A stretch of DNA of 64,000 nucleotides from a virus. The notes below the pieces were generated by a model, which saw nothing but the letters and a program-made list of their open reading frames with translations, had not been told where the DNA came from and did no database searches. The stretch lies in the IMG/VR virus record IMGVR_UViG_3300031977_002889; one strand, written 5' to 3'. The translations under genes and the position numbers were made by a program. Shown here one piece after another: positions 1 through 64,000 of the stretch; the first letter of the stretch is position 1, and the number at the start of each line of letters is the position of its first letter.

Positions 1-120
1 AGGCCTTCCTAGGTGCCTCCCTTTCTATCTGTTCGTTTCGCAGTACAGCACCCGGCTAGCTTTCCATTCGGTACTAGCGACTCACCGACCACTCATGAGC
101 TGCAGACTACACGAATGGAT
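1..120 (-). ncRNA. Candidate structured RNA immediately 3' of tRNA-Thr
   Basis: GC-rich non-coding stretch with nested complementary segments (TTCGT/ACGAA, GTAGT/ACTGC, GCAGC/GCTGT, GCTAG/CTAGC). Confidence 0.4.
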
Positions 121-125
121 TTTTC

Positions 126-201
126 TGGTGCCGCTTGAGAGACTCGAACTCCCGACCCACTGATTACAAATCAGTTGCTCTACCAGCTGAGCTAAAGCGG
201 C
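126..201 (-). tRNA. tRNA-Thr(UGU)
   Basis: Reverse complement GCCGCTTTAGCTCAGCTGGTAGAGCA-ACTGATTTGTAATCAGT-GGGTCGGGAGTTCGAGTCTCTCAAGCGGCACCA forms a cloverleaf with anticodon TGT and an encoded CCA. Confidence 0.96.
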
Positions 202-205
202 ATTA

Positions 206-295
206 TGGCGGAGAGACAGGGATTCGAACCCTGGGTACCTTGCGGTACGTCGGTTTTCAGGACCGGTGCATTAAGCCAGACTCTGCCACCTCTCC
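206..295 (-). tRNA. tRNA-Ser(UGA), long variable arm, atypical anticodon loop (C33)
   Basis: GGAGAGGTGGCAGAGTCTGGCTTAATGCA-CCGGT-CCTGAAA-ACCGA-CGTACCGCAAGGTACC-CAGGGTTCGAATCCCTG-TCTCTCCGCCA; G73 discriminator, long variable arm. Confidence 0.9.
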
Positions 296-302
296 AAAAC
301 TT

Positions 303-522
303 TGTGCAGGTCTCTCCCTGCTTGTCACCGTTGCCCTTACGGTCTGGGCTAGGGCGCTACCCTAACATACACTTTTGATTAGACCCCGCTAGGTTATTCC
401 TAGCACCTCACGACGCCGGCATAGCGCCGACACCGTCTAATCTTGCCCTCTACTTTACCCTCTTCTTTACCTAGAGTTTGTTGGGTACGTTCGACGAGAT
501 TGTCAGGCTTTCCCCGTTCGCC
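303..522 (-). ncRNA. Candidate structured RNA(s) between gene 32 and the tRNAs
   Basis: Three-way junction closed by GATTAGAC/GTCTAATC (377-442), an H-type pseudoknot candidate (327-349), and hairpins at 306-321 and 348-366. Confidence 0.5.
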
Positions 523-1401
523 TTAGTCTTCCTGTGCCAATTTAGCAAAGTATGACATTGTATCGTCATCATCAGTGGTAACCTGTTCGGCAGTCATAGG
601 TTCATATGCTGGTTCAGGCTCATTGATCTTTGCTTCTTCTTTCACAGTATAACTACCTGCAGTTGCTTCTTCACCAAGAACACGCATCAACTTAGACTTC
701 AATTCGTCATAAGTTTTATAGTTAGTTGGATCAGTAAACTCTTTTAGCGAATGCATTTTACCATAGATGGCTTCGAGTTCAGCATCTTCTGCAAGTTGTG
801 ATGGACTATCGAACTCTGATTTATCATAGTTACGATAACCTTCAACATTACGAATCTTCAATTTGAAATTGGCACCCTCCCAAAAATCAAATGGATTGAT
901 AGGAGTTTCGTCTTGAAATGCTGGTTGCATGACGTCCATAATCTTATCAAAGATTTTCTTACCAAACTTATAAAGGAATACTTTACCTTCATTTTCTGGA
1001 TTTGATGGATCACTCACCACATAGGCATTTACTACATAATGTAGTCTACGCTTTTGTGCTCGTGCTTTATCTTTATCTGATTCAATACCAGAATTCCAAA
1101 GCTTTGAGTTAAGTTCACCAACTGGATCGTTTTGACCAATTGATGTAAGTGAGTTTTCAATATACCAAAGACCTGTTGGGCCTTTAAAACCATGATCCCA
1201 ATATCGAACCCATGGAAGATCTTCACCTTCAGGTGCTGGTAGAAAACGAAGAACAGCATAACCATTACCAGCTTTATCCACTGTTGGTTTCCAAATTCGT
1301 TCATCTACATAGGATTTGGTTTCTCCACCGCCGACTGATTCGGCTGCTGATACTAGTTTAGAGATCTGATCTCTATTGCGTTTTAGATTTTCGAAAGACA
1401 T
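523..1401 (-). CDS. 32: Single-stranded DNA-binding protein gp32
   Basis: DERIWKPTVDKAGNGYAVLRFLP, HGFKGPTGLWYIENSLT, NPFDFWEGANFKLKIR, acidic C-terminal tail. Confidence 0.97.
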   Translation of the reverse strand: MSFENLKRNRDQISKLVSAAESVGGGETKSYVDERIWKPTVDKAGNGYAVLRFLPAPEGEDLPWVRYWDHGFKGPTGLWYIENSLTSIGQNDPVGELNSKLWNSGIESDKDKARAQKRRLHYVVNAYVVSDPSNPENEGKVFLYKFGKKIFDKIMDVMQPAFQDETPINPFDFWEGANFKLKIRNVEGYRNYDKSEFDSPSQLAEDAELEAIYGKMHSLKEFTDPTNYKTYDELKSKLMRVLGEEATAGSYTVKEEAKINEPEPAYEPMTAEQVTTDDDDTMSYFAKLAQED

Positions 1402-1440
1402 TGTATGTTCCTTGTATTAACTGAAATATTAACTGAAATA

Positions 1441-1470
1441 TTATACCACATTTTTTTAAAATGGTACATA
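1441..1470 (-). promoter_or_regulatory. T4-like early/sigma70 promoter for gene 32
   Basis: TGTACC-N-TGTGGTATAAT (extended -10). Confidence 0.65.
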
Positions 1471-1477
1471 CTATATA

Positions 1478-1711
1478 TCACATAAAACTATCTAAATCGT
1501 TCTGCCTTGGCAAAAAATTTAACTTCATTGCTTCAGCTTCAACTTTATCTTTGATAATAGAAGACACGAATTTCTTCACATCTTCTGGTTCTATGCCATT
1601 TTTTTCACAAAGCCAAAGAATAGCATCCATATATGAAAGTTCTTTTTCAGCTACGGTCTTTTCAACTAGCTTTGTGAATTTTGATTTATTTAAAAAGTTT
1701 TCTTCTATCAC
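1478..1711 (-). CDS. 33: Late transcription co-activator gp33
   Basis: LSYMDAILWLCEKNGIEPEDVKKFVSSIIKDKVEAEAMKLNFL; position next to gene 32. Confidence 0.9.
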   Translation of the reverse strand: MIEENFLNKSKFTKLVEKTVAEKELSYMDAILWLCEKNGIEPEDVKKFVSSIIKDKVEAEAMKLNFLPRQNDLDSFM

Positions 1712-2847
1712 TTATCAAACACTCTCAACAATATAGTCTCCTTATTAATTCGACTGTTAGTAGGACATGTCACCTTTGTAGTAAGTGACTTAAACTCTTT
1801 ATCGATCTGGTTCGGAGTCTTACTCAGTACGACCGATAGAAATTCATCAGGTTTACGAAGTCGAGTCTGTCTCGATTGTTCGAAGTCTACACCTTGAAGT
1901 GTAGTGCCTTTGATTGAAAATCCATTCGGCGACTGAGTAAGATATTCTGTAAGGATCCGATATTTCACGTTGAACGTAAAGAGTCGTTGTTTACCAATAA
2001 TCGTGATAGGATTAATTGATTGTAACTTAAACTCTGCATTCGAATTACAATATTGAATACGAGCGATTTGCTTATCTGCAGCCACGGGCTTTTTAATACG
2101 AACGGCACGTGTAGCCTTAGCAGCAGACTTGATCCTGTCCAGATCCGATAGCATGTCTTGACATGCCTTAATACGGCGATTGAGTTCTGGTTTTTTCAAA
2201 TGCGAATAACCTTCCACAGCCTGAGGACAACGTTTGTGGTAAGCATCTTCATAATCTAGCAACCAGCCCTCAATCACCTGCCGGACTGGCTTTACAGCAG
2301 AGCCCGACAATCCATGACGTTGGAATTGTTGATATACATCAAGAGTGGTTTTTTCACCCTCGATCCATTCGTCTTCCAATGTCAATAGATCTTGCATAAT
2401 AGTATTACCAATCTTTTTTTGCAAACGTTGCTGAGGTGATAATACTACGATATTCGATTGTTCTTTATCTTGCTCTTTCTTTTCAGCAAGTAAAACGGCA
2501 CCACGTTCAACTAATTCGCCAATATATCTTTTAAGACCGCTGACATAATTAGGAATGGGGTGTTCATCTGTAGGTAAATTAGATGTAAGCCAAAATGCTG
2601 TACAGCTATGATGAGTGTACATTTCGAAAGCATATGAAGGATTCGCAAAGATTTTCTTTTGATCAGCTTTGCTATAATTAGCTTTGATCCAAGTCTTTAA
2701 GCTATAAGTAAGATCTTTCTTCTCCATTTCACCGTGAAAATAGGATTGACATGCTACCCAACCTTTATCCACAGGAATTGCTGCTACACCAGTTCTACGA
2801 CGTGTAGAAACTTTTGCTTTTACTTTACGCTTTGCCATTTTAGCCAT
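1708..2847 (-). CDS. Conserved hypothetical T4-like phage protein
   Basis: Long ORF with GAGGAG RBS before ATG at 2847; promoter immediately upstream. Confidence 0.75.
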   Translation of the reverse strand: MAKMAKRKVKAKVSTRRRTGVAAIPVDKGWVACQSYFHGEMEKKDLTYSLKTWIKANYSKADQKKIFANPSYAFEMYTHHSCTAFWLTSNLPTDEHPIPNYVSGLKRYIGELVERGAVLLAEKKEQDKEQSNIVVLSPQQRLQKKIGNTIMQDLLTLEDEWIEGEKTTLDVYQQFQRHGLSGSAVKPVRQVIEGWLLDYEDAYHKRCPQAVEGYSHLKKPELNRRIKACQDMLSDLDRIKSAAKATRAVRIKKPVAADKQIARIQYCNSNAEFKLQSINPITIIGKQRLFTFNVKYRILTEYLTQSPNGFSIKGTTLQGVDFEQSRQTRLRKPDEFLSVVLSKTPNQIDKEFKSLTTKVTCPTNSRINKETILLRVFDK

Positions 2848-2871
2848 TACATTCTCCTCTAATTCTAGGTA

Positions 2872-2905
2872 TATTCTACCACAGTTTCCTAGCAATGTAC
2901 ATGCT
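2872..2905 (-). promoter_or_regulatory. Early promoter
   Basis: CATGTACA-N-TGTGGTAGAAT, with A-tract upstream. Confidence 0.7.
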
Positions 2906-2925
2906 TAAAACGCATTTTTTTGAAA

Positions 2926-3270
2926 TTAATTTCTCCTCATTTGAGAAATTGCTTCTGCGTCTTTTTTGTTGGTGATTGGGACCATGTTTGATTTGTGCAT
3001 GGTTCCGATACCAATGATATAATCACCGGTGTACTGGTTAGCTTTGGATTTCGGCGAATAACCTGGTATTGTGTCCGACGTCTTGATTGTTGGACGATTT
3101 TCTGAATAAGACGGTATTGGCGCACGATACTCTCCTCCTCCTTTGTAACCAACTCGTTTGAGGAGCTTAGCCATTTTTTCTTCTTCGGCCAAGATCCCTT
3201 TAGTTTTTTTCTTTTTCCTCTTAGAAGAATTTCCGTGGACTTGAATGCCACGAATCATGTGCATAGACAT
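2926..3270 (-). CDS. Conserved hypothetical basic protein
   Basis: Intact ORF coupled to neighbour; C-terminal YTGDYIIGIGTMHKSNMVP. Confidence 0.7.
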   Translation of the reverse strand: MSMHMIRGIQVHGNSSKRKKKKTKGILAEEEKMAKLLKRVGYKGGGEYRAPIPSYSENRPTIKTSDTIPGYSPKSKANQYTGDYIIGIGTMHKSNMVPITNKKDAEAISQMRRN

Positions 3271-3542
3271 TACATATCTCCGCTCTTATAGAAATCCTCA
3301 TATATTCTTTTAATACCATTAATGTCTGGATGATTTCTTATCCACATTCCAGTATCAGGGTGAAATTCTTTTTGGAAGAATTCATCTAGTTTGACATAGC
3401 CTGTAGCCTCATTAGGATTGATTTTTTTTGAAAGCTCATCAAACTCTGCATCAGACATAATAGAATTATTGTCATATTCATATGCATATGCTGCAACTGA
3501 AAGACGAATCCTATTGCGTATTTCTTGATTCACTTCAATCAT
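3270..3542 (-). CDS. Stand-alone NAD+-dependent DNA ligase domain Ia-like protein
   Basis: AAYAYEYDNNSIMSDAEFDEL resembles the LigA YY..D.P.isDaeYD motif; no adenylation domain. Confidence 0.65.
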   Translation of the reverse strand: MIEVNQEIRNRIRLSVAAYAYEYDNNSIMSDAEFDELSKKINPNEATGYVKLDEFFQKEFHPDTGMWIRNHPDINGIKRIYEDFYKSGDM

Positions 3543-3739
3543 AAGAACCTAGTCTCCACTACTTCTTTTTCTTTTGTCAAGGTAACAACCCTAGCTTTGC
3601 TATGCCTACCCCCGACATGAACTTCGAACCATTCCCTAGCTTCGGTTTCAGTCTCGCAGACAACAGCAACCCACTCAGGCAATTCACTCTCGACTGCTTG
3701 GCACATAGTGCTGAATTGTGTTGTAACTGTCCAAGTCAT
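3539..3739 (-). CDS. Hypothetical protein
   Basis: ATG at 3739 preceded by TAAGGAG RBS. Confidence 0.6.
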   Translation of the reverse strand: MTWTVTTQFSTMCQAVESELPEWVAVVCETETEAREWFEVHVGGRHSKARVVTLTKEKEVVETRFL

Positions 3740-3745
3740 TTCTAA

Positions 3746-3896
3746 ACTCCTTACCTCATACGCCCAAGCTAGTATCTCCAATCTCTCCGCACGGCCTTAT
3801 TGACGTTGCCGCTCTAGTTTGATTGAAACTAACATCCCCTAAGAGATCGTGCTTTCAGGTGGCCTGCCCTCCACACGGACGTATGAGGAAAAGAGT
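3746..3896 (-). ncRNA. Candidate structured cis-regulatory RNA closed by a ~20-bp stem covering the downstream RBS
   Basis: ACTCTTTTCCTCATACGTCC pairs with GGGCGTATGAGGTAAGGAGT (one mismatch, G-U pairs); internal hairpins. Confidence 0.6.
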
Positions 3897-3904
3897 CATA
3901 AGAC

Positions 3905-4129
3905 TCAATCCCAATCATTATCAAACCTCGTGGTTTCATACATCACTTCGCCATAGTATTCTTTGGCGTATTTCGATGCATCTGTATACGCATTGATATT
4001 GTCATCATCGTTGTATTTATCCATAAACGATGTTTCGGTACGGCGTACAGCATTGTTACGCTTTACCTTTTTATTGAATTTTTTGGCACATTCACGAATC
4101 ATTGCCATACGTTCATCATAAGTCATCAT
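3905..4129 (-). CDS. Hypothetical early protein
   Basis: Small ORF coupled to upstream ORF. Confidence 0.6.
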   Translation of the reverse strand: MMTYDERMAMIRECAKKFNKKVKRNNAVRRTETSFMDKYNDDDNINAYTDASKYAKEYYGEVMYETTRFDNDWD

Positions 4130-4362
4130 TATACAAGTTCTCCTTCAAAGATGTCTGCAAGTTTTTCGAAACAAGCGTCAATATATTCAGAATTGTAGAA
4201 GATGCGAAGACCCATATACATGTCTGACTCTACAAAATTCCAAAAGCTGGTTGTACCAACACCGTCACGAGTGTTGAATTCGTCTTTAACAGCTAGATCA
4301 AAGCATTCGATTACGTCTGATTTGATTGCTGTACCATCATCTAGGTGTACGATTCTTGACAT
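4129..4362 (-). CDS. Hypothetical early protein
   Basis: GAAGGAG RBS; directly behind the repeated early promoter. Confidence 0.7.
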   Translation of the reverse strand: MSRIVHLDDGTAIKSDVIECFDLAVKDEFNTRDGVGTTSFWNFVESDMYMGLRIFYNSEYIDACFEKLADIFEGELV

Positions 4363-4368
4363 TTGCTT

Positions 4369-4430
4369 TCTCCTTCATTTGATATATACATCCTACACCA
4401 GTATGAAAGCAATGTACATGCTTTTTTTCA
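4369..4430 (-). promoter_or_regulatory. Repeated early promoter/leader, copy 1
   Basis: GCATGTACATTG-N-TAGGAT-N-ATATCAAATGAAGGAGAA, shared with 24729, 41803 and 56359. Confidence 0.8.
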
Positions 4431-4464
4431 CTTTTTTGTGAAATAATTTACTTTAATTTAAATT

Positions 4465-5130
4465 TTAATGGAATAATTTTCTTCTATTGTATTCTTTTAT
4501 AGTATCAAGAAGTAAAGAAGTCCAATTATCCCTATGCTCTTTGAACACTAATGGTTCATTATCGTCTACATCCATGACAACAACTGTATTGACGATTGGC
4601 ATACCAGTTCTTTCTTCCCACATAATAGCATAAGCTGCCATCTGACAAAAATAATTATGGATCTTGTCTTTTGTCTTTACACGTTTACTCGTTTTAAAAT
4701 CAACGATTGATGGAACACCATCAAATTCTGCTACGCAATCAACACGACCAGCAAGACCAAGATGCCTACTATAAAGAGGAGCTTCGAGGTGAAAGATTTT
4801 TCCGATAGATCGATCAAGTATTGGCCTGACGTTTTCAAGACTTTGTCTAATATGTGGGAGATAATCTGTTGTGTCTTCATTTTTAAGATACCTTTCTATG
4901 ATAGCATGAACTTGTGTTCCGCGCGCGGCTGCCCGCCCACCTACACGATTTGCTTCTTCTTCTCCAACCCGTTGACGCCACTTTGAAATGGCTTCTTCAG
5001 TTAAAATAGAGAGAACCGTTGTGATGCTAGGATAATCACCATCAGGAGTATGATAGACTCTGCCTGATGGTAATGTCTCTGCATCCAAATCATCATATCC
5101 CAAATCAACTTTTTCATGTATAAATTCCAT
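4465..5130 (-). CDS. PD-(D/E)xK exonuclease (Cas4-like/exonuclease A family of T4-like phages)
   Basis: YPSITTVL, RGTQVH, GRVDCVAEFDGVPSIVDFKTS, QMAAYA. Confidence 0.88.
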   Translation of the reverse strand: MEFIHEKVDLGYDDLDAETLPSGRVYHTPDGDYPSITTVLSILTEEAISKWRQRVGEEEANRVGGRAAARGTQVHAIIERYLKNEDTTDYLPHIRQSLENVRPILDRSIGKIFHLEAPLYSRHLGLAGRVDCVAEFDGVPSIVDFKTSKRVKTKDKIHNYFCQMAAYAIMWEERTGMPIVNTVVVMDVDDNEPLVFKEHRDNWTSLLLDTIKEYNRRKLFH

Positions 5131-5822
5131 TAGCTATTTAACATTTCCTTTGTCATAATATAATCTCTTACAAAATCTGATCTCACAATATCTTCCCATC
5201 CAAAATGAACTATATCAAAATCATTTAATCTTTCAATGATTCGCATAAACTCATAGATACCATTTTTTTCGTCATCATACTTAAAGTCTGTCTGCAAATA
5301 ATCGCCTGAAAAAATAACTCTACAATTACGGCCAACTCGAGTAATTACCGAATCAAGTTCATGGAAGTTTAAGTTTTGCATTTCATCAACAATAATCACA
5401 GCATCATCAATAGTAATACCACGAATATGAGAAGTTGAATGAAACTCTAATTGTTTATTAGTACACAACTTCCCATAAGATCCTTTATCAGCAAAAAGTT
5501 CAGTAGCAATGGATTTATATGGTGCTAAAAAAGCATCTTCTTTTTCTGATTTACTTCCTGGTAAATAACCAATATCGCGTGTAGGAACCATAGAACGAAT
5601 AATTACGAGTTTATCTTGAGCTTCATCTTTATCTAATATTGTTTCAAGCCCGAGATACATGGCTACAAAAGTTTTACCAGTACCAGCAGATCCCATCAGT
5701 ACTAAGTGATCACCATCATCCCAAGATTTAAAGGCTTTTTCTTGGTTGACAGTCATAGGTTCATATTGTAGAAGATCGTCCCATCGTACAATCATACTAT
5801 TATTTTTTGACTGTTTCTTCAT
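5130..5822 (-). CDS. phoH: PhoH family ATPase
   Basis: GSAGTGKT Walker A, GYLPG, RGITI, IIVDEMQN, GDYLQTD, DIVRS. Confidence 0.95.
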   Translation of the reverse strand: MKKQSKNNSMIVRWDDLLQYEPMTVNQEKAFKSWDDGDHLVLMGSAGTGKTFVAMYLGLETILDKDEAQDKLVIIRSMVPTRDIGYLPGSKSEKEDAFLAPYKSIATELFADKGSYGKLCTNKQLEFHSTSHIRGITIDDAVIIVDEMQNLNFHELDSVITRVGRNCRVIFSGDYLQTDFKYDDEKNGIYEFMRIIERLNDFDIVHFGWEDIVRSDFVRDYIMTKEMLNS

Positions 5823-6055
5823 ACTTTAATAGTATTGCCCCTTCCTGAATTTTGTTTAATTCTTTTAAGATGATCTTTCCAACCGTCATCTGTTTTAGTT
5901 GCAAGACTGCCAACACCACTTACAATTTTTGGAGCAGATAATACTTGTTGAAGATTATATTCTTCACACATTTCTTGAAGCTCTGTATATGAACAAAAGA
6001 CTTCCCAAGTATGATTACTATCGCTGTTGGCTCTTCTAACTGTATACGTTGGCAT
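5819..6055 (-). CDS. FmdB-like small protein (degenerate zinc ribbon)
   Basis: MPTYT start; C-terminal DGWKDHLKRIKQNSGRGNTI; usual position upstream of phoH. Confidence 0.6.
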   Translation of the reverse strand: MPTYTVRRANSDSNHTWEVFCSYTELQEMCEEYNLQQVLSAPKIVSGVGSLATKTDDGWKDHLKRIKQNSGRGNTIKV

Positions 6056-6611
6056 TAAACCACTCCGGAATAGGGCGTTTAGTCCAATCCATTTTGAATC
6101 GATCTTGTTTCGTTTGATAGAAAGCACGATATGCTTTTACAGGATCTTCAAGAGCAATGCATTCAGGATTAGATTTCATCGCAAGTTTAAATGGTGTGAG
6201 TGTCTTACTCGGAATATTAAAAGGATGATTCAATAAATGTTGCATAATCAATTTAGTATTATGTATAGGTTTTTCAGGTCTACCATATCTATATTCCCAT
6301 TCCTTGCACAATGCATCAAAATGCTTGAGATGCCAATGATAATTAGCAGAAGATTCCATAGTCCATACAGTACAAGGATGGGTATGATGTACAGCTTTAT
6401 ATAAGTATTTTTCTAAGATGGGATCTGGATGAACCCAATAATCGACCATGCGTTTACCAGATTTTGAAGGTCGTTTTTCGAGTTTACCATCAAGCATACG
6501 ATGTGCTGTTGAAAGCATTTGCGCAGATTCGACAATCATCTTGTTGATATGTTTGTCGCATTGAAGCTGAGCAGCTTTGATAGGATCTGTGTCAAGTATA
6601 AAGATGTTCAT
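6036..6611 (-). CDS. Pyrimidine dimer DNA glycosylase (DenV-like family)
   Basis: MNIFILD.DP..AAQ..CDKH..KM..ESAQMLST, HHTHPCTVW, AYRAFY. Confidence 0.8.
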   Translation of the reverse strand: MNIFILDTDPIKAAQLQCDKHINKMIVESAQMLSTAHRMLDGKLEKRPSKSGKRMVDYWVHPDPILEKYLYKAVHHTHPCTVWTMESSANYHWHLKHFDALCKEWEYRYGRPEKPIHNTKLIMQHLLNHPFNIPSKTLTPFKLAMKSNPECIALEDPVKAYRAFYQTKQDRFKMDWTKRPIPEWFNANVYS

Positions 6612-6640
6612 AATATAAAAACCTCGAGTATTATGATATA

Positions 6641-6670
6641 TTCTACCACAAATACTCGAGGTTGTACACT
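6641..6670 (-). promoter_or_regulatory. Early promoter
   Basis: GTGTACA-N-TGTGGTAGAAT. Confidence 0.7.
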
Positions 6671-6681
6671 CCTTTTATATG

Positions 6682-6840
6682 TTAAGTTGAAATTACTTCA
6701 GCTATTCTCGAGTCTAAATACTCTTTTTTCTGGATAACCTTTTTGAGTCGGTCATATTGTTTAGAGTCTTTAAGCCTTTGAATAAAAAGATCAAGTTTTT
6801 GTTTGTCTTGGTATAATCTTTCTAGCTGAATAGCTTCCAT
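6682..6840 (-). CDS. Small coiled-coil protein (52 aa, not in ORF track)
   Basis: MEAIQLERLYQDKQKLDLFIQRLKDSKQYDRLKKVIQKKEYLDSRIAEVIST, with AAGGA RBS. Confidence 0.6.
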   Translation of the reverse strand: MEAIQLERLYQDKQKLDLFIQRLKDSKQYDRLKKVIQKKEYLDSRIAEVIST

Positions 6841-6867
6841 ATGAGCAGAGTCCTTTGTTGTTGGCCG

Positions 6868-7284
6868 CTATTTTACCAAACCTGGAAATGCTTCGTCAAC
6901 AAGTGGTTTAGTAAGTCCAGCGGGCTTGGTTTTGTTAATCATTGCAATAACCAATTTAGCATCCTCTGGGTGGATACCTTCTATCAAACCGATGAAAAGT
7001 CTTTCGCGTTTAATAGGATTCATACCATCACTGGTAGGAACTCCTTTTACGAAGTACTTAAATTTTTTGTGTTCTCTGAAAAGGGATGTGGGCGCATTAT
7101 GCCCTTCTGATGGAGTATAAGGAGGAGATCCACCAGGCAGATTCCATTGAACGCTTTCGTCCATTGAACCTTTAATAATATCTTTTAGCGCCCAAGATTC
7201 GTTTTCTTTTAAGATACGAACTTTGTCTTCTTTTTTTCTAGATTTTTTAACTTCATCCAAAACTTCATAAACTAGTTTCTTCAT
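6868..7284 (-). CDS. Conserved hypothetical protein of T4-like phages, downstream of rnh
   Basis: WNLPGGSPPY, KRERLFIGLIEGIHPEDAKLVI, EAFPGL. Confidence 0.75.
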   Translation of the reverse strand: MKKLVYEVLDEVKKSRKKEDKVRILKENESWALKDIIKGSMDESVQWNLPGGSPPYTPSEGHNAPTSLFREHKKFKYFVKGVPTSDGMNPIKRERLFIGLIEGIHPEDAKLVIAMINKTKPAGLTKPLVDEAFPGLVK

Positions 7285-8120
7285 AAAAATTCCTCAACGC
7301 TTTCAAGCAACATATTCATTTGTTTACCAACCATATAAGGAAAAACTTTGCCTTTATTTTTCCATGGATCTTGGTTTTCAAAACTATTTATAATTGATTC
7401 TTTCAAATCCGAAGGAGTATTTCGTAAATCAATAAGTTTTTCATTACGCTTAATATTGCGATATACTTCTTCTCCAAGAGATTGCGGATCTGCAATTAAA
7501 GCTTCTATCTTTTTCTTTGATAGAGGAGTTTGACGCAAACCTTCTACAAAAACATTATCTCCGCTCAATACATTAGGTACACCATCACTTGTGTCGCCTT
7601 TGAAAATATGTGTTTGACGAAAAAGATTGGGGTTTTGTTCAGCTACAAACTTTTTTGTAAGAGGAGAAAATTGACGGACATTGCCGTAAGTCTGCAGCTG
7701 AACAAAATCTTTATCAGCAGAAATGATCATAACATCTTCATTCTTGCCAAATTCTTGTGTTTGTTCTACAAGTGTAGCGATAATATCATCGGCCTCACAA
7801 CCTTCGATATGTATTAACTTATAAGGGAAATTTTCTCTAATATCTGTACGCAAATCATTTAAGATTTCGTATGCACGATCCCAATCAAAATCAGATTTTT
7901 CACGGCTTTTTCTGCGACTTGCTTTATATTGAGGAAACCAACTACGACGCCAGTTATTAGCACCATCGCATGCAATGATTGTTTCGCCATATTCTTTTTC
8001 AAACTTAGTTTTGTACATACGAATGGTATTGAACACCATATGGCGAACCATACCTTCTTCTAATTTACCATTCGCAAAAATAGAACCAACGGCAATACCG
8101 TTAAAATCCATAATAATCAT
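7281..8120 (-). CDS. rnh: RNase H / 5'-3' exonuclease
   Basis: MDFN, YKASR, EADDII, SADKDFVQL, GDTSDGVPN. Confidence 0.95.
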   Translation of the reverse strand: MIIMDFNGIAVGSIFANGKLEEGMVRHMVFNTIRMYKTKFEKEYGETIIACDGANNWRRSWFPQYKASRRKSREKSDFDWDRAYEILNDLRTDIRENFPYKLIHIEGCEADDIIATLVEQTQEFGKNEDVMIISADKDFVQLQTYGNVRQFSPLTKKFVAEQNPNLFRQTHIFKGDTSDGVPNVLSGDNVFVEGLRQTPLSKKKIEALIADPQSLGEEVYRNIKRNEKLIDLRNTPSDLKESIINSFENQDPWKNKGKVFPYMVGKQMNMLLESVEEFL

Positions 8121-8142
8121 AATATATTCTCCAATTGTCTAG

Positions 8143-8178
8143 GTATATTCTACCACAATTTAACGAGATTGTAAATAG
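8143..8178 (-). promoter_or_regulatory. Early promoter
   Basis: TTTACA-N-TGTGGTAGAAT. Confidence 0.65.
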
Positions 8179-8456
8179 TTTTCTTTCAACCATTTTAAAA
8201 AAGCTTCATCAAATCCTTCTTCATGGACTACATTCTCGTGATTACCCCATTGTCTTTTGAAATAACCAGGAGCAGATTCCATCATAGTATTCTCATCGGA
8301 CAAATGCCCTTTTTGAACCCACATTAATCTAGAAGCTTCTTTTAAATCTTTATATTTGTTCCAAAATTCATTACGATCTTCGGTTGAAGCTTTAATATCT
8401 TCAAATCCTTTATACATCATTATATAAACGTCGTGGTCTAGGGCGTCTTTTACCAT
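8160..8456 (-). CDS. Hypothetical protein
   Basis: Intact ORF in operon. Confidence 0.6.
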   Translation of the reverse strand: MVKDALDHDVYIMMYKGFEDIKASTEDRNEFWNKYKDLKEASRLMWVQKGHLSDENTMMESAPGYFKRQWGNHENVVHEEGFDEAFLKWLKENYLQSR

Positions 8457-8607
8457 AGCCTAACCTTTCCATTATTTTCATACGCTGATAATAATGATAT
8501 GTAGACCATTCAGATATTTCTTTTTTAGTTCTACCGCAACCAACACATATGTCGTCTTTATTTAGTCTACAAACTTGTCGGCATGGACTTACGTACATGT
8601 TTTGCAT
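8410..8607 (-). CDS. DUF1289-type small Cys-rich (Fe-S) protein
   Basis: SPCxxVC...CVGCGRTxxEIxxW. Confidence 0.8.
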   Translation of the reverse strand: MQNMYVSPCRQVCRLNKDDICVGCGRTKKEISEWSTYHYYQRMKIMERLGYGKRRPRPRRLYNDV

Positions 8608-8986
8608 GAATCTTACAGCCTATGAATTCATTGTAATATTCATCACTAAATAATACGTCACGATCAAATTGTTCCTTTGCTTCGTAATATGACATCTCGC
8701 CTTTAGTTTTACAAAGGCGAATAATTTCTCTTTTAAATCGATCTAATCCGTGTTCTTCAACGAGTTGTTGGACTTGTTTATTAGATCCACAATACGTTCT
8801 CCAGTCAGAGTCGACGGTTTGTCTGGATCTGCGTGCTCGTTTCGAATTTTTAGGTAAGATTTTAGATCGAGTGAATAATTTCTTTCCGATGTATTTGCGT
8901 CCATTTGACAAGTCCGTAATGAGGTAGACAAACCCGGCAAAGTCAGTTGGAGTTTCGGTGAATTCTTTTTGTTCATAATACCACAT
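8567..8986 (-). CDS. GIY-YIG domain protein
   Basis: GFVYLITDLSNGRKYIGKK ... YYN; late promoter upstream. Confidence 0.8.
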   Translation of the reverse strand: MWYYEQKEFTETPTDFAGFVYLITDLSNGRKYIGKKLFTRSKILPKNSKRARRSRQTVDSDWRTYCGSNKQVQQLVEEHGLDRFKREIIRLCKTKGEMSYYEAKEQFDRDVLFSDEYYNEFIGCKIHAKHVRKSMPTSL

Positions 8987-8991
8987 ACATT

Positions 8992-8999
8992 TATTTATA
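8992..8999 (-). promoter_or_regulatory. T4-type late promoter
   Basis: TATAAATA just upstream of the start at 8986. Confidence 0.65.
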
Positions 9000-9219
9000 G
9001 AACCGTAATATCAACCATATGACCTACTTGACGAATCATTACTCTTTCACCTTTCGAATTATAATTGTAATAAGTCTCTCGAGTTGGCTCATAGTTGAAA
9101 GGCATATTTTTACTGACACCTTTTAACGATTGTTGGTCGTTAGGAATATTCATCGGCATATTACGACTAACTCCTTCAAGCATTGTTTGATTTATTATAT
9201 TGACTGAATTAATCTCCAT
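8995..9219 (-). CDS. Hypothetical protein with an internal repeat
   Basis: LEGVSRNMP / LKGVSKNMP duplicated motif. Confidence 0.55.
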   Translation of the reverse strand: MEINSVNIINQTMLEGVSRNMPMNIPNDQQSLKGVSKNMPFNYEPTRETYYNYNSKGERVMIRQVGHMVDITVL

Positions 9220-9364
9220 CGTCAGAAACCCATGAATCTACTTCGATTGATCTTTTTTCTATTTCTGCCCGACGACCACATATCGGACAGAAATTTGGTT
9301 TTACATATGTTGCTGCGTAAGAAATTTCTTCGCATTCTTCACATTCAATAATGTAATCTTCCAT
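9209..9364 (-). CDS. Small zinc-ribbon protein (51 aa, not in ORF track)
   Basis: MEDYIIECEECEE...PNFCPICGRR; start overlaps nrdJ stop (TAATG). Confidence 0.7.
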   Translation of the reverse strand: MEDYIIECEECEEISYAATYVKPNFCPICGRRAEIEKRSIEVDSWVSDDGD

Positions 9365-11580
9365 TAGAAGTCGATCTCACATGCACCACCAGCACAAGCT
9401 GCGGCTCCAAGAGTATCAACATCAGTATATTTCTTTTCGGTAATATCAGTAGACCAATCTATTTGTCGCAAATTCTTTTGAATCTTATTCCATTTATGAA
9501 GTAAATAAGAATCTTTTAGACAATGCTCAGCTAACTTAATATCACCTTTACAATAGTTTTCTGCAAAGTTTTCGAACCTTCGAATCCAGTCTGCGCGTGC
9601 AGCATTTTCTGAAGATTCCAAAGAAATATCGAGGCCAAATCCTTGAGCAGTAGCACATGCATCCCATAAATTTGGGAATACTTTTAATGCATCAACTACC
9701 ATGCCCGAAGCGAAGATGGCTGCTGTGTCATATTTTTTGACCATTTCTTTGGCCGTAATGACTGCTGTATTTGGAGCTTGATTAAAATCTTTATCACCTG
9801 ACATTGGAAGGAAAGAGATTCCAGCAAAAGAATGTCGATTTTCGAATACAAATTTTTCTACTTCATCCCAATCATCTACGATGATAGTATTAGATACGTT
9901 ATGACGAATTCCCTTGTCAGCACAAAGTTCTTCATTTGTGCCAGCTACAACCCAATGTTTTTGAGCTTTTTGAACAAGTTTAAGGTGTTCCACACCAAGT
10001 AAAGAATCTTTGAGATAAGATCCTTTGTGCGGGATAATTGGAAACGATACTACAACATCTGTACCACCAGCCGACCATACGGACTCTTCTACCATATATG
10101 GATTTGTTTTTTGAATTGCTTGTGTAATTTCGGATTCTTTGTTCATCTGAACATTACGAATGTACATATTAGAATGCTCAGCATGAATGCCAGAAGCAGT
10201 TTGCAATAAAACCGAAGCGTTGCCCGATGGTTTAACACATGTCGTTCTAGCCGCTGGATTGATTCCGATAATTGCTGCAACTTCTCTGTTTGTTTTTTTG
10301 ACAATCTTAGCGCCCTTCTGTAAGACTTTTTCATCAAATAAAATATCAGGATTATTCATCCATCCAGTAATAGATACTCCAAGCAGGGCTTCTCGATCAA
10401 AAATTTCTTTCGAAGTTTTTGAGAGAAATTTGAAGTCAGTATACCCTGCTTGGAGTGTACCGAGGATAGCAGCCGCGCGGCAGGCCTTGTAGAAGTCTTC
10501 CTCGGTATTGCACATGCCTCCATTGATCTCAGTAAGATTACAACCTTGCCATCCTGATTCACCCTTAATTTGTGGGAACATTCCGATTTCTACACATGGA
10601 TTAGTTGTATGTTCTGTTGATTCAACAAAGACAAAACCTGGCTCACCAAACTGTTTTACTTTATCCATTAAAGTACTAAACTGTTCTGGTGTAGCTTTAT
10701 CCCGTACAATCACTGCAGAGTTATTTGATCTTGCTCTTTGTGGATTATCCATAAACCAATTACCTGTTTTTGCACTCATCATTTCTTCATCATCTGGAGA
10801 AAAAAGACAAATAGTAGCAGAACGACGTACACCACCAGATAACACAGCATCGGCTGCATGCATAGCAATATCGTATACATCAATTGGTTTTAAATTTACG
10901 GGATCTTTTTGGTCAATTACAATACCTTGAAGAAGGTGCTCTACTTTGTCGAGTGAACGACGTAGGCCTTCTGGTCCTGGTGCTTTAAATCCACCTGAGA
11001 TTTTTGCACCTTTTGGACGAATTTGTGATAAGTCGAAGAATACTCTACGACCTTCATAGTCAGGATGTTTACCACCACCGACCATATATGATGACATTAA
11101 TACGTCAAGTGCAGAAGCCCAACCTTCGATTGAGTCATCTACGATATATCCTTTTGCTTGTTTTGTGCGACCTTGAATTTGAGGCAATTTGGCCACATGA
11201 TGTTTTTGTACAGAGAATCCAGCACCAGCACCACATAGTAAAATATAAAATAATTCACCGAAAAATGCTGGACGATCTGCATAAGAAGAGGTACAATTAT
11301 ACATTCGCATTTGGTGTTTTAAGAGTTGCTCTCCACCAAATTGAAGAGATCTTTGAGCTGCTAACACACGTTGTTCTTTATAAGCTTGCTTTGCTTCCTC
11401 GAAATATGGAGCAAGTTCGTTATTCTTTTCGTTATAGTAATTTGAATGCATATCGATTACTCGATCTACTGCTTCATTCCAACTCTCATATCTATCTTCA
11501 CCATCAACGAATCTGGAATAACCTTCATAAAATTTTGTCTCGGAAAGAAACTTCCGAGTGTCAACATGTGCTGTTGCCAT
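9364..11580 (-). CDS. nrdJ: Class II (adenosylcobalamin-dependent, monomeric RTPR-type) ribonucleotide reductase
   Basis: YNCT, GGVRRSATICL, SNNS, TNPCVEI finger loop, TCVKPSG, C-terminal ACAGGACEIDF. Confidence 0.93.
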   Translation of the reverse strand: MATAHVDTRKFLSETKFYEGYSRFVDGEDRYESWNEAVDRVIDMHSNYYNEKNNELAPYFEEAKQAYKEQRVLAAQRSLQFGGEQLLKHQMRMYNCTSSYADRPAFFGELFYILLCGAGAGFSVQKHHVAKLPQIQGRTKQAKGYIVDDSIEGWASALDVLMSSYMVGGGKHPDYEGRRVFFDLSQIRPKGAKISGGFKAPGPEGLRRSLDKVEHLLQGIVIDQKDPVNLKPIDVYDIAMHAADAVLSGGVRRSATICLFSPDDEEMMSAKTGNWFMDNPQRARSNNSAVIVRDKATPEQFSTLMDKVKQFGEPGFVFVESTEHTTNPCVEIGMFPQIKGESGWQGCNLTEINGGMCNTEEDFYKACRAAAILGTLQAGYTDFKFLSKTSKEIFDREALLGVSITGWMNNPDILFDEKVLQKGAKIVKKTNREVAAIIGINPAARTTCVKPSGNASVLLQTASGIHAEHSNMYIRNVQMNKESEITQAIQKTNPYMVEESVWSAGGTDVVVSFPIIPHKGSYLKDSLLGVEHLKLVQKAQKHWVVAGTNEELCADKGIRHNVSNTIIVDDWDEVEKFVFENRHSFAGISFLPMSGDKDFNQAPNTAVITAKEMVKKYDTAAIFASGMVVDALKVFPNLWDACATAQGFGLDISLESSENAARADWIRRFENFAENYCKGDIKLAEHCLKDSYLLHKWNKIQKNLRQIDWSTDITEKKYTDVDTLGAAACAGGACEIDF

Positions 11581-11624
11581 ATTAATACCTCTTGTATGTA
11601 ACTGATTATTTTGGAATACTTGTA

Positions 11625-11657
11625 GTATTATATATCATTTTTTCGGTTTTGTAAACC
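11625..11657 (-). promoter_or_regulatory. Early/middle promoter for nrdJ
   Basis: GTTTACA-N-TGATATATAAT. Confidence 0.6.
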
Positions 11658-11670
11658 GTTCTGGGAGCTA

Positions 11671-11883
11671 TTATGGAAAATATTTTTTCAACATATCAAT
11701 TTTATCTTGAGCTGCTGCAATCTTTTCTAACTCACCGTCAACTGCTTCAAGAATATCGGCATGCTCACCAATACCTACACTTTGTTCCATATAAATTTTT
11801 ACATTAGCTTCAGCTAATCCAATGATACCTTCGTAATGTTTTACAAGGCCTTCTTTAATTATCTGTGCTGTCTTGAATGACAT
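11671..11883 (-). CDS. Conserved hypothetical protein
   Basis: VGIGEHADI motif. Confidence 0.65.
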   Translation of the reverse strand: MSFKTAQIIKEGLVKHYEGIIGLAEANVKIYMEQSVGIGEHADILEAVDGELEKIAAAQDKIDMLKKYFP

Positions 11884-12241
11884 CATCATCTCCATCAATT
11901 GCTGTTTCATAATAGACTATAATAGCCTGTTGTTGTTCAATATATCTTCTTAGCTCTGCTAAGTTCAATGACAAGTTTTCATAGTCACGAACAGATATAG
12001 CATAAAATACTAATTCACTGCCATTTGACTTTTTAAACTTTTCGATAAATTCGTCTATATTTTCTGCTGTTACTACATGAAAATATGGTGAAGTTAATTT
12101 TAATCCTTTTGGTCTTTCGACAATTGGAATATTTTTTTCTATAATTTCTGGAACCGTAATAATTGTCGGTTCAGGAGCTTTTGTACAACTACTGAGAAGT
12201 AATAGACTCAAGCTCACTAATAATATCTTTTGTACCATCAT
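11855..12241 (-). CDS. Lipoprotein, probable o-spanin
   Basis: Signal peptide with lipobox LLSSC, Pro-rich linker; overlaps the upstream TM/coiled-coil gene. Confidence 0.6.
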   Translation of the reverse strand: MMVQKILLVSLSLLLLSSCTKAPEPTIITVPEIIEKNIPIVERPKGLKLTSPYFHVVTAENIDEFIEKFKKSNGSELVFYAISVRDYENLSLNLAELRRYIEQQQAIIVYYETAIDGDDDVIQDSTDN

Positions 12242-12566
12242 TTACTCTCTTTTCAATCATTCCAGGTTTTTTTAAACTTAACCTTGTGAGATCGTGCTCT
12301 TGCAATTTCGTTCTTAGCTCATCTGTATAATCAGTTGCTGATTGTAAGTCTAAAGCTAATTGACTATTAATTGCTTCTAATTCTTCTTGAGTTGATTCTA
12401 AGGCATCAATCATTGCATCTTTTGCTTTTGCTGCAGTCTCAAGTTTTGCATTATTTTCGTGTAATACTGCTAATCTTTCTTGAGTATCATTGTAATAGTA
12501 ATAGGCTCCATAAGCAGCAGAAGCCATAAAGAGTAAGATACCAAATGCAATATAAAGTCTAACCAT
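12189..12566 (-). CDS. Probable i-spanin
   Basis: N-terminal TM followed by a long coiled coil, KKPGMIEKRVN. Confidence 0.6.
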   Translation of the reverse strand: MVRLYIAFGILLFMASAAYGAYYYYNDTQERLAVLHENNAKLETAAKAKDAMIDALESTQEELEAINSQLALDLQSATDYTDELRTKLQEHDLTRLSLKKPGMIEKRVNDGTKDIISELESITSQ

Positions 12567-12807
12567 TATCTTCCATATATTTTCTGAATCTCTTCAGTAA
12601 AATCATTTCCTTTTTACGACGTCTATCAGTCACAGTTTGTGTTTTATATCGAGGTCCCATTGCTGTGGCTTTAGGATCTGGAATGGCACTAGTATTCATA
12701 GTAGGTGCATCTTCAACTTTCAAAGTTTTAGGATAATTTTTATCACCAGGTTTTAACTTAGGTTTACCTGCTGCTCTTCTTTTTCTTATATTGTCCCATA
12801 AACTCAT
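12559..12807 (-). CDS. Small basic protein, probably head-associated
   Basis: SLWDNIRKRRAAGK motif. Confidence 0.55.
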   Translation of the reverse strand: MSLWDNIRKRRAAGKPKLKPGDKNYPKTLKVEDAPTMNTSAIPDPKATAMGPRYKTQTVTDRRRKKEMILLKRFRKYMEDNG

Positions 12808-13391
12808 CGAATTAACTCGCTTGCTGATAAGTAAATTTTTTGATTTGTTCTTATGTGTTTTGCTTCGTATATATCTATACCAAATACTGTACCCACTGGA
12901 TAACTATTTTCTTCAATTCGTACTTGATCTCGTGGATTTACCATTTCTTCATAAGAGCTATTAAGTATCTTATGATTCTGAACTCTATAAACTCCTGGCG
13001 CCAATTGTTTATCTTCAAGTACAAACCATTCAGTATTTTCTTTAAGGAAATCAGTAACATCAATGTCATGTTCTTTTAAAATACTTTCTAACTTTTTTTC
13101 GGAGATTTCGCATTTTTCTTTAAGTAAGTAGAGCGCGGCCGCAAAAGATCCAAGTTTTGTTCCACCTCCGGGGATTTTTGATATGAGCCTCTTAATGTTA
13201 GCGCAGAGGCGAATGAAAGGAGTCCAACTAGCAATATCTTCGGGACTTTCAACTTTTTTAGATTTAATGCGCTGACCATCTTTATCGATGATACCTTGTT
13301 TATAAGCATCCCAATTTTCCCACTTCATAACAAGCATACGAACAAATCGAAACGCATAGGTCAAATCTGCGGCTGACTTCACTATTCCCAT
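12804..13391 (-). CDS. Conserved hypothetical protein
   Basis: WDAYKQGIIDKDG motif; operonic. Confidence 0.7.
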   Translation of the reverse strand: MGIVKSAADLTYAFRFVRMLVMKWENWDAYKQGIIDKDGQRIKSKKVESPEDIASWTPFIRLCANIKRLISKIPGGGTKLGSFAAALYLLKEKCEISEKKLESILKEHDIDVTDFLKENTEWFVLEDKQLAPGVYRVQNHKILNSSYEEMVNPRDQVRIEENSYPVGTVFGIDIYEAKHIRTNQKIYLSASELIR

Positions 13392-13759
13392 TAGATTTTC
13401 CTTAATGCCTCTATTACGGTTTTATCTTGTTCGAAGCCAATTATTTGATCATTTGTAATATAATTTAAAAATATTAAAAATGGTTTTATAACTGGCCAAT
13501 GTTTTTCATTTAATTTTAATTCTAATATTTCAAGTGCTGCTTCCATTCCAAATGAATTGAATACAACAATTAAGTGATTCATAATCAATCTTTCAGATAA
13601 CTCACCTGTTTCGAGATAGCGATTCACCAATCTCTTAATATAAGTGTATCTTTTAAGATCATCATAAAAGTCCTCTATGTCAGAAAACTGAGGATTACTA
13701 TAATGTTTTGCGGCGTAGAGAAAAAGATTTTCTTCAGTGAGTTTTTCAAATATCAGCAT
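13391..13759 (-). CDS. Conserved hypothetical protein of T4-like phages
   Basis: LYAAKHYSNPQ..FYDDLKR..ERLIMNH. Confidence 0.75.
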   Translation of the reverse strand: MLIFEKLTEENLFLYAAKHYSNPQFSDIEDFYDDLKRYTYIKRLVNRYLETGELSERLIMNHLIVVFNSFGMEAALEILELKLNEKHWPVIKPFLIFLNYITNDQIIGFEQDKTVIEALRKI

Positions 13760-13777
13760 AATGTTATTTATTATAAT

Positions 13778-14104
13778 TTAGTTAATAACTGATTTCAGCC
13801 TTTCAATCAATGTTGCTTTCTTTTCTCTACGATCAAGTTCAATACCATGCTCTCTTCCAACTTCTTCAAGCTCAAGCTTTGTCATATCAAAGAGATCAAC
13901 ATCCTCATCTACCTCGATTGGTTCCATTGGCTCAGGAGCTGGAGGTGGTGGAGGTGGAGGTGGAGCAATTGCTACTCCAAGATACTCATCAATTTGAGAT
14001 TGTGTATGTCTACGAGCTACAAGTAGTTCGCCTGTACGAGGATGTTCCCAACCACGAACTGTTGGAATAGCATCTTTTTGATGATTAGGAGGATTAATTG
14101 CCAC
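13778..14104 (-). CDS. Protein with polyproline linker and C-terminal HeH/Rho-N-like domain
   Basis: APPPPPPPPAP; MTKLELEEVGREHGIELDRREKKATLI. Confidence 0.7.
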   Translation of the reverse strand: MAINPPNHQKDAIPTVRGWEHPRTGELLVARRHTQSQIDEYLGVAIAPPPPPPPPAPEPMEPIEVDEDVDLFDMTKLELEEVGREHGIELDRREKKATLIERLKSVIN

Positions 14105-15305
14105 TCTTCATCTCCTTATAAGCTGCTGCAACTCGATTGATGATTTGTTTATCACCAACTTTTGCGTCATTTGGACGTTTTGCTGCATTTGGTCCAGCGC
14201 GACCAGCTTTAGATGCATCATCATGTCCAAGCTCTTCTACGTCTTTACCGTTGATGCCGACTTCTGGATTTCCATCAGCCTTCATATCTTGTTTCATTTT
14301 CTTGCCACCAGGAGAGTCATACTGTCCATGTGGTTCAGAAGGTGTAGCACCTTTCATATGGGCATCTGCTTTTTCCCAAATAGACATAAGACGCTGGCGG
14401 ATTGAAGTGGATTCTTTTTGTTCCATTTCATTTCCTTTCGATTTGCCGTTATCCAATTTTGGATTTACATTACCAGTTTCTTGTTTTTCTTTTTTCTTAC
14501 GAAGACCTTTAAAGTCATTTGCAGTAATCTTACCATCTTTGTCATGGTCGAGTTTGTGCTGTGCACCTTTTAACTCTTCTTTTTCTACTGCTTCGTTTTT
14601 CTTTTCTTTATCCCAAGGTGCCTTCGGTAAAGTTACTTGATCTTTAGGCTTGGCTGTACGAGCCGCCTTGGCCAATCCTTTCTGAATGTCCTTTTGGGAC
14701 AATGTTTTTTCTTCCATACTTGTTTCCTCATTTTGAAGTTTGGCCAGTCTTTCTTTAGCATGCTTCAATGCTTTAGCATGCGCTTGTTGTGAATTCATAT
14801 GCTTCACTGCATCGCCACGATTATCTGCTTCTTTGCCCATTTGTTGATGATGGTCATGAGCTTTTTGATGGCGAGCAATCACATCTTTTAAATTATCAAT
14901 GTGTTTTTGATTATCTTCGTTCGTTGGAGCTTTATAATCGGGTTTTTGCCTTTCAGGATATTTTTTTCCAGTTTTTGGATCTACTTCATCCTTATGACCT
15001 GATGGTACGTAATAGCTTACGCCAGTTGGTCCGTATGCTTTACCTTCTTCAACAGCTTCTTTTGCTGGTACTTTTGCTTTACCAGTTAATTTATCAACAG
15101 CCATTTTTGTGCCGTGTTGACGTTTTAAAAATTGGTTAATTCCAGATTTACGTTGTTTTTCGTAATCTTTTTTAACATCAGGTGATGCGCCTGCTTGACC
15201 CATACCACCTCTTCCAGTTTTATCTCCTGCATCTGCAGCGGATGCTGGCACTTTTTTCAAATATCTACCAGCCAATCCCTTTGAAATTTCGCTAAATCTT
15301 TTCAT
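14094..15305 (-). CDS. Probable internal head protein, low-complexity, with EF-hand-like loop
   Basis: N-terminal MKRFSEI; DHDKDGKITANDF; repeated xEE/NE segments. Confidence 0.6.
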   Translation of the reverse strand: MKRFSEISKGLAGRYLKKVPASAADAGDKTGRGGMGQAGASPDVKKDYEKQRKSGINQFLKRQHGTKMAVDKLTGKAKVPAKEAVEEGKAYGPTGVSYYVPSGHKDEVDPKTGKKYPERQKPDYKAPTNEDNQKHIDNLKDVIARHQKAHDHHQQMGKEADNRGDAVKHMNSQQAHAKALKHAKERLAKLQNEETSMEEKTLSQKDIQKGLAKAARTAKPKDQVTLPKAPWDKEKKNEAVEKEELKGAQHKLDHDKDGKITANDFKGLRKKKEKQETGNVNPKLDNGKSKGNEMEQKESTSIRQRLMSIWEKADAHMKGATPSEPHGQYDSPGGKKMKQDMKADGNPEVGINGKDVEELGHDDASKAGRAGPNAAKRPNDAKVGDKQIINRVAAAYKEMKSGN

Positions 15306-15317
15306 TTGTTTTTCCTT

Positions 15318-15599
15318 TTACATGTAGATATTAGTGCCAACTGCACCGGCTGCAGCAACAACTGCAACCCAAAATAATTTATTTAATACTGTCACTGTTC
15401 TATGATTATCTAATACAATTCTTTCTATCTCATCAATTTTACCAGATAATCTATTTATCCTTTCAAATTGATTATTATGGTGCTCTTGTAAAGTACCAAT
15501 CTTTTCTTCAGCGCGAGCCAATGCCACCATTGCATCAGTAAGCTGATCGAGTTTATCCTCGATTCTTTCTAGTCGAGTTTCTGTGGTTTGAGAAGGCAT
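15318..15599 (-). CDS. Coiled-coil protein with C-terminal TM (XhlA-like)
   Basis: RLERIEDKLDQL...LFWVAVVAAAGAV. Confidence 0.6.
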   Translation of the reverse strand: MPSQTTETRLERIEDKLDQLTDAMVALARAEEKIGTLQEHHNNQFERINRLSGKIDEIERIVLDNHRTVTVLNKLFWVAVVAAAGAVGTNIYM

Positions 15600-15619
15600 T
15601 TGCTCTAATCCTTGTTTCA

Positions 15620-15964
15620 TTAGTTATCTACTTTCGCTCCAGCTCTCCATTGATAACAAGACCAATATCGTGCTTTCCATTTTGGTCCTGGATTCTCACA
15701 GTTATGACGCGCTCTAAATGATTTACGTCTTGCTGGATCATCTCTTTTAATTTCCATATTAGGATCACCAAAAGATACCTTTACGACATTACCTTTATCG
15801 TTTTTAACATAAACATAAAATTTCTTACTACCACCACGAGTTGGGTTATTCAATGTAACCTTTTTACCCTGATACTCGGCTTCTGTGATTTCTAAATCTT
15901 CATATAAATCACATGCTTCACAGTAATCGTCAATCTCTTCTGCTCTATATTCTTTAAATTTCAT
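15620..15964 (-). CDS. Conserved phage protein, probably head-associated
   Basis: MKFKEY start; EAEYQGKKVTLN, VKVSFGD, RRKSFRARHNC, ARYWSC. Confidence 0.7.
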   Translation of the reverse strand: MKFKEYRAEEIDDYCEACDLYEDLEITEAEYQGKKVTLNNPTRGGSKKFYVYVKNDKGNVVKVSFGDPNMEIKRDDPARRKSFRARHNCENPGPKWKARYWSCYQWRAGAKVDN

Positions 15965-15965
15965 C

Positions 15966-16808
15966 TTACTGCCCCGGCGTTTTCTTTCTAGCTCTGATAG
16001 TTGAAAGGTCTGTACCCCATTCTGGTTGATTATCATACCATTGATCTGTACGTTCATCAATCTCACCATCACCATCATCATCTCGTCCTTGAGCTTTTAG
16101 ACGAAATGTTCTTTTTACTACAGCATCAGTTACACGCTTCACGTCTCGAATCATCGATGGCTGTTTTACGATCTTACGAAGTTCTTGCTTTAATGCACCT
16201 GGTCCAGCAGCTTGCATAAACATTGCTGGCAATCCTTCGATATCAACCCTAAATGTCATTTCTTCATTAAGATCTACAGATTCGTTTGCTTTACGAAACT
16301 TACGTACAGCATTACGATCTGCCATACCCAAACCTTTTACACGCTTCGCTCGAGTTTTAAGATCTGCTGAATGATCAGTTTTTCTTAAAATATTTGCAAC
16401 TGCAGAATTTGTGGCACGATCTTTACTATATTTTGCTTTGTCTTTATATGACTGCATTGCCTTTGGTGTATCAAGAACTTCATCTACACCTTCTTTTGTT
16501 TTGTATGGTCCTTTTGTTACACGATTCCGTTTTGGTCCCATATGTAACCAACCTGCATCAACATGTTTTTTCACATCTTTCTTATCAACTTTTTTCGAGA
16601 CGCGAGTAATAGGATGCATAATAGTAGCTTTAGTACCAACTTTTGACATATCGATTGCTTCATCAACCGATTCGTTTTTCGCTTTCATATAAGCAGCAAT
16701 CGCCATATCTCGGCGTTCTTTTGCGTCTTTACCTTTAAATTGTGGGGCATCTGACTTTTTAAAGTCATCAATCCATGCACCCATACCGTCTGATACTTTT
16801 AATGGCAT
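15966..16808 (-). CDS. Probable internal head protein (modular)
   Basis: Basic modules separated by ESVDE/EGVDE/ESVDLNEE acidic sites. Confidence 0.6.
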   Translation of the reverse strand: MPLKVSDGMGAWIDDFKKSDAPQFKGKDAKERRDMAIAAYMKAKNESVDEAIDMSKVGTKATIMHPITRVSKKVDKKDVKKHVDAGWLHMGPKRNRVTKGPYKTKEGVDEVLDTPKAMQSYKDKAKYSKDRATNSAVANILRKTDHSADLKTRAKRVKGLGMADRNAVRKFRKANESVDLNEEMTFRVDIEGLPAMFMQAAGPGALKQELRKIVKQPSMIRDVKRVTDAVVKRTFRLKAQGRDDDGDGEIDERTDQWYDNQPEWGTDLSTIRARKKTPGQ

Positions 16809-17053
16809 TATGCTTTCCCCGCTAAATCTTTATCGGCACCGCCATAGGTACCTTTTCCTTTTGTAGCAAACGCATTGACTCTTGCCATTCCCCATTGTTG
16901 AGGAGTGGTTCCTGGTCGGTGACCAGTTCTCCAAGCGGCAACACCTCTATTATATACTTTACGCAAAGTACTGAGTTTCATACCAGATTTCTCTGCTTTT
17001 TTCTTTAATGCTGCAGTTGCATCTTCTGCAATATACGCTTTAAATTTCATCAT
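16808..17053 (-). CDS. Small conserved phage protein
   Basis: MKFKAYIAE start; VYNRGVAAWRTGHRPGTTPQQWGMARVNAF. Confidence 0.7.
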   Translation of the reverse strand: MMKFKAYIAEDATAALKKKAEKSGMKLSTLRKVYNRGVAAWRTGHRPGTTPQQWGMARVNAFATKGKGTYGGADKDLAGKA

Positions 17054-18237
17054 GGATTTGCTGTCCTATTTACTTTTTTAACATCTCGCATTCTTGCTCG
17101 ATCCATCATGCGATCATGTCTTTTCGCATCTGATTCTTTCTCGCGATCAATTCTTTTCTTAGCAATGTCAACCTGAGTATCTTGCTCGCCATACATCTGC
17201 TTGAATCTTTTTGTGTGTTTCGAAGGTTTTGTCTTAGCTCTTGCATCTCCAGGCGCCGGCTTATATGCTGCTGGGTTGTTATCATCCATCGATGCTCCTT
17301 TTTTGAAATGAGCCTTTCGTGCAGTAGAAGTTGACTTTGACAAACCTTTATAATATGCTGCGCCTTCAGAAAGACCTTCTTTTGCCACAGAAAATGAAGC
17401 CACAGGAATTTCTTCTTTGAGGTGTTCAATATCTGTTAACCATTTGCGGTATGTATTGCCACTACCTTCGATGATAACGTAGTTGGCTCCGAGTCTTTTA
17501 ATTTCTGAGATTTCTCCAGTATCTTTGTTGATGACTGTATCTCCGATATTGTAGAGCATGCCATTAACATAGTTTTCTCTAATTTCTGATACGGGCTCAA
17601 GTTGAACATGTCTTTTAAATTCATTTTCTTCTTTCAATCCCATGCCTTTACGGACATCATTAAATAAACGTCTAGCATCCGGATTTGACATTGCTTTTGG
17701 AAGATTTTGCGCGAAAGATGTAAAGTTATTATTTGCAGCAAATTCTCGCTGTTTAGTTCCTGATGCACCTTTTGCACCCTTAGCATCTGGATCACGTTGA
17801 CCAGCTGATACTACATTTATTTTTTGAAAGTTATAGAGTCCGTGTTTGCCTTTTTTGCCATTATACTTATTTAGTAATATATCAAACTCACGAACTCTAT
17901 CTGAACCTACCACCATTACAACATTTTTAAATCCTTCGTTATATAACGATGTTGCAGCATCAAATAAATTTCTAATCTTTTTATTAAGCATAATCATACG
18001 AGCATGCTTTGGAAACATCTTTCTCACATGTTTAATTTTATTTGTATATGGCAACGGATTTTCTTTAGGGTCCTCAGACTGTGATAAGAAAACTCTATAT
18101 GGATTTTTTGCGGCTTTAATCGCAATTGTATTTAATAACTTCTCATGACCAATCGTAGGAGGATTCATGCGGCCAAAAGTAAAATAGACCGTTTTTTCCT
18201 CTTCGACTAAAAAGTTCTTGAATGAACTAAAACTCAA
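17050..18237 (-). CDS. HxGH nucleotidyltransferase (cytidylyltransferase/NMNAT-like) with C-terminal extension
   Basis: FGRMNPPTIGHEKL, NPLPY, VVGSDR, ASGTKQR. Confidence 0.8.
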   Translation of the reverse strand: MSFSSFKNFLVEEEKTVYFTFGRMNPPTIGHEKLLNTIAIKAAKNPYRVFLSQSEDPKENPLPYTNKIKHVRKMFPKHARMIMLNKKIRNLFDAATSLYNEGFKNVVMVVGSDRVREFDILLNKYNGKKGKHGLYNFQKINVVSAGQRDPDAKGAKGASGTKQREFAANNNFTSFAQNLPKAMSNPDARRLFNDVRKGMGLKEENEFKRHVQLEPVSEIRENYVNGMLYNIGDTVINKDTGEISEIKRLGANYVIIEGSGNTYRKWLTDIEHLKEEIPVASFSVAKEGLSEGAAYYKGLSKSTSTARKAHFKKGASMDDNNPAAYKPAPGDARAKTKPSKHTKRFKQMYGEQDTQVDIAKKRIDREKESDAKRHDRMMDRARMRDVKKVNRTANP

Positions 18238-18851
18238 CCTTTTTTCCTCGCAACCTCTGCTTTACGAATAGCTGGGAACATCTTTGTCGCCAACCTATCT
18301 ATTCGTGATTTCATTTTATCTAAACGCTTTTCGATTTCTTGACGACGTGCAAAATTCAATTCGCCTTTTGGAATATCACGAGTAAGTTTCTTAAGGATTG
18401 CGGTACGGGCTGCTCTGCGTGCACGTTTTACGAGCTTATCTTTTGGTGCCATTTTACGCATAGCTCTACGTCTTCCCATTGCAATGCGAGCTTTCGCTTT
18501 CTTCATTGCACGAGAACGCTTTAATCTTTGTTGTACACTGAGAGCTTCGTGAAAACCTTTACCGTCGCAATGATCACAACCTTTACCATTGCATTCTGGA
18601 CATTCAGTTTTCTCAGAATATTCTTTTACCCAATTTTTTCCGTTGGGATCATATGCATCATATTGGCAATTATTTTCTTTTGTTGGTTGACCAAACTTAT
18701 CGCCACAATTTTTGCAGCACATGCCTTCCATTGAAGCTTCGGTTGGATCACCTGCTCCACGGCGTTTCCGCTTGTATGCGTTGTATTTTTCCTGGTCTGT
18801 AGCGCCAGGTTTATAGTCTACGGACATATAGTCCTTAAAGCCTATTGGCAT
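18234..18851 (-). CDS. Basic protein with Zn-finger segment
   Basis: CKNC, CPECNGKGCDHCDGKG; Arg/Lys-rich C-terminus. Confidence 0.6.
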   Translation of the reverse strand: MPIGFKDYMSVDYKPGATDQEKYNAYKRKRRGAGDPTEASMEGMCCKNCGDKFGQPTKENNCQYDAYDPNGKNWVKEYSEKTECPECNGKGCDHCDGKGFHEALSVQQRLKRSRAMKKAKARIAMGRRRAMRKMAPKDKLVKRARRAARTAILKKLTRDIPKGELNFARRQEIEKRLDKMKSRIDRLATKMFPAIRKAEVARKKG

Positions 18852-18853
18852 CT

Positions 18854-20077
18854 TTATCTCCCCGGTTTATCCCATCCTTTTATAATGTTTGGTGAAAAGT
18901 TGGCATAGGAAAATTCTAACCTATCAACTATTTTCACCGCATCACCACCAAGTTTATCTATTGCAACGTAACCTTCTTGGCCTGTTGTACGATAACCTTT
19001 TTTTGTTTTTAAAAACGTTTGCGTATTATTTAGTTTATTAAGTATATTTATAATTTTTAATTTCGCCAAAACGATAACTTTTTGCAAATCGAACATTAAT
19101 TTTAGCGATTTTTTATTGGCAGGACTAAAAAACTTTAATATTTCTTCTCGTCTTTGATCGACAGCTAATTGTCCTCGTGCCGATTTACGTGCCATTCTCT
19201 CACGGTCAAATTTTTGGTTGATCCATTTGATAAGGTTATTTGTATGTTGTGTTGTATTTCCCACGACTTCACCTTTTCTGACGAAGGTGTTGTTGAAGGT
19301 TTCCACCATTTGAGCAAGCTTATCATTGGCTTCCAACTGCCGAAGAGTTGTACCACTGATTTGATTGAAAATTTTTCCGGCCTGAGACAAATAACCATTA
19401 ACTTCCTCCGTGTCTTTTTTAGACATAGTATAACGAGTCATATCCCTAAGCGTTGCGTCTTGGCTCCACACATTTCGGCTTGGCTTAAGCTTAGAGGCGT
19501 CAACTCCGTACGAAGCTTTGAGAGACTCGAAGGTGTTACCCGTATAGGCTGTATGCCAGACAATTCCAATTTTTGATTTCTTAACATCGCGAGCTCCATC
19601 CGACTCAGCTGGCAACGCATAGACGATAGTATTAGGATGAAATGTAACATATTTCTTTCCTTTAATTTTTTGTGTTTTTACATCACCTGGTCCAAAAAGG
19701 AAATCGCCTTGAATAATTCCTTTAATACCCAATGCAGGTAATTCTTTTAATGCTGCTTTTAGTTTGACATTCAAATCACCCGAAGTGTCAGCGTCAACAT
19801 CAGCAGGAGTTTTGTAAACTTTAGGATTTTTGTTAAAGATACCTTTTTTAGCGACAAAAAACTTTCCGTCACGAGGATCAGTACCAGCAAATATAGCAGG
19901 AGCACCATCCCATTTAACAGTAACATTTCCATCTTTAACACCACCTAATGTATCTCTTAGCATTCGTAAAGCAAGAATTGCATCACGTGTTCCTTTGACT
20001 CCACCGTAGAGAACTTTATCCTCTATGTGAGTCATATGTGTATTCTTTTGTTCCGTTATATATTCTTTAAAGCTCAT
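18854..20077 (-). CDS. Conserved phage protein (DUF6267-like) with polynucleotide-ligase-like motifs
   Basis: KWDG, QGDFLF, EGYVA, AVKIVDR. Confidence 0.65.
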   Translation of the reverse strand: MSFKEYITEQKNTHMTHIEDKVLYGGVKGTRDAILALRMLRDTLGGVKDGNVTVKWDGAPAIFAGTDPRDGKFFVAKKGIFNKNPKVYKTPADVDADTSGDLNVKLKAALKELPALGIKGIIQGDFLFGPGDVKTQKIKGKKYVTFHPNTIVYALPAESDGARDVKKSKIGIVWHTAYTGNTFESLKASYGVDASKLKPSRNVWSQDATLRDMTRYTMSKKDTEEVNGYLSQAGKIFNQISGTTLRQLEANDKLAQMVETFNNTFVRKGEVVGNTTQHTNNLIKWINQKFDRERMARKSARGQLAVDQRREEILKFFSPANKKSLKLMFDLQKVIVLAKLKIINILNKLNNTQTFLKTKKGYRTTGQEGYVAIDKLGGDAVKIVDRLEFSYANFSPNIIKGWDKPGR

Positions 20078-20084
20078 TTGTCTA

Positions 20085-20855
20085 CTATCCGTCCGTAACT
20101 AATACTATATCAAATGATGATGAAATTGTTGAACCGGCTGATGCAATTGCTCTGATTTCCACATCTGTTTTTGGCGGAAGGCGAATTGGAATTTGATAAT
20201 CTCGAGTATGAAAACCACCAGGAACATCCATAATATCTCTTGTTCTAAATGCTCCAGCAACGGCTTCAATTTGTCTCGTAAATAGTGTTGCAGTTGCTGA
20301 AGAGTTATAAGCGCCAACTCCAACATTCCATTTAGTTAAATATCCAGTGCAGTGAGCTGGAACAGTATAAAGACCTAACATTGTTTGACCTAGACCATAA
20401 GTCGTACCAGTTCCAATAAGACCAATATCAGCTAATATTGTACCAGTGCCACCTGCTCCTGTTGATATCCTTATATTACCTTCATTTGTTCCAGTTGAAC
20501 CTGAAGATGCAACAAACGCACGAAATATTCTCAAAAAATTAGTAGTACCTACAAGATTGTTAACTGGCTGAGTCGCTTCAATCTGATTGTAATTTTCATC
20601 CAATCCTAGGATCGTTACCGTTCGTGCTCCATTTCCAGTTGGATTATCATCTGCATCGTCACTTGAAACAAAAACTGGAAATGGAGAAGTAAGGTAGGTA
20701 TAAAGACCGCCTTGTTGCCATATTGTTTCAGGAATACCTCCTATATTTGGATTACGTCCAAACTTGTGAATGACATCAGTCTTAAGTACCATTCCATTCG
20801 AAATGTCAACCATCTCGGCTAGATCAGAATTTGCAAAGTGTCTTTGTATTGGCAT
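20085..20855 (-). CDS. Hypothetical beta-rich, probably structural protein
   Basis: Gly/Thr-rich; KFGRNP, GARTVTILGLD, YTVPA. Confidence 0.55.
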   Translation of the reverse strand: MPIQRHFANSDLAEMVDISNGMVLKTDVIHKFGRNPNIGGIPETIWQQGGLYTYLTSPFPVFVSSDDADDNPTGNGARTVTILGLDENYNQIEATQPVNNLVGTTNFLRIFRAFVASSGSTGTNEGNIRISTGAGGTGTILADIGLIGTGTTYGLGQTMLGLYTVPAHCTGYLTKWNVGVGAYNSSATATLFTRQIEAVAGAFRTRDIMDVPGGFHTRDYQIPIRLPPKTDVEIRAIASAGSTISSSFDIVLVTDG

Positions 20856-20858
20856 AGT

Positions 20859-21917
20859 TTACCTGTACTTGAAATCACACATAAGACGAGTTGGGTATCC
20901 ATCCTTGCCTTGCGTATCTCTTAAATTGAGTTTAAATGTATATGTTGGGGATTGCATTTCGATATCAATACGTTTACCCTTACCGCCTTTACCGCCGTAA
21001 TAGATAACTGGTGCATTTACAGTAGCAGCACGCTTCATAGCCTTTTCATCCATTTTCTTAGATAAAATTTTACCAGTAAGTTTATGTATAATATGATAAT
21101 TAAATCCAATACCAGATTGTAGAAGACGATTCATTCCAGCTTTATCGAATCTTGGTCGACGATCTACTGAACCTTTATGTGTACCATTAAAGACTTCGCA
21201 AAACTTAGTCTCATCAATACCAAATAGCTTTAGAAGTTTTTTACCATCTTTATTTGTAATACTTCCATTCTCGATTTCTTTACGAGTCAAAACTGTTTTT
21301 ACACCAACGTTAAAGAACGTAGTAGTTCCACCAAGTTTTAATGAAAGGAAAATAGGACCTTTATCTGTGGTAACGGTAATATCAGTAACTGATTTACCTA
21401 CATCATATCCACGGCCTTTAGGATTTGTTAGCTGAATGTTTGGTGTAAATACTAATGGACGTCTTGTATTCTCACCACCTACAACATCAACCTTAAATGT
21501 CTTTGAATCTTCAATCTTATAAGTGTTGTTCATATCCTCAATTGCTGCAAGCATCTTTCCATCAGATACTTCTTCACCAGCCCACCATTTTAGAAGTGCA
21601 TCTGCAAATTGAGGTTCAAATAAATTACCGCGGTTATTTGCACCGCGGTTGCCTGAAGATCCATTACCAAACTTAAGTTTTAAAATATTAATGTCAGCTT
21701 TTTGATTAATCTGTTTAATAGTATAATCACCATCAATCATACGTGAAACATTAACATTTACTTTTTTGGCCAAATCCAAATTAATTGGAGTATCAGCTTT
21801 ATTTCTGAGCAAACTAAATAGACGTTTTACTTCCTCAATATTTGGCTGAGGAAATTTATTATCAGCAAGAGTCTTTTGAATTTCCTCAGTCGATTTAGGA
21901 AAAAAAGTATATGCCAT
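20859..21917 (-). CDS. Putative PD-(D/E)xK nuclease-like protein
   Basis: GNLFE...TDITVTTDKGPIFLSLK; late promoter upstream. Confidence 0.5.
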   Translation of the reverse strand: MAYTFFPKSTEEIQKTLADNKFPQPNIEEVKRLFSLLRNKADTPINLDLAKKVNVNVSRMIDGDYTIKQINQKADINILKLKFGNGSSGNRGANNRGNLFEPQFADALLKWWAGEEVSDGKMLAAIEDMNNTYKIEDSKTFKVDVVGGENTRRPLVFTPNIQLTNPKGRGYDVGKSVTDITVTTDKGPIFLSLKLGGTTTFFNVGVKTVLTRKEIENGSITNKDGKKLLKLFGIDETKFCEVFNGTHKGSVDRRPRFDKAGMNRLLQSGIGFNYHIIHKLTGKILSKKMDEKAMKRAATVNAPVIYYGGKGGKGKRIDIEMQSPTYTFKLNLRDTQGKDGYPTRLMCDFKYR

Positions 21918-21939
21918 TTGATTTGTACTCCTTTTCCTA

Positions 21940-21947
21940 TATTTATA
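21940..21947 (-). promoter_or_regulatory. T4-type late promoter heading the 21.9-11.7 kb block
   Basis: TATAAATA followed by AAGGAG RBS. Confidence 0.75.
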
Positions 21948-21952
21948 TAGTT

Positions 21953-22132
21953 TTAATCGTAGAAGTTTTGGAAAGCTTTTATATTTGTTGATGTTCCAGA
22001 TACAGTAATTTCTGGATTTCCACCACCAGGGCCTTCAGTTATCCACGATTCTAATTTCAACTCGAATCTATCTAAGAGTTGTAGGAATTCGTGTAAAGGA
22101 CAATCGTAAGCGATATCGAATGTATAAGACAT
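21953..22132 (-). CDS. Small hypothetical protein (59 aa, not in ORF track)
   Basis: MSYTFDIAYDCPLHEF...GPGGGNPEITVSG. Confidence 0.6.
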   Translation of the reverse strand: MSYTFDIAYDCPLHEFLQLLDRFELKLESWITEGPGGGNPEITVSGTSTNIKAFQNFYD

Positions 22133-22147
22133 GGTTTTGACTTTCGT

Positions 22148-22312
22148 TTAGTTTGAGTAAGCGTTGCGAAGGATAGCTTGAGTTTTAGAACGTTTATTTA
22201 AATAATATTGTGGTTTTGATTTTTTATATTTTGATGTGGGAATTTTTGTAATTGTGATATGAGAAGGGATTGGTGTATTAGGGATGATTTTTTGATGAGA
22301 GTTAAGTGTCAT
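22148..22312 (-). CDS. Small basic protein (54 aa) encoded by a G-free transcript segment
   Basis: AAGGAG RBS; MTLNSHQKIIPNTPIPSHITITKIPTSKYKKSKPQYYLNKRSKTQAILRNAYSN. Confidence 0.55.
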   Translation of the reverse strand: MTLNSHQKIIPNTPIPSHITITKIPTSKYKKSKPQYYLNKRSKTQAILRNAYSN

Positions 22313-22340
22313 TTGTTTCTCCTTTTTAATCTCTAATACC

Positions 22341-22380
22341 TTTCTACCATAAAAAAAGGGAGTTGTAAACCCCCTTTTTT
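22341..22380 (-). terminator. Bidirectional terminator overlapping an early promoter
   Basis: A7-GGG..CCC-T6 hairpin containing GTTTACA (-35); TGGTAGAAA downstream. Confidence 0.6.
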
Positions 22381-22400
22381 CACTTTATATGATTTTTTTT

Positions 22401-22874
22401 CTAAAATCTACCAAGAAACTTTGCAATATATCCTACAAATGGTAGTAACGAGAGAGCCATTAATAAGTTCATGCCCGTGTGGGCCATGGCTATTCGAAGA
22501 GTATCACCTCGAGGCCATCCATCTGAGACGAAAAAGCCAGCTAACCATATCGTACCTGTGGTACCAATGTTAGCGCCTAATACTGCTGCAACTGCTGCTG
22601 GAAGTGGTAAAGCTCCAGATGCAACTAAAGCAATGATTGCTGTTGTTGATAACGATGATGATTGCCAAAGGAGAGTCATAACGATTCCTCCAATGAACAT
22701 GTATATTGGACTACCTAAAAAGAATTGTAGATGGTCCATATTTCCCATTGACTTCATTCCACCCGAGAATGTTTTGAGGCCAATGTAAAAAATCACCAGT
22801 CCAACAAGAGCGGTGATTACAGGATTTCCTAGATCCATTTTCTTTACCTTTTTCCAGAGTTTGGTTGTTGACAT
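22401..22874 (-). CDS. Na+/phosphate cotransporter family membrane protein (single repeat)
   Basis: WQSSSLST and LGANIGTT signature motifs. Confidence 0.85.
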   Translation of the reverse strand: MSTTKLWKKVKKMDLGNPVITALVGLVIFYIGLKTFSGGMKSMGNMDHLQFFLGSPIYMFIGGIVMTLLWQSSSLSTTAIIALVASGALPLPAAVAAVLGANIGTTGTIWLAGFFVSDGWPRGDTLRIAMAHTGMNLLMALSLLPFVGYIAKFLGRF

Positions 22875-22948
22875 GTCGTATCCTTAAAAACTATTAAAGA
22901 GGCGTAACTATCTACCCCTCTTTAATTCAAAACTATGTAACAGGTATA

Positions 22949-23128
22949 TTAATTTTTTTTCTGTGAATTGAATTTTTGTTCCTGTTCTTTACGTTCTCGT
23001 TTTAGTGCTTGTTTTACACCAAATTGACGACGTCTTTCACGTTCTTTTGGATCATAAGCTTCATAACCAGAGATTCCCCAATCTTTGGCCCACATGCCAA
23101 TCTGATCAGGATCATGTTTTTTAGCCAT
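22949..23128 (-). CDS. Small hypothetical protein (59 aa, not in ORF track)
   Basis: MAKKHDPDQIGMWAKDWGISGYE...; overlaps upstream stop. Confidence 0.55.
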   Translation of the reverse strand: MAKKHDPDQIGMWAKDWGISGYEAYDPKERERRRQFGVKQALKRERKEQEQKFNSQKKN

Positions 23129-23345
23129 TATTAATTGCCTTCAATTGTTGTACTAAATCTACTCGCTGTTCTGGCGTAGAATTTTGTAATTGAAGTCTAG
23201 CTTGATAAAGACGTTCTAATCTTTTTCGAGTACCTTTATCTTTTTTCCTACGCTTTTCTAAAATTCGAATTTCTGATTCAATTCGAGGGAGGCCCAGAGC
23301 CATAGTCTGGACATCCCGATTTACGCTTCGCTGTACGCGATCCAT
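23121..23345 (-). CDS. Hypothetical protein
   Basis: Translationally coupled ORF. Confidence 0.6.
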   Translation of the reverse strand: MDRVQRSVNRDVQTMALGLPRIESEIRILEKRRKKDKGTRKRLERLYQARLQLQNSTPEQRVDLVQQLKAINNG

Positions 23346-23581
23346 TATGCTGCCTCCGTTTTGGTCATTTTAGCAACCGTCTCTGAAAAATCCATATCAG
23401 GATATGCTTTTTGATATGCTGCTATTAGTCCAGCAATTCTATTTGAAAAAACTAAAGTAGCATCCATAGTATTATAATCCCATTTCTTTTGATTATCATA
23501 TATGTCCTGTTCAAGTTGTTTATCTATAGGATCTTCAATTGAGTCTATGATTTCTTGTCGAGACATTTTGAAAATATCCAT
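23345..23581 (-). CDS. Hypothetical protein
   Basis: Translationally coupled ORF. Confidence 0.6.
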   Translation of the reverse strand: MDIFKMSRQEIIDSIEDPIDKQLEQDIYDNQKKWDYNTMDATLVFSNRIAGLIAAYQKAYPDMDFSETVAKMTKTEAA

Positions 23582-24537
23582 TATGCTGCCTCCGCAAATT
23601 CGAGGGCAGTTTGCAATGCTCGACTCTTACGTGATTGGTTATCACCAAACCATGATGAGTAAAGACGATTATCTTCATTACGACCTTGAACATGGTCAGT
23701 TACATATGTGACTGCATTAAATGCTTGCCACCATGAACCTTCGGCATATTGTGCACCGGGCTGTGACTCAAGGTTATCCATACATAATTTAGCATTGCGT
23801 GATAGAGTATCGATCGATAGAGCCTTATCTTGTACACGCTTATCAGCTGTACGAGGCCATACAGTATTGTAATATTCGATCAATGATTCAGCAGTAAAAC
23901 GCTTAGAACCAAGAAATGAAGCATACTCTTTGTATGTTTGCATTTTTTCGGTAGCGATACCAAGTGCTTCTTTCACCTCTTCAGGATTAAACTCTGCACG
24001 GTGACCAACTTTCATTGCGATTTGTGAAGATGTATTCAACGATAAAGACAAAGTATTATGACATACAACACGAATAGGTGTGAAGCGAATATCAATTGAT
24101 TTGCCATATTGATGAGGATTTGCAAACAAGAAGTATGAATCAACTTGATCGCCTTTGAATAATTCGAATGACTCTTTGACTTTAGCCAAAGCCCAAACCA
24201 TACGACCTTCTTTCAATGAACCAGCTGTGTGCATTTCCATATCACCAGCCATTACATATTCACCAAAGAATTCAAATGCCTCTGAATTTTGTAGAGGTTT
24301 CCAGTTCTCACCGACATTAGTAAGAATTTTGCCATCAGTCTCACGTACAAGAGACTTTTGACCAGTTTTCATCTTCGATCCATTGAAGTCAATGTATGAC
24401 TCAACTTCACGAACAGTCCAATCAACACCAGCTTTTTTCATCATTTGTGCTGGTGTAAGATCATTGCTTACAGGAACTCCAAGGCCGTGCCATGGAACTT
24501 CACCTGCATATGCCATTGTTTCTACTTCATGACTCAT
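23581..24537 (-). CDS. DUF932/DUF945 family phage/plasmid protein
   Basis: PWHGLG, TAGSLKEGRMVW, TPIRVVCHNT, WQAFNAVT. Confidence 0.88.
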   Translation of the reverse strand: MSHEVETMAYAGEVPWHGLGVPVSNDLTPAQMMKKAGVDWTVREVESYIDFNGSKMKTGQKSLVRETDGKILTNVGENWKPLQNSEAFEFFGEYVMAGDMEMHTAGSLKEGRMVWALAKVKESFELFKGDQVDSYFLFANPHQYGKSIDIRFTPIRVVCHNTLSLSLNTSSQIAMKVGHRAEFNPEEVKEALGIATEKMQTYKEYASFLGSKRFTAESLIEYYNTVWPRTADKRVQDKALSIDTLSRNAKLCMDNLESQPGAQYAEGSWWQAFNAVTYVTDHVQGRNEDNRLYSSWFGDNQSRKSRALQTALEFAEAA

Positions 24538-24548
24538 AATATATCTCC

Positions 24549-24725
24549 TTATACTAGCTCAAAGCCATTTTCAATTAAATTAAAACATTCATCTGCCGTA
24601 GCATCGAATTGTTCTTGACTGCATTCTGAGAAGTTAAGACCTAGGGCAGCCATAGTATCTACGATCTTTTCTGCGTACTCGTACGTGCAGTTAAATCGTT
24701 TTTGAATTTCAAATATATATAACAT
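24549..24725 (-). CDS. Small early protein
   Basis: ATG at 24725 after the repeated GAAGGAG leader. Confidence 0.65.
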   Translation of the reverse strand: MLYIFEIQKRFNCTYEYAEKIVDTMAALGLNFSECSQEQFDATADECFNLIENGFELV

Positions 24726-24728
24726 GTG

Positions 24729-24785
24729 TTCTCCTTCATTTGATATATCTATCCTACCATATTCCATATCAAATGTAAACCCTAA
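24729..24785 (-). promoter_or_regulatory. Repeated early promoter/leader, copy 2, with 10-bp inverted repeat
   Basis: GTTTACA-N-TGGTAGGAT-N-ATATCAAATGAAGGAGAA; CATTTGATAT-N19-ATATCAAATG. Confidence 0.8.
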
Positions 24786-24797
24786 AAACGCATTTAA

Positions 24798-25454
24798 ATG
24801 AAAAAAATGGACATAAATTTTATCAAATCTACTCAACATTGTCAGCGAAACTGGGATACATCTCGGCAAATTCCTCAAGATCATATAGATCTATTAGAGG
24901 CAGCTGCTCGTTATTGTCCTAGTAAACAAAACTATGCCTTCTATAGTGTAAAATTTATTACCAATAGAAAGCTTATAGAACAAATACATGATACTACAAA
25001 TCCAGGAGGTAATGGAGGGTTTGGGGTTTTAACAGATCCAACTCAACCAACGAGTCCTGATAATATGACATTCTATACAAATCCACAAACCCTTGCTAAT
25101 CTACTCGTAGTTTTTGGATATAATATTCCTTATTCTAAACAAGCATCACTTAAAGATAAAGTAGGCCATTTTGATTATCCTTTTAAGAGAGATGCAGATA
25201 TGGCTATGGGTATTGCTCTTGGTTACTTATTTTTTGTAGCAAATTCTCTTGGTTATAAAACTGGAGGAAATGCTTGTTTTGATATTGATGCTTTACGAAC
25301 ACTTTTAACAGAAGATTTAAGTTATGATCCTGCAGTAATGATAGGTATAGGATATGCAGACGACAATAGAAATCCAAGAGAACATCATACAGATCCAACT
25401 TTTACCTTTCCAGCAAGATACAAAGAAGAAATTAAAATGGAGTACTATACATAA
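24798..25454 (+). CDS. Nitroreductase-family (FMN-binding) protein
   Basis: HCQRNWD, CPSKQN, ANSLGYKTG, IGIGY. Confidence 0.75.
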   Translation: MKKMDINFIKSTQHCQRNWDTSRQIPQDHIDLLEAAARYCPSKQNYAFYSVKFITNRKLIEQIHDTTNPGGNGGFGVLTDPTQPTSPDNMTFYTNPQTLANLLVVFGYNIPYSKQASLKDKVGHFDYPFKRDADMAMGIALGYLFFVANSLGYKTGGNACFDIDALRTLLTEDLSYDPAVMIGIGYADDNRNPREHHTDPTFTFPARYKEEIKMEYYT

Positions 25455-26134
25455 TGATACATCCTAGAAATGAGAGTACTAATAGGTACCCACTATTTAA
25501 TGAATTAATTCCGGAGTATACTTTTGATAATAACTTATTAGATTATGGAGGAAGTTCTGGTAATCTGATTTATTTTTCAAATGGTGCAATTAACGAATCT
25601 AAATATACATGCATTGATGTAGTTAAAGATGCTATCAACGCAGGGCAATCTGAATTTCCAAATGGCAACTTTATTCACTGGAACAGATATAATGAAACGT
25701 ATAATACAAATGGCATAAAAAATGAGTCGCTTCCTTTTATACCAGATCATGATTATATCTGGGGTTATAGTGTTTTTAGCCATATGATATTAGAAGACAT
25801 TATCGAAGTTATTTTATGGATGAAATCTTTAAACCCAAAAAAGATTATAATGTCATACTTAAATAATGATCATGATGATTATTCTAATTGGACTATGAAC
25901 TATTTTTACCAAAAAAGAATTGAGTCTTTCGGCGAGTGCGTAGATTTTAGAAAGAACGACGAAGATTATTTTTATCTTACTGACAATAAATACGGTAACA
26001 AAAACGGAGAATTTTTTATTGCAGTTTATAAAACAGAATGGCTATTAGAACAATTTTCGAAATATAAAATTGAAGCTAAAAAGATACACGCTATAGAAAA
26101 TAATTGGCCAATACCATTTTTAGAGATTAAATAA
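25454..26134 (+). CDS. Class I SAM-dependent methyltransferase
   Basis: LLDYGGSSGN, YTCIDV, YSVFSH. Confidence 0.75.
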   Translation: MIHPRNESTNRYPLFNELIPEYTFDNNLLDYGGSSGNLIYFSNGAINESKYTCIDVVKDAINAGQSEFPNGNFIHWNRYNETYNTNGIKNESLPFIPDHDYIWGYSVFSHMILEDIIEVILWMKSLNPKKIIMSYLNNDHDDYSNWTMNYFYQKRIESFGECVDFRKNDEDYFYLTDNKYGNKNGEFFIAVYKTEWLLEQFSKYKIEAKKIHAIENNWPIPFLEIK

Positions 26135-26883
26135 TGAATAAAATTGTATTAGTTACCGGAGGATTCGATCCTATACATTCTGGACATATTTCTTATTTAA
26201 GAGCAGCATCTCAATTAGGTAATAAATTAGTTGTAGGATTAAATACTGATGAATGGCTAGCTCGTAAAAAAGGTAGAGCTTTTTTACCATATGAAGAAAG
26301 GAAAATAATTGTTGAAGGATTAGAAATGGTCGACTGGACACTTCCTTTTAATGATGACGATGGTAGTGCTTGCGATGCAATTAATAGGATTCTCAAAGAT
26401 ACTATGGATACTGTTGTCTTTGCAAATGGAGGGGATCGCAATGGAGAGAATACTCCAGAATATATCAAATATAAAAATCACCCTGATGTAGAGTTTGCGT
26501 TTAATGTAGGTGATAAAAAAATACAGTCTTCAAGTAAGATTTTAAATCGTTGGAGAAATAACAGATTTGCAGAAAGAAATTGGGGTCAATGGAAAGTATA
26601 CGACGAAGATAAGAATTGGAAAGTAAAGCAATTACTCATTTATCCTGGTCAAGCTTTATCAAATCAAAAACACACAAAAAGAAATGAGTTTTGGCATATA
26701 CTTTCTGGTCAATGTGTGTTAAAATTAGAAGATAAAGATATTGTATTAAACACAAATGAATCATACTTAATTCCACCCAATAAATGGCATCAGGGGACAA
26801 ATATTAGTGATACGCTTTGTACTATATTAGAAATTCAGTATGGAGAAGAATGTACTGAAGATGATATTACACGAATCATTTAA
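26134..26883 (+). CDS. Cytidylyltransferase (HxGH) fused to a mannose-6-P isomerase-type cupin
   Basis: TGGFDPIHSGH, ANGGDR, QSSS; C-terminal RNWG..LSNQKH..RNEFW..EIQYG..EDDI.R. Confidence 0.85.
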   Translation: MNKIVLVTGGFDPIHSGHISYLRAASQLGNKLVVGLNTDEWLARKKGRAFLPYEERKIIVEGLEMVDWTLPFNDDDGSACDAINRILKDTMDTVVFANGGDRNGENTPEYIKYKNHPDVEFAFNVGDKKIQSSSKILNRWRNNRFAERNWGQWKVYDEDKNWKVKQLLIYPGQALSNQKHTKRNEFWHILSGQCVLKLEDKDIVLNTNESYLIPPNKWHQGTNISDTLCTILEIQYGEECTEDDITRII

Positions 26884-27106
26884 ATTTTCTATATTCAGGA
26901 TTTGGATGATCTTTTAGTCGTTCATTATATAGCTTTGCTACTATTCGTGCTGCAGTACTTTCGAAAAATCTTGGTGCTAAAGCATGAATAAAACTTGCAA
27001 CTGCCGCATAAAATAATAATCCAGAAGCATATATTGCAAATTTAAAATGGCCTAAAGTATTTGTTCCACTTTTTTTAATATGTGCTTGACATTTTTTACT
27101 TAACAT
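26876..27106 (-). CDS. Small membrane protein (DUF6356-like)
   Basis: HFKFA..FIHALAP..F..TA. Confidence 0.6.
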   Translation of the reverse strand: MLSKKCQAHIKKSGTNTLGHFKFAIYASGLLFYAAVASFIHALAPRFFESTAARIVAKLYNERLKDHPNPEYRKFK

Positions 27107-27605
27107 TTTTTTCCTCTACTATCATCTGTAAACTTAGTTTGGGTATAGTTGTAAGATTTGCTGCGCCATGATTGTCTTGAGATAAAATAAATGCATCTCC
27201 TCTTTCATAATCTTTTATAAGATTTCCTTGTTCAATAAAAACATGGCCTGGAATATAATCGCCTAATGCTACCCATAAACGCAATTGATTTTCTTCTACT
27301 GGAAGATCTTTATGCATACCAAGTACACAGGCAGGCATAACTCTACTCAACCACCATCCAACGGTTTTATAACCCTCAATTGTGGGCCATTCTAATTCTT
27401 TAGATTGATTCCAACCAAAATATAGTTCCCACTGTAAACCTTTTTTGTTATTACTATCTATAGAGCCTTGCTTCCAATTTCTAAAATATTCTTGTAAATT
27501 TTTTTTACCATAATCATTCCATGGCCTCGATTCAAACTCTAATTTATTTAAATATTCATCAGTCCAATGAAGTGGAATAGAAACTTTATTTTTTAGTTTG
27601 TGCAT
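27096..27605 (-). CDS. Fe(II)/2OG oxygenase-like (AspH-type cupin)
   Basis: HKD...HGAAN...K.SLQ. Confidence 0.6.
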   Translation of the reverse strand: MHKLKNKVSIPLHWTDEYLNKLEFESRPWNDYGKKNLQEYFRNWKQGSIDSNNKKGLQWELYFGWNQSKELEWPTIEGYKTVGWWLSRVMPACVLGMHKDLPVEENQLRLWVALGDYIPGHVFIEQGNLIKDYERGDAFILSQDNHGAANLTTIPKLSLQMIVEEKNVK

Positions 27606-28588
27606 TTATCTACTATAGTTTTAAAATAACTCATATTTGGAATAGAGTAATCTATATCCCAAAATTCTTTTGGTACGTTATCTTTATTTTTAATAAGATC
27701 TATAAAATGATATTTATTGTATTCTAATTTATTTTTTATTCTATGTAAAAGGTTATTATAGTTTTCACCTTTTAGATTGATGAGGTTTTCAGTAATACCC
27801 TTTACTCTTGTTTCAGTACTATCTTTATTATCAAATTCGTAATTAAATAATTCGTCATATAATTCAAAACCCAATTCTTTTAATTTCATATGAGAATTTT
27901 TTGTAGCAAGACCTAAGAAAGGCCTACAGTGTAAAAGTGCTTGTGCAAATTTATTTCCCATATACATTGTGTCATCAACTATAGCTTCTGGTAAAATATG
28001 CACAAATCCCCTTTCATAGTAATTTCCTTGTACAATAAACCCTTCATTACCATAAGGTAAATCACTTGTATAAATATCGTCTAAAGTTCTTTGTTGATTA
28101 TCAAAATATTTAAATGGATATGGCTTATAAGGTAAATGATTGTCACTTACTTCCATATTGTGCCAGCTTAAATATCCATCATCTATCAAATTATTTTTTG
28201 CAAATTCATCAAGTAACATACCTCGCCAATATTTAGATTTTCTATTTAAGCAAGTATATAACTTATCAATCGGAGGATTATATGTTTTTTCATACTTTGT
28301 AAAATTGTCGTACGCATATAGCCATGTCCACATTGACCAATTGATTACACATTCCGGATTGTTATCATTAAAATTACCAAGCCATATTTCCAAATTACAC
28401 ATATTTTTTATTTTATCAAATGCTTGACTATCTTCAATAATACGATTATATTCACTTGGATGAAACCACACTACCTTTTCATATTTAGCTCCATCACCAA
28501 AAAAATGGTTTATAAACTTATCCGAATATAAATCCCAATATTTAAATTCTTCTTGCGGCAAAAACCAAGGCGTAATATATTTTATCAT
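27593..28588 (-). CDS. Glycosyltransferase-like protein
   Basis: CLNRK..WR; C-terminal RPFL..LKELGFELY..F.Y.FD. Confidence 0.45.
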   Translation of the reverse strand: MIKYITPWFLPQEEFKYWDLYSDKFINHFFGDGAKYEKVVWFHPSEYNRIIEDSQAFDKIKNMCNLEIWLGNFNDNNPECVINWSMWTWLYAYDNFTKYEKTYNPPIDKLYTCLNRKSKYWRGMLLDEFAKNNLIDDGYLSWHNMEVSDNHLPYKPYPFKYFDNQQRTLDDIYTSDLPYGNEGFIVQGNYYERGFVHILPEAIVDDTMYMGNKFAQALLHCRPFLGLATKNSHMKLKELGFELYDELFNYEFDNKDSTETRVKGITENLINLKGENYNNLLHRIKNKLEYNKYHFIDLIKNKDNVPKEFWDIDYSIPNMSYFKTIVDKCTN

Positions 28589-29307
28589 TCAACATCTCGT
28601 GTAATCATATCTTCACCAGTTTTCATTTTTTTATTATAGATATTATCTTCTTCGATTACTAACTTTTTTAATTGTTCAAAAATATCCTTTCTTGTATATG
28701 TAATGCTCAAAGCTCTTCGCAATGTATTTGACATATTAGGCATACTACTATGTAAACAACGGGTATTAAACAAAATCAAATCTCCAATATTGCATTCGAC
28801 TTGTTCATAATTATCTAAAAATAAATCCTGATATCTTCCTTCGATAGCATTCCAATGATCGATAAAATAATTTTGGCTATGTGGTAAAAATGCTGTTGCA
28901 CCAGTCTGGCTATCAAACTTTTCTAAAGGTATAAAAACATGAATACCAAGAAGATCTTTAGTCTTATTGAATTTATTAAATCTATTAGGAGTGTCGAGAT
29001 GCGGATTAATAAGATCCCAACCAGGTTTTTGACACACAAAACATCCTTTACCATATGATTTGAAATTCGTAGGAATATATTTTTCAACGCATCCTTTTAT
29101 TTCTTCGCTTAATTGTAAAGATATCTCATCAGTAGTATATTGCAGATAATTGTCTTTTTGTGGCATGCCTGTAATATAATTTTTTTCATAGTCAAAACCA
29201 TGATGAGCATTAACAATTGTTTCTTCTCTTCGTAAATTTTTAATCAGTTTACTAGAAATTACATTTGGTATAATACAAAAACCTTTATTTAAAAATTCTT
29301 CTAACAT
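28585..29307 (-). CDS. Phytanoyl-CoA dioxygenase (PhyH) family Fe/2OG enzyme
   Basis: PHLDTP, GATAFLPHS, GDLILFN..LHSSMPN.S...RR. Confidence 0.85.
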   Translation of the reverse strand: MLEEFLNKGFCIIPNVISSKLIKNLRREETIVNAHHGFDYEKNYITGMPQKDNYLQYTTDEISLQLSEEIKGCVEKYIPTNFKSYGKGCFVCQKPGWDLINPHLDTPNRFNKFNKTKDLLGIHVFIPLEKFDSQTGATAFLPHSQNYFIDHWNAIEGRYQDLFLDNYEQVECNIGDLILFNTRCLHSSMPNMSNTLRRALSITYTRKDIFEQLKKLVIEEDNIYNKKMKTGEDMITRDVE

Positions 29308-30686
29308 CTAAAATAATCTCTTATCATTTCTTTATCAATTTTTATGCCACGAAAAAAATTATATTTGTTTATACGTTTACTTTGGTCAATTTGCAATCTT
29401 GAATTTATTTGATTTATATGCTCCTTTAATTGATTTATTTTCATTTCGTTTGTATCGCTCCAAAGTGCCAGATAAAGTTTATTATAAATCGTATCTGTAA
29501 TTATCTCACCATCAATATCAAACATAGCTGGAATATTACTTAATTCCTGTAGATTTAATTCTACTTGATTTATTTTTACAATATCATATCTACCTTTATG
29601 AATAAAAATATTATTTCGCTGTATTTCAAAAATATCATTCATCTCGATAATAGTATTATAAACTGGCATATGTACATTAAGTTTTTCTTTTTGTACATCG
29701 AACTTATAAAAATTATCTATTTGTACAAACTCTCGAGAATCAAAAGATTTATTTCTTTTCAATTGAGATAAAAATAATGGTCCACTTGTTTCATTACATC
29801 CGAATATGCTTTCAAATTTTTGAATACCTAAGTCGAAGAAATCATTCCATTCTGGATTGATATAGCTTAAAGTAAACATATTTAAATTATTGAAATTTCT
29901 TTTATTTTGTTTTGCAACTTTAAGGAATATATCTATGTCAACACTAAAAGGAAAACTTATATTTTCAATTTTATATTGTTCTGCTATTTTTGCAACTTGA
30001 TTTAATTCATATTCTGTTTGTTTATCATAACCAAAACAAGTATGGAAACTTACATCATCACTTGCTAACACTGGTAAAAAGAAAACAGCTAAACTACTTC
30101 CGTGATGTAGATTTCTAATATGTAATACACTACCACTATATAGTTTTTTATTTCTCTGTACGAGTTCGTACATAAAATTATGTTTATGTTTTACTATCTT
30201 TGGTGTTCCAGTTGTACCACTCGAGGTACAAAAAAGCATATAATCTTCCGGATCTGGTCTTATAGCATTAATATTGTCATCAATGTTGATATCACAGTTT
30301 CTCAAACATTTTACATCATAAATATTTTTACTGCGCTTAGAATAATATTTGAGTTTATCAACGTTACGTTCATCTAATTTATGTAGAAATATATCTATGT
30401 TACCATAGACATCGTTCTTAAAATCTTTTATGCCAAGTTCATCTGCTCTGCTCGAATAGTCTAAAACCACAAATAACAAACCAAGCTCTAAGCTTGCAAA
30501 TGTAATAGCGAAATAATCAAAATCTATTCGTGTAATACCAAGGGCAATAGTCTGACCCTTTCTAGCTTTACATTTATTGACTAATATATTTTTCCAATAA
30601 TCAATTCGTACGAATAAATCATCGCGTCGTAAATCACCTCCTTTATAGAGGAAATTTTTGCTTACAATGTTTCTATCGAGTATCAT
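29301..30686 (-). CDS. AMP-binding (acyl/aminoacyl-adenylate-forming) enzyme
   Basis: TSSGTTGTPK P-loop, FGCNETSG, D and GRYD motifs. Confidence 0.85.
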   Translation of the reverse strand: MILDRNIVSKNFLYKGGDLRRDDLFVRIDYWKNILVNKCKARKGQTIALGITRIDFDYFAITFASLELGLLFVVLDYSSRADELGIKDFKNDVYGNIDIFLHKLDERNVDKLKYYSKRSKNIYDVKCLRNCDINIDDNINAIRPDPEDYMLFCTSSGTTGTPKIVKHKHNFMYELVQRNKKLYSGSVLHIRNLHHGSSLAVFFLPVLASDDVSFHTCFGYDKQTEYELNQVAKIAEQYKIENISFPFSVDIDIFLKVAKQNKRNFNNLNMFTLSYINPEWNDFFDLGIQKFESIFGCNETSGPLFLSQLKRNKSFDSREFVQIDNFYKFDVQKEKLNVHMPVYNTIIEMNDIFEIQRNNIFIHKGRYDIVKINQVELNLQELSNIPAMFDIDGEIITDTIYNKLYLALWSDTNEMKINQLKEHINQINSRLQIDQSKRINKYNFFRGIKIDKEMIRDYFRC

Positions 30687-31327
30687 AGAAATATCTTATA
30701 ATTATCACAGTATTCGTTGTAACCTGACCACGTACCTAAATCTACGTATTCTTTATTATAAGAATAATTTATATCAATTGAATTTAGATATTCTCCCATT
30801 TCTTTTCCAACATAATCTTTAGGCATATCTTCTATTACGAGTTTAGCAGCACCCCAAAATTTATTCTGATTAGATGAAGTTTTTTTACTCTTAATGTCAA
30901 ATTTATTTTGAGATATCCTATCTACTTTTAAATTATCATTAGAAGTTTCAAAAATACAGGCTACGTGACCTTCGATATTAAGTGCTTCTATAAAAGGATT
31001 TCCTATGTAGACTGTATCTGGTAAACCGTATAATAAAATTCCACTATGAATCCATCTACGAAAATCATTTAATACAAATGGATTCATATTATTTTGACAT
31101 ATATGGGAATACCCTATAAAGTGTCTTAAAATATCGGGTTTATAATTTTTGCCATGAATAAAAAAGATATCATCACACTGAGCTTCTTTCATTTTATCAA
31201 CCGTATGTTCAATAACTGGTTTATAAAAATCATAGCCGAGTAAAGGTAACATTTCTTTACTAAATGGTAAATTTAATCGAGTTCCGTTTCCTCCTACAGG
31301 AATGCAACCATATATTTTATTTTTCAT
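30683..31327 (-). CDS. Sugar-phosphate nucleotidyltransferase (RmlA/GT-A-like)
   Basis: GGNGTRL..PFSKEMLP, LPD, DLGT. Confidence 0.8.
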   Translation of the reverse strand: MKNKIYGCIPVGGNGTRLNLPFSKEMLPLLGYDFYKPVIEHTVDKMKEAQCDDIFFIHGKNYKPDILRHFIGYSHICQNNMNPFVLNDFRRWIHSGILLYGLPDTVYIGNPFIEALNIEGHVACIFETSNDNLKVDRISQNKFDIKSKKTSSNQNKFWGAAKLVIEDMPKDYVGKEMGEYLNSIDINYSYNKEYVDLGTWSGYNEYCDNYKIFL

Positions 31328-32031
31328 ATTAATTTTATTTGCGAACAGTTATCGTTTTCTAAAATATATTTAATAGCTAAACACACATCATAATCATTTG
31401 CTTTATTATAATATATTTTTTTATCTCCAACTGATATTCCACCTTCAATATAGTTAATTTCTAATCCGTCTCCACTTGGATTAAAATAATCATCAATACA
31501 TTTATTATTAGTATTATTTTTAATCGGATAAACTTGAATCCAAGGTAAAGCTAACGTTCCTTCATCATTGAGTTGTTTCATTTCATTATAGCTTTTATCA
31601 AAATGAAACAACAAATTAAATCTGCCTTCATCAGTATGATTGATTCCATTATGAATAGTTTTAGCATTTGTAATTACTGGTCCATCATAATAATAATCAA
31701 TTTCTATATCATTTTTTTTAAATCTAATTAAATGTTCTTTATCATCTATTGGAAGTATAAGCGTGCAGCCTCTAGTGTAATCGCTATGATATCCAGTTTC
31801 AGCACCTGGTGGAACGTAACTAAAACTATAAGTTGAGCTTTCTTTTAAAAATGCTTTTATTCTCCAGGCTTCTAAATTGATCGGAAACAAAATATCTTTA
31901 AACTCAGAAAAATATTTACCACCCTTTATACTATAACTAGGCCATGTTTCAATAGATGACACATAGTCGTTTAACAATTTTTTATTGTATTTAATCTTTA
32001 CTGGACTAATGTAATCGTCAGTATTAATCAT
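31324..32031 (-). CDS. Fe(II)/2OG oxygenase-like protein
   Basis: YHSD...IHNGIN...RFNL. Confidence 0.6.
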   Translation of the reverse strand: MINTDDYISPVKIKYNKKLLNDYVSSIETWPSYSIKGGKYFSEFKDILFPINLEAWRIKAFLKESSTYSFSYVPPGAETGYHSDYTRGCTLILPIDDKEHLIRFKKNDIEIDYYYDGPVITNAKTIHNGINHTDEGRFNLLFHFDKSYNEMKQLNDEGTLALPWIQVYPIKNNTNNKCIDDYFNPSGDGLEINYIEGGISVGDKKIYYNKANDYDVCLAIKYILENDNCSQIKLI

Positions 32032-32596
32032 ATCTATTTGCCGTTATAGTAATTTCTTCAATGCACATTTTTGATTCTGTAATGTATTTAATACATTCTG
32101 CTACTTCTTCTACTGTTAATTTCTTTTCTTCTGGGTGTAATCTATCAACATAAGGAGTATGCATATGACCAACACTAATATATGTGCATAAAATTCCTGG
32201 ACTTACATTTGTTCTATTGTGATTAATAGTTTGACAAATATTTTCTAATGCTACCTTTTCGGCTCTATAACTTACGTATTTAATCCACGGCTGTTCAGTA
32301 TTAATGTGATCAGTAATACTTCCAATTCCAATTAAATGACCAGTTTTTCCAGCCTCAAGCCAAGAAACATATATTTTATGCATCATTCTTGCTTGCACAT
32401 ATGCTAAATTACCAACTAAGGTGTGAGCATTTAATATAACGCCGTCATACTGATGAGTAAGTTCTACAAATTTATTTTGAATTTCCTCATCATTTATATC
32501 CCATCCATTACTTCTACTATAAAAATCACTATCTAGAACTTTTGCTATTCCAGACGCTAATCCAGTTTCTGGATTACCTGTTGTTATAAACTGCAT
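32024..32596 (-). CDS. Short-chain dehydrogenase/reductase
   Basis: ITTG...GLASG, ILNA, IGS, YRAEK (YxxxK). Confidence 0.75.
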   Translation of the reverse strand: MQFITTGNPETGLASGIAKVLDSDFYSRSNGWDINDEEIQNKFVELTHQYDGVILNAHTLVGNLAYVQARMMHKIYVSWLEAGKTGHLIGIGSITDHINTEQPWIKYVSYRAEKVALENICQTINHNRTNVSPGILCTYISVGHMHTPYVDRLHPEEKKLTVEEVAECIKYITESKMCIEEITITANRYD

Positions 32597-33215
32597 AAAC
32601 TGCTTCCTTATTCGCTGTTATCATTTCACGGTATTTGCGAAACTCTTCATTTTCTTGGGGTGTTGTATCTACTACATCGTCAGCATCAATAAAAAGTATA
32701 TTTACTCTTGGAGCGGCAGTGCCATTTGTAGTGCTATGCAACACATGAGTATTAATCCAATATGCTTTGCCTGGTTTCAGGCTAAAAACAATTTCATCTT
32801 TTGGAAAAACAAAATAATCCAATGGTGGTATTGTGAAAACTGGTATTTGATATCTATCTTTAAAATTGTCACAGTGCGTAGGATAACAGTCACCTTCAGC
32901 TAATAACATAATTCGAACAGCTGCTGGATTAGGATGAATTTTATTTACACATTCTTTTATATATGGAATTTCTAATTCTGGATTCCAATGCCATTTTGTG
33001 CCTTTGCGATTATCTTCTTCAACTATATCGCCGTTTGGATTATACCCAATACGGCCATGAGAAATCCAATCTTCGGGGTTTTTTGTATTATATTGTAACC
33101 ACCACCATTTCTGCCGGCCTCCTAAACTTGGATTGTCACGTATTACTTTAAGAACTTCTTGTTTAAGCAAATCTACATCAAAATTAAAATTATATTCTTT
33201 ATAGAGATGATCCAT
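32574..33215 (-). CDS. Aspartyl/asparaginyl beta-hydroxylase-like oxygenase
   Basis: RIMLL, HCD, RYQIP, HSTTN...RVNI. Confidence 0.75.
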   Translation of the reverse strand: MDHLYKEYNFNFDVDLLKQEVLKVIRDNPSLGGRQKWWWLQYNTKNPEDWISHGRIGYNPNGDIVEEDNRKGTKWHWNPELEIPYIKECVNKIHPNPAAVRIMLLAEGDCYPTHCDNFKDRYQIPVFTIPPLDYFVFPKDEIVFSLKPGKAYWINTHVLHSTTNGTAAPRVNILFIDADDVVDTTPQENEEFRKYREMITANKEAVYAVYNNR

Positions 33216-33900
33216 TGAATTCCTCTGGTTTCATAAATGGTTTTAAATATTTATTCTCTTTTCCATGGGCGTAATCTAAAGCTGGATGCCTGTGTGGCAT
33301 TACAGGATAATAATCAACTCGGCTGCTATGTGCCACGTGTGTCCATCCTCCTTCTCTTCCAATACAATATTTACTTGTTGAAATTAATTTACAATTTTCT
33401 TCAATACTCATATGGCTGCCTAATTCAATAGGATTATCAATATATTGAATTATTTCTTCACTTACATTTCTTGGTAAAGTATATGCATGTCCGTTATAAA
33501 TTTCTTCTGGTCCAGTGGTATAATAGCACACATGATCTTGAGGATTTCTTTTAAATCGCGTAGGATAATATTCATGTCTTAAAATACATGGAATAGTTTG
33601 AATCTCGTCTTCTGTATAATTTGGTGCTCTAAGATCTTTAAGATTCTCTTTCCAAGATTTCTGAGGATCTATTTCTAAATGTATTGTTGGTTTTTTATGA
33701 ACAATAAGCGGATACTGTGGTTCTTGAAAACATGTCAGTATTTCACACCATTTACTATAGTTCCTATCATTTAAACATAAATCTATATTTAATTCTTCTT
33801 TTTGATTTACTAATAGCCAACTTATATTTTGCCATAATCCACCGAGACCCATATAATCAAAATTAAAAAACATTACCCTTTGCATTTTTGAGCATACCAA
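33199..33900 (-). CDS. GT9-like glycosyltransferase C-terminal domain protein
   Basis: SIEEN..LI..SKYCIGREGGWTHVA resembles the IG.DSG..H.A motif. Confidence 0.5.
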   Translation of the reverse strand: MVCSKMQRVMFFNFDYMGLGGLWQNISWLLVNQKEELNIDLCLNDRNYSKWCEILTCFQEPQYPLIVHKKPTIHLEIDPQKSWKENLKDLRAPNYTEDEIQTIPCILRHEYYPTRFKRNPQDHVCYYTTGPEEIYNGHAYTLPRNVSEEIIQYIDNPIELGSHMSIEENCKLISTSKYCIGREGGWTHVAHSSRVDYYPVMPHRHPALDYAHGKENKYLKPFMKPEEFNGSSL

Positions 33901-34328
33901 CTTAAAGGAAGATTTAGAAATTTATAATCTTGACCAGTTACTTTACCTCTACAACTCGATGCTCCACAATTACAATTTGGAATAGGATCTTTTTTAGTCA
34001 ACATGAATGTTCCATAATCTACTGTTAAATATTCATCAGCTTCGATATCTCTTAGAGCTCTAAATACTACTTGTCCATCTATATAAACATTGGGTTCACA
34101 ACTATGATTAATATAAGCTTGATATTCTGCACCTTCAGGCAAATCAATTACTAAATCTTTGTCAATCAGTAATCCTTTATACCACTTATGATTCGATAAA
34201 TGTCGTGCTAATCCACCCACAACAAATATTATTTCATCTTTTTTTATTTTAGCCGTAGCTTTTCGACAAAGGCCATGAACATTATGCTCTTTAACGACCG
34301 TATCTTTATTGATATGAAAAAAATTCAT
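33873..34328 (-). CDS. SET domain methyltransferase with post-SET zinc site
   Basis: INHSCEPN, ALRDIEADEYLTVDY, CNCGASSCRG. Confidence 0.88.
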   Translation of the reverse strand: MNFFHINKDTVVKEHNVHGLCRKATAKIKKDEIIFVVGGLARHLSNHKWYKGLLIDKDLVIDLPEGAEYQAYINHSCEPNVYIDGQVVFRALRDIEADEYLTVDYGTFMLTKKDPIPNCNCGASSCRGKVTGQDYKFLNLPLSWYAQKCKG

Positions 34329-35064
34329 TAAACTTTGGATCCTCAAAATTTGCCATAACTAATGCGTGATATCTTGTTTTACCTTTTTTATTATTTACTG
34401 CATGATTGTGCTGTGTATTAATTATCCATGCCTCATTAAATTTATAATATTCAATGTGATGTTTATAATCCATATACACAATCATTGAGGTATCTTCGTT
34501 TGTGACTAGTGGTATATGCAAATAAGCATGCGTATATATTGGTTCATAGTAACAATGACTATGCCAATTTATTCTTTCGCTATCATCTACTTTACTAATT
34601 AATACTCTGTCGCACATTTCCCATGTTACAAACTTTTCGATTACAGATCTGATATATGGTAATTTTAAAGTGGTATCAACCATATGTTCTGGTGGTACTC
34701 GACCATCTTTAATTAAATGAGATTTTCCTAATATCTCCATAAAATCCCAAGTTTCACCAAATCCAAAATCTGGATCTTCACACCAGTTTCTTAGAAATTT
34801 AGACGTCCAATAACTACTTGTTCCTTGGCCTCGTGTACCCTTTACGTCGTTATTATATCCGTTCCATTGACCATCAATAGAATTTAATTCTGTTAATATT
34901 TTATCTTGATCTAAATTTAATTTATCGGCTAATTTATAGTGAGGAACATGCAATAGTTGTTTTGCTATAGGATGAATAGCTCTATCGCTTGCACACCGAG
35001 GGTTGCAAGTCGAATCAAATGCAGGAGCATTTTCTACATCTTCAAGTCTCCAATGTAGATCCAT
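34306..35064 (-). CDS. Aspartyl/asparaginyl beta-hydroxylase-like oxygenase
   Basis: WHSH, LHIPLVTN, HAVNN...RYH. Confidence 0.7.
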   Translation of the reverse strand: MDLHWRLEDVENAPAFDSTCNPRCASDRAIHPIAKQLLHVPHYKLADKLNLDQDKILTELNSIDGQWNGYNNDVKGTRGQGTSSYWTSKFLRNWCEDPDFGFGETWDFMEILGKSHLIKDGRVPPEHMVDTTLKLPYIRSVIEKFVTWEMCDRVLISKVDDSERINWHSHCYYEPIYTHAYLHIPLVTNEDTSMIVYMDYKHHIEYYKFNEAWIINTQHNHAVNNKKGKTRYHALVMANFEDPKFNEFFSYQ

Positions 35065-35371
35065 ATGATTTTACCTCTTTTATATCGCTTTGCCATAAAT
35101 CATCAATAATACGTTTAATATGAGATCTTAAATCATTTAAAGGAGCTATTAAATAATCTCCATCATGAAAATTATTTCTTTTTTTCTCTTCTAAATTCCA
35201 TAGTTGCTCATTGATAGATTTAAGTATATTAAAAAAATATTGTATATCCTTGTATTCTTCTAAATTATATTGCAAAATTTCTTTATGAACATTTAATCCA
35301 TGATCCATTTTAATTTGAAGTATAGTTGCTCTATCAACATATTCTCCAATACCAATTTCAACTTTAGGCAT
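35042..35371 (-). CDS. DUF6165-like protein
   Basis: GEYVDRATILQIK, N.QLW.LE, NDLR, EVKSY. Confidence 0.65.
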   Translation of the reverse strand: MPKVEIGIGEYVDRATILQIKMDHGLNVHKEILQYNLEEYKDIQYFFNILKSINEQLWNLEEKKRNNFHDGDYLIAPLNDLRSHIKRIIDDLWQSDIKEVKSYGSTLET

Positions 35372-35843
35372 CTACACAACCTACTAAATGAATACGTGTT
35401 TCCCAACTTGCATTTACTGCAGTATGTCTTTGAACAGTATCAACCCAATAAACTGATCCATCTCCTTTTAATCGATGCAGATTATCTTCTAATATAAAAA
35501 AACAATTGTCATTTGTAGCTAAAGGAATATGAATCCTAGGAGTAAAATCTCGATGATAAGAATAACATGTTTTAGAATCTTGCACCATTATACGAGTTCT
35601 AAACATATTAAATTTTTCCATAATAGAATTAGTATATGGTATATTAAATAAAGGAATACGAAAAGCTTTTTCTTGATCTCTCGGATGTATATTTTGATCG
35701 TGTGTAAATTCAGCAACTGCGCCTGTGCCGTAATACGGATCTTGATCTTTTGATATTCCTTGTAAACAAAGAGTTCCTTCAGGCAATGTTTTCAACTCTT
35801 CTTGTATTGTTTCTATGTTTACTTTATCTAAAAATTTTATCAT
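35364..35843 (-). CDS. Aspartyl/asparaginyl beta-hydroxylase-like oxygenase
   Basis: CYSYHRD, RIHIPLATN, HTAVNAS..RIHLV. Confidence 0.8.
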   Translation of the reverse strand: MIKFLDKVNIETIQEELKTLPEGTLCLQGISKDQDPYYGTGAVAEFTHDQNIHPRDQEKAFRIPLFNIPYTNSIMEKFNMFRTRIMVQDSKTCYSYHRDFTPRIHIPLATNDNCFFILEDNLHRLKGDGSVYWVDTVQRHTAVNASWETRIHLVGCVDA

Positions 35844-36312
35844 TGTTAATCCTTAATACATATTGCATTCCACCATAATGTAATTGTTCATAAGTAATAT
35901 TCCAATTGTATTTACTCATTTTTTGAAACGCTTTAAATAAATTAGGACTTTCTTCTCTCGACACCCATATATTTTTATAGCCCATATCTAAACATTTTTC
36001 GGCCGATAAATCTAATGTTGTTGTTCCGCGTTTTAAATCAGCTTTCCATCCACCAAAATCATAATTTCTATCTCTCGTATGTCGTGACATAATTCTTATT
36101 GAACCATTGTATTCTGGTATTTCAACTGCAGCGCTATAATATACCATATTATCATAATTATCCCAACCCATTCTTGCAAACTTAGTATATTCAAATAAAG
36201 GATTTTTTAAATAATTATCTTCGTGTTTGTGGCCACGATTTTTTTCAAATAACTCATTTATATATGGAATATATTTTTCTATCTTATCCAGTTTCCAAAT
36301 CATCTGTTCCAT
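35824..36312 (-). CDS. Hypothetical protein, possible GNAT-like fold
   Basis: RIMSR...GYKNIWVSRE pattern. Confidence 0.4.
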   Translation of the reverse strand: MEQMIWKLDKIEKYIPYINELFEKNRGHKHEDNYLKNPLFEYTKFARMGWDNYDNMVYYSAAVEIPEYNGSIRIMSRHTRDRNYDFGGWKADLKRGTTTLDLSAEKCLDMGYKNIWVSREESPNLFKAFQKMSKYNWNITYEQLHYGGMQYVLRINNDKIFR

Positions 36313-36895
36313 CTAAGCTAAACATTAATGCAATTCGTGGTTTATTAGACATATTCATTACAGCATGTGGATATCCGATATTAAGAAAATACGCTTGACC
36401 GTTTTCTAAATTATAAGCTTCTAATTCACCATCGCGTCGAAATACATTGACCACATTTCTATCGCCATAAATTGGACAAATGCAACGAACAGCATATGAT
36501 ACATCATAATCAACATGAAATGGAATCGCTTTACCGGGTGCTAGCTTAGTAATTCGTATACGACTTGCTGGTGCTTTTAATTGAGTTACAATTTCTTCAA
36601 AATAACTGTTAGTATAATCTTCTGTTGGAATATTATAAAGATGTTCTTCTTTACGACGCAATCTTTCTTTAATGCTTGCCGTGTGTGGTAAAATTTCACT
36701 TGGAGTTGTTAAATTGATTTGTTCGAAGTTATCATACACCTGACCTACTAGTTCCATATGATTATCACACAGCATAGGATTAGCTGTACGAACATCAGTA
36801 AATTTTGTTGCCAATTTATCTGTAGCTTTTTGTAATTTATCTAAATCAATATTTAGATTAAAATTTTTAACTGTCGGTAAATTTTGTTTTCTCAT
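36284..36895 (-). CDS. Aspartyl/asparaginyl beta-hydroxylase-like oxygenase
   Basis: RIRITKLAPG, HVD, FLNIGYPHAVMN...RIAL. Confidence 0.8.
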   Translation of the reverse strand: MRKQNLPTVKNFNLNIDLDKLQKATDKLATKFTDVRTANPMLCDNHMELVGQVYDNFEQINLTTPSEILPHTASIKERLRRKEEHLYNIPTEDYTNSYFEEIVTQLKAPASRIRITKLAPGKAIPFHVDYDVSYAVRCICPIYGDRNVVNVFRRDGELEAYNLENGQAYFLNIGYPHAVMNMSNKPRIALMFSLDGTDDLETG

Positions 36896-37659
36896 AGTTT
36901 ATAAATTCCTGCTAGACAAATTCGCGCTTGTTTTCCTCTTTTAAACTTTTCATATTCATCATCTTCTGTTGTTGCTAACCAAACTGAATCACTTGGTTTA
37001 AAATCCATTTGTTTACAAATTTCTTTTTGCTGATCTTTTAATTTGTTCCAAATAAAATCAATATCAAAATTACTTATAATAGTTTCTGCTATATCATGTG
37101 CATAATAATTATAATATTTTGCTGAGTGTATTAAACTATCTAATTTTTTATCAGGCCTTTTGGTAAAATACCAACCAGTTCTTACGTTACGAATACCAAA
37201 TGGTTTCGATAAACTAAAGAAAATATGTTCAACATTTGAACCAATTTCTATTTTTTTTATCTTTGTACTTCCAACATATGCTAAATCTAAAGCTAAAGAA
37301 CCTGAATGTATTTTTGTAAAGTTTCCATCAATAGCACTAGGCCAACTTTGATATTTAATACACTCTTCGTACGGATTACCTTTTGGACTAATCCATTGAT
37401 AGTCGCCTTCATCCATATAGACAGATCTAGTTTCTTGGTGATACCACCAATCCAATCCTTGAGTAATTCCATTCATAGGATAAACATTGTAGTTAGTTAA
37501 ATCAATGATTGGTAATAACCATTCTTTAATATTAGTTTTATAAAGTTCTACGCTATCATAATCTGGATCAACAGTGTCAATAATTTGTTTAACTTCAGTT
37601 AATACTGGTGTTCTTATAGCTTTACTAAGATTTAATATGCTATCTTTTATGGTGGTCAT
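36892..37659 (-). CDS. PLP-dependent aminotransferase-like protein (fold type I)
   Basis: NGITQ, DLAY, FSLSKPFG..RTG. Confidence 0.7.
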   Translation of the reverse strand: MTTIKDSILNLSKAIRTPVLTEVKQIIDTVDPDYDSVELYKTNIKEWLLPIIDLTNYNVYPMNGITQGLDWWYHQETRSVYMDEGDYQWISPKGNPYEECIKYQSWPSAIDGNFTKIHSGSLALDLAYVGSTKIKKIEIGSNVEHIFFSLSKPFGIRNVRTGWYFTKRPDKKLDSLIHSAKYYNYYAHDIAETIISNFDIDFIWNKLKDQQKEICKQMDFKPSDSVWLATTEDDEYEKFKRGKQARICLAGIYKL

Positions 37660-38185
37660 AATGGTTTCCTTCAAACGGAGCAAATAAATTAATCCACCAT
37701 TTATTTACTGGTCCTTTTTTTGAATGTCCTAATAAATTTAGCATTCCATAAAACACATACGAATATATATATACTAACAAAAAATGGTAAAAAAAGCCAT
37801 AATATAATGCAATCATCCAAGTTACTGCCATTGTCATTAAACCATACTTATGAAAAAACATTATTCTTGGATTTTGATATAAATCTTTTACAAATTTTCG
37901 CGGGATATTTTTTATTCTCCAAGTTGAGAACAATATTTGATGCCATTTTTTATATAATGGACTATGAGGATCTTTAGGAGTATCTGAATATGCATGATGC
38001 ATTCTATGAATTCCAGACCAACTTAATGCGGACTGACCTCCACATAATACACCGCAATAAAGCATAATACATTGTCCTATAGGAGATACTTTTATTTCAC
38101 CATGTGAGAAACAACGATGATAGCCAAACGTAATACCTATAGAAGCTAAGATATAATATAAGATATAAGATTCAATGAATACCAT
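37640..38185 (-). CDS. Membrane fatty acid desaturase (delta-9-like)
   Basis: His boxes HRCFSH, HRMHH, HYDHH; DPHSP; TM segments. Confidence 0.9.
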   Translation of the reverse strand: MVFIESYILYYILASIGITFGYHRCFSHGEIKVSPIGQCIMLYCGVLCGGQSALSWSGIHRMHHAYSDTPKDPHSPLYKKWHQILFSTWRIKNIPRKFVKDLYQNPRIMFFHKYGLMTMAVTWMIALYYGFFYHFLLVYIYSYVFYGMLNLLGHSKKGPVNKWWINLFAPFEGNHYDHHKR

Positions 38186-38202
38186 AATACAATTCTCCAA
38201 AA

Positions 38203-38232
38203 TAAAAATAGAGGGCTAACCGTGGCCCTCTG
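38203..38232 (-). terminator. Rho-independent terminator
   Basis: AGAGGGC-CACGGTTA-GCCCTCT followed by T-rich tail. Confidence 0.6.
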
Positions 38233-38274
38233 CGTGCTTATTACGTAGCAACCCGATTCATAATATTATATATA

Positions 38275-38622
38275 TTAGAATTTAAAAGATGCACCTACTG
38301 TGAGGTTATCTTGATCGAAATCTTCATTAGTTTCGACTGTTACATATGCTTCAGCATTCTCTAAGAATGGATATCTCATAGACCATTCTAGATCCAACTT
38401 TTCGTCAGATAGATTTTGCATATCTAGTTCTGTTTCGACACCCCAGTTAATTCCCCAAAGGTTATAACCTACATATGGAGTAGCAGTAATTGCTTCTGCT
38501 TCTGTGTCGAAGTTGTATTCAGCTTCTAGCGTTGCGCCTGCTGAGAATCCACCGCCGAGTTCGGCGGCGTTGATAGTTGTTGCTGTCAATAGAGCAGCAG
38601 TTGTTAGTGCAATGAATTTCAA
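38275..38622 (-). CDS. Small outer-membrane beta-barrel/porin-like protein
   Basis: Signal peptide, alternating amphipathic strands, C-terminal GASFKF. Confidence 0.65.
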   Translation of the reverse strand: MKFIALTTAALLTATTINAAELGGGFSAGATLEAEYNFDTEAEAITATPYVGYNLWGINWGVETELDMQNLSDEKLDLEWSMRYPFLENAEAYVTVETNEDFDQDNLTVGASFKF

Positions 38623-38634
38623 TATATCGTTCCT

Positions 38635-38865
38635 TTATTTACGATGCCAGATTTCGTATAGAACCCAAACTGCGATCAAACCAACTAGGCCTTGAGAACC
38701 AAGAGCAGCAATAATACCGCTTACGTTATCAATAACACTAGAAACGGGTAGGAAAGGAATGTTGCCTAGACCTAATACTTCTAAGACAATCATCAATGCT
38801 GCAAGACTAATACCGACTTCAGCAAGAGATCCTGCCCATGTTTTTACTTTGTTTAGAATTTCCAT
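38635..38865 (-). CDS. Small two-TM membrane protein
   Basis: Two hydrophobic helices; GGAG RBS. Confidence 0.65.
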   Translation of the reverse strand: MEILNKVKTWAGSLAEVGISLAALMIVLEVLGLGNIPFLPVSSVIDNVSGIIAALGSQGLVGLIAVWVLYEIWHRK

Positions 38866-38887
38866 TTAGAATTCTCCTTTGTTGAAT

Positions 38888-39155
38888 AGTGTCACTTTTC
38901 TGTTGCTAGGTAAGTGACCAACCCCCTGTGTTATGCTGCTAAAGCGTAACCAGATGGTGCAAAGTTATCGTTTGCATTTGTGTTTCGTAGACTCAAATAC
39001 CAGTCGATCCTATTTCAGCCCCATCATAAACACACGACTTGTGACTTTCGGTCCTTGTCCTATGCACAGGAAAGCAGGTGCATCTACTCTCATGTGTTTA
39101 TGGTGGAGCTGCGCGGTACTGCCCCGCGGTCCTGAATACTCTCTAACATCTACTG
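38888..39155 (-). ncRNA. ssrA: Permuted two-piece tmRNA (alphaproteobacterial type), tag ANDNFAPSGYALAA
   Basis: Acceptor piece ends CGCGG-GGCAGTA-CCGCG-CAGCTCC-ACCA (3' end at 39101); intervening stem; coding piece starts GGGGCTGAAATAGGATCGAC (39022); G3-U70 pair; tag ORF 38975-38931. Confidence 0.93.
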
Positions 39156-39160
39156 TCGTT

Positions 39161-39200
39161 TATTTATTAATTCTACCACATCTGGGAGAAAATGTAAACC
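39161..39200 (-). promoter_or_regulatory. Early promoter plus late-like box for tmRNA
   Basis: GTTTACA-N-TGTGGTAGAAT followed by AATAAATA. Confidence 0.7.
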
Positions 39201-39261
39201 TTAAATATATGCTAAGTGACATTTGTGACATTTTTATCACTAAAGTTTAATACCATTATTT

Positions 39262-39269
39262 TATAAATA
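39262..39269 (+). promoter_or_regulatory. T4-type late promoter
   Basis: TATAAATA upstream of a two-gene plus-strand unit. Confidence 0.65.
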
Positions 39270-39321
39270 GCTACAAGAGCGGCAAATACATTGATCATGA
39301 GAGAACTAAAACGAGGACAAC

Positions 39322-39798
39322 ATGGTCGATCCAATTACGGCTGTCGGTTTGGCTACGACTGCATTTAACGGCATTAAGCAAGCCATATCGATGGGTAAAG
39401 ATATCCAGTCAATGGGTACACAATTAGGTCAATGGTCTAAGGCCATTTCTGATTTAAACTATTCGCATGAAAAAGCACAAAAACCACCTTGGTGGAAAAA
39501 ACTTGGTGGAGGCGTAGAAGCTAATGCCATGGAAGTGTGGATGCAAAAGAAAAAAGCTGATGAAATGAGAGAAGAATTAAGATCTCATATCAGTCTTTTT
39601 TATGGTCCATCTGCATGGGATGAAATAGTAAAAATTGAAGCACAAATGCGTAAAGAACAAAAAGAAGCAATTTACGCTAAAGAAGAAATGAAACAAAAAA
39701 TAATGGAATGGATAGTTGGTATTATTGCTACTCTAGTAGGAGGTGCAGTAGTTATATTTGTAATATGGTTAATAGGAAAAGGTCAAGGTCGTTGGTAA
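39322..39798 (+). CDS. Hypothetical membrane-anchored protein
   Basis: MVDPITA start, coiled coil, C-terminal TM. Confidence 0.7.
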   Translation: MVDPITAVGLATTAFNGIKQAISMGKDIQSMGTQLGQWSKAISDLNYSHEKAQKPPWWKKLGGGVEANAMEVWMQKKKADEMREELRSHISLFYGPSAWDEIVKIEAQMRKEQKEAIYAKEEMKQKIMEWIVGIIATLVGGAVVIFVIWLIGKGQGRW

Positions 39799-40011
39799 AT
39801 GTTAGCACATGTCTTTGTTCTTGTACTTATGATAGATGGTAAAATAGTAAGCCAAGACATGCACTTTTGGTCAATCGAAAGATGTAATTATTTTGCTGGG
39901 CAAATGGTGAAAAGATATGGTCGAGGTAAAATACCTGACGAACAATCACCATTTGCCTATTGCAAACCTAAATTAGTAGACACCAGCAAAATAAAACCAG
40001 AAGTTTATTAA
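39799..40011 (+). CDS. Small exported protein
   Basis: Hydrophobic N-terminus, F.SIERC..FA, YCKP. Confidence 0.6.
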   Translation: MLAHVFVLVLMIDGKIVSQDMHFWSIERCNYFAGQMVKRYGRGKIPDEQSPFAYCKPKLVDTSKIKPEVY

Positions 40012-40037
40012 TCATTTCAGAAGTTTATTAATCATTT
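39998..40037. repeat. Perfect 20-bp tandem duplication
   Basis: CAGAAGTTTATTAATCATTT x2 at the junction of convergent genes. Confidence 0.95.
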
Positions 40038-40426
40038 AAATCATGATTATGAATTGCCATAATCGCATAATGAATTACTTTCTGTAAATCTTTACGGCCT
40101 TGTTCACGATCACCTTTCTTTCCATAGCGCTGAGCATACTTCAAGATATTTCCAATACAGAAACCTTCGGCATGGCCACTATCGAAAATAAATTCTGTAG
40201 CTTGAAATTTATTTTTAGCATAGTGCTGATTATATGTTGAATCGATATAATCTTGCATTTCATCTAAAAGGCCTTTTTCATTGAACTTATATTCAATAGT
40301 AGAAGGCCAACCAAATGTATAATCTTCAGTTTCTTTAGGATTAAATCCCAAAGTCATATTACTCATATTGCTTGTATCAATTGTGATGAATCCATCATCT
40401 TCAAGATCTTTTTTCTTCTGAGCCAT
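40028..40426 (-). CDS. DUF3310-like protein (T7 gp1.7-related nucleotide kinase family)
   Basis: HY, GFCIGNILKYAQRYGKK, DLQKVIHY. Confidence 0.75.
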   Translation of the reverse strand: MAQKKKDLEDDGFITIDTSNMSNMTLGFNPKETEDYTFGWPSTIEYKFNEKGLLDEMQDYIDSTYNQHYAKNKFQATEFIFDSGHAEGFCIGNILKYAQRYGKKGDREQGRKDLQKVIHYAIMAIHNHDLND

Positions 40427-40926
40427 TATTTTCTCCTATAAAAAATATGAGAACCAATTCTTGTCACACGATCAAGAGTAGGCGCCCAATAAGGTTTTAC
40501 ATATGTAGCATGATAGTGTGTTGAACCTTCAGTAATTCCACGATATGCTCCATGAACATAGAAATCACGAGCAAACTTACGTGAACGCTCCCATGCTTCT
40601 GAATTGTTTGGTGTGTCAGCTTTACCGTCACAATACCAACTAAATTGACAAGTGCGCTTTCCTACAACATATCCATCATGTACTACATCACAAATTGTAT
40701 CAGGATAATATCTACTTTCAACTCTATTTTGAACCACGTCTGAAACCGCCATAGCATCAGCCATACTTACAGCTCGTGTTTCAAAATAGATATTCAAAGC
40801 AAGACACTCAAGTTCTTTAGCTTCAAACTTTTCTTGTTCTAGTTTTTGAGCATATGCTGGAAAAGCATAAATGCTACCAATAACCATACTGCCTGTTAAT
40901 AATCCAGATAAGATTGACTTCCACAT
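40426..40926 (-). CDS. SleB-like cell wall hydrolase
   Basis: CLALNIYFETR, VVQNRV, CQFSW, GSTHYHA, IGSHIFY; N-terminal signal/anchor. Confidence 0.9.
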   Translation of the reverse strand: MWKSILSGLLTGSMVIGSIYAFPAYAQKLEQEKFEAKELECLALNIYFETRAVSMADAMAVSDVVQNRVESRYYPDTICDVVHDGYVVGKRTCQFSWYCDGKADTPNNSEAWERSRKFARDFYVHGAYRGITEGSTHYHATYVKPYWAPTLDRVTRIGSHIFYRRK

Positions 40927-41038
40927 TATTTTTGCCTCATATAATATTGGTGTATCAACGTTTCGCCTGCACATATGCGTTGATACAATTCACGTAGACT
41001 AATTTGGTGGTACTTTGCCACTTCTTTATATAATTGAT

Positions 41039-41269
41039 CTACCATTCTTTTCGGTCTTCTTCGTTATCCCAACCATAGCGATATGCTTCGATCTCACCTA
41101 CAGTCATGTTGTCTTTTTCAACTCGCTCACCTTTATGAGTGCCATATGGCCAGTAGTGAGGGTCGAAAGAACGGTGATAATAGCGGTCAGCAGAACCCCT
41201 ATCTTGAGGACTGCCATGTAAAGGAATACCATCAGTTACGATGATGTCAAAATCTGGATACTTTGTCAT
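41039..41269 (-). CDS. Small hypothetical protein
   Basis: HGSPQDRGSADRYY motif. Confidence 0.65.
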   Translation of the reverse strand: MTKYPDFDIIVTDGIPLHGSPQDRGSADRYYHRSFDPHYWPYGTHKGERVEKDNMTVGEIEAYRYGWDNEEDRKEW

Positions 41270-41487
41270 TAGTAAGTCTCCAATCCTGTGAAACCTTCTT
41301 GTGTCCAACCACGAGCTTCAGCGTGACCAAGAACAATATCTTGATAATTTGAAGCAGGCCACCAACCCTCTTTAAGGGCCCATTGTTTCATATCAAGTTG
41401 AACCATTATCGATTGTTCACCTTGAGCTGTATCAGCATTGATACGTCTAATTTCATCTCCAACAAAAGCGATTTCTGCTATAGACAT
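41269..41487 (-). CDS. Small hypothetical protein
   Basis: Coupled ORF. Confidence 0.6.
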   Translation of the reverse strand: MSIAEIAFVGDEIRRINADTAQGEQSIMVQLDMKQWALKEGWWPASNYQDIVLGHAEARGWTQEGFTGLETY

Positions 41488-41798
41488 TATGCTACCTCCT
41501 TGAACCCAACCATACCAACTTCGTACTCAACACCATTTACTTCCATGCGGTCAAACATAGATGTGGAACGAAGACCTAAACCATCTTCACGCTCAACAAG
41601 AACGGTAACGTCATCGTTAGCATCTTCACCGATCTTCTTAGACCAGCTACCCATTAGATTGTTTGTCCAACGGAACGCATATTCCAAAACGTCAGTTACG
41701 TTGTGTCCATCTGAAAAGTTAACCTCAGCAACAGGTGTGAAACCTTCTACGGCGCCTGTGATTTCATTGTAAGTTATGTGCTTAACGATGATTTTCAT
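41487..41798 (-). CDS. Early hypothetical protein
   Basis: Follows the repeated leader; RSTSMFD motif. Confidence 0.65.
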   Translation of the reverse strand: MKIIVKHITYNEITGAVEGFTPVAEVNFSDGHNVTDVLEYAFRWTNNLMGSWSKKIGEDANDDVTVLVEREDGLGLRSTSMFDRMEVNGVEYEVGMVGFKEVA

Positions 41799-41802
41799 AA
41801 CA

Positions 41803-41903
41803 TTCTCCTTCATTTGATATAACTATCCTACTATATTCTGAAGGCAATGTACATGCTTTTTTTAAAATTCTTTTTATTTAAAATCAATAACTTATGATTT
41901 TTT
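41803..41903 (-). promoter_or_regulatory. Repeated early promoter/leader, copy 3, with upstream IHF-consensus site
   Basis: GCATGTACATTG-N-TAGGAT-N-ATATCAAATGAAGGAG; AATCAATAACTTA at 41882-41894. Confidence 0.8.
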
Positions 41904-42605
41904 TTATTTTTTAATGAATTTTCTTATGATTGGAAACACTTTTTCAATCTCTTTGGCACATTCAAGAGCAACTTCACGGTGTTCTTTTTGTGTACCATTT
42001 CCAGATCTTAGTTCGATGTAGTGCATCCATGAACGAATAGTACCATTCATATAAATTCGTGACATCATATTACCTTCAGGCAATACAGCTCGAGCTTGTT
42101 CTTTAGCAATACCATTTTCAATTGCCCACTGATATACTTCTTTAGCTTGATTTATAACCCCGTGTTGTCTACGACCCCACTCAGTAATGAGATCTTGTTT
42201 TTTCAAATCTAATTGAATAGCAGGATCATTTTCGATTTCAATAGAATTTTGACGATTAGTATGGTCTTGAAGGCGAGCTTCACGTTTTACCATATCTAAA
42301 TCTTTAGTTGGATCAGCATATCGTTGACTAAACTCTTGAAAGCTAAAACTTCTATGTCTTAAGATTTGTCTCGCGATGTCTCTTGTTGTTTCAATTTCGA
42401 GGCATGCTGAGACCATTTCGAATGGCGACCAGTGAGATTCTTTGGCAAGGTATGACAAGAGTCTCTCAGCTGTTTTCTTGTTGGATTGGTTGGATGGATT
42501 GGAGACACGGGCGCAATACGCGATGAGATCTTGGGCATCATCAATTCCTATAAAAGCATCTTTTGCGGGTTGTGAATAACTAATTAGTCTTACATTAGGT
42601 TTCAA
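41904..42605 (-). CDS. thyX: Flavin-dependent thymidylate synthase
   Basis: ARVS, HWSPFE, RHRSFSFQEFSQRY, EQARAVLP, TQKEHR. Confidence 0.97.
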   Translation of the reverse strand: MKPNVRLISYSQPAKDAFIGIDDAQDLIAYCARVSNPSNQSNKKTAERLLSYLAKESHWSPFEMVSACLEIETTRDIARQILRHRSFSFQEFSQRYADPTKDLDMVKREARLQDHTNRQNSIEIENDPAIQLDLKKQDLITEWGRRQHGVINQAKEVYQWAIENGIAKEQARAVLPEGNMMSRIYMNGTIRSWMHYIELRSGNGTQKEHREVALECAKEIEKVFPIIRKFIKK

Positions 42606-43966
42606 AGTTTAAAATCCTCAAATTTCTTTCCAGCTGGAGTTTTATCAAATACTGGTGTATCATCGGTTAACGTTTGTTGGGAATCATCCACATCAAAAAG
42701 GCGCATACGACTTCTATCGACACCAACAACAAATCTTTTATAATGAGTAGGATCGTTGTACCGATTCTTAAGCTGTTTGACCATAATTTGACCTTGTCGT
42801 TCGAGCTCTTCTGTCGAGATGAGTGCAAACATGAGGTCTGCGGTAGCGGGTAATCCAAAAGATTCAGAGGTATCTTCAAGCCCAACATCCGAGTTAGAAT
42901 AACCACTGCGAGTCGTTTGCGTTGCAGAGAATATCGGTAGGTCGTATTCCACTGCAAGACCTCGTAATTCTTCAGCAATTGCTTTAATGTAGTTGTATGA
43001 ATTGATAGCACCACCCATTCCTTTCATACGGCTAGATGCGCAGATATTAAGATAATCAATAAAAATAATATCAGGTACAAATTGTTTTTTAAGTTTTAGT
43101 TCATTTAATAGTGCTCTAAAATGACCAGCATGAGCAGAACCAGTTGGATATTCTTTTACAATAAGCTTACCAGTTGTTTTACGAGCAAGATCAGCAACTT
43201 TAGTCGTAAACATATCTTTTGATAGATTGTCAAGTTGATCGATTGGAACATTTAATAAGTTAGCATCGATACGTTCAGCAATCCTTTCTTCTGCCATTTC
43301 CATAGTAATATAAAGAACATTATGACCTTCAGTCAATGCGCTAGCCGCAACATGGCACATGAATAATGATTTACCAACACCTGTGCCAGCAAGAGCAATA
43401 TTAAGAGTCTTGTTTGGTACACCGCCTTTGGTAATTTTGTTAAAATACTCAAGATCAAAAGGAATACGAGATTCTTCTGTATGATAGAAATCATAACGTT
43501 GATTCACATCTTCAATATAATCGTGACCAACTGAAGCATCAAATGTCACAGCAAGAGCATCTTGTAAAAGAGATGGCAAACTATTTTTTGTAAGCGTAGA
43601 ATGTTTACCATCAATAATAGTAATTGATTCCATTACAGCATTATAGATTGCTCGATCTTGACACCACTTTTCAGTATTATCAAGTAACCATTTATCATCT
43701 ACTTTATCACCAACAAATAATGTTTCAGCAATTTCACATGCTGCAGTATAAGCATCACCACTTAAAGTTGAATTATTTAACTCAACCATAAATGATTCTG
43801 CTGTAGGTAACTTATTATATTTTGCTACATATTTACCGGCTTCTTTAAAAAGAGTACGATAAGGTCCTTCGAAATATTCTGGTTTAATAAATGGCAAAAC
43901 ACGACGCATATAATCATCGTCTGTCAATAAGTTTCTTAAAATAGTTTGTTCTATTTTGTTATTCAA
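42602..43966 (-). CDS. 41: Replicative DNA helicase gp41
   Basis: AGTGVGKS, ITMEMAEE, IFIDYLNI, SESFGLPATAD, QLKNRY. Confidence 0.97.
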   Translation of the reverse strand: MNNKIEQTILRNLLTDDDYMRRVLPFIKPEYFEGPYRTLFKEAGKYVAKYNKLPTAESFMVELNNSTLSGDAYTAACEIAETLFVGDKVDDKWLLDNTEKWCQDRAIYNAVMESITIIDGKHSTLTKNSLPSLLQDALAVTFDASVGHDYIEDVNQRYDFYHTEESRIPFDLEYFNKITKGGVPNKTLNIALAGTGVGKSLFMCHVAASALTEGHNVLYITMEMAEERIAERIDANLLNVPIDQLDNLSKDMFTTKVADLARKTTGKLIVKEYPTGSAHAGHFRALLNELKLKKQFVPDIIFIDYLNICASSRMKGMGGAINSYNYIKAIAEELRGLAVEYDLPIFSATQTTRSGYSNSDVGLEDTSESFGLPATADLMFALISTEELERQGQIMVKQLKNRYNDPTHYKRFVVGVDRSRMRLFDVDDSQQTLTDDTPVFDKTPAGKKFEDFKL

Positions 43967-44306
43967 TATACCCTACCGTTTCTCTTACTATATCGTTATG
44001 ATTAAACTCAGCCCAATAGAGTTCGTAAGCAACACCAGACTCTAAACATTCAAACTGATGATAGAGGCCTGGTTTGACTTTATGATAATCACCTTCTTGA
44101 AGAACTGTAACATCAACTAAATCATAGTCGCGTTGCCAGGTACGAATAAGCATGCTACCTGATTCAACATAAAATCCATTCCATTTATAACGATGTAAGT
44201 GTTTAGAGCATACGCCACCTTCTTCCATTTCAATACGATGAAACTCTAAAGCACCATTTGCTTCAATCAATTCCGTCGTTCCCCAAACTTTACCTGCTTT
44301 CATCAT
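43959..44306 (-). CDS. Cupin domain protein
   Basis: KVWG, CSKHLH..KWNGFYVESG, PGLYHQF. Confidence 0.75.
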   Translation of the reverse strand: MMKAGKVWGTTELIEANGALEFHRIEMEEGGVCSKHLHRYKWNGFYVESGSMLIRTWQRDYDLVDVTVLQEGDYHKVKPGLYHQFECLESGVAYELYWAEFNHNDIVRETVGYIE

Positions 44307-44363
44307 TCATTCTCCATCAATGCTGCCCAATTGCAACCCTCGAGCAGTTCTACCATTGTTACC

Positions 44364-44612
44364 TTAGCCAAAACGATCCCTCATTAGTTTATCTCTTATT
44401 CTACGAGTATATATTGTTTCAGGTATTTGATCTATGATTTCAATTAGAAGTTTCAAATCTTCTCGGTCAAATCCTCCATACTCTGTATCTTTGTTTACAA
44501 TGTAGCCACGTCTGTTGAGTTCGTCGATGAAGTCTTGATCGTCCAAACTGTCGATGATATCACCTATATAAACATCTACATCTACCTCTACATTTACAGT
44601 TTTATAGCGCAT
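44364..44612 (-). CDS. Hypothetical protein
   Basis: Intact small ORF. Confidence 0.55.
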   Translation of the reverse strand: MRYKTVNVEVDVDVYIGDIIDSLDDQDFIDELNRRGYIVNKDTEYGGFDREDLKLLIEIIDQIPETIYTRRIRDKLMRDRFG

Positions 44613-44613
44613 T

Positions 44614-44811
44614 TTAGTGCTCCAATCCAAATTCGAAGTCCAGTCGGTAACCATCACTAGGTTTATAACCAAAGTGCCTAAGTTCTTTGATTTCGTTCAT
44701 CATAGCATTGCCGCTATAGTTAGCATAAGGATACTTGCCTAACAATCGTTCACCCGTCTTACAACGTGCATCTTTCTTGAAGACAAACAGTGTGTAACCA
44801 TATTGTGTCAT
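44614..44811 (-). CDS. Hypothetical protein
   Basis: KKDARCKTGER motif. Confidence 0.6.
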   Translation of the reverse strand: MTQYGYTLFVFKKDARCKTGERLLGKYPYANYSGNAMMNEIKELRHFGYKPSDGYRLDFEFGLEH

Positions 44812-45140
44812 TATACATAGGCCTTACCTAGTAAATTTTCTGCTGACCAACGGGCTTCCCAATCTCCAATCCATTCAATTTTCTTTTCTCTTGACCAACC
44901 AGCCAGATAATCATTGTCTCTGTCAAATAGTTTTAATACTTCTTCTTCTGACATTAACTGTGTATCAACAATGTTTTCATTTAAACAAAGTTGGCTGAAC
45001 TCTTCAGCTTCATTGCAAGTCACAGAATCTTTAATAAAAGTTTCTGGATCACAGTCTTTGATGTCACTCGTAGGAATGACATATCTTGTTCTAAACTGTA
45101 GAACCGCGGTTAACACTACATAATCACTCATTTCGCTCAT
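44811..45140 (-). CDS. Hypothetical protein
   Basis: EFSQ, FDRDNDYL. Confidence 0.6.
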   Translation of the reverse strand: MSEMSDYVVLTAVLQFRTRYVIPTSDIKDCDPETFIKDSVTCNEAEEFSQLCLNENIVDTQLMSEEEVLKLFDRDNDYLAGWSREKKIEWIGDWEARWSAENLLGKAYV

Positions 45141-45798
45141 TCCATTTCCTCGCATCTTCAGGTGTATTAATTTCTATTCCATTCCATTCTACCTCATTTA
45201 CACCAATTTGTACACCGTTTTTTATCCATCTTAATTGTTCTAATTGTTCAATTTGTTCTTCAGGATATTTTACATATGACCAATATTTAGCAAGTACTTC
45301 TCTTGTATATCCATACACACCTAAATGCCAATCACCATATCCTTTAAATCCTCTTCCAAACCATAAAGCTCTATTTTCAAATCGAATTAATTTTACCGTA
45401 TTAGGATCATTTTGTAATTCTTTAGGCATTTTAGTATAGACAGTAGATACATGATAAAACCCTAATAAATCTATACAACCTTCAATACAATCAGATGTTA
45501 CGTCAGGCATATCACCTTGAACATTAATAAACTGATCGTATCTTCTTAATAAAGGTATGGCTCCACTACATCTTTCAGTTCCATTTTTGTAATTAGCATT
45601 TTCAACTCTACAATTATTATCATTAAAACGTTCTGCTATACTCCAATCGTCTGTTAAAACATATGTATCAAGACCTGTTTTAGCACATACTTCATATACA
45701 CGCTTTATCATTGGAATACCACCCAAATTTACAAGTGGCTTTCCAGGAAATCGACTAGATTTAAATCTAGCTGGAATAAGAATAGCGGTCGATGTCAT
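45124..45798 (-). CDS. kdsB: CMP-Kdo synthetase
   Basis: IPARFKSSRFPGKPL, GTER, NVQGD, HLGVYGY, EQLEQLR. Confidence 0.92.
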   Translation of the reverse strand: MTSTAILIPARFKSSRFPGKPLVNLGGIPMIKRVYEVCAKTGLDTYVLTDDWSIAERFNDNNCRVENANYKNGTERCSGAIPLLRRYDQFINVQGDMPDVTSDCIEGCIDLLGFYHVSTVYTKMPKELQNDPNTVKLIRFENRALWFGRGFKGYGDWHLGVYGYTREVLAKYWSYVKYPEEQIEQLEQLRWIKNGVQIGVNEVEWNGIEINTPEDARKWNERNE

Positions 45799-46525
45799 TT
45801 ACTACACTTTCAAAATCTTCTAGTCTTAGCATATTTGGTCCATCACTTGGTGCATTATCTGGATCTGCATGTACTTCTAAAAAGAAGTTGCTAATACCCA
45901 TAGCACTGGCAGCCCGAGCAAGACCTGGAACGTAATCACGATTACCGCCACTTGATTTCCCATTGCCTCCGGGTTTTTGGACAGAGTGCGTAACATCAAA
46001 AACAATAGGATTGTCATAGTTAGCAAGCATATACTGAAGGCCAGTATAGTCAACAACAAGATTATTATACCCAAAACTAGTACCTCTTTCTGTAATCCAA
46101 ACTTCTTTCGCGTTTTTAGTTTTACTTAATATGCCAGCAACATCCCAAGGTGCTAGGAATTGTCCCTTTTTAATATTAACTATGCAATTTGATTTACAAG
46201 CTTCTACAATTAAATCAGTTTGTCTACATAAGAATGCTGGTATTTGTAAAACATCAACTACACCTTTACATCTACTTATTTGTCCTACAGTGTGAACATC
46301 GGTTAATATTTTAAAACCAGCGTCTCTAATTTTTTGAAAGTCAGGCAGTGTGTCATCAATACCTACACCACGCTTACCAGACATGCTGGTGCGATTTGCT
46401 TTGTCAAAGCTTGCTTTAAATATATATTCAATTTCATATTTATCACAAACATCTTTACAATGATTAGCAATTTCTAAAGATTGCTCAAGAGACTCATGTT
46501 GACACGGTCCTGCTATTATCCGCAC
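45767..46525 (-). CDS. kdsA: Kdo-8-phosphate synthase
   Basis: AGPC, KASFDKANRTS, QIPAFLCRQTD, NIKKGQF, ERG, DVTHSVQ, SDGPN. Confidence 0.96.
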   Translation of the reverse strand: MRIIAGPCQHESLEQSLEIANHCKDVCDKYEIEYIFKASFDKANRTSMSGKRGVGIDDTLPDFQKIRDAGFKILTDVHTVGQISRCKGVVDVLQIPAFLCRQTDLIVEACKSNCIVNIKKGQFLAPWDVAGILSKTKNAKEVWITERGTSFGYNNLVVDYTGLQYMLANYDNPIVFDVTHSVQKPGGNGKSSGGNRDYVPGLARAASAMGISNFFLEVHADPDNAPSDGPNMLRLEDFESVVNDIDRYSYSS

Positions 46526-46829
46526 GTTTTGCTTCCTCTCGTTCTATGGCAGCTTCAACCGCGTTAGTCATACATTCATATAAAATTTCACCTACAACTT
46601 CAGCGCAATCATCTTCTGTAAGACCATCAATTGGAGAAGACAAAATTTCAAAATTAAAATTTAATTCGTCTTTTTCAGCCACTTCGGCAATAGTACCAAA
46701 CCTAAAAACAGTTTCAGTATATTCACCTTCTAATATTCTAACATTCCACCAATTTTCATCATCTGATGGAATTAGTTCAAAGTCTTCATTCTGTTTCAAA
46801 TTCAAGTTCCACTTCTGTTTGATAACCAA
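46494..46829 (-). CDS. gp40-like head vertex assembly chaperone (start uncertain)
   Basis: Acidic small ORF immediately downstream of uvsX, as in T4; WNVRILEG. Confidence 0.55.
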   Translation of the reverse strand: MVIKQKWNLNLKQNEDFELIPSDDENWWNVRILEGEYTETVFRFGTIAEVAEKDELNFNFEILSSPIDGLTEDDCAEVVGEILYECMTNAVEAAIEREEAKRADNSRTVST

Positions 46830-47826
46830 TGGCGTATTGCCGTTTTAAAAATTCTTTGAAATCAGTATTAGTAAAGATTGGATCCCAAAATTCTTTCTCT
46901 AAAGTTTGATCATACCTAACCTTTGCGCCAATTTCACCTGTTTCCTGATTAACTTCAGAATACCACCCGTTGGAAGGTTTAGTAACGTAGCCACCAGCGA
47001 GAGCCACATCAAGAAGGCCGCTGTAATTGCGAACACCACCGTCCCAGGAAACAGTAATAGGAATCTTAGACTTTTCTTTAACATACCTGCTCTTTTCAAC
47101 GTTAATTACAAAATGATACCCTTGAATCTCTGTACCTTTTTTATCTTGTTGTCTACCAAGAATCCAAATATTATCAGCACTATAATATATGCCTGTACCT
47201 CCAGATACTACAGCTTTTGGAAATAATCCAATTTCCATATAAGTGTGATTTACTGCAATAAGAGGAATATCTTTCATATTTAGATATGGAGTACACATTC
47301 TAAACAGACCTTTAAGAGCTTTTGCTCTTGACATGTCTGCTACAGATTTTTCATTAATAGCATCTTCTAATTCTTTTTTCGATGCTAAATTACCAACTGA
47401 ATCAATCATAATAATAACTTTATCATTACGATCAAGACCTTCAAGTTGAGAAATAACATCAAACTTAAGTTCTTCTACGTTTGTAATTGGTGTATGAAGA
47501 ACTCGAGTAGTATCGATATCATATTGTTGAAAATAAGATTGAGGAGAACCAAACTCTGAGTCATAAAATAATAGAACAGCATCTTCGTATTTTTTCAAAT
47601 AAGCAGAAGCCATAATAAGACCAAAAGAAGTTTTAAAATGTTTTGATGGACCTGCAAGAACTGTAAGACCTGGAGCAATTCCTCCATCTACAGAACCAGA
47701 TAATGCCACATTAATCATTGGTACATCTGTTGGTACCATATCTTTTTCAGTAAAAAACTTACTTTCACTTAGAACATTAGTAAATTCTATTTTACTGTTC
47801 TTTTTCAATTTATCCATTATTGACAT
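46786..47826 (-). CDS. uvsX: RecA-like recombinase UvsX
   Basis: AGPSKHFKT, FYDSEFG, IDSVGNLAS, VSGGTG. Confidence 0.97.
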   Translation of the reverse strand: MSIMDKLKKNSKIEFTNVLSESKFFTEKDMVPTDVPMINVALSGSVDGGIAPGLTVLAGPSKHFKTSFGLIMASAYLKKYEDAVLLFYDSEFGSPQSYFQQYDIDTTRVLHTPITNVEELKFDVISQLEGLDRNDKVIIMIDSVGNLASKKELEDAINEKSVADMSRAKALKGLFRMCTPYLNMKDIPLIAVNHTYMEIGLFPKAVVSGGTGIYYSADNIWILGRQQDKKGTEIQGYHFVINVEKSRYVKEKSKIPITVSWDGGVRNYSGLLDVALAGGYVTKPSNGWYSEVNQETGEIGAKVRYDQTLEKEFWDPIFTNTDFKEFLKRQYAIGYQTEVELEFETE

Positions 47827-47827
47827 A

Positions 47828-48583
47828 TTATACTGGAATCCCTTCGAATTGATTATTCATAATAAATTGCTTTACGTCTACTTTTGGTTTCCAACCAAAT
47901 TCTTCTTTCATATGAGTATTATCAGCAGTATTGTTTGGAGCTTCACAAGTAGCACCTTCTTTTATAGGTACGTTATATCCAGCCAATTCTGCCAAATCAG
48001 ATACAGTATTACCCACTCCAGTACCAATATCGTAAGCGCGCTGTTGTGGTTCATTGTCAGAATTGATAATAGCCAATATCGCTGAGACAACATCACTAAC
48101 GTGAATAAAGTCACGCACGTGATTAGTACTATACTCAAGATTGCTTGAAAGAAGCCTACCCATGAACATAGTATCGCGAGCACCATCACCATACACAGTT
48201 GTAAAGCGAAGCGCTGTTTGTCTAGCTCTTGCAGTTTCTTCGTTAACTTTCTTTGTTGTTCCATAAGGAGATAACCACCATCTGTGAATACAGGATGAGG
48301 AAGCATACAATAATGGTACATTATTCTTCCTACAAATTTGTTGTATTCGAGTTGTATTTTCTACATTGTTTTTCCAATATTCTTGTGGATAGTCAATGCT
48401 ACGTCTTACGTCGGCTTGTGCTGCTAAATGAATTACCCAACTTACACCAGAAGGTAATTCAAAGTGATCGATATGTCTTTCAATCTTTCGATCCCACTGA
48501 TCTACAACATGTCCAGCTGCAATCAGTTCCTTTACTAAATGGGATCCAATGAACCCATGTGATCCAGTTACTACAATTTTCAT
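47828..48583 (-). CDS. NAD-dependent nucleotide-sugar epimerase/dehydratase
   Basis: TGSHGFIG, HLAA, ASSS, YGTTK, RDFIHV. Confidence 0.9.
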   Translation of the reverse strand: MKIVVTGSHGFIGSHLVKELIAAGHVVDQWDRKIERHIDHFELPSGVSWVIHLAAQADVRRSIDYPQEYWKNNVENTTRIQQICRKNNVPLLYASSSCIHRWWLSPYGTTKKVNEETARARQTALRFTTVYGDGARDTMFMGRLLSSNLEYSTNHVRDFIHVSDVVSAILAIINSDNEPQQRAYDIGTGVGNTVSDLAELAGYNVPIKEGATCEAPNNTADNTHMKEEFGWKPKVDVKQFIMNNQFEGIPV

Positions 48584-48621
48584 TTAAGAATCCTCTAATA
48601 TTAATGAAGCTATTTATGCTA

Positions 48622-49659
48622 TTATACCATAAATTCATCTAATAGTACACTCTTTTCTGGTGGTCGACCTTGTCTTTGTGCCCATCCTGATACCCAACCA
48701 GAATTATTTTGAATATTAGCAGAGATATGGTCAAACGTATCGTCATTTCGTGGTACATAATTTTGACCAAATCGAACAAAGTCACATAAAACATCTTCAT
48801 TATCTCGTGGTGCCCCACCCATACGTTCACATAATATATCCATAAATTTATCAGTACTATATCCGCTTGACATCATTTTCATACACCTAACGGCATTATT
48901 ACCAAAATATCCATGAGACTGATCATCTACAAGATCTTTATGATAATCACCCAAATCATATGAAAAAGCAGCATAAACAAAGTTAAATTTTCTGTGTCCC
49001 TGTTCAGCATTATATGCATTTAAAAAATCTGTAACTTGTTTATGTGTTTTCTTTTGGCCACTATGTAACCAATCAATGAGTCTATCTAAAAGATGTGGTA
49101 ATTCTTCAGTAAGATAATCAATAACACTTACACCTTTACGAGGAGCTGGAGGTTGGTTTCCAATTGAAGTGAAAGTTGGAATCTTATTTGCTTTACGGTA
49201 TTTAAGATCAGCACTCATTTCTTCAATTGATTCTAAAACTCCCCATTTATGAACACAATTATTTCTATAACCATGATCTCTTGTAAATGATGCTCCAGAT
49301 CCTGTGGCTCTATGACACATATAAGCAAATAACCACGTTTTAAGATCCCATTTTTCAGTGATATAGCTATCAACCAAATCTACGTGTTTTTGACCTAAAG
49401 ATTTATTCTTTAATTGATGATGTCTTTTTGGTGTTTCACTACGATACCTTAAATCTTGTAAAACATTTGAAAAACCAGCAGCATCTCTTGTATAACAATC
49501 GTAAATATCAATCTCTTGCATAAGATCGTCATTTATTTCTTTATTTGCTATTTCACCTGTATAAGGAATTTTTCCCCAGTTACAATTAATTTGTAACCAC
49601 TTGGCTCTTGGATAATAATAATCTACTAAAATATCAATTGCTTTTTCATTAAGCCACAT
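48622..49659 (-). CDS. HhH-fold DNA base-modification protein (5hmdU-kinase/aGPT-Pplase-like), paralogue A
   Basis: DDLMQEIDIYD..R, F..AAF..DL, GNNAVRCM, DNEDVLCDFVR follow the family pattern DDPIL..F.NV.R / GPGA.RG / D.E..LCE..K as recalled. Confidence 0.55.
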   Translation of the reverse strand: MWLNEKAIDILVDYYYPRAKWLQINCNWGKIPYTGEIANKEINDDLMQEIDIYDCYTRDAAGFSNVLQDLRYRSETPKRHHQLKNKSLGQKHVDLVDSYITEKWDLKTWLFAYMCHRATGSGASFTRDHGYRNNCVHKWGVLESIEEMSADLKYRKANKIPTFTSIGNQPPAPRKGVSVIDYLTEELPHLLDRLIDWLHSGQKKTHKQVTDFLNAYNAEQGHRKFNFVYAAFSYDLGDYHKDLVDDQSHGYFGNNAVRCMKMMSSGYSTDKFMDILCERMGGAPRDNEDVLCDFVRFGQNYVPRNDDTFDHISANIQNNSGWVSGWAQRQGRPPEKSVLLDEFMV

Positions 49660-50533
49660 TCTTCGCCCACTCCCTATATGAATCTATAGTATCTGCTAAT
49701 TCTAAATTTTGTAAAATTGGTTCTTTTCCTACATTCCAAAAGAGAATGTCTTTATCAGTATTTTTAGGAATATACTTCCATACTTTGCCATCGTAAGTAT
49801 CTATAGTCGGAAAAGGTGGTAGGTTTTCTTTTTTCTCTGCTTGTAAAAATGCAAGAGGTTCAGATATAGGTTTGGCAATTCCAAGCTCTCCAGCTTTCAT
49901 ATTACGAGATACACAAACTGAATGAAACTTTGCATTTGGCCATGCAATTTGAAGGGCACGAGTAAGTACACCTGTTGATGTAGCAGTATAAACTTCTTCT
50001 GGTTCTCGTATCTTCGAAGCTGTCTTTACAATACCAGCTGTGACCATTTCATGTTTCAATCCAAGTGGTACAAAGAAAGCATTTTTTCTTTCAGAAGCCC
50101 ATTTCTTTGCAATGGCATTTAGATTTGGCATAGCAGCTATTCTATGAAATTGGAATTTAGCTCCTCGTTCAATACAACAGGCTTGATGATGACTAATCTT
50201 TTTTGATGAAGGCATAAAAAGCATGACATCTTTACCATGTCGTTTTGCTACGTCAAGTATACTAACACCAGCAAGACCAGTCCGAGGTTGAACATAGACG
50301 ATAGTATCGATTCGAGAATCGAGGCTACTAATAAGACAATCACCGCCACGAACTTTAGAACCCACAAGATAGTCGTCACGAACAACTCGTACACCATCGT
50401 GCATATTAACCACTGGTTCACCATAAGGATCTTCCCAATCTTTTGCTAAATCTAAATAATATTCTTTTGGATCTCCATAGAATGGGTTTATATCTTTATT
50501 AATTCCATCTATAACATGATTTTTAAACGCCAA
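49649..50533 (-). CDS. PLP-dependent enzyme, fold type II (Trp synthase beta/ACC deaminase-like)
   Basis: RDDYLVGSKVR, ATSTGVL phosphate loop, YDGKVW, LFWNVG; TTG start with GGGGAG RBS. Confidence 0.8.
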   Translation of the reverse strand: MAFKNHVIDGINKDINPFYGDPKEYYLDLAKDWEDPYGEPVVNMHDGVRVVRDDYLVGSKVRGGDCLISSLDSRIDTIVYVQPRTGLAGVSILDVAKRHGKDVMLFMPSSKKISHHQACCIERGAKFQFHRIAAMPNLNAIAKKWASERKNAFFVPLGLKHEMVTAGIVKTASKIREPEEVYTATSTGVLTRALQIAWPNAKFHSVCVSRNMKAGELGIAKPISEPLAFLQAEKKENLPPFPTIDTYDGKVWKYIPKNTDKDILFWNVGKEPILQNLELADTIDSYREWAKNVA

Positions 50534-51479
50534 GAGGTGATACTCCCCAATCGTTTCTTCTATGAAAAGGAGGAGCAATATGTACACTTCCACCATGTTC
50601 CATATAAGTATTCGCATATTTTTCTGGATCCATAGTATACCAATGTTCAGGTGGCATTACTACTTTACCTTTTGATTCATTATGTAGTATTTCAATAAAA
50701 CGATTTGTTAAATCATATCGTTCTTTCCATGATCCAAAGAATGGTGTCTTTTTAAAATAACCAGTTTTAGGTAATTTACGACCTTCATATTCTACTGGAA
50801 CAGGTGCCGTAAACCAAACATCATCTCCAAGTTCATTACCTTGACGAACATATTCTTTTAAAGTTTCTTTTAAATCGAAATCAGAATGACGCAATATATG
50901 GTGCCTAATATCAATAGAACCGAGGCATATAGTAAGTCTATGTACGGATTCTTTGAAGTCTTCTCTGAGTCCTCTTCTAAGAGATCCATAAAGAGTTTTA
51001 CCATCAGTACGGTACACACGGTCACCAGCAGCGCTAAAAGCAATTGTATGAGAATCTCCATAGGTAATTCCATCTGATTTAATATTTCTTTGTGTTAAAA
51101 AAGGAATATATTTTATTCTTTCAGAAACCATATCACACCACTTTTCAGTGATGCCTTCATATGTAGTATTATTACCTATACGAACTTTTAACATAGCTCC
51201 ATAGTCTGGCATATCGCAATCAAGTGACGTGATATTGTTACACGCTAACAACGTGTTTATTTTATCAAATATTTCTTTTGTAGCTCCACCAAATAAATTA
51301 AGTGTCCCACCAAAATTCACGCCATGATCAACATAAACTTGATCGGCTTTTAGAATATTAGCAGAACACTTATGATCTATTGCGGCATTTAGTTGGTTTT
51401 GCCAAATTTGTGTCCATCCTAAAACATGTGACTTTTCAGTTTTAGGAATATTAGTGATAGGATTCGTTATGACTTTCAT
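50523..51479 (-). CDS. Two-domain protein: N-terminal unknown domain plus SGNH hydrolase/acyltransferase-like domain
   Basis: GDSH (block I), LGSIDIRHH (block III), SVH (block V); N-terminal LNLFGG. Confidence 0.55.
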   Translation of the reverse strand: MKVITNPITNIPKTEKSHVLGWTQIWQNQLNAAIDHKCSANILKADQVYVDHGVNFGGTLNLFGGATKEIFDKINTLLACNNITSLDCDMPDYGAMLKVRIGNNTTYEGITEKWCDMVSERIKYIPFLTQRNIKSDGITYGDSHTIAFSAAGDRVYRTDGKTLYGSLRRGLREDFKESVHRLTICLGSIDIRHHILRHSDFDLKETLKEYVRQGNELGDDVWFTAPVPVEYEGRKLPKTGYFKKTPFFGSWKERYDLTNRFIEILHNESKGKVVMPPEHWYTMDPEKYANTYMEHGGSVHIAPPFHRRNDWGVSPLGV

Positions 51480-52446
51480 ATACTGACCTCAAGCTGAAAT
51501 CCTTTGGAAAGATCCATTCATATGGAATTCTTTTCGTAGGTGATTTTACTCCATGATTAATAGCAATATGCTTATAAAAGAAACATGTCTTATCTTCTAT
51601 GTTCAAGAGCTTTTGCTCTTTAATTGGATTCATAGGATGATTAGACAATATCTCCATTTGTTCTAGCCATATTCTACCATATTCGTTAGTAGAAGTAAAC
51701 AGTCCATTTTCATCTATTTCGTATTTTACTTTACTCATTAAATTTTTACCACCAAATATTTGGTGCATACCATCAAAGTGACCAGTACCTCCAAATAAAA
51801 CAGATTCTGGATCACATACATTAGGATATGCCATAGCAATATAACGAGCAAAGTTTTTACATGGATACATAGGATTTCTAAATCCTTGTTCCTTCGCAAA
51901 ATACTGTGCCATTTCTTTTGCAAGTTCCATCATAGTCCAAGGTCTATTTTTAGAACTTAAAATATGACCCATATCTTCAGCAGCTTGTTTTGGTCCAGTT
52001 AATAACCATTCACGAACGTTAGTGCCTTTAGGATAATAGATTTGAAATAAATCGTTTCGAGCATGTCTATGATGCTCAAATCGTTCTTTTAGTCCTTGTA
52101 CACCATGATTCATTAGAGTTGTAAGTGTTAACCAATGTTCATTAGTAAAACTAAAAACAAGAGTATACCACATACGATGAAAATCATCGGTTACATCTGA
52201 CATAATATCACAGAATGGATGTTCATGCCAGTGTAACCGATGTGAAAAGATTTGATAATCTTGTTTGAGTAGTGTATCTTGTCTTTGATCGAACTTACGA
52301 CAAAACTCAAAAAACTTTTCGAATCTTTGTTCTTGAGTCCAATCTTTCATCCAACTATCAACAGGTTTTCCTTTTTTATTAAGGTCTACTACTGTTGTAT
52401 TTTCATATAAGATATCATATTCATTAGGCGATAAGTTCATAATCAA
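51451..52446 (-). CDS. HhH-fold DNA base-modification protein, paralogue B
   Basis: D.LL..DYQIFSHR, GGTGHFDGM, NIEDKTCFFYKH parallel the motifs of 48622-49659. Confidence 0.5.
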   Translation of the reverse strand: MIMNLSPNEYDILYENTTVVDLNKKGKPVDSWMKDWTQEQRFEKFFEFCRKFDQRQDTLLKQDYQIFSHRLHWHEHPFCDIMSDVTDDFHRMWYTLVFSFTNEHWLTLTTLMNHGVQGLKERFEHHRHARNDLFQIYYPKGTNVREWLLTGPKQAAEDMGHILSSKNRPWTMMELAKEMAQYFAKEQGFRNPMYPCKNFARYIAMAYPNVCDPESVLFGGTGHFDGMHQIFGGKNLMSKVKYEIDENGLFTSTNEYGRIWLEQMEILSNHPMNPIKEQKLLNIEDKTCFFYKHIAINHGVKSPTKRIPYEWIFPKDFSLRSVYESHNESYH

Positions 52447-52457
52447 AGAGTTCTTTT

Positions 52458-52709
52458 TTAGTAACCACCATTATAAGTTTGTTCAGCTTGCAGATGAGCC
52501 ATATCAACTTCAAGTTTAGTAATTCGTTCTTTTAATTCAATTATTTCTTGTTTCTTTTCAAGTTCTTCTTGTGCTTTTAATTTAGCATCTTCTTCACGAC
52601 TTCGTCTCATCATATAATCGTAGTATGGTTCACGATAATACGTAGTATCCATGTATGTTTCATCATCTTCGTTATTCGTGACTTTTCTCAGTTTTTGCAA
52701 TAAGTTCAT
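52458..52709 (-). CDS. Hypothetical coiled-coil protein
   Basis: Intact ORF. Confidence 0.55.
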   Translation of the reverse strand: MNLLQKLRKVTNNEDDETYMDTTYYREPYYDYMMRRSREEDAKLKAQEELEKKQEIIELKERITKLEVDMAHLQAEQTYNGGY

Positions 52710-53130
52710 ATTTAACTCCTGCTTCTTGAAATAATTGTTTTGTTAACGACCATGAGTCGCGCCACCGCTCATCTACATCAGCTCGCATCACGACTCTTTT
52801 TACTCCAACTTGAATTACACCTAAGGCACAATTCGAACAAGTTGGTAAACCAGTTACATATATGGTTGATCCATCTAATGAAACACCATTGAAACCAGCA
52901 TTATAGATGCAGTTCATTTCAGCATGAACCACCAATTTGTATTTTTTTTCTCTATCTGTATACCTCTCATTTGAATCTATAATATTACGCGGAAATCCAT
53001 TATAACCTTGAGCTAATACTTGGCCTTTATTACCAATAGCAACAGCTCCAATTTGCCGCGATGGATCTTTAGACCATGTAGCAATATGCTCAGCAAGATC
53101 TAAATATCGATAATCCCATTTACTTAACAA
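52672..53130 (-). CDS. cd: dCMP deaminase
   Basis: SKDPS, GYNG, HAEMN, TCSNC zinc motifs. Confidence 0.92.
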   Translation of the reverse strand: MLSKWDYRYLDLAEHIATWSKDPSRQIGAVAIGNKGQVLAQGYNGFPRNIIDSNERYTDREKKYKLVVHAEMNCIYNAGFNGVSLDGSTIYVTGLPTCSNCALGVIQVGVKRVVMRADVDERWRDSWSLTKQLFQEAGVKYELIAKTEKSHE

Positions 53131-53815
53131 GGTGAAAATGCCTTTCATAAACATGTAGATTTTGAACTTGCCAAACAATATGACCAAGCTCTATTTTATC
53201 TCCGCCATCATACATGTTTAATCCATTATAATCCATGATCAAACGATTCATCACTGCAAGTTGCCAAGCATAATCATTTTTATAACCATACACGACATCA
53301 TTACTCCGCATTTGAACTACAGAGTGTAAAAGATTATCTCGTATGTAATAAGAAACGGCATTGGTACAGATGAAATCGTTTTTACCATTTTCGTTATATT
53401 CCAACCAAATAGATGGACGATTATAGATCATAGTAGCTCTACGACCGTCAGGATTTAACATTAATTCATCGAGTACATTTCCGTACTGGTTATAATATAT
53501 ATCATCAAAAATCAGTTTTCCGTAATTAGAATTGATTTCTCCATGAGTATTTGCCGCATATTTCCAAGCAGCAGGAGCATCAGCGCCAGACTCTTTGTTA
53601 ATATCATAGATATTTGTTGATTGTGAATCATACCACGCAAGTTCTTTTGCGATATATTCATCGTTAGGCGTACCAAAAATAGATGGTTCATCTGCTATAA
53701 ACTGAGCACCAATTAATTCAATTGTTTTTTGACCAGTTTTATCAGTTGTGAATGCTTTATCGCTTAATTCGCCAATAAAATATTCACGGATATCATGTAC
53801 ACTATTTATTTTCAT
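53120..53815 (-). CDS. 42: dCMP hydroxymethylase (T4 gp42 orthologue)
   Basis: DKTG.KTIE.IGA.F.ADEP.IFG, GEINSNYG, DFICTN, MRSNDVVYGYKNDYAWQ, LHVY; retains the Asp (T4 D179) that specifies dCMP. Confidence 0.85.
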   Translation of the reverse strand: MKINSVHDIREYFIGELSDKAFTTDKTGQKTIELIGAQFIADEPSIFGTPNDEYIAKELAWYDSQSTNIYDINKESGADAPAAWKYAANTHGEINSNYGKLIFDDIYYNQYGNVLDELMLNPDGRRATMIYNRPSIWLEYNENGKNDFICTNAVSYYIRDNLLHSVVQMRSNDVVYGYKNDYAWQLAVMNRLIMDYNGLNMYDGGDKIELGHIVWQVQNLHVYERHFHLVK

Positions 53816-53827
53816 GGTTATATTCTA

Positions 53828-54649
53828 TCACATATCTTTCTTAAAGTAAACAATATTTTGTTCTTTTTCTCGTTCATCTCGTTCATATTGTGCTCTATAC
53901 TTATTGTTTGCCTTAATAACTTCTTCAATGATTGAAAGAACTCCAAGACCTGCGGTTTCAACAATTGCTTTTGTATCTTTTGGAAAACACGCTCCACCAA
54001 AACCTCTTTTATTGTCAAATCCTGGAACTTTAGTATGACCATGACCAATTCGCTTATCAGATCCAACTGCATTGAATACTACAGAAGGATTGGCATCGTA
54101 TTGTGCACAAAGATCGTACATTTGATTGAAAAATGTTACTTTAGTTGCTAAGAAAGAATTAATAGTATATTTAACTAAAGAAGCTTCAATCATAGTCATA
54201 GTAAAAAACGATGCAGGATTACATAAACTATAACCTACATATAAATCTATAACATCATCTACAGCTTCAACTGGTCCACCTAAAATATGGAATTGTGGAT
54301 TAATAAATTGTTCTGCTGCTGATTTTTCAGTAAGAAATTCTGGATTATACACCACATCTGGATGCATCATCTCTTCGATAATATGTGGTGGAACAGTAGA
54401 TTTTAGAATAATTTTTGCTGGAAAATCATTTGAGAGTAATTCTTCCATGACTTCTCGAACGATACTAAAATCATCCATTGGTGTTGGAACACAAACGAAA
54501 ATATAATCTGTATCATCGTCAATGTCCATAATTTCAGTGCCAAGTTTTGGATCGATATGTTGTTGAATCACATGAGGATGATTAAATCCATACGCAACTG
54601 CACCACCAACAAAACCTAATCCAACGATAGCTATTTTTTGTTCGTGCAT
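53828..54649 (-). CDS. UDP-glucose/GDP-mannose dehydrogenase family protein (short form)
   Basis: GLGFVG, CVPTP, KSTVPP, NPEFL, GFGGACFPKD. Confidence 0.9.
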   Translation of the reverse strand: MHEQKIAIVGLGFVGGAVAYGFNHPHVIQQHIDPKLGTEIMDIDDDTDYIFVCVPTPMDDFSIVREVMEELLSNDFPAKIILKSTVPPHIIEEMMHPDVVYNPEFLTEKSAAEQFINPQFHILGGPVEAVDDVIDLYVGYSLCNPASFFTMTMIEASLVKYTINSFLATKVTFFNQMYDLCAQYDANPSVVFNAVGSDKRIGHGHTKVPGFDNKRGFGGACFPKDTKAIVETAGLGVLSIIEEVIKANNKYRAQYERDEREKEQNIVYFKKDM

Positions 54650-55065
54650 TCCGAAACTCTCATCCTTAAATCGCTTGTCGAAAAGCGATGATCTCTCTTG
54701 TTGAAGTAAAGTTGTATTCCCCTTTTCCTGCATTCGTCTTTTCCTGTGAATTCTTTATCCCGATATTCTTCACCGAGTATTCGAATATCAATAGGATACA
54801 TGTTGAGAATGTCGAGTAAATCATTTTCAGTCGTATATACGACTACTTCATCGACATATTTAATTGCTGCTAATTGTGCCTGCCTCTCAACAACAGTTTG
54901 TACAGGTGTATTTTTTAATCTACGATCAATTGAAGGATCCACCTGTAATCCAACAATAAGATAATCGCAAACCGATTTTGCTTCACGTAACATTGCGACG
55001 TGGCCAGCATGTAATAAATCAAATGTACTACAAGTAAAACCTATAGTGACTTTAGAGTATTCCAT
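54631..55065 (-). CDS. TagD-like glycerol-3-phosphate cytidylyltransferase
   Basis: FDLLHAGH, RDHRFSTS. Confidence 0.85.
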   Translation of the reverse strand: MEYSKVTIGFTCSTFDLLHAGHVAMLREAKSVCDYLIVGLQVDPSIDRRLKNTPVQTVVERQAQLAAIKYVDEVVVYTTENDLLDILNMYPIDIRILGEEYRDKEFTGKDECRKRGIQLYFNKRDHRFSTSDLRMRVSECTNKK

Positions 55066-55772
55066 GTATGTTTCCAATCCATAACTGTAAATGATTTGCC
55101 GCATGGCATTTCATTCACTGCATCATAAATTTCAGCGTCATTACCACCAAATTGTGTTTTATCGCCAAAGAAATATATATTATCGTAATGTTCGAAGTCT
55201 TTTAGGATCTGAGCTTTGTTACAACCTAATGGTGTAATATCAATTCCAGTTTCACCAGCCACTTTAAATTCAATATCTTTAAAATGTTCTCTAAGCCTAT
55301 GCGCAATCTTATCTCTATCTTGATTTAATCTATCATATTCAACATACATCTTACGTTCACCAAGAGTACAATTACGACCGACTATACTAAAATTAAGCAA
55401 ACCTACTCGTTGTTCAATATGATTACCAGTTCGAAGTGGAAATTTATTTTCTCTTAATTCAAATTCCAAAATACGAATAAGGTGATCAGATGCTTTCCAA
55501 TCACTATCACTTATACAAATATTTTTTCTAAAAACTTGAGCACCAGAACATTGGTAAACACGTTTACACAATTCGTAAATATATTCACCAACTTGTTCAA
55601 CGGTTTTTGGTTTATCACTGCCAGTTACAAGATAGACTTCGTTCTTTTCGGCGAACTTAGAAAACCATACAGCGAATTTTTTATCCATACGTCCACGGCT
55701 TGGAGTTAACGTGCCGTCTACGTCAAAGATATATTTACTCTTCTGCTTGCGATTTACGTGTGGTATTGACAT
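55041..55772 (-). CDS. HAD-IIB phosphomannomutase-like enzyme
   Basis: FDVDGTLT, VTGSD, NFSIVGRN, FFGDK..GGND. Confidence 0.85.
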   Translation of the reverse strand: MSIPHVNRKQKSKYIFDVDGTLTPSRGRMDKKFAVWFSKFAEKNEVYLVTGSDKPKTVEQVGEYIYELCKRVYQCSGAQVFRKNICISDSDWKASDHLIRILEFELRENKFPLRTGNHIEQRVGLLNFSIVGRNCTLGERKMYVEYDRLNQDRDKIAHRLREHFKDIEFKVAGETGIDITPLGCNKAQILKDFEHYDNIYFFGDKTQFGGNDAEIYDAVNEMPCGKSFTVMDWKHTWNTLKSL

Positions 55773-56100
55773 TAATTGGCCTATTCAAAAAATCACGACC
55801 TGGTTCTTGACCATCCATACCACCTTGCATATAGGCTGCAAAGAAGGATGCATAGTTAATCATATCTATACACGAATCTTCGAGCGATTCAAAATTCGGT
55901 GCGTAATCGGGATCACTTTCCATTGCTTCAAGTACTGACTGCATACGTAAAATCTTGGCATGCATGATATCAAGAATGGTTGCGCAACCACGTGGATAAT
56001 ACATGGCTTGACGAATACGTGAATTTGGATTTTGGTAATCGTTACCTTTTTTATTCTGAATTTCAGCTGCTTTTTGCAGGATCTTTAAGCTTTCTTTCAT
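55735..56100 (-). CDS. Nucleotide-modification-associated domain protein (Nmad1/DUF1599-like)
   Basis: KKGNDY, K..R, EDS.IDMINYA. Confidence 0.7.
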   Translation of the reverse strand: MKESLKILQKAAEIQNKKGNDYQNPNSRIRQAMYYPRGCATILDIMHAKILRMQSVLEAMESDPDYAPNFESLEDSCIDMINYASFFAAYMQGGMDGQEPGRDFLNRPINVNTTRKSQAEE

Positions 56101-56354
56101 TAACAAACTTCCCAACCTAAGTTATCTGCAACCCAATCGTTGCCTTTATCTTTTGCAAGAGCACATACTATTTGTTCACGAGGCTCTGTATCCATATCAT
56201 TAATTGTATTAACGGCATTTTCTATATTGCCAAGAGAAATTTGAACGTCAACAAATTGAAACGCTTTTAGATCATCAAGATAAAGATCTTTCAAATCTTT
56301 GTCTTCAATTGAGTAGCTAAATGTTTGATCGATAAGAGTTTTAACGGCGTTCAT
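56100..56354 (-). CDS. Early hypothetical protein
   Basis: Follows the repeated leader; MDTEPRE motif. Confidence 0.65.
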   Translation of the reverse strand: MNAVKTLIDQTFSYSIEDKDLKDLYLDDLKAFQFVDVQISLGNIENAVNTINDMDTEPREQIVCALAKDKGNDWVADNLGWEVC

Positions 56355-56358
56355 AGTA

Positions 56359-56450
56359 TTCTCCTTCATTTGATATATCTATCCTACCATAACCAGAATA
56401 CATTGTACATGTTTTTGTTTCATTTAAAATCAATAACTTATCATTTTTTT
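56359..56450 (-). promoter_or_regulatory. Repeated early promoter/leader, copy 4, with upstream IHF-consensus site
   Basis: CATGTACA-N-TGGTAGGAT-N-ATATCAAATGAAGGAG; AATCAATAACTTA at 56428-56440. Confidence 0.8.
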
Positions 56451-56939
56451 TGGTCTGTAATAATAACCATCATACTGGCTTTTTTGCATTTTAAGCAAAA
56501 CCGTATTAGCTTCTTCATAAGCAAAGAACGCATGTGGTACAACTTGACCAACTTCAAACTGCTCTTTAGTATCGATAGTAGTGTAAAATAAAAAATGAGT
56601 AAGTTCTCCTTGAGAAACTCGAGATTTCATCATATCTAATTTTTGCTCTGCAGTTTTACCATCACGTGACTTGCTTCGCGTTATATTATAGTTAATACTT
56701 TCTAGTCTTTTAGCATCAATAAAATGATCAAGAATTCTAAAATCATGTTTATAATTATTTGGCATTTTTACTAAAGGTTTGTCAGCACCATAAAGTAACC
56801 ACCATTCAAGTAAAAGATAATCACAATGCTTTCTATTTACAAATCCTCCTTCGTCATGTAGTTGATCAGCATAATTACAGAAGTCTTGAGTAACTACAAT
56901 GTCACGAGTTACTAAATTAGAAAGTTGATTAATCATCAT
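56430..56939 (-). CDS. Hypothetical protein, possible PD-(D/E)xK fold
   Basis: HDFRILDHFIDAKR. Confidence 0.45.
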   Translation of the reverse strand: MMINQLSNLVTRDIVVTQDFCNYADQLHDEGGFVNRKHCDYLLLEWWLLYGADKPLVKMPNNYKHDFRILDHFIDAKRLESINYNITRSKSRDGKTAEQKLDMMKSRVSQGELTHFLFYTTIDTKEQFEVGQVVPHAFFAYEEANTVLLKMQKSQYDGYYYRPKKMISY

Positions 56940-57645
56940 TACCTCCAGAAAATGGCCATTTTGGCCTTTTCAGAACATGTTTATCAGACTGCCATAATCT
57001 TCGAAGAGCTGCTTTTTTTAAATCAGCAGATTCTATATGAGTTATAGGATTTGAAAAAGTCATTACTGATAATACAGAACCAGCTTTAAAATGATATTTA
57101 CCAGGAGAAAAAAATGCTATCGTATTTAATGGCATAGCTTTACATTCAACTAAACCCGGTGACACTTTATATGGTACATCATTCCAATAAAGCGGATCTA
57201 TAAATTGAACTAAAGTATTTTTTACATTGATATGACAATCAAATTCAAATTTTATTGCAACGTAATTTCCTGGCATTCCTTGAAGTTGACCAGATCCATG
57301 GTGAGTTATACTTTTTAAAACTGTATATCTGCTTTTTGTTTGGTATTTGTAATCTAGATTTTCATCTATCTCAAGTAAAATATCACATGGAAATTTAATA
57401 GCAACTGAATGTTTAAATAGTGTATTAAATCCTGGACAAGACTTCGAAGTTTTTACAGACTCAGGAATAAAGTGCATCAAATCATTCCAATATTTTCTTA
57501 TATAATCAGGAACAGATTTGGCCTCATTATGTGTAATAACGGGTTGAGTTGTAAACCATTTCGGTTTTTCTAAAGAAAGAAATTCTCCCTCTATACTATG
57601 ACCAACGTGAGTCATATCACCTATACAATATTCTAATTTAGACAT
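56929..57645 (-). CDS. Hypothetical protein
   Basis: T.K.CPG, H..GQ, PG.V motifs. Confidence 0.55.
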   Translation of the reverse strand: MSKLEYCIGDMTHVGHSIEGEFLSLEKPKWFTTQPVITHNEAKSVPDYIRKYWNDLMHFIPESVKTSKSCPGFNTLFKHSVAIKFPCDILLEIDENLDYKYQTKSRYTVLKSITHHGSGQLQGMPGNYVAIKFEFDCHINVKNTLVQFIDPLYWNDVPYKVSPGLVECKAMPLNTIAFFSPGKYHFKAGSVLSVMTFSNPITHIESADLKKAALRRLWQSDKHVLKRPKWPFSGGNDD

Positions 57646-58564
57646 TTTTATACACATACTCCAAAGCTCTATCTGCTTCTTTTTCCATTGGTCGATTTTC
57701 ATACCAATTACCAGTTTCGATATCAAGTTCTCTACACATTGCAGTGATTTCTTGACATGTAATTGGATAATTATTCTTCACAGCATTACCAGCAATGGCA
57801 ACCATAATTTGGTACATCTTATGATACCAACCAGTATTATTAATTAAACGATATTCGGATTCCAAATTTTTAGGAAAGAATGGACAGTCACGATATGATG
57901 ACCAATTAAAATTAGTATTATCAAGTTTGGCTTTACGATGCTCTACAATTTGTGCTTGAATTTCTTCTGGTAATCTATCAAAGAAATTATTGCCGCTTTT
58001 AATTGGAGCTGGATGTTTAGCCATTAAAACATCAGGATCTATAGCCATACCAGTATGATCAAAAATAAAGTTGAAAGCAGACTTGTACGTGCCAGGGATA
58101 TAATACATTCGTGAATAATCTTTAGTCTGTTTATCTCCAATCGAACCGAGTTCGGTATTGAGGGCGTACCAGAAAGCTCGGATGTTATCTGCTTTAACTC
58201 TTTTCGTAAGTGGGAACACAAGCCTAAACTTAGGATAATCTTCTCGACTGCTAGCAGTACTATAGCAAATAAAGCTGAACTTATTATATAAGGCAACCAA
58301 CTCATTTTGTAGATCTCCTTCAAACTTGTGGTCATCAACATCAACAGCACACCAACCACCCCAATCAACTACATTGGCATTAGCTCGAGTTGTATTGGGG
58401 TGGTAAGTGGCAGGAGATATTAGTTGTGCTTCTTCTTTAGATTCACGAGGCACTTTAGCGAGATCGTATAACAAATGTTTGAACTGGTCAAAATTGTCCA
58501 AGTCCATACGACGATGTGTCTTATTGTCAAATACGCTTTTAAACAGCGTTAGAGAGATCTCCAT
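57638..58564 (-). CDS. AEP/Prim-Pol-like primase domain protein
   Basis: WCAVDVDD, YSTASS...KFRLVFPL, D..R..Y.P; helical C-terminal domain. Confidence 0.7.
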   Translation of the reverse strand: MEISLTLFKSVFDNKTHRRMDLDNFDQFKHLLYDLAKVPRESKEEAQLISPATYHPNTTRANANVVDWGGWCAVDVDDHKFEGDLQNELVALYNKFSFICYSTASSREDYPKFRLVFPLTKRVKADNIRAFWYALNTELGSIGDKQTKDYSRMYYIPGTYKSAFNFIFDHTGMAIDPDVLMAKHPAPIKSGNNFFDRLPEEIQAQIVEHRKAKLDNTNFNWSSYRDCPFFPKNLESEYRLINNTGWYHKMYQIMVAIAGNAVKNNYPITCQEITAMCRELDIETGNWYENRPMEKEADRALEYVYKNV

Positions 58565-58952
58565 GATTATCCTCGTGATTAGGACCTTTCCACCCACCGG
58601 GTTTCAATAGATCAGGTAAACCAAATCGATTTGGCCGACCAGGTTTTATACCAGCCTTTTTATCCATATTGGCACGATAAATTTCATCCCACGCTTTATG
58701 AGCATCTACTCCAAAAACGTCTAATGTACCAATAGCGAAAACACATAGATCAATTAAACCATCTACGATTTCTTCTTCATCGCCATTATTAATAGCTCCA
58801 AGAGTTTCGTGTAACTCTTCATTAATCATTAACATACGAAACATAAGATACTTACGCATAAGATCTTTGTTGTCTTTGTTATTTTCAAACCAATCATGTA
58901 CACCATATTTCTGGTGCATTTCATTGATATCTTTTACCCAATTTTCACTCAT
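58539..58952 (-). CDS. MazG-like/all-alpha NTP pyrophosphohydrolase (candidate dCTPase/dUTPase)
   Basis: EELHE, EEIVDGLIDL, ANMDK, KP.GW..P. Confidence 0.8.
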   Translation of the reverse strand: MSENWVKDINEMHQKYGVHDWFENNKDNKDLMRKYLMFRMLMINEELHETLGAINNGDEEEIVDGLIDLCVFAIGTLDVFGVDAHKAWDEIYRANMDKKAGIKPGRPNRFGLPDLLKPGGWKGPNHEDNHGDLSNAV

Positions 58953-58953
58953 A

Positions 58954-59106
58954 TTAAAATACCTGTACTGCGAACGAGATGATCGAGAAAAAGAACAAAA
59001 TTGCGATGTAGATAGTAAGACCAAGAATGACTAATTTACCATTGTCTAAATCTGCGGCTGTACCTTCACCGTATTTGTCTTTAAATGCTTTCAATGTTTT
59101 GTTCAT
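58954..59106 (-). CDS. Small membrane protein (50 aa, not in ORF track)
   Basis: MNKTLKAFKDKYGEGTAADLDNGKLVILGLTIYIAILFFFSIISFAVQVF. Confidence 0.5.
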   Translation of the reverse strand: MNKTLKAFKDKYGEGTAADLDNGKLVILGLTIYIAILFFFSIISFAVQVF

Positions 59107-59145
59107 GATCCTATTATACTCCATTTTTCATTGTTTGTACATACT

Positions 59146-61632
59146 TTACACAAAGAAATCTTCTAGTGTTGCTTTTTCTTCAGCTGACCACCCAACCGCA
59201 TTGAGAATAAAATTAAGTGGTTCGATGAAAGTTTTTTCAAATTGTAAATCGTAATCAACATATCGGTGTAGTTTAAATTCTTCGGGCAAAACATCTGGAT
59301 ATGCGATTACGTTTTCTTGAATTGGATTTGGAACTTTAAGATACGTGAATTTGAGGCGATCACCATTTACAACCGACTCATACTTTTTCGTAAGCTTATG
59401 TTGTTTTAAGTACTTATTGTATAAGATAGCGCCTCGAACATGAATCGGTGTACCTTTCTTATATGAACCACGTTCCATCCAATCTGTAATATTAGATATA
59501 GATCTTGGAAAACTTACTTGCTCTGGAGGTAGGTTGTTGAATTGTTGCCTAAAATCTGCGATATATTTTTGAGTTTCGGCTTCTGTACCAGACAAGATAA
59601 TTTTAAAAACTTCTTTAAATTTATCACGAACAACTTCAGGTGTAGAAGACTTAATAGCCTCAATACCCATAATCTTGAGTTTTGGTTCAGCGTATTGTAC
59701 GCCTTCGTTATTGTGGACGTTTAGGATATATCGTTTCTTTGCTGTCCAAATACCACGATCAGCAATAACTTCTCTACCCATTTCCATACGATTTTTATGG
59801 CCATTCATGTTTTTAAACAATTGTGCGTACGCTTTGGCCAATGCTGGCTCAAAGTGATCTTTACATATTTTATCTAAAAATTGAACTGGATTCTTAGGTT
59901 TTAATAACCCAACCAAAGGGCCAAAATTAACATACAAAGAATCAGTATCAATAGCAATAACATAGTCTGCATCGGTTTTTAATATTTGATTCATAGCCAT
60001 GTTCATAGCTTTTTCAGCCCATTGTATAGCAAGTTGACCAGATAGTGTTACACCCTCGGCAAGTCGCAAATCAAAATATTTGAAGTATTGATTACCCAAT
60101 GCGCCATACAAAGAGTTCATCAAAATCTTAATCGCCATTTGCTGGTTACCAAGAGTATTTATGTCATTTTGTAAACTTTCGTCTTTTGTTTTTTGATATT
60201 GTTGTTCAATAGCAAGCATCATATTTTTGATAGATCGACGTTCGTCATAGTAATCTTCAATAATACTTGGAATTACACCATCAATATCTTTACGATATGT
60301 AGAACCATTAGCTGCTACTGCGTAATTACTTTCAGTTGGAAGTCCACCATTCAAATAATGGTCAACACTATTAATTTGATTTTGACTAATCAAAGTTTCA
60401 GGTGACATATTATTTTGAACAATAATATTAGGATATAGTGAATTTAAATCGAATGATACAACCCAATCATGAGCACCAACCATAGGATCTTTCACATAAC
60501 CACCAGCGAACTTTGATTTATGTGCTTCAGGTGGAAAAGCAGGAGGTACAATTTTTTGTGAGTTAAGTTTACGATAGATGATTGATTCCCATATCGCTGT
60601 AGTACCAAATGTGTCTTGATAATTAACACCACCTTTATATGCGATAGTCATAGCCAAAGTAATAAGACCAAGTTTATCTTCAAGACGATCAACAAGTTGT
60701 ACGTCTTTCATGTTATAATCGATATATTTTTGGAAATCATCTTTATAAAGATTGCGAAGAGAACCAGATTCTTCGAACGAAAGTTTTTTCTCGCCAAGAA
60801 CTACATAAGCAATATGGTCAAGTTTGTATGATTCTTGTGGACCATACGTATAACCAAATTTTTGAAATAACTCGAGATAATCGAGAGTTTGAATACCTTT
60901 AATATCGTACACATCTTCTTCTTTACCACGACGAGTAATTTTACGATAGTCTACCATACCCCATGGAGAGAATCGTTTGATGTCATTAAGACCAAGAATT
61001 TTGGCACAACGATTAATAAGATATGGAATATCAAAGAATCGAGTATTCCAACCCGTGATAACATCAGGTGTACGAGCAGGATCTGACCACCAATTTAGAA
61101 ATTGAAGAAAAAGATCTTCTTCATCATGACATTTAGTATACAAAACAGGTTGGATAAGAGCTTTTTCAGTGTCAAAGTCACCATAACCCCAAACCCAATA
61201 CACATCAGATTTACTTGATTTTACAGTAATGGCTAAGACACGTTGATTGGCCTCGGATGGGTGTGGAAACCCATCATCGTATTCAGTTTCGATATCGATT
61301 GTGGCCACATTGATAAGCTCACGTTTAAATTCGATTTGTTTTGGAAACTTAGAAGTAATATATTGATGAATATAATTTGGATTACCAAACACAGATCTAT
61401 TAGCCACATCTTTATTTGATTCGAGCCAAACTTTGGCATCTCTCATAGAATCAAAAGAAAGCCTACCAACTTTTTGACCGTATAATGATCGCCAACCTGT
61501 ATCTTTTTCAGACATAACAAAAAACTCTGGCGAAAACTTATCCTTGCGATAAACATTTTTGCCAGAGTTATCATAGCCACGGTACAACATAGAGTTACCG
61601 TAGCGAACTACAGAAGTGTAAAAGTTAAACAT
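59146..61632 (-). CDS. 43: Family B DNA polymerase gp43
   Basis: DIET, GWN..FDIPY, SFDLNSLYP, KILMNSLYG, IDTDS, KKRY. Confidence 0.98.
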   Translation of the reverse strand: MFNFYTSVVRYGNSMLYRGYDNSGKNVYRKDKFSPEFFVMSEKDTGWRSLYGQKVGRLSFDSMRDAKVWLESNKDVANRSVFGNPNYIHQYITSKFPKQIEFKRELINVATIDIETEYDDGFPHPSEANQRVLAITVKSSKSDVYWVWGYGDFDTEKALIQPVLYTKCHDEEDLFLQFLNWWSDPARTPDVITGWNTRFFDIPYLINRCAKILGLNDIKRFSPWGMVDYRKITRRGKEEDVYDIKGIQTLDYLELFQKFGYTYGPQESYKLDHIAYVVLGEKKLSFEESGSLRNLYKDDFQKYIDYNMKDVQLVDRLEDKLGLITLAMTIAYKGGVNYQDTFGTTAIWESIIYRKLNSQKIVPPAFPPEAHKSKFAGGYVKDPMVGAHDWVVSFDLNSLYPNIIVQNNMSPETLISQNQINSVDHYLNGGLPTESNYAVAANGSTYRKDIDGVIPSIIEDYYDERRSIKNMMLAIEQQYQKTKDESLQNDINTLGNQQMAIKILMNSLYGALGNQYFKYFDLRLAEGVTLSGQLAIQWAEKAMNMAMNQILKTDADYVIAIDTDSLYVNFGPLVGLLKPKNPVQFLDKICKDHFEPALAKAYAQLFKNMNGHKNRMEMGREVIADRGIWTAKKRYILNVHNNEGVQYAEPKLKIMGIEAIKSSTPEVVRDKFKEVFKIILSGTEAETQKYIADFRQQFNNLPPEQVSFPRSISNITDWMERGSYKKGTPIHVRGAILYNKYLKQHKLTKKYESVVNGDRLKFTYLKVPNPIQENVIAYPDVLPEEFKLHRYVDYDLQFEKTFIEPLNFILNAVGWSAEEKATLEDFFV

Positions 61633-61637
61633 AATAT

Positions 61638-61669
61638 AATTCTACCACAGAGTGTAAGAAAAGTAAACC
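61638..61669 (-). promoter_or_regulatory. Early promoter for gene 43
   Basis: GTTTACT-N-TGTGGTAGAAT. Confidence 0.7.
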
Positions 61670-61670
61670 G

Positions 61671-62021
61671 TTAAAGTGATTGTTTTTCTATAATTTCTGT
61701 CCAAACAGTAATACCATTACTTACCATACATCCTTCACCGCGATTTTGAGTAGCACGTACATATACAAATGTTTTATCTGAATATCTAAACCAAAGAGAA
61801 TCATAAATCCCTTGAGTTATGGTTTCTCCCATAAATACCATATCATGATTACTTGAGTTAAGATAATCAATAAGATCTTGTAAATCTCCGCACATCGCAT
61901 TAATAAGCTTAGGTGAGATTTCACCCGGTCCATACGTCCTATCTTGTGCATAAACTGGGTAACAAAAACTTAATAAGAGTGTCGTAAATAAAACTTTACA
62001 TAAGTTCGAAATGTGGTCCAT
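61671..62021 (-). CDS. Exported hypothetical protein
   Basis: Signal peptide (VYA), conserved Cys pair. Confidence 0.55.
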   Translation of the reverse strand: MDHISNLCKVLFTTLLLSFCYPVYAQDRTYGPGEISPKLINAMCGDLQDLIDYLNSSNHDMVFMGETITQGIYDSLWFRYSDKTFVYVRATQNRGEGCMVSNGITVWTEIIEKQSL

Positions 62022-62463
62022 CGATAAAAGGCCTCCGACCCTCGCTTCGACGAAGATCTATGTATGCGTTCATAGCATCTTCGGCCGATCCAGGGTAGTC
62101 CCTAATATCTCCTTCGGACCAAGCGGCTCCCCACTTGATCGCTACTCCAAGCTCTTCAGCGGCTTGTTTGAAAGCGTCACAAATATCGTCGTATACATTA
62201 AGTTCCCAAACTACATCCGATCCATCGTATGCTACTACATCCACGGCGTGTGAATAACCGGAATCTTGAATAAGATGTTTTGATTTCATTGTTTGAGAAC
62301 GCCCCGAAGCAACAAGCTTCTCTTGTTCTTCAATCGTCCGTACTCCATATGTTACACCAAAATCTACTTTTGTGTATTCAATTGCACGTTCTACAACGGC
62401 AACCATATCTGGATGTACGCCTTCTAGTTTTCCACGGCTTCGTGACGATAAACTAAATCCCAT
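61996..62463 (-). CDS. Endolysin, M15 family L-Ala-D-Glu peptidase
   Basis: LEGVHPD, GVRTIEEQ, SKH, AVD, WG..W, DGPHFE. Confidence 0.92.
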   Translation of the reverse strand: MGFSLSSRSRGKLEGVHPDMVAVVERAIEYTKVDFGVTYGVRTIEEQEKLVASGRSQTMKSKHLIQDSGYSHAVDVVAYDGSDVVWELNVYDDICDAFKQAAEELGVAIKWGAAWSEGDIRDYPGSAEDAMNAYIDLRRSEGRRPFIDGPHFELM

Positions 62464-62495
62464 AGTAATTTCCTTTGATTGTTGCTATTAATGTA

Positions 62496-62503
62496 TATTT
62501 ATA
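62496..62503 (-). promoter_or_regulatory. T4-type late promoter for endolysin
   Basis: TATAAATA. Confidence 0.7.
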
Positions 62504-62510
62504 TCAGATG

Positions 62511-62534
62511 AAAAAAGGGGCAATATTGCCCCTT
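62511..62534 (-). terminator. Rho-independent terminator
   Basis: AAGGGGCAA-TA-TTGCCCCTT followed by T tract. Confidence 0.75.
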
Positions 62535-62537
62535 CCA

Positions 62538-62774
62538 TCATTTTTCTTTTGTTGTTACAAATTCATAAAGTTTGTCAGCTTGTGCTTTAATTTCGTCAGG
62601 TGTAATTGCCTTTGGAATATAATTTTTATAAGCTTCTAATGCTTGTTCAGCATTGTCTTTATACATGTCCATTGCTTTATAAGCAACTTCCATTTGAATA
62701 TCGTATTGTTTGTCAAGCATTTCTTTTGCCATATTCAATACATCATAACGAATTTGATAAGGGTTATTTGCCAT
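62538..62774 (-). CDS. Conserved hypothetical protein
   Basis: NPYQIRYDVL.MAKE ... A..LYEFV. Confidence 0.65.
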   Translation of the reverse strand: MANNPYQIRYDVLNMAKEMLDKQYDIQMEVAYKAMDMYKDNAEQALEAYKNYIPKAITPDEIKAQADKLYEFVTTKEK

Positions 62775-62809
62775 TTTGGCCTCCTGTGTGTTGTGTGTAG
62801 GAGAGGAGC

Positions 62810-62995
62810 TTAACGCTCCCCTCTAAGTGATTTTACTTGCATCATACAATGTTTTGCTTCTTCGTGCAAACCCATATTAGCAAGGTGTGCTGCGGCTCTG
62901 CTATATCCTGCTATTTCACAGAAATTATTAAAGCCTGACCAAAAACCTTGAAGAGGTGCGAATGTGTATTTCATTACTGTATCCATTACACCCAC
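62810..62995 (-). CDS. Small hypothetical protein
   Basis: GYSRAAAHLA.MG. Confidence 0.6.
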   Translation of the reverse strand: MGVMDTVMKYTFAPLQGFWSGFNNFCEIAGYSRAAAHLANMGLHEEAKHCMMQVKSLRGER

Positions 62996-63237
62996 CCCGT
63001 TAGGTTTTGATTTATTGATCTTTTCATATCAGTATCACCTTTAGCGATAGAACGAATATCGCCTCTGGCAATTCCAATGTCATTCAATTCTTTATCAGTC
63101 AACTGTGACAATTCTTTCACAGTTTGATTGAATTCTCTGTTGCGCTTTACATATGCGTTCCAAGATCGAAGAAAATCGAAAAGACCTTCAAGCGGTTTCG
63201 TTAAGAAGCTGCTTACTTCCAGTACTAGTTGAGTCAT
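62986..63237 (-). CDS. DUF1127 domain protein
   Basis: T..ELSQLTDKELNDIGI.RGDI signature. Confidence 0.85.
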   Translation of the reverse strand: MTQLVLEVSSFLTKPLEGLFDFLRSWNAYVKRNREFNQTVKELSQLTDKELNDIGIARGDIRSIAKGDTDMKRSINQNLTGWV

Positions 63238-63661
63238 TTGTTAATACCCCGTTAATTGAAATTTTACGGGGACGCTTCTCTTCAGGAAGAATTCGCTCCA
63301 AGTGAATTGTAAGCAATCCATCTTCCAGATCAGCTCCGGTGACTTCTACAAATTCAGAGAGCCTAAATGACCTCTCGAATTTACGACCGCTAATGCCCTT
63401 GTGGACATAAAGTTCTTGATTCCGACGTTTTTCTCTATCACCTCTAACAGTAAGAATACCATCATGCATAGTAATATCAATGTCTGATTCTTTAAATCCG
63501 ACAACAGCAAGTTCAATGAGATACTCGTCTTCAGTATTTTTTACTACGTTATGAGGTGGATATTTCCCGTGCCGATGATCAAATGTCATTTGCTCGAGTT
63601 CGTTAAAGATGTGGTCGAAACCCACGAATGCTCCACGAGGGAAGCTAAAGTTAGTAGTCAT
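63188..63661 (-). CDS. Small heat-shock protein Hsp20 (IbpA-like)
   Basis: YPPHN, IELAVVGF, HKGISGRKFERSF, ADLEDGLL, PEEKRPRKI. Confidence 0.95.
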   Translation of the reverse strand: MTTNFSFPRGAFVGFDHIFNELEQMTFDHRHGKYPPHNVVKNTEDEYLIELAVVGFKESDIDITMHDGILTVRGDREKRRNQELYVHKGISGRKFERSFRLSEFVEVTGADLEDGLLTIHLERILPEEKRPRKISINGVLTNDSTSTGSKQLLNETA

Positions 63662-63716
63662 ATTTGACCTCCTATTAAGTAAGGTTGTAGATGGACCCAT
63701 TATTGGCATCCATACA
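63662..63716 (-). promoter_or_regulatory. ROSE-like RNA thermometer candidate
   Basis: 5' hairpin plus ACCTTACT-TAAT-AGGAGGT hairpin pairing the SD, with one bulged nucleotide. Confidence 0.55.
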
Positions 63717-63757
63717 TTATATATAATTATTAATTTTTAAAAGTACATAGGCTGGAA

Positions 63758-64000
63758 TTAATTTTTATTGCCAATGTTATATTTAGGACATAAATTCCAG
63801 TTATCTTTATCTTTATACGAAATAATTTTAATTTGACGAAGCGGTGCCAATTCTTGTAGATTATTTTGAGATTCAATTGTAATGAGACCCCAATCACTCA
63901 TAAGCTGAGCAATTGTATTCCTACGTGCAATGTCATTTTCTTCTAAATTGGATTTTTTTCCGTCAAGTAAAAATAATTCTTTGAAATGTACAATAAAATA
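63758..64000 (-). CDS. regA: Translational repressor RegA (3' part; truncated by window edge)
   Basis: YFIVHFKELFLLDGK..D..RRNTIAQL.SDWGL...LCPKYNIG. Confidence 0.93.
   Translation of the reverse strand, partial: YFIVHFKELFLLDGKKSNLEENDIARRNTIAQLMSDWGLITIESQNNLQELAPLRQIKIISYKDKDNWNLCPKYNIGNKN

What the first reader, a model, noticed from the sequence alone, without database searches (positions are those of the whole stretch)
47828..56100. Candidate undescribed cytosine hypermodification pathway: gp42 linked to thymine-hypermodification-type enzymes
Seen: one contiguous operon with Nmad1, HAD phosphomutase, cytidylyltransferase, UDP-sugar dehydrogenase, a thymidylate-synthase-fold enzyme, dCMP deaminase, two paralogous HhH-fold proteins, an SGNH protein, a fold-II PLP enzyme and an epimerase. 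Established: the TS-fold enzyme matches T4 gp42 closely (MRSNDVVYGYKNDYAWQ vs T4 MRSNDVVFGFRNDYAWQ) and keeps the dCMP-specifying Asp, while dTMP is supplied separately by ThyX. T4 caps 5hmC with alpha/beta-glucosyltransferases, and no full-length copy is visible in this window. HhH-fold kinase/amino-acid:DNA transferases plus PLP enzymes are known from 5hmdU hypermodification (ViI/M6-type). Inference: this phage makes 5hmC and elaborates it by phosphorylation/group transfer, PLP-dependent tailoring and possibly acylation or sugar addition, giving a base I do not recognise from described pathways.
Basis: partly seen in the sequence, partly recalled or inferred. Interest (0 to 1): 0.92.

Follow-up and report, generated by a model that had tools for sequence, protein, structure and literature searches.

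The report
Kinase-free phage cytosine hypermodification cassette
An uncultured T4-like phage makes T4's modified base hydroxymethylcytosine but, instead of T4's sugar-adding enzymes, carries an acyl-enzyme, two relatives of the enzymes that put amino acids on thymine in other phages, and a vitamin-B6 enzyme, so its DNA probably carries a cytosine decoration not yet identified chemically.

Summary
The operon is real. 53120 is a T4 gp42-type dCMP hydroxymethylase (E 5e-69; signature excludes dUMP and 5-hydroxy-dCMP enzymes). 48622 and 51451 are distant paralogues with an HhH fold, nearest in the PDB to the glycine:DNA transferase PaMx11 gp46, and keep its catalytic ExxxC. 49649 is homologous to the DNA decarboxylase M6 gp52. 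50523 has an invariant SGNH-type Ser/His and a weak match to T4 beta-glucosyltransferase's acceptor domain.

No 5-hmU DNA kinase was found here or in 12 related genomes, so phosphorylation is unsupported. The sugar genes are variable, not core. The core is gp42 + 50523 + 48622 + PLP, and 50523 is fused to 48622 homologues in other lineages. In sister phages 50523 stays while 48622+PLP is replaced by another HhH enzyme plus inositol genes.

Best model (about 50%, all chemistry inferred): 50523 O-acylates hmC, 48622 displaces the ester with an amino acid, and the PLP enzyme decarboxylates it. I found no paper on this. The scan noted this cassette before on at least 24 other genomes.

The parts
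53120..53815 (-). gp42-type dCMP hydroxymethylase (D147, C150, D173, D181 = E. coli ThyA 143, 146, 169, 177)
   Evidence: PDB 1b49 E 4.9e-69; signature rules from PMC13326640
50523..51479 (-). Core protein 'SG': N-terminal part weakly like T4 beta-glucosyltransferase's acceptor domain, plus an SGNH-type Ser143/Asp190/His300 domain; proposed hmC O-acyltransferase (activator)
   Evidence: S143, D190, H300 in 84/84 homologues; GDSL hits in 6/33 and T4 BGT hits in 4/33 homologues, all sub-threshold; N-terminal hhalign to T4 BGT 50%, E 1.6e-4; fused to 48622 homologues
48622..49659 (-). Core protein 'X': HhH-fold amino-acid:DNA-transferase-like protein, E288/C292, with a C-terminal tail like the DNA polymerase's clamp-binding tail
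   Evidence: pLDDT 91.5; best PDB match 8z2m Z 8.9, rmsd 3.9, 203 aligned; E288 98% and C292 97% conserved in 80 sequences; tail survey
49649..50533 (-). Core fold-type-II PLP enzyme, homologue of the M6 gp52 DNA decarboxylase (ORF called from 50617; likely start TTG 50533)
   Evidence: hhalign to M6 gp52 96.6%, E 5.7e-10, 221 columns; K88 (ORF numbering) aligns with K36; start site
51451..52446 (-). Optional second HhH paralogue 'Y', E284/C288
   Evidence: best PDB match 8z2m Z 9.2, rmsd 4.2, 226 aligned; motif invariant in 119 sequences; paralogy to X 94.7%; absent from many X loci
52672..53187 (-). dCMP deaminase (feeds dUMP to ThyX); usual neighbour
   Evidence: PF00383 E 4e-17; 32/51 loci
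52458..52709 (-). 83-aa protein of unknown function, not conserved in the cassette
55735..56115 (-). Nmad1-like small protein, frequent neighbour
   Evidence: DUF1599 E 0.025, below cut-off; 23/51 loci
55041..55772 (-). HAD phosphomannomutase-like; accessory
   Evidence: PF03332 1e-31; 4/51 loci
54631..55104 (-). Cytidylyltransferase-like; accessory
   Evidence: PF01467 8e-14; 8/51 loci
53828..54733 (-). UDP-sugar dehydrogenase; accessory
   Evidence: PF00984 1e-19; 9/51 loci
47828..48583 (-). NAD-dependent sugar epimerase; accessory
   Evidence: PF01370 1e-29; 5/51 loci
58539..59024 (-). MazG-like nucleotide pyrophosphohydrolase, candidate dCTP/dUTP scavenger (outside the finding's coordinates; substrate not tested)
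   Evidence: PF01503 8e-10; PHROG 671; 32/51 loci
41904..42605 (-). ThyX, the separate dTMP supply
   Evidence: PHROG 85 E 1e-73

Best explanation
A kinase-free pathway that hypermodifies 5-hydroxymethylcytosine in phage DNA. Step 1 (close homology to a characterised enzyme): gp42 makes 5-hydroxymethyl-dCMP, which replaces C during replication; dCMP deaminase and ThyX supply dTMP. Step 2 (inferred): 50523 binds hmC through its glucosyltransferase-like N-terminal part, and its SGNH Ser-His site O-acylates the hydroxymethyl group, giving an ester leaving group where thymine pathways use a phosphate. Step 3 (inferred from fold and motif): 48622, probably tethered to the sliding clamp, attacks C6 with Cys292, expels the acyl group and lets an amino acid add to the exocyclic methylene; 51451 is an optional paralogue that may add a second nucleophile or sequence context. 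Step 4 (inferred from homology): the PLP enzyme decarboxylates the adduct, giving an amine-bearing cytosine analogous to ViI's or M6's thymines. The likely purpose is protection from host restriction. That these genes hypermodify hmC at all is about 85% likely; this order and chemistry about 50%. The acyl donor and the amino acid are unknown.
For: The gp42 signature is D-D-D in the window and in 70/70 cassette-linked copies, and also in unrelated lineages carrying an SG-X fusion plus PLP. PLP is near X in 51/51 loci, SG in 50/51 and gp42 in 36/51, through several gene orders (loci partly redundant). Seven SG-X fusion proteins exist, and Aeromonas phage 44RR2.8t fuses SG to another HhH domain. 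X and Y both rank PaMx11 gp46 first, followed mostly by HhH glycosylase-fold proteins, and keep the ExxxC whose Cys and Glu are essential in M6 gp51 and ViI gp247. The PLP protein matches M6 gp52 with the Schiff-base lysine aligned. No kinase or T4 glucosyltransferase was found in related genomes while controls rang. Module swap: 175 locus windows have X+PLP, 30 have a different HhH enzyme plus inositol-phosphate synthase, none has both, and both types keep gp42 and SG with its catalytic motifs; on the SG tree the module label needs 4 changes, at least 3 forced by well-supported branches (quick tree). So SG does the shared step and the HhH enzyme travels with the nucleophile-related genes. A polymerase-type tail occurs on 43/87 X and 25/88 SG ends against none in 12 of 13 other families and 1/79 PLP, pointing to DNA as substrate.
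Against: No chemistry is shown. Structural Z-scores of about 9 are modest for helical proteins, and identity to gp46 is 8-10%. X and Y pass neither PF18723 nor PF18724 and show no significant profile match to characterised transferases. Their motif context resembles clade 1 (M6 gp55 type), which was dispensable for transfer in M6. The SG fold was not predicted, and its glucosyltransferase and GDSL matches are sub-threshold. SGNH enzymes are often hydrolases. Aeromonas phage 25 has SG without a detected HhH or PLP partner, next to sugar genes. Some X loci lack the PLP gene. This phage's own genome is not held, so a kinase or glycosyltransferase outside the window is not excluded. No T4 gp1-type dNMP kinase was found in 4 relatives, leaving the route to hm-dCTP unexplained.
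Confidence: 0.5

Rival explanations
1. Same genes, different order or acyl group: 50523 installs an aminoacyl or acyl group that stays in the final base (or is rearranged by 48622), or the PLP enzyme makes a free amine before transfer rather than acting on DNA.
For: SG occurs without a detected HhH or PLP partner in Aeromonas phage 25 and Tenacibaculum phage PTm1. The PLP protein mostly lacks the clamp-type tail (1/79). SGNH-fold aminoacyl and acetyl transferases exist (own knowledge).
Against: The PLP protein's nearest characterised relative acts on DNA (M6 gp52). SG is kept when the amino-acid module is swapped for an inositol module, which fits a shared activation step better than a specific final group.
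Confidence: 0.2
2. One reading: hmC is phosphorylated by a kinase encoded elsewhere or too divergent to detect, 48622/51451 transfer an amino acid, and 50523 acylates the finished amine as PaMx11 gp48 does.
For: All characterised transferases of this fold need 5-phosphomethyl-dU (PMC8989533). The window's full genome is not held. An acetylation step ends the PaMx11 pathway.
Against: No kinase was found in 12 related genomes, two of them complete, with positive controls, nor in any locus. SG is also kept in the inositol module, where no amine product is expected. SG is fused N-terminally to the HhH enzyme.
Confidence: 0.14
3. The operon's nucleotide-sugar genes (mutase, cytidylyltransferase, dehydrogenase, epimerase, nearby KdsA/KdsB) supply a sugar or polyol that ends up on hmC, possibly acylated by 50523.
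For: These genes are in the operon and are common among the closest relatives (12-15 of 27 SG-anchored loci). A polyol variant of the cassette exists. Phage 25 has UDP-galactopyranose mutase beside SG.
Against: They are present in only 4-9 of 51 X-anchored loci and change position. No glycosyltransferase was identified in the cassette, and no T4 glucosyltransferase in relatives. They do not explain the PLP enzyme.
Confidence: 0.09
4. No hypermodification: DNA holds plain hmC, and the HhH proteins are glycosylases or base-binding proteins for repair or host-DNA attack.
For: 8-oxoG, AlkA and queuine-salvage enzymes score within about 1-2 Z units of gp46.
Against: The conserved ExxxC, the M6 gp52-type PLP partner, the SG fusions and the swap with an inositol-supply module have no role in repair.
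Confidence: 0.07

Closest known systems
Thymidine hypermodification of phages M6, ViI, PaMx11, PhiW-14, SP10 (5-HMUDK kinase + aGPT-Pplase2/AADT + PLP decarboxylase; PMC8989533, PMC11472151)
   Same: HhH-fold transferase-like proteins with ExxxC, often as a paralogue pair; a fold-type-II PLP enzyme homologous to M6 gp52; a thymidylate-synthase-family hydroxymethylase nearby.
   Different: The precursor enzyme has the dCMP signature, not dUMP. No P-loop DNA kinase was found. An SGNH-type protein is the constant partner instead. X and Y fall outside Pfam PF18723 and PF18724.
T-even 5hmC glucosylation (gp42, gp56, alpha/beta-glucosyltransferase)
   Same: gp42 orthologue with the full active-site signature, in a gene block between DNA polymerase and UvsX, where T4 has gene 42 and b-gt; 50523's N-terminus weakly resembles beta-glucosyltransferase residues 54-100.
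   Different: No alpha- or beta-glucosyltransferase in the window or in relatives; dTMP comes from ThyX; no gp1-type kinase found in 4 relatives.
Arabinosyl/glycosyl-5-hydroxycytosine of RB69, DLP3, RL38JI (PMC13326640)
   Same: A gp42-like enzyme embedded among nucleotide-sugar genes.
   Different: Those synthases have Asn at ThyA position 169; this enzyme and all 70 cassette copies have Asp. No DNA glycosyltransferase was found.
Aeromonas phage 44RR2.8t ORF233 (uncharacterised; cultured)
   Same: SG domain 31% identical, fused to an HhH domain; gp42 with the same signature; no kinase or T4 glucosyltransferase found.
   Different: Its HhH domain is of the other type (related to the inositol-module enzyme); it has no PLP homologue and sits beside a sodium/sugar-type symporter.

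Membership tests
T4 gp42 dCMP hydroxymethylase | Full-length homology to gp42 with catalytic Cys | tested here: met
   1b49 E 4.9e-69, residues 6-230; C150 = T4 C148
T4 gp42 dCMP hydroxymethylase | Asp at ThyA-177 (dCMP), acidic residue at ThyA-143, Asp (not Asn) at ThyA-169 | tested here: met
   D181, D147, D173; rules in PMC13326640; 70/70 in linked copies
T4 gp42 dCMP hydroxymethylase | Makes 5-hydroxymethyl-dCMP in vitro | not testable with these tools
   needs an assay
5-hydroxy-dCMP synthase (RB69 gp48 type) | Asn at ThyA position 169 | tested here: not met
   Asp173
Thymidine hypermodification (5-HMUDK/AADT) system | dUMP hydroxymethylase or TET/JBP source of 5hmU | tested here: not met
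   the linked synthase has the dCMP signature
Thymidine hypermodification (5-HMUDK/AADT) system | P-loop 5-hmU DNA kinase (PF18748) | tested here: inconclusive
   absent from the cassette, all loci and 12 related genomes with positive controls; this phage's own full genome is not held
AADT / aGPT-Pplase2 (PF18724) for 48622 and 51451 | HhH glycosylase-like fold | tested here: met
   top PDB match PaMx11 gp46, Z 8.9 and 9.2, followed by HhH proteins; BFVD matches
AADT / aGPT-Pplase2 (PF18724) for 48622 and 51451 | Conserved catalytic Glu-x3-Cys | tested here: met
   E288/C292 and E284/C288 against gp46 E243/C247; shared with clade 1, so not specific
AADT / aGPT-Pplase2 (PF18724) for 48622 and 51451 | Passes the Pfam profile (PF18724, or PF18723 for clade 1) | tested here: not met
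   no hit for either protein or for 119 Y homologues; no significant hhalign match to gp46, gp51 or gp247
M6 gp52 / ViI gp226 PLP-dependent DNA decarboxylase | Fold-type-II homology with aligned Schiff-base lysine | tested here: met
   96.6%, E 5.7e-10, K88 = K36; ViI gp226 match weak (10.6%)
M6 gp52 / ViI gp226 PLP-dependent DNA decarboxylase | Decarboxylates an amino-acid adduct on DNA | not testable with these tools
   needs an assay
SGNH/GDSL acyl enzyme for 50523 | GDS nucleophile and C-terminal catalytic His conserved | tested here: met
   S143 and H300 in 84/84; motifs
SGNH/GDSL acyl enzyme for 50523 | SGNH fold or passing profile | tested here: inconclusive
T-even hmC glucosylation system | Full-length alpha- or beta-glucosyltransferase | tested here: inconclusive
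   none in the cassette, loci or relatives, with T4 as control; own full genome not held

The most novel reading that the evidence does not exclude
A third general route to pyrimidine hypermodification: a glucosyltransferase-derived, SGNH-type acyltransferase activates hmC in DNA without ATP or a kinase, and interchangeable HhH transferases then attach different nucleophiles. Here the product would be a decarboxylated amino acid, the first amine-bearing hypermodified cytosine, and sister phages would attach an inositol.
Probability: 0.45. Interest if true: 0.88.

Novelty: new variant of a known kind. Interest (0 to 1): 0.72.

Why it matters
Described cytosine hypermodifications in phages are mostly sugars on hmC or hydroxy-C, while amino-acid-derived groups have been described on thymine and need a DNA kinase (PMC13326640, PMC8989533). 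This cassette predicts a new base and new activation chemistry on DNA, and it is widespread: 838 SG, 428 Y and 181 X clusters at 90% identity. It can be tested directly, by co-expressing four genes with a 5hmC source in E. coli or, for the sister module, by nucleoside analysis of the cultured phage 44RR2.8t. An enzyme that acylates or substitutes hmC in DNA could also be useful for 5hmC labelling.

Tried and rejected
BLASTP and shallow-profile comparison of 48622 with 51451 showed nothing; only a deep profile did. tblastn of 48622, a distant homologue and 51451 against cultured phages found no match, so no cultured model of the exact X+PLP type was found. PDB sequence searches for SG and the PLP protein were empty. 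Whole-protein hhalign of SG with T4 beta-glucosyltransferase was weak (0.8% and 16.7%). The 5-hydroxycytosine reading was rejected on the Asp169 signature. P-loop genes near some loci are adenylylsulfate-kinase-like or thymidylate-kinase-like, with no PF18748 hit. The promoter scan gave no excess over shuffles. The SG-X complex prediction was lost on the server and the tool then became unavailable, so there is no result. No whole genome is held. Paper searches for this cassette found nothing. The 2013 Iyer/Aravind paper that defined these families could not be fetched, so a mention there is not excluded. The base-flipping and catalytic roles of T4 beta-glucosyltransferase N70, F72 and D100 are from my own knowledge; no paper was found.

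Full report
Setting and observation. The window is part of a T4-like phage genome: it carries a family B polymerase, UvsX, a gp41-type helicase, a gp32-type protein, ribonucleotide reductase and ThyX. Between the polymerase/primase block and UvsX lie twelve minus-strand genes from 56115 to 47828 with gaps of at most 38 nt. T4 keeps gene 42 and b-gt in the same stretch. Pfam confirms the epimerase, dCMP deaminase, thymidylate-synthase-fold protein, UDP-sugar dehydrogenase, cytidylyltransferase and phosphomannomutase; Nmad1 and PALP are sub-threshold, and 48622, 50523 and 51451 have no family. No whole genome is held.

The precursor enzyme. 53120 matches T4 gp42 over residues 6-230 (E 4.9e-69). 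By the rules in PMC13326640, Asp at ThyA-177 selects dCMP, an acidic residue at ThyA-143 goes with a non-methyl product, and Asn at ThyA-169 marks 5-hydroxy-dCMP synthases. The window protein has Asp at all three positions (D147, D173, D181; catalytic C150), as do 70 of 70 copies linked to the cassette. It is therefore a hydroxymethylase for dCMP.

The two HhH proteins. AlphaFold models are confident (pLDDT 91.5 and 89.2). Both rank the glycine:DNA transferase PaMx11 gp46 first in the PDB (Z 8.9, rmsd 3.9, 203 aligned; Z 9.2, rmsd 4.2, 226 aligned), followed by queuine-salvage and HhH glycosylase structures. These Z-scores are modest, but the ranking is coherent, and viral-structure and language-model searches point to the same superfamily. 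Both keep a Glu-x3-Cys in the last long helix (E288/C292, 98% and 97% of 80 diverse sequences; E284/C288, invariant in 119), matching gp46 E243/C247. The equivalent residues are essential in M6 gp51 and ViI gp247. A deep profile of 48622 finds 51451 (94.7%, E 5.8e-8), so they are paralogues. Neither passes PF18723 or PF18724, and neither matches a characterised transferase by profile. They work like these enzymes by fold and motif but form a separate clade. 48622 ends in a tail like the polymerase's; this pattern occurs in 37/50 polymerases, 43/87 X and 25/88 SG ends, 1/79 PLP ends and none of the other 12 families. By established T4 biology such a tail binds the sliding clamp, which suggests action on new DNA. 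I took this lead from earlier scan notes and tested it here.

The PLP enzyme. Its profile aligns with M6 gp52 over 221 columns (96.6%, E 5.7e-10), and its invariant lysine falls on gp52 K36. M6 gp52 decarboxylates a glycine adduct on DNA (PMC8989533). The real start is probably TTG 50533.

The SG protein. 50523 keeps S143, D190 and H300 in 84 of 84 homologues down to 27% identity. Homologues give weak GDSL hits (6/33) and weak T4 beta-glucosyltransferase hits (4/33). The N-terminal profile aligns with glucosyltransferase residues 54-100 (50%, E 1.6e-4; alpha-glucosyltransferase control E 0.49), placing the conserved N61 and F63 on N70 and F72, which I recall as base-flipping residues (own knowledge). 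This chimera reading, also a lead from earlier scan notes, is suggestive only, because the fold was not predicted.

What belongs together. In 51 X-anchored locus windows with enough flank (partly redundant), PLP occurs in 51, SG in 50, gp42 in 36, dCMP deaminase in 32, Y in 26 and Nmad1 in 23, but the sugar genes in only 4 to 9. The order of SG, PLP, X and Y is shuffled many ways while they stay adjacent. The sugar genes are commoner among the closest relatives (12-15 of 27) but move around, which suggests lineage cargo. Seven proteins fuse SG to X. Two such fusions sit beside a PLP gene and near a synthase with the same three Asp residues in phages of other lineages, one with a family A polymerase.

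What is missing. No 5-hmU DNA kinase and no T4 glucosyltransferase was found in any locus or in related genomes: 12 for the M6 kinase and alpha-glucosyltransferase, 5 for PF18748 and the beta enzyme; two of the 12 are complete. ViI, M6, PaMx11 and T4 rang as controls. A gp1-type dNMP kinase was also not found in four relatives, which is unexplained.

A natural swap. Locus L205 has gp42 and an SG 57% identical to the window's, but no X or PLP. It has instead an inositol-phosphate synthase, a small protein with HAD-like motifs and a different HhH protein that passes PF18723 and is 31% identical to the C-terminal domain of Aeromonas phage 44RR2.8t ORF233. Across all loci, 175 windows have X+PLP, 30 have this enzyme with the inositol synthase, and none mixes them (the sets were gathered by separate searches and are redundant). 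On a quick SG tree the module label needs four changes, at least three forced by well-supported branches. 44RR2.8t has gp42, an SG-HhH fusion and an adjacent sodium/sugar-type symporter. SG is thus the shared step, and the HhH enzyme travels with the genes that supply or tailor a small molecule.

Mechanism. The simplest reading is that SG replaces the kinase. It O-acylates hmC, X uses its Cys to expel the ester and add an amino acid, and the PLP enzyme removes the carboxyl group. Only the first step (hm-dCMP synthesis) rests on close homology; the rest is inference. I put hmC hypermodification by these genes at about 85% and this chemistry at about 50%. The rivals are a retained acyl group or different order (20%), an undetected kinase with late acylation (14%), sugar addition (9%) and no hypermodification (7%).

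Comparison and verdict. The system works like the M6/ViI/PaMx11 thymidine pathways (PMC8989533, PMC11472151) grafted onto T4's hmC precursor, but it is not a member of either: the precursor is cytosine-type, and neither the kinase nor glucosyltransferases were found. I found no paper describing it, though the 2013 paper defining these families was not available. The scan noted the same cassette on at least 24 other genomes and the inositol variant on at least 8; those notes are unchecked and are not counted as support. Verdict: observation confirmed, interpretation partly supported, new variant of a known kind, interest 0.72.

Noticed in passing
L205:1218-7353 and L247-L275: Sister cassette: gp42 + SG + inositol-phosphate synthase + small HAD-like protein + PF18723-type HhH protein, never together with X or PLP; suggests an inositol-bearing cytosine.
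   Followed up: partly
L019:9190-13170 (Aeromonas phage 44RR2.8t ORF234c/233c): Cultured phage with gp42, no T4 glucosyltransferase or DNA kinase found, an SG-HhH fusion and an adjacent sodium/sugar-type symporter; a ready test case.
   Followed up: partly
L020:7364-10635 (Aeromonas phage 25): Same slot holds UDP-galactopyranose mutase, an unannotated 358-aa protein and a stand-alone SG, with no HhH or PLP partner detected.
   Followed up: no
L131:1420-1854 and 28 other locus windows: A small uracil-DNA-glycosylase-superfamily protein (PF03167 E 8e-5) often sits between dCMP deaminase and the cassette; absent from this window.
   Followed up: no
L022:6792-9214 and L023:6378-8696: Homologues of the PLP enzyme lie within an 807-aa gene annotated as DNA methylase in Erythrobacter phage R6L, and follow two ParB-like genes in Microcystis phage Mae-JY30: other DNA-modification contexts.
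   Followed up: no
window 45124-46525 and 43959-44306: KdsA-like, KdsB-like and cupin genes lie just past UvsX and move into the cassette region in some relatives; role unknown.
   Followed up: no
window 24798-38200: Low-GC (27-33%) island of about 20 small metabolic genes, including 2OG-Fe(II) oxygenase-like and nucleotidyltransferase-like proteins; most have no PHROG match among the 10 tested.
   Followed up: no
window 56929-57726 and 56430-56939: Two uncharacterised genes between the primase and Nmad1 that recur sporadically near the cassette in relatives.
   Followed up: no
related genomes of L027, L176, L177, L095: No T4 gp1-type dNMP kinase (PF21448) detected although gp42 is present; how hm-dCMP is phosphorylated is unexplained.
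   Followed up: partly
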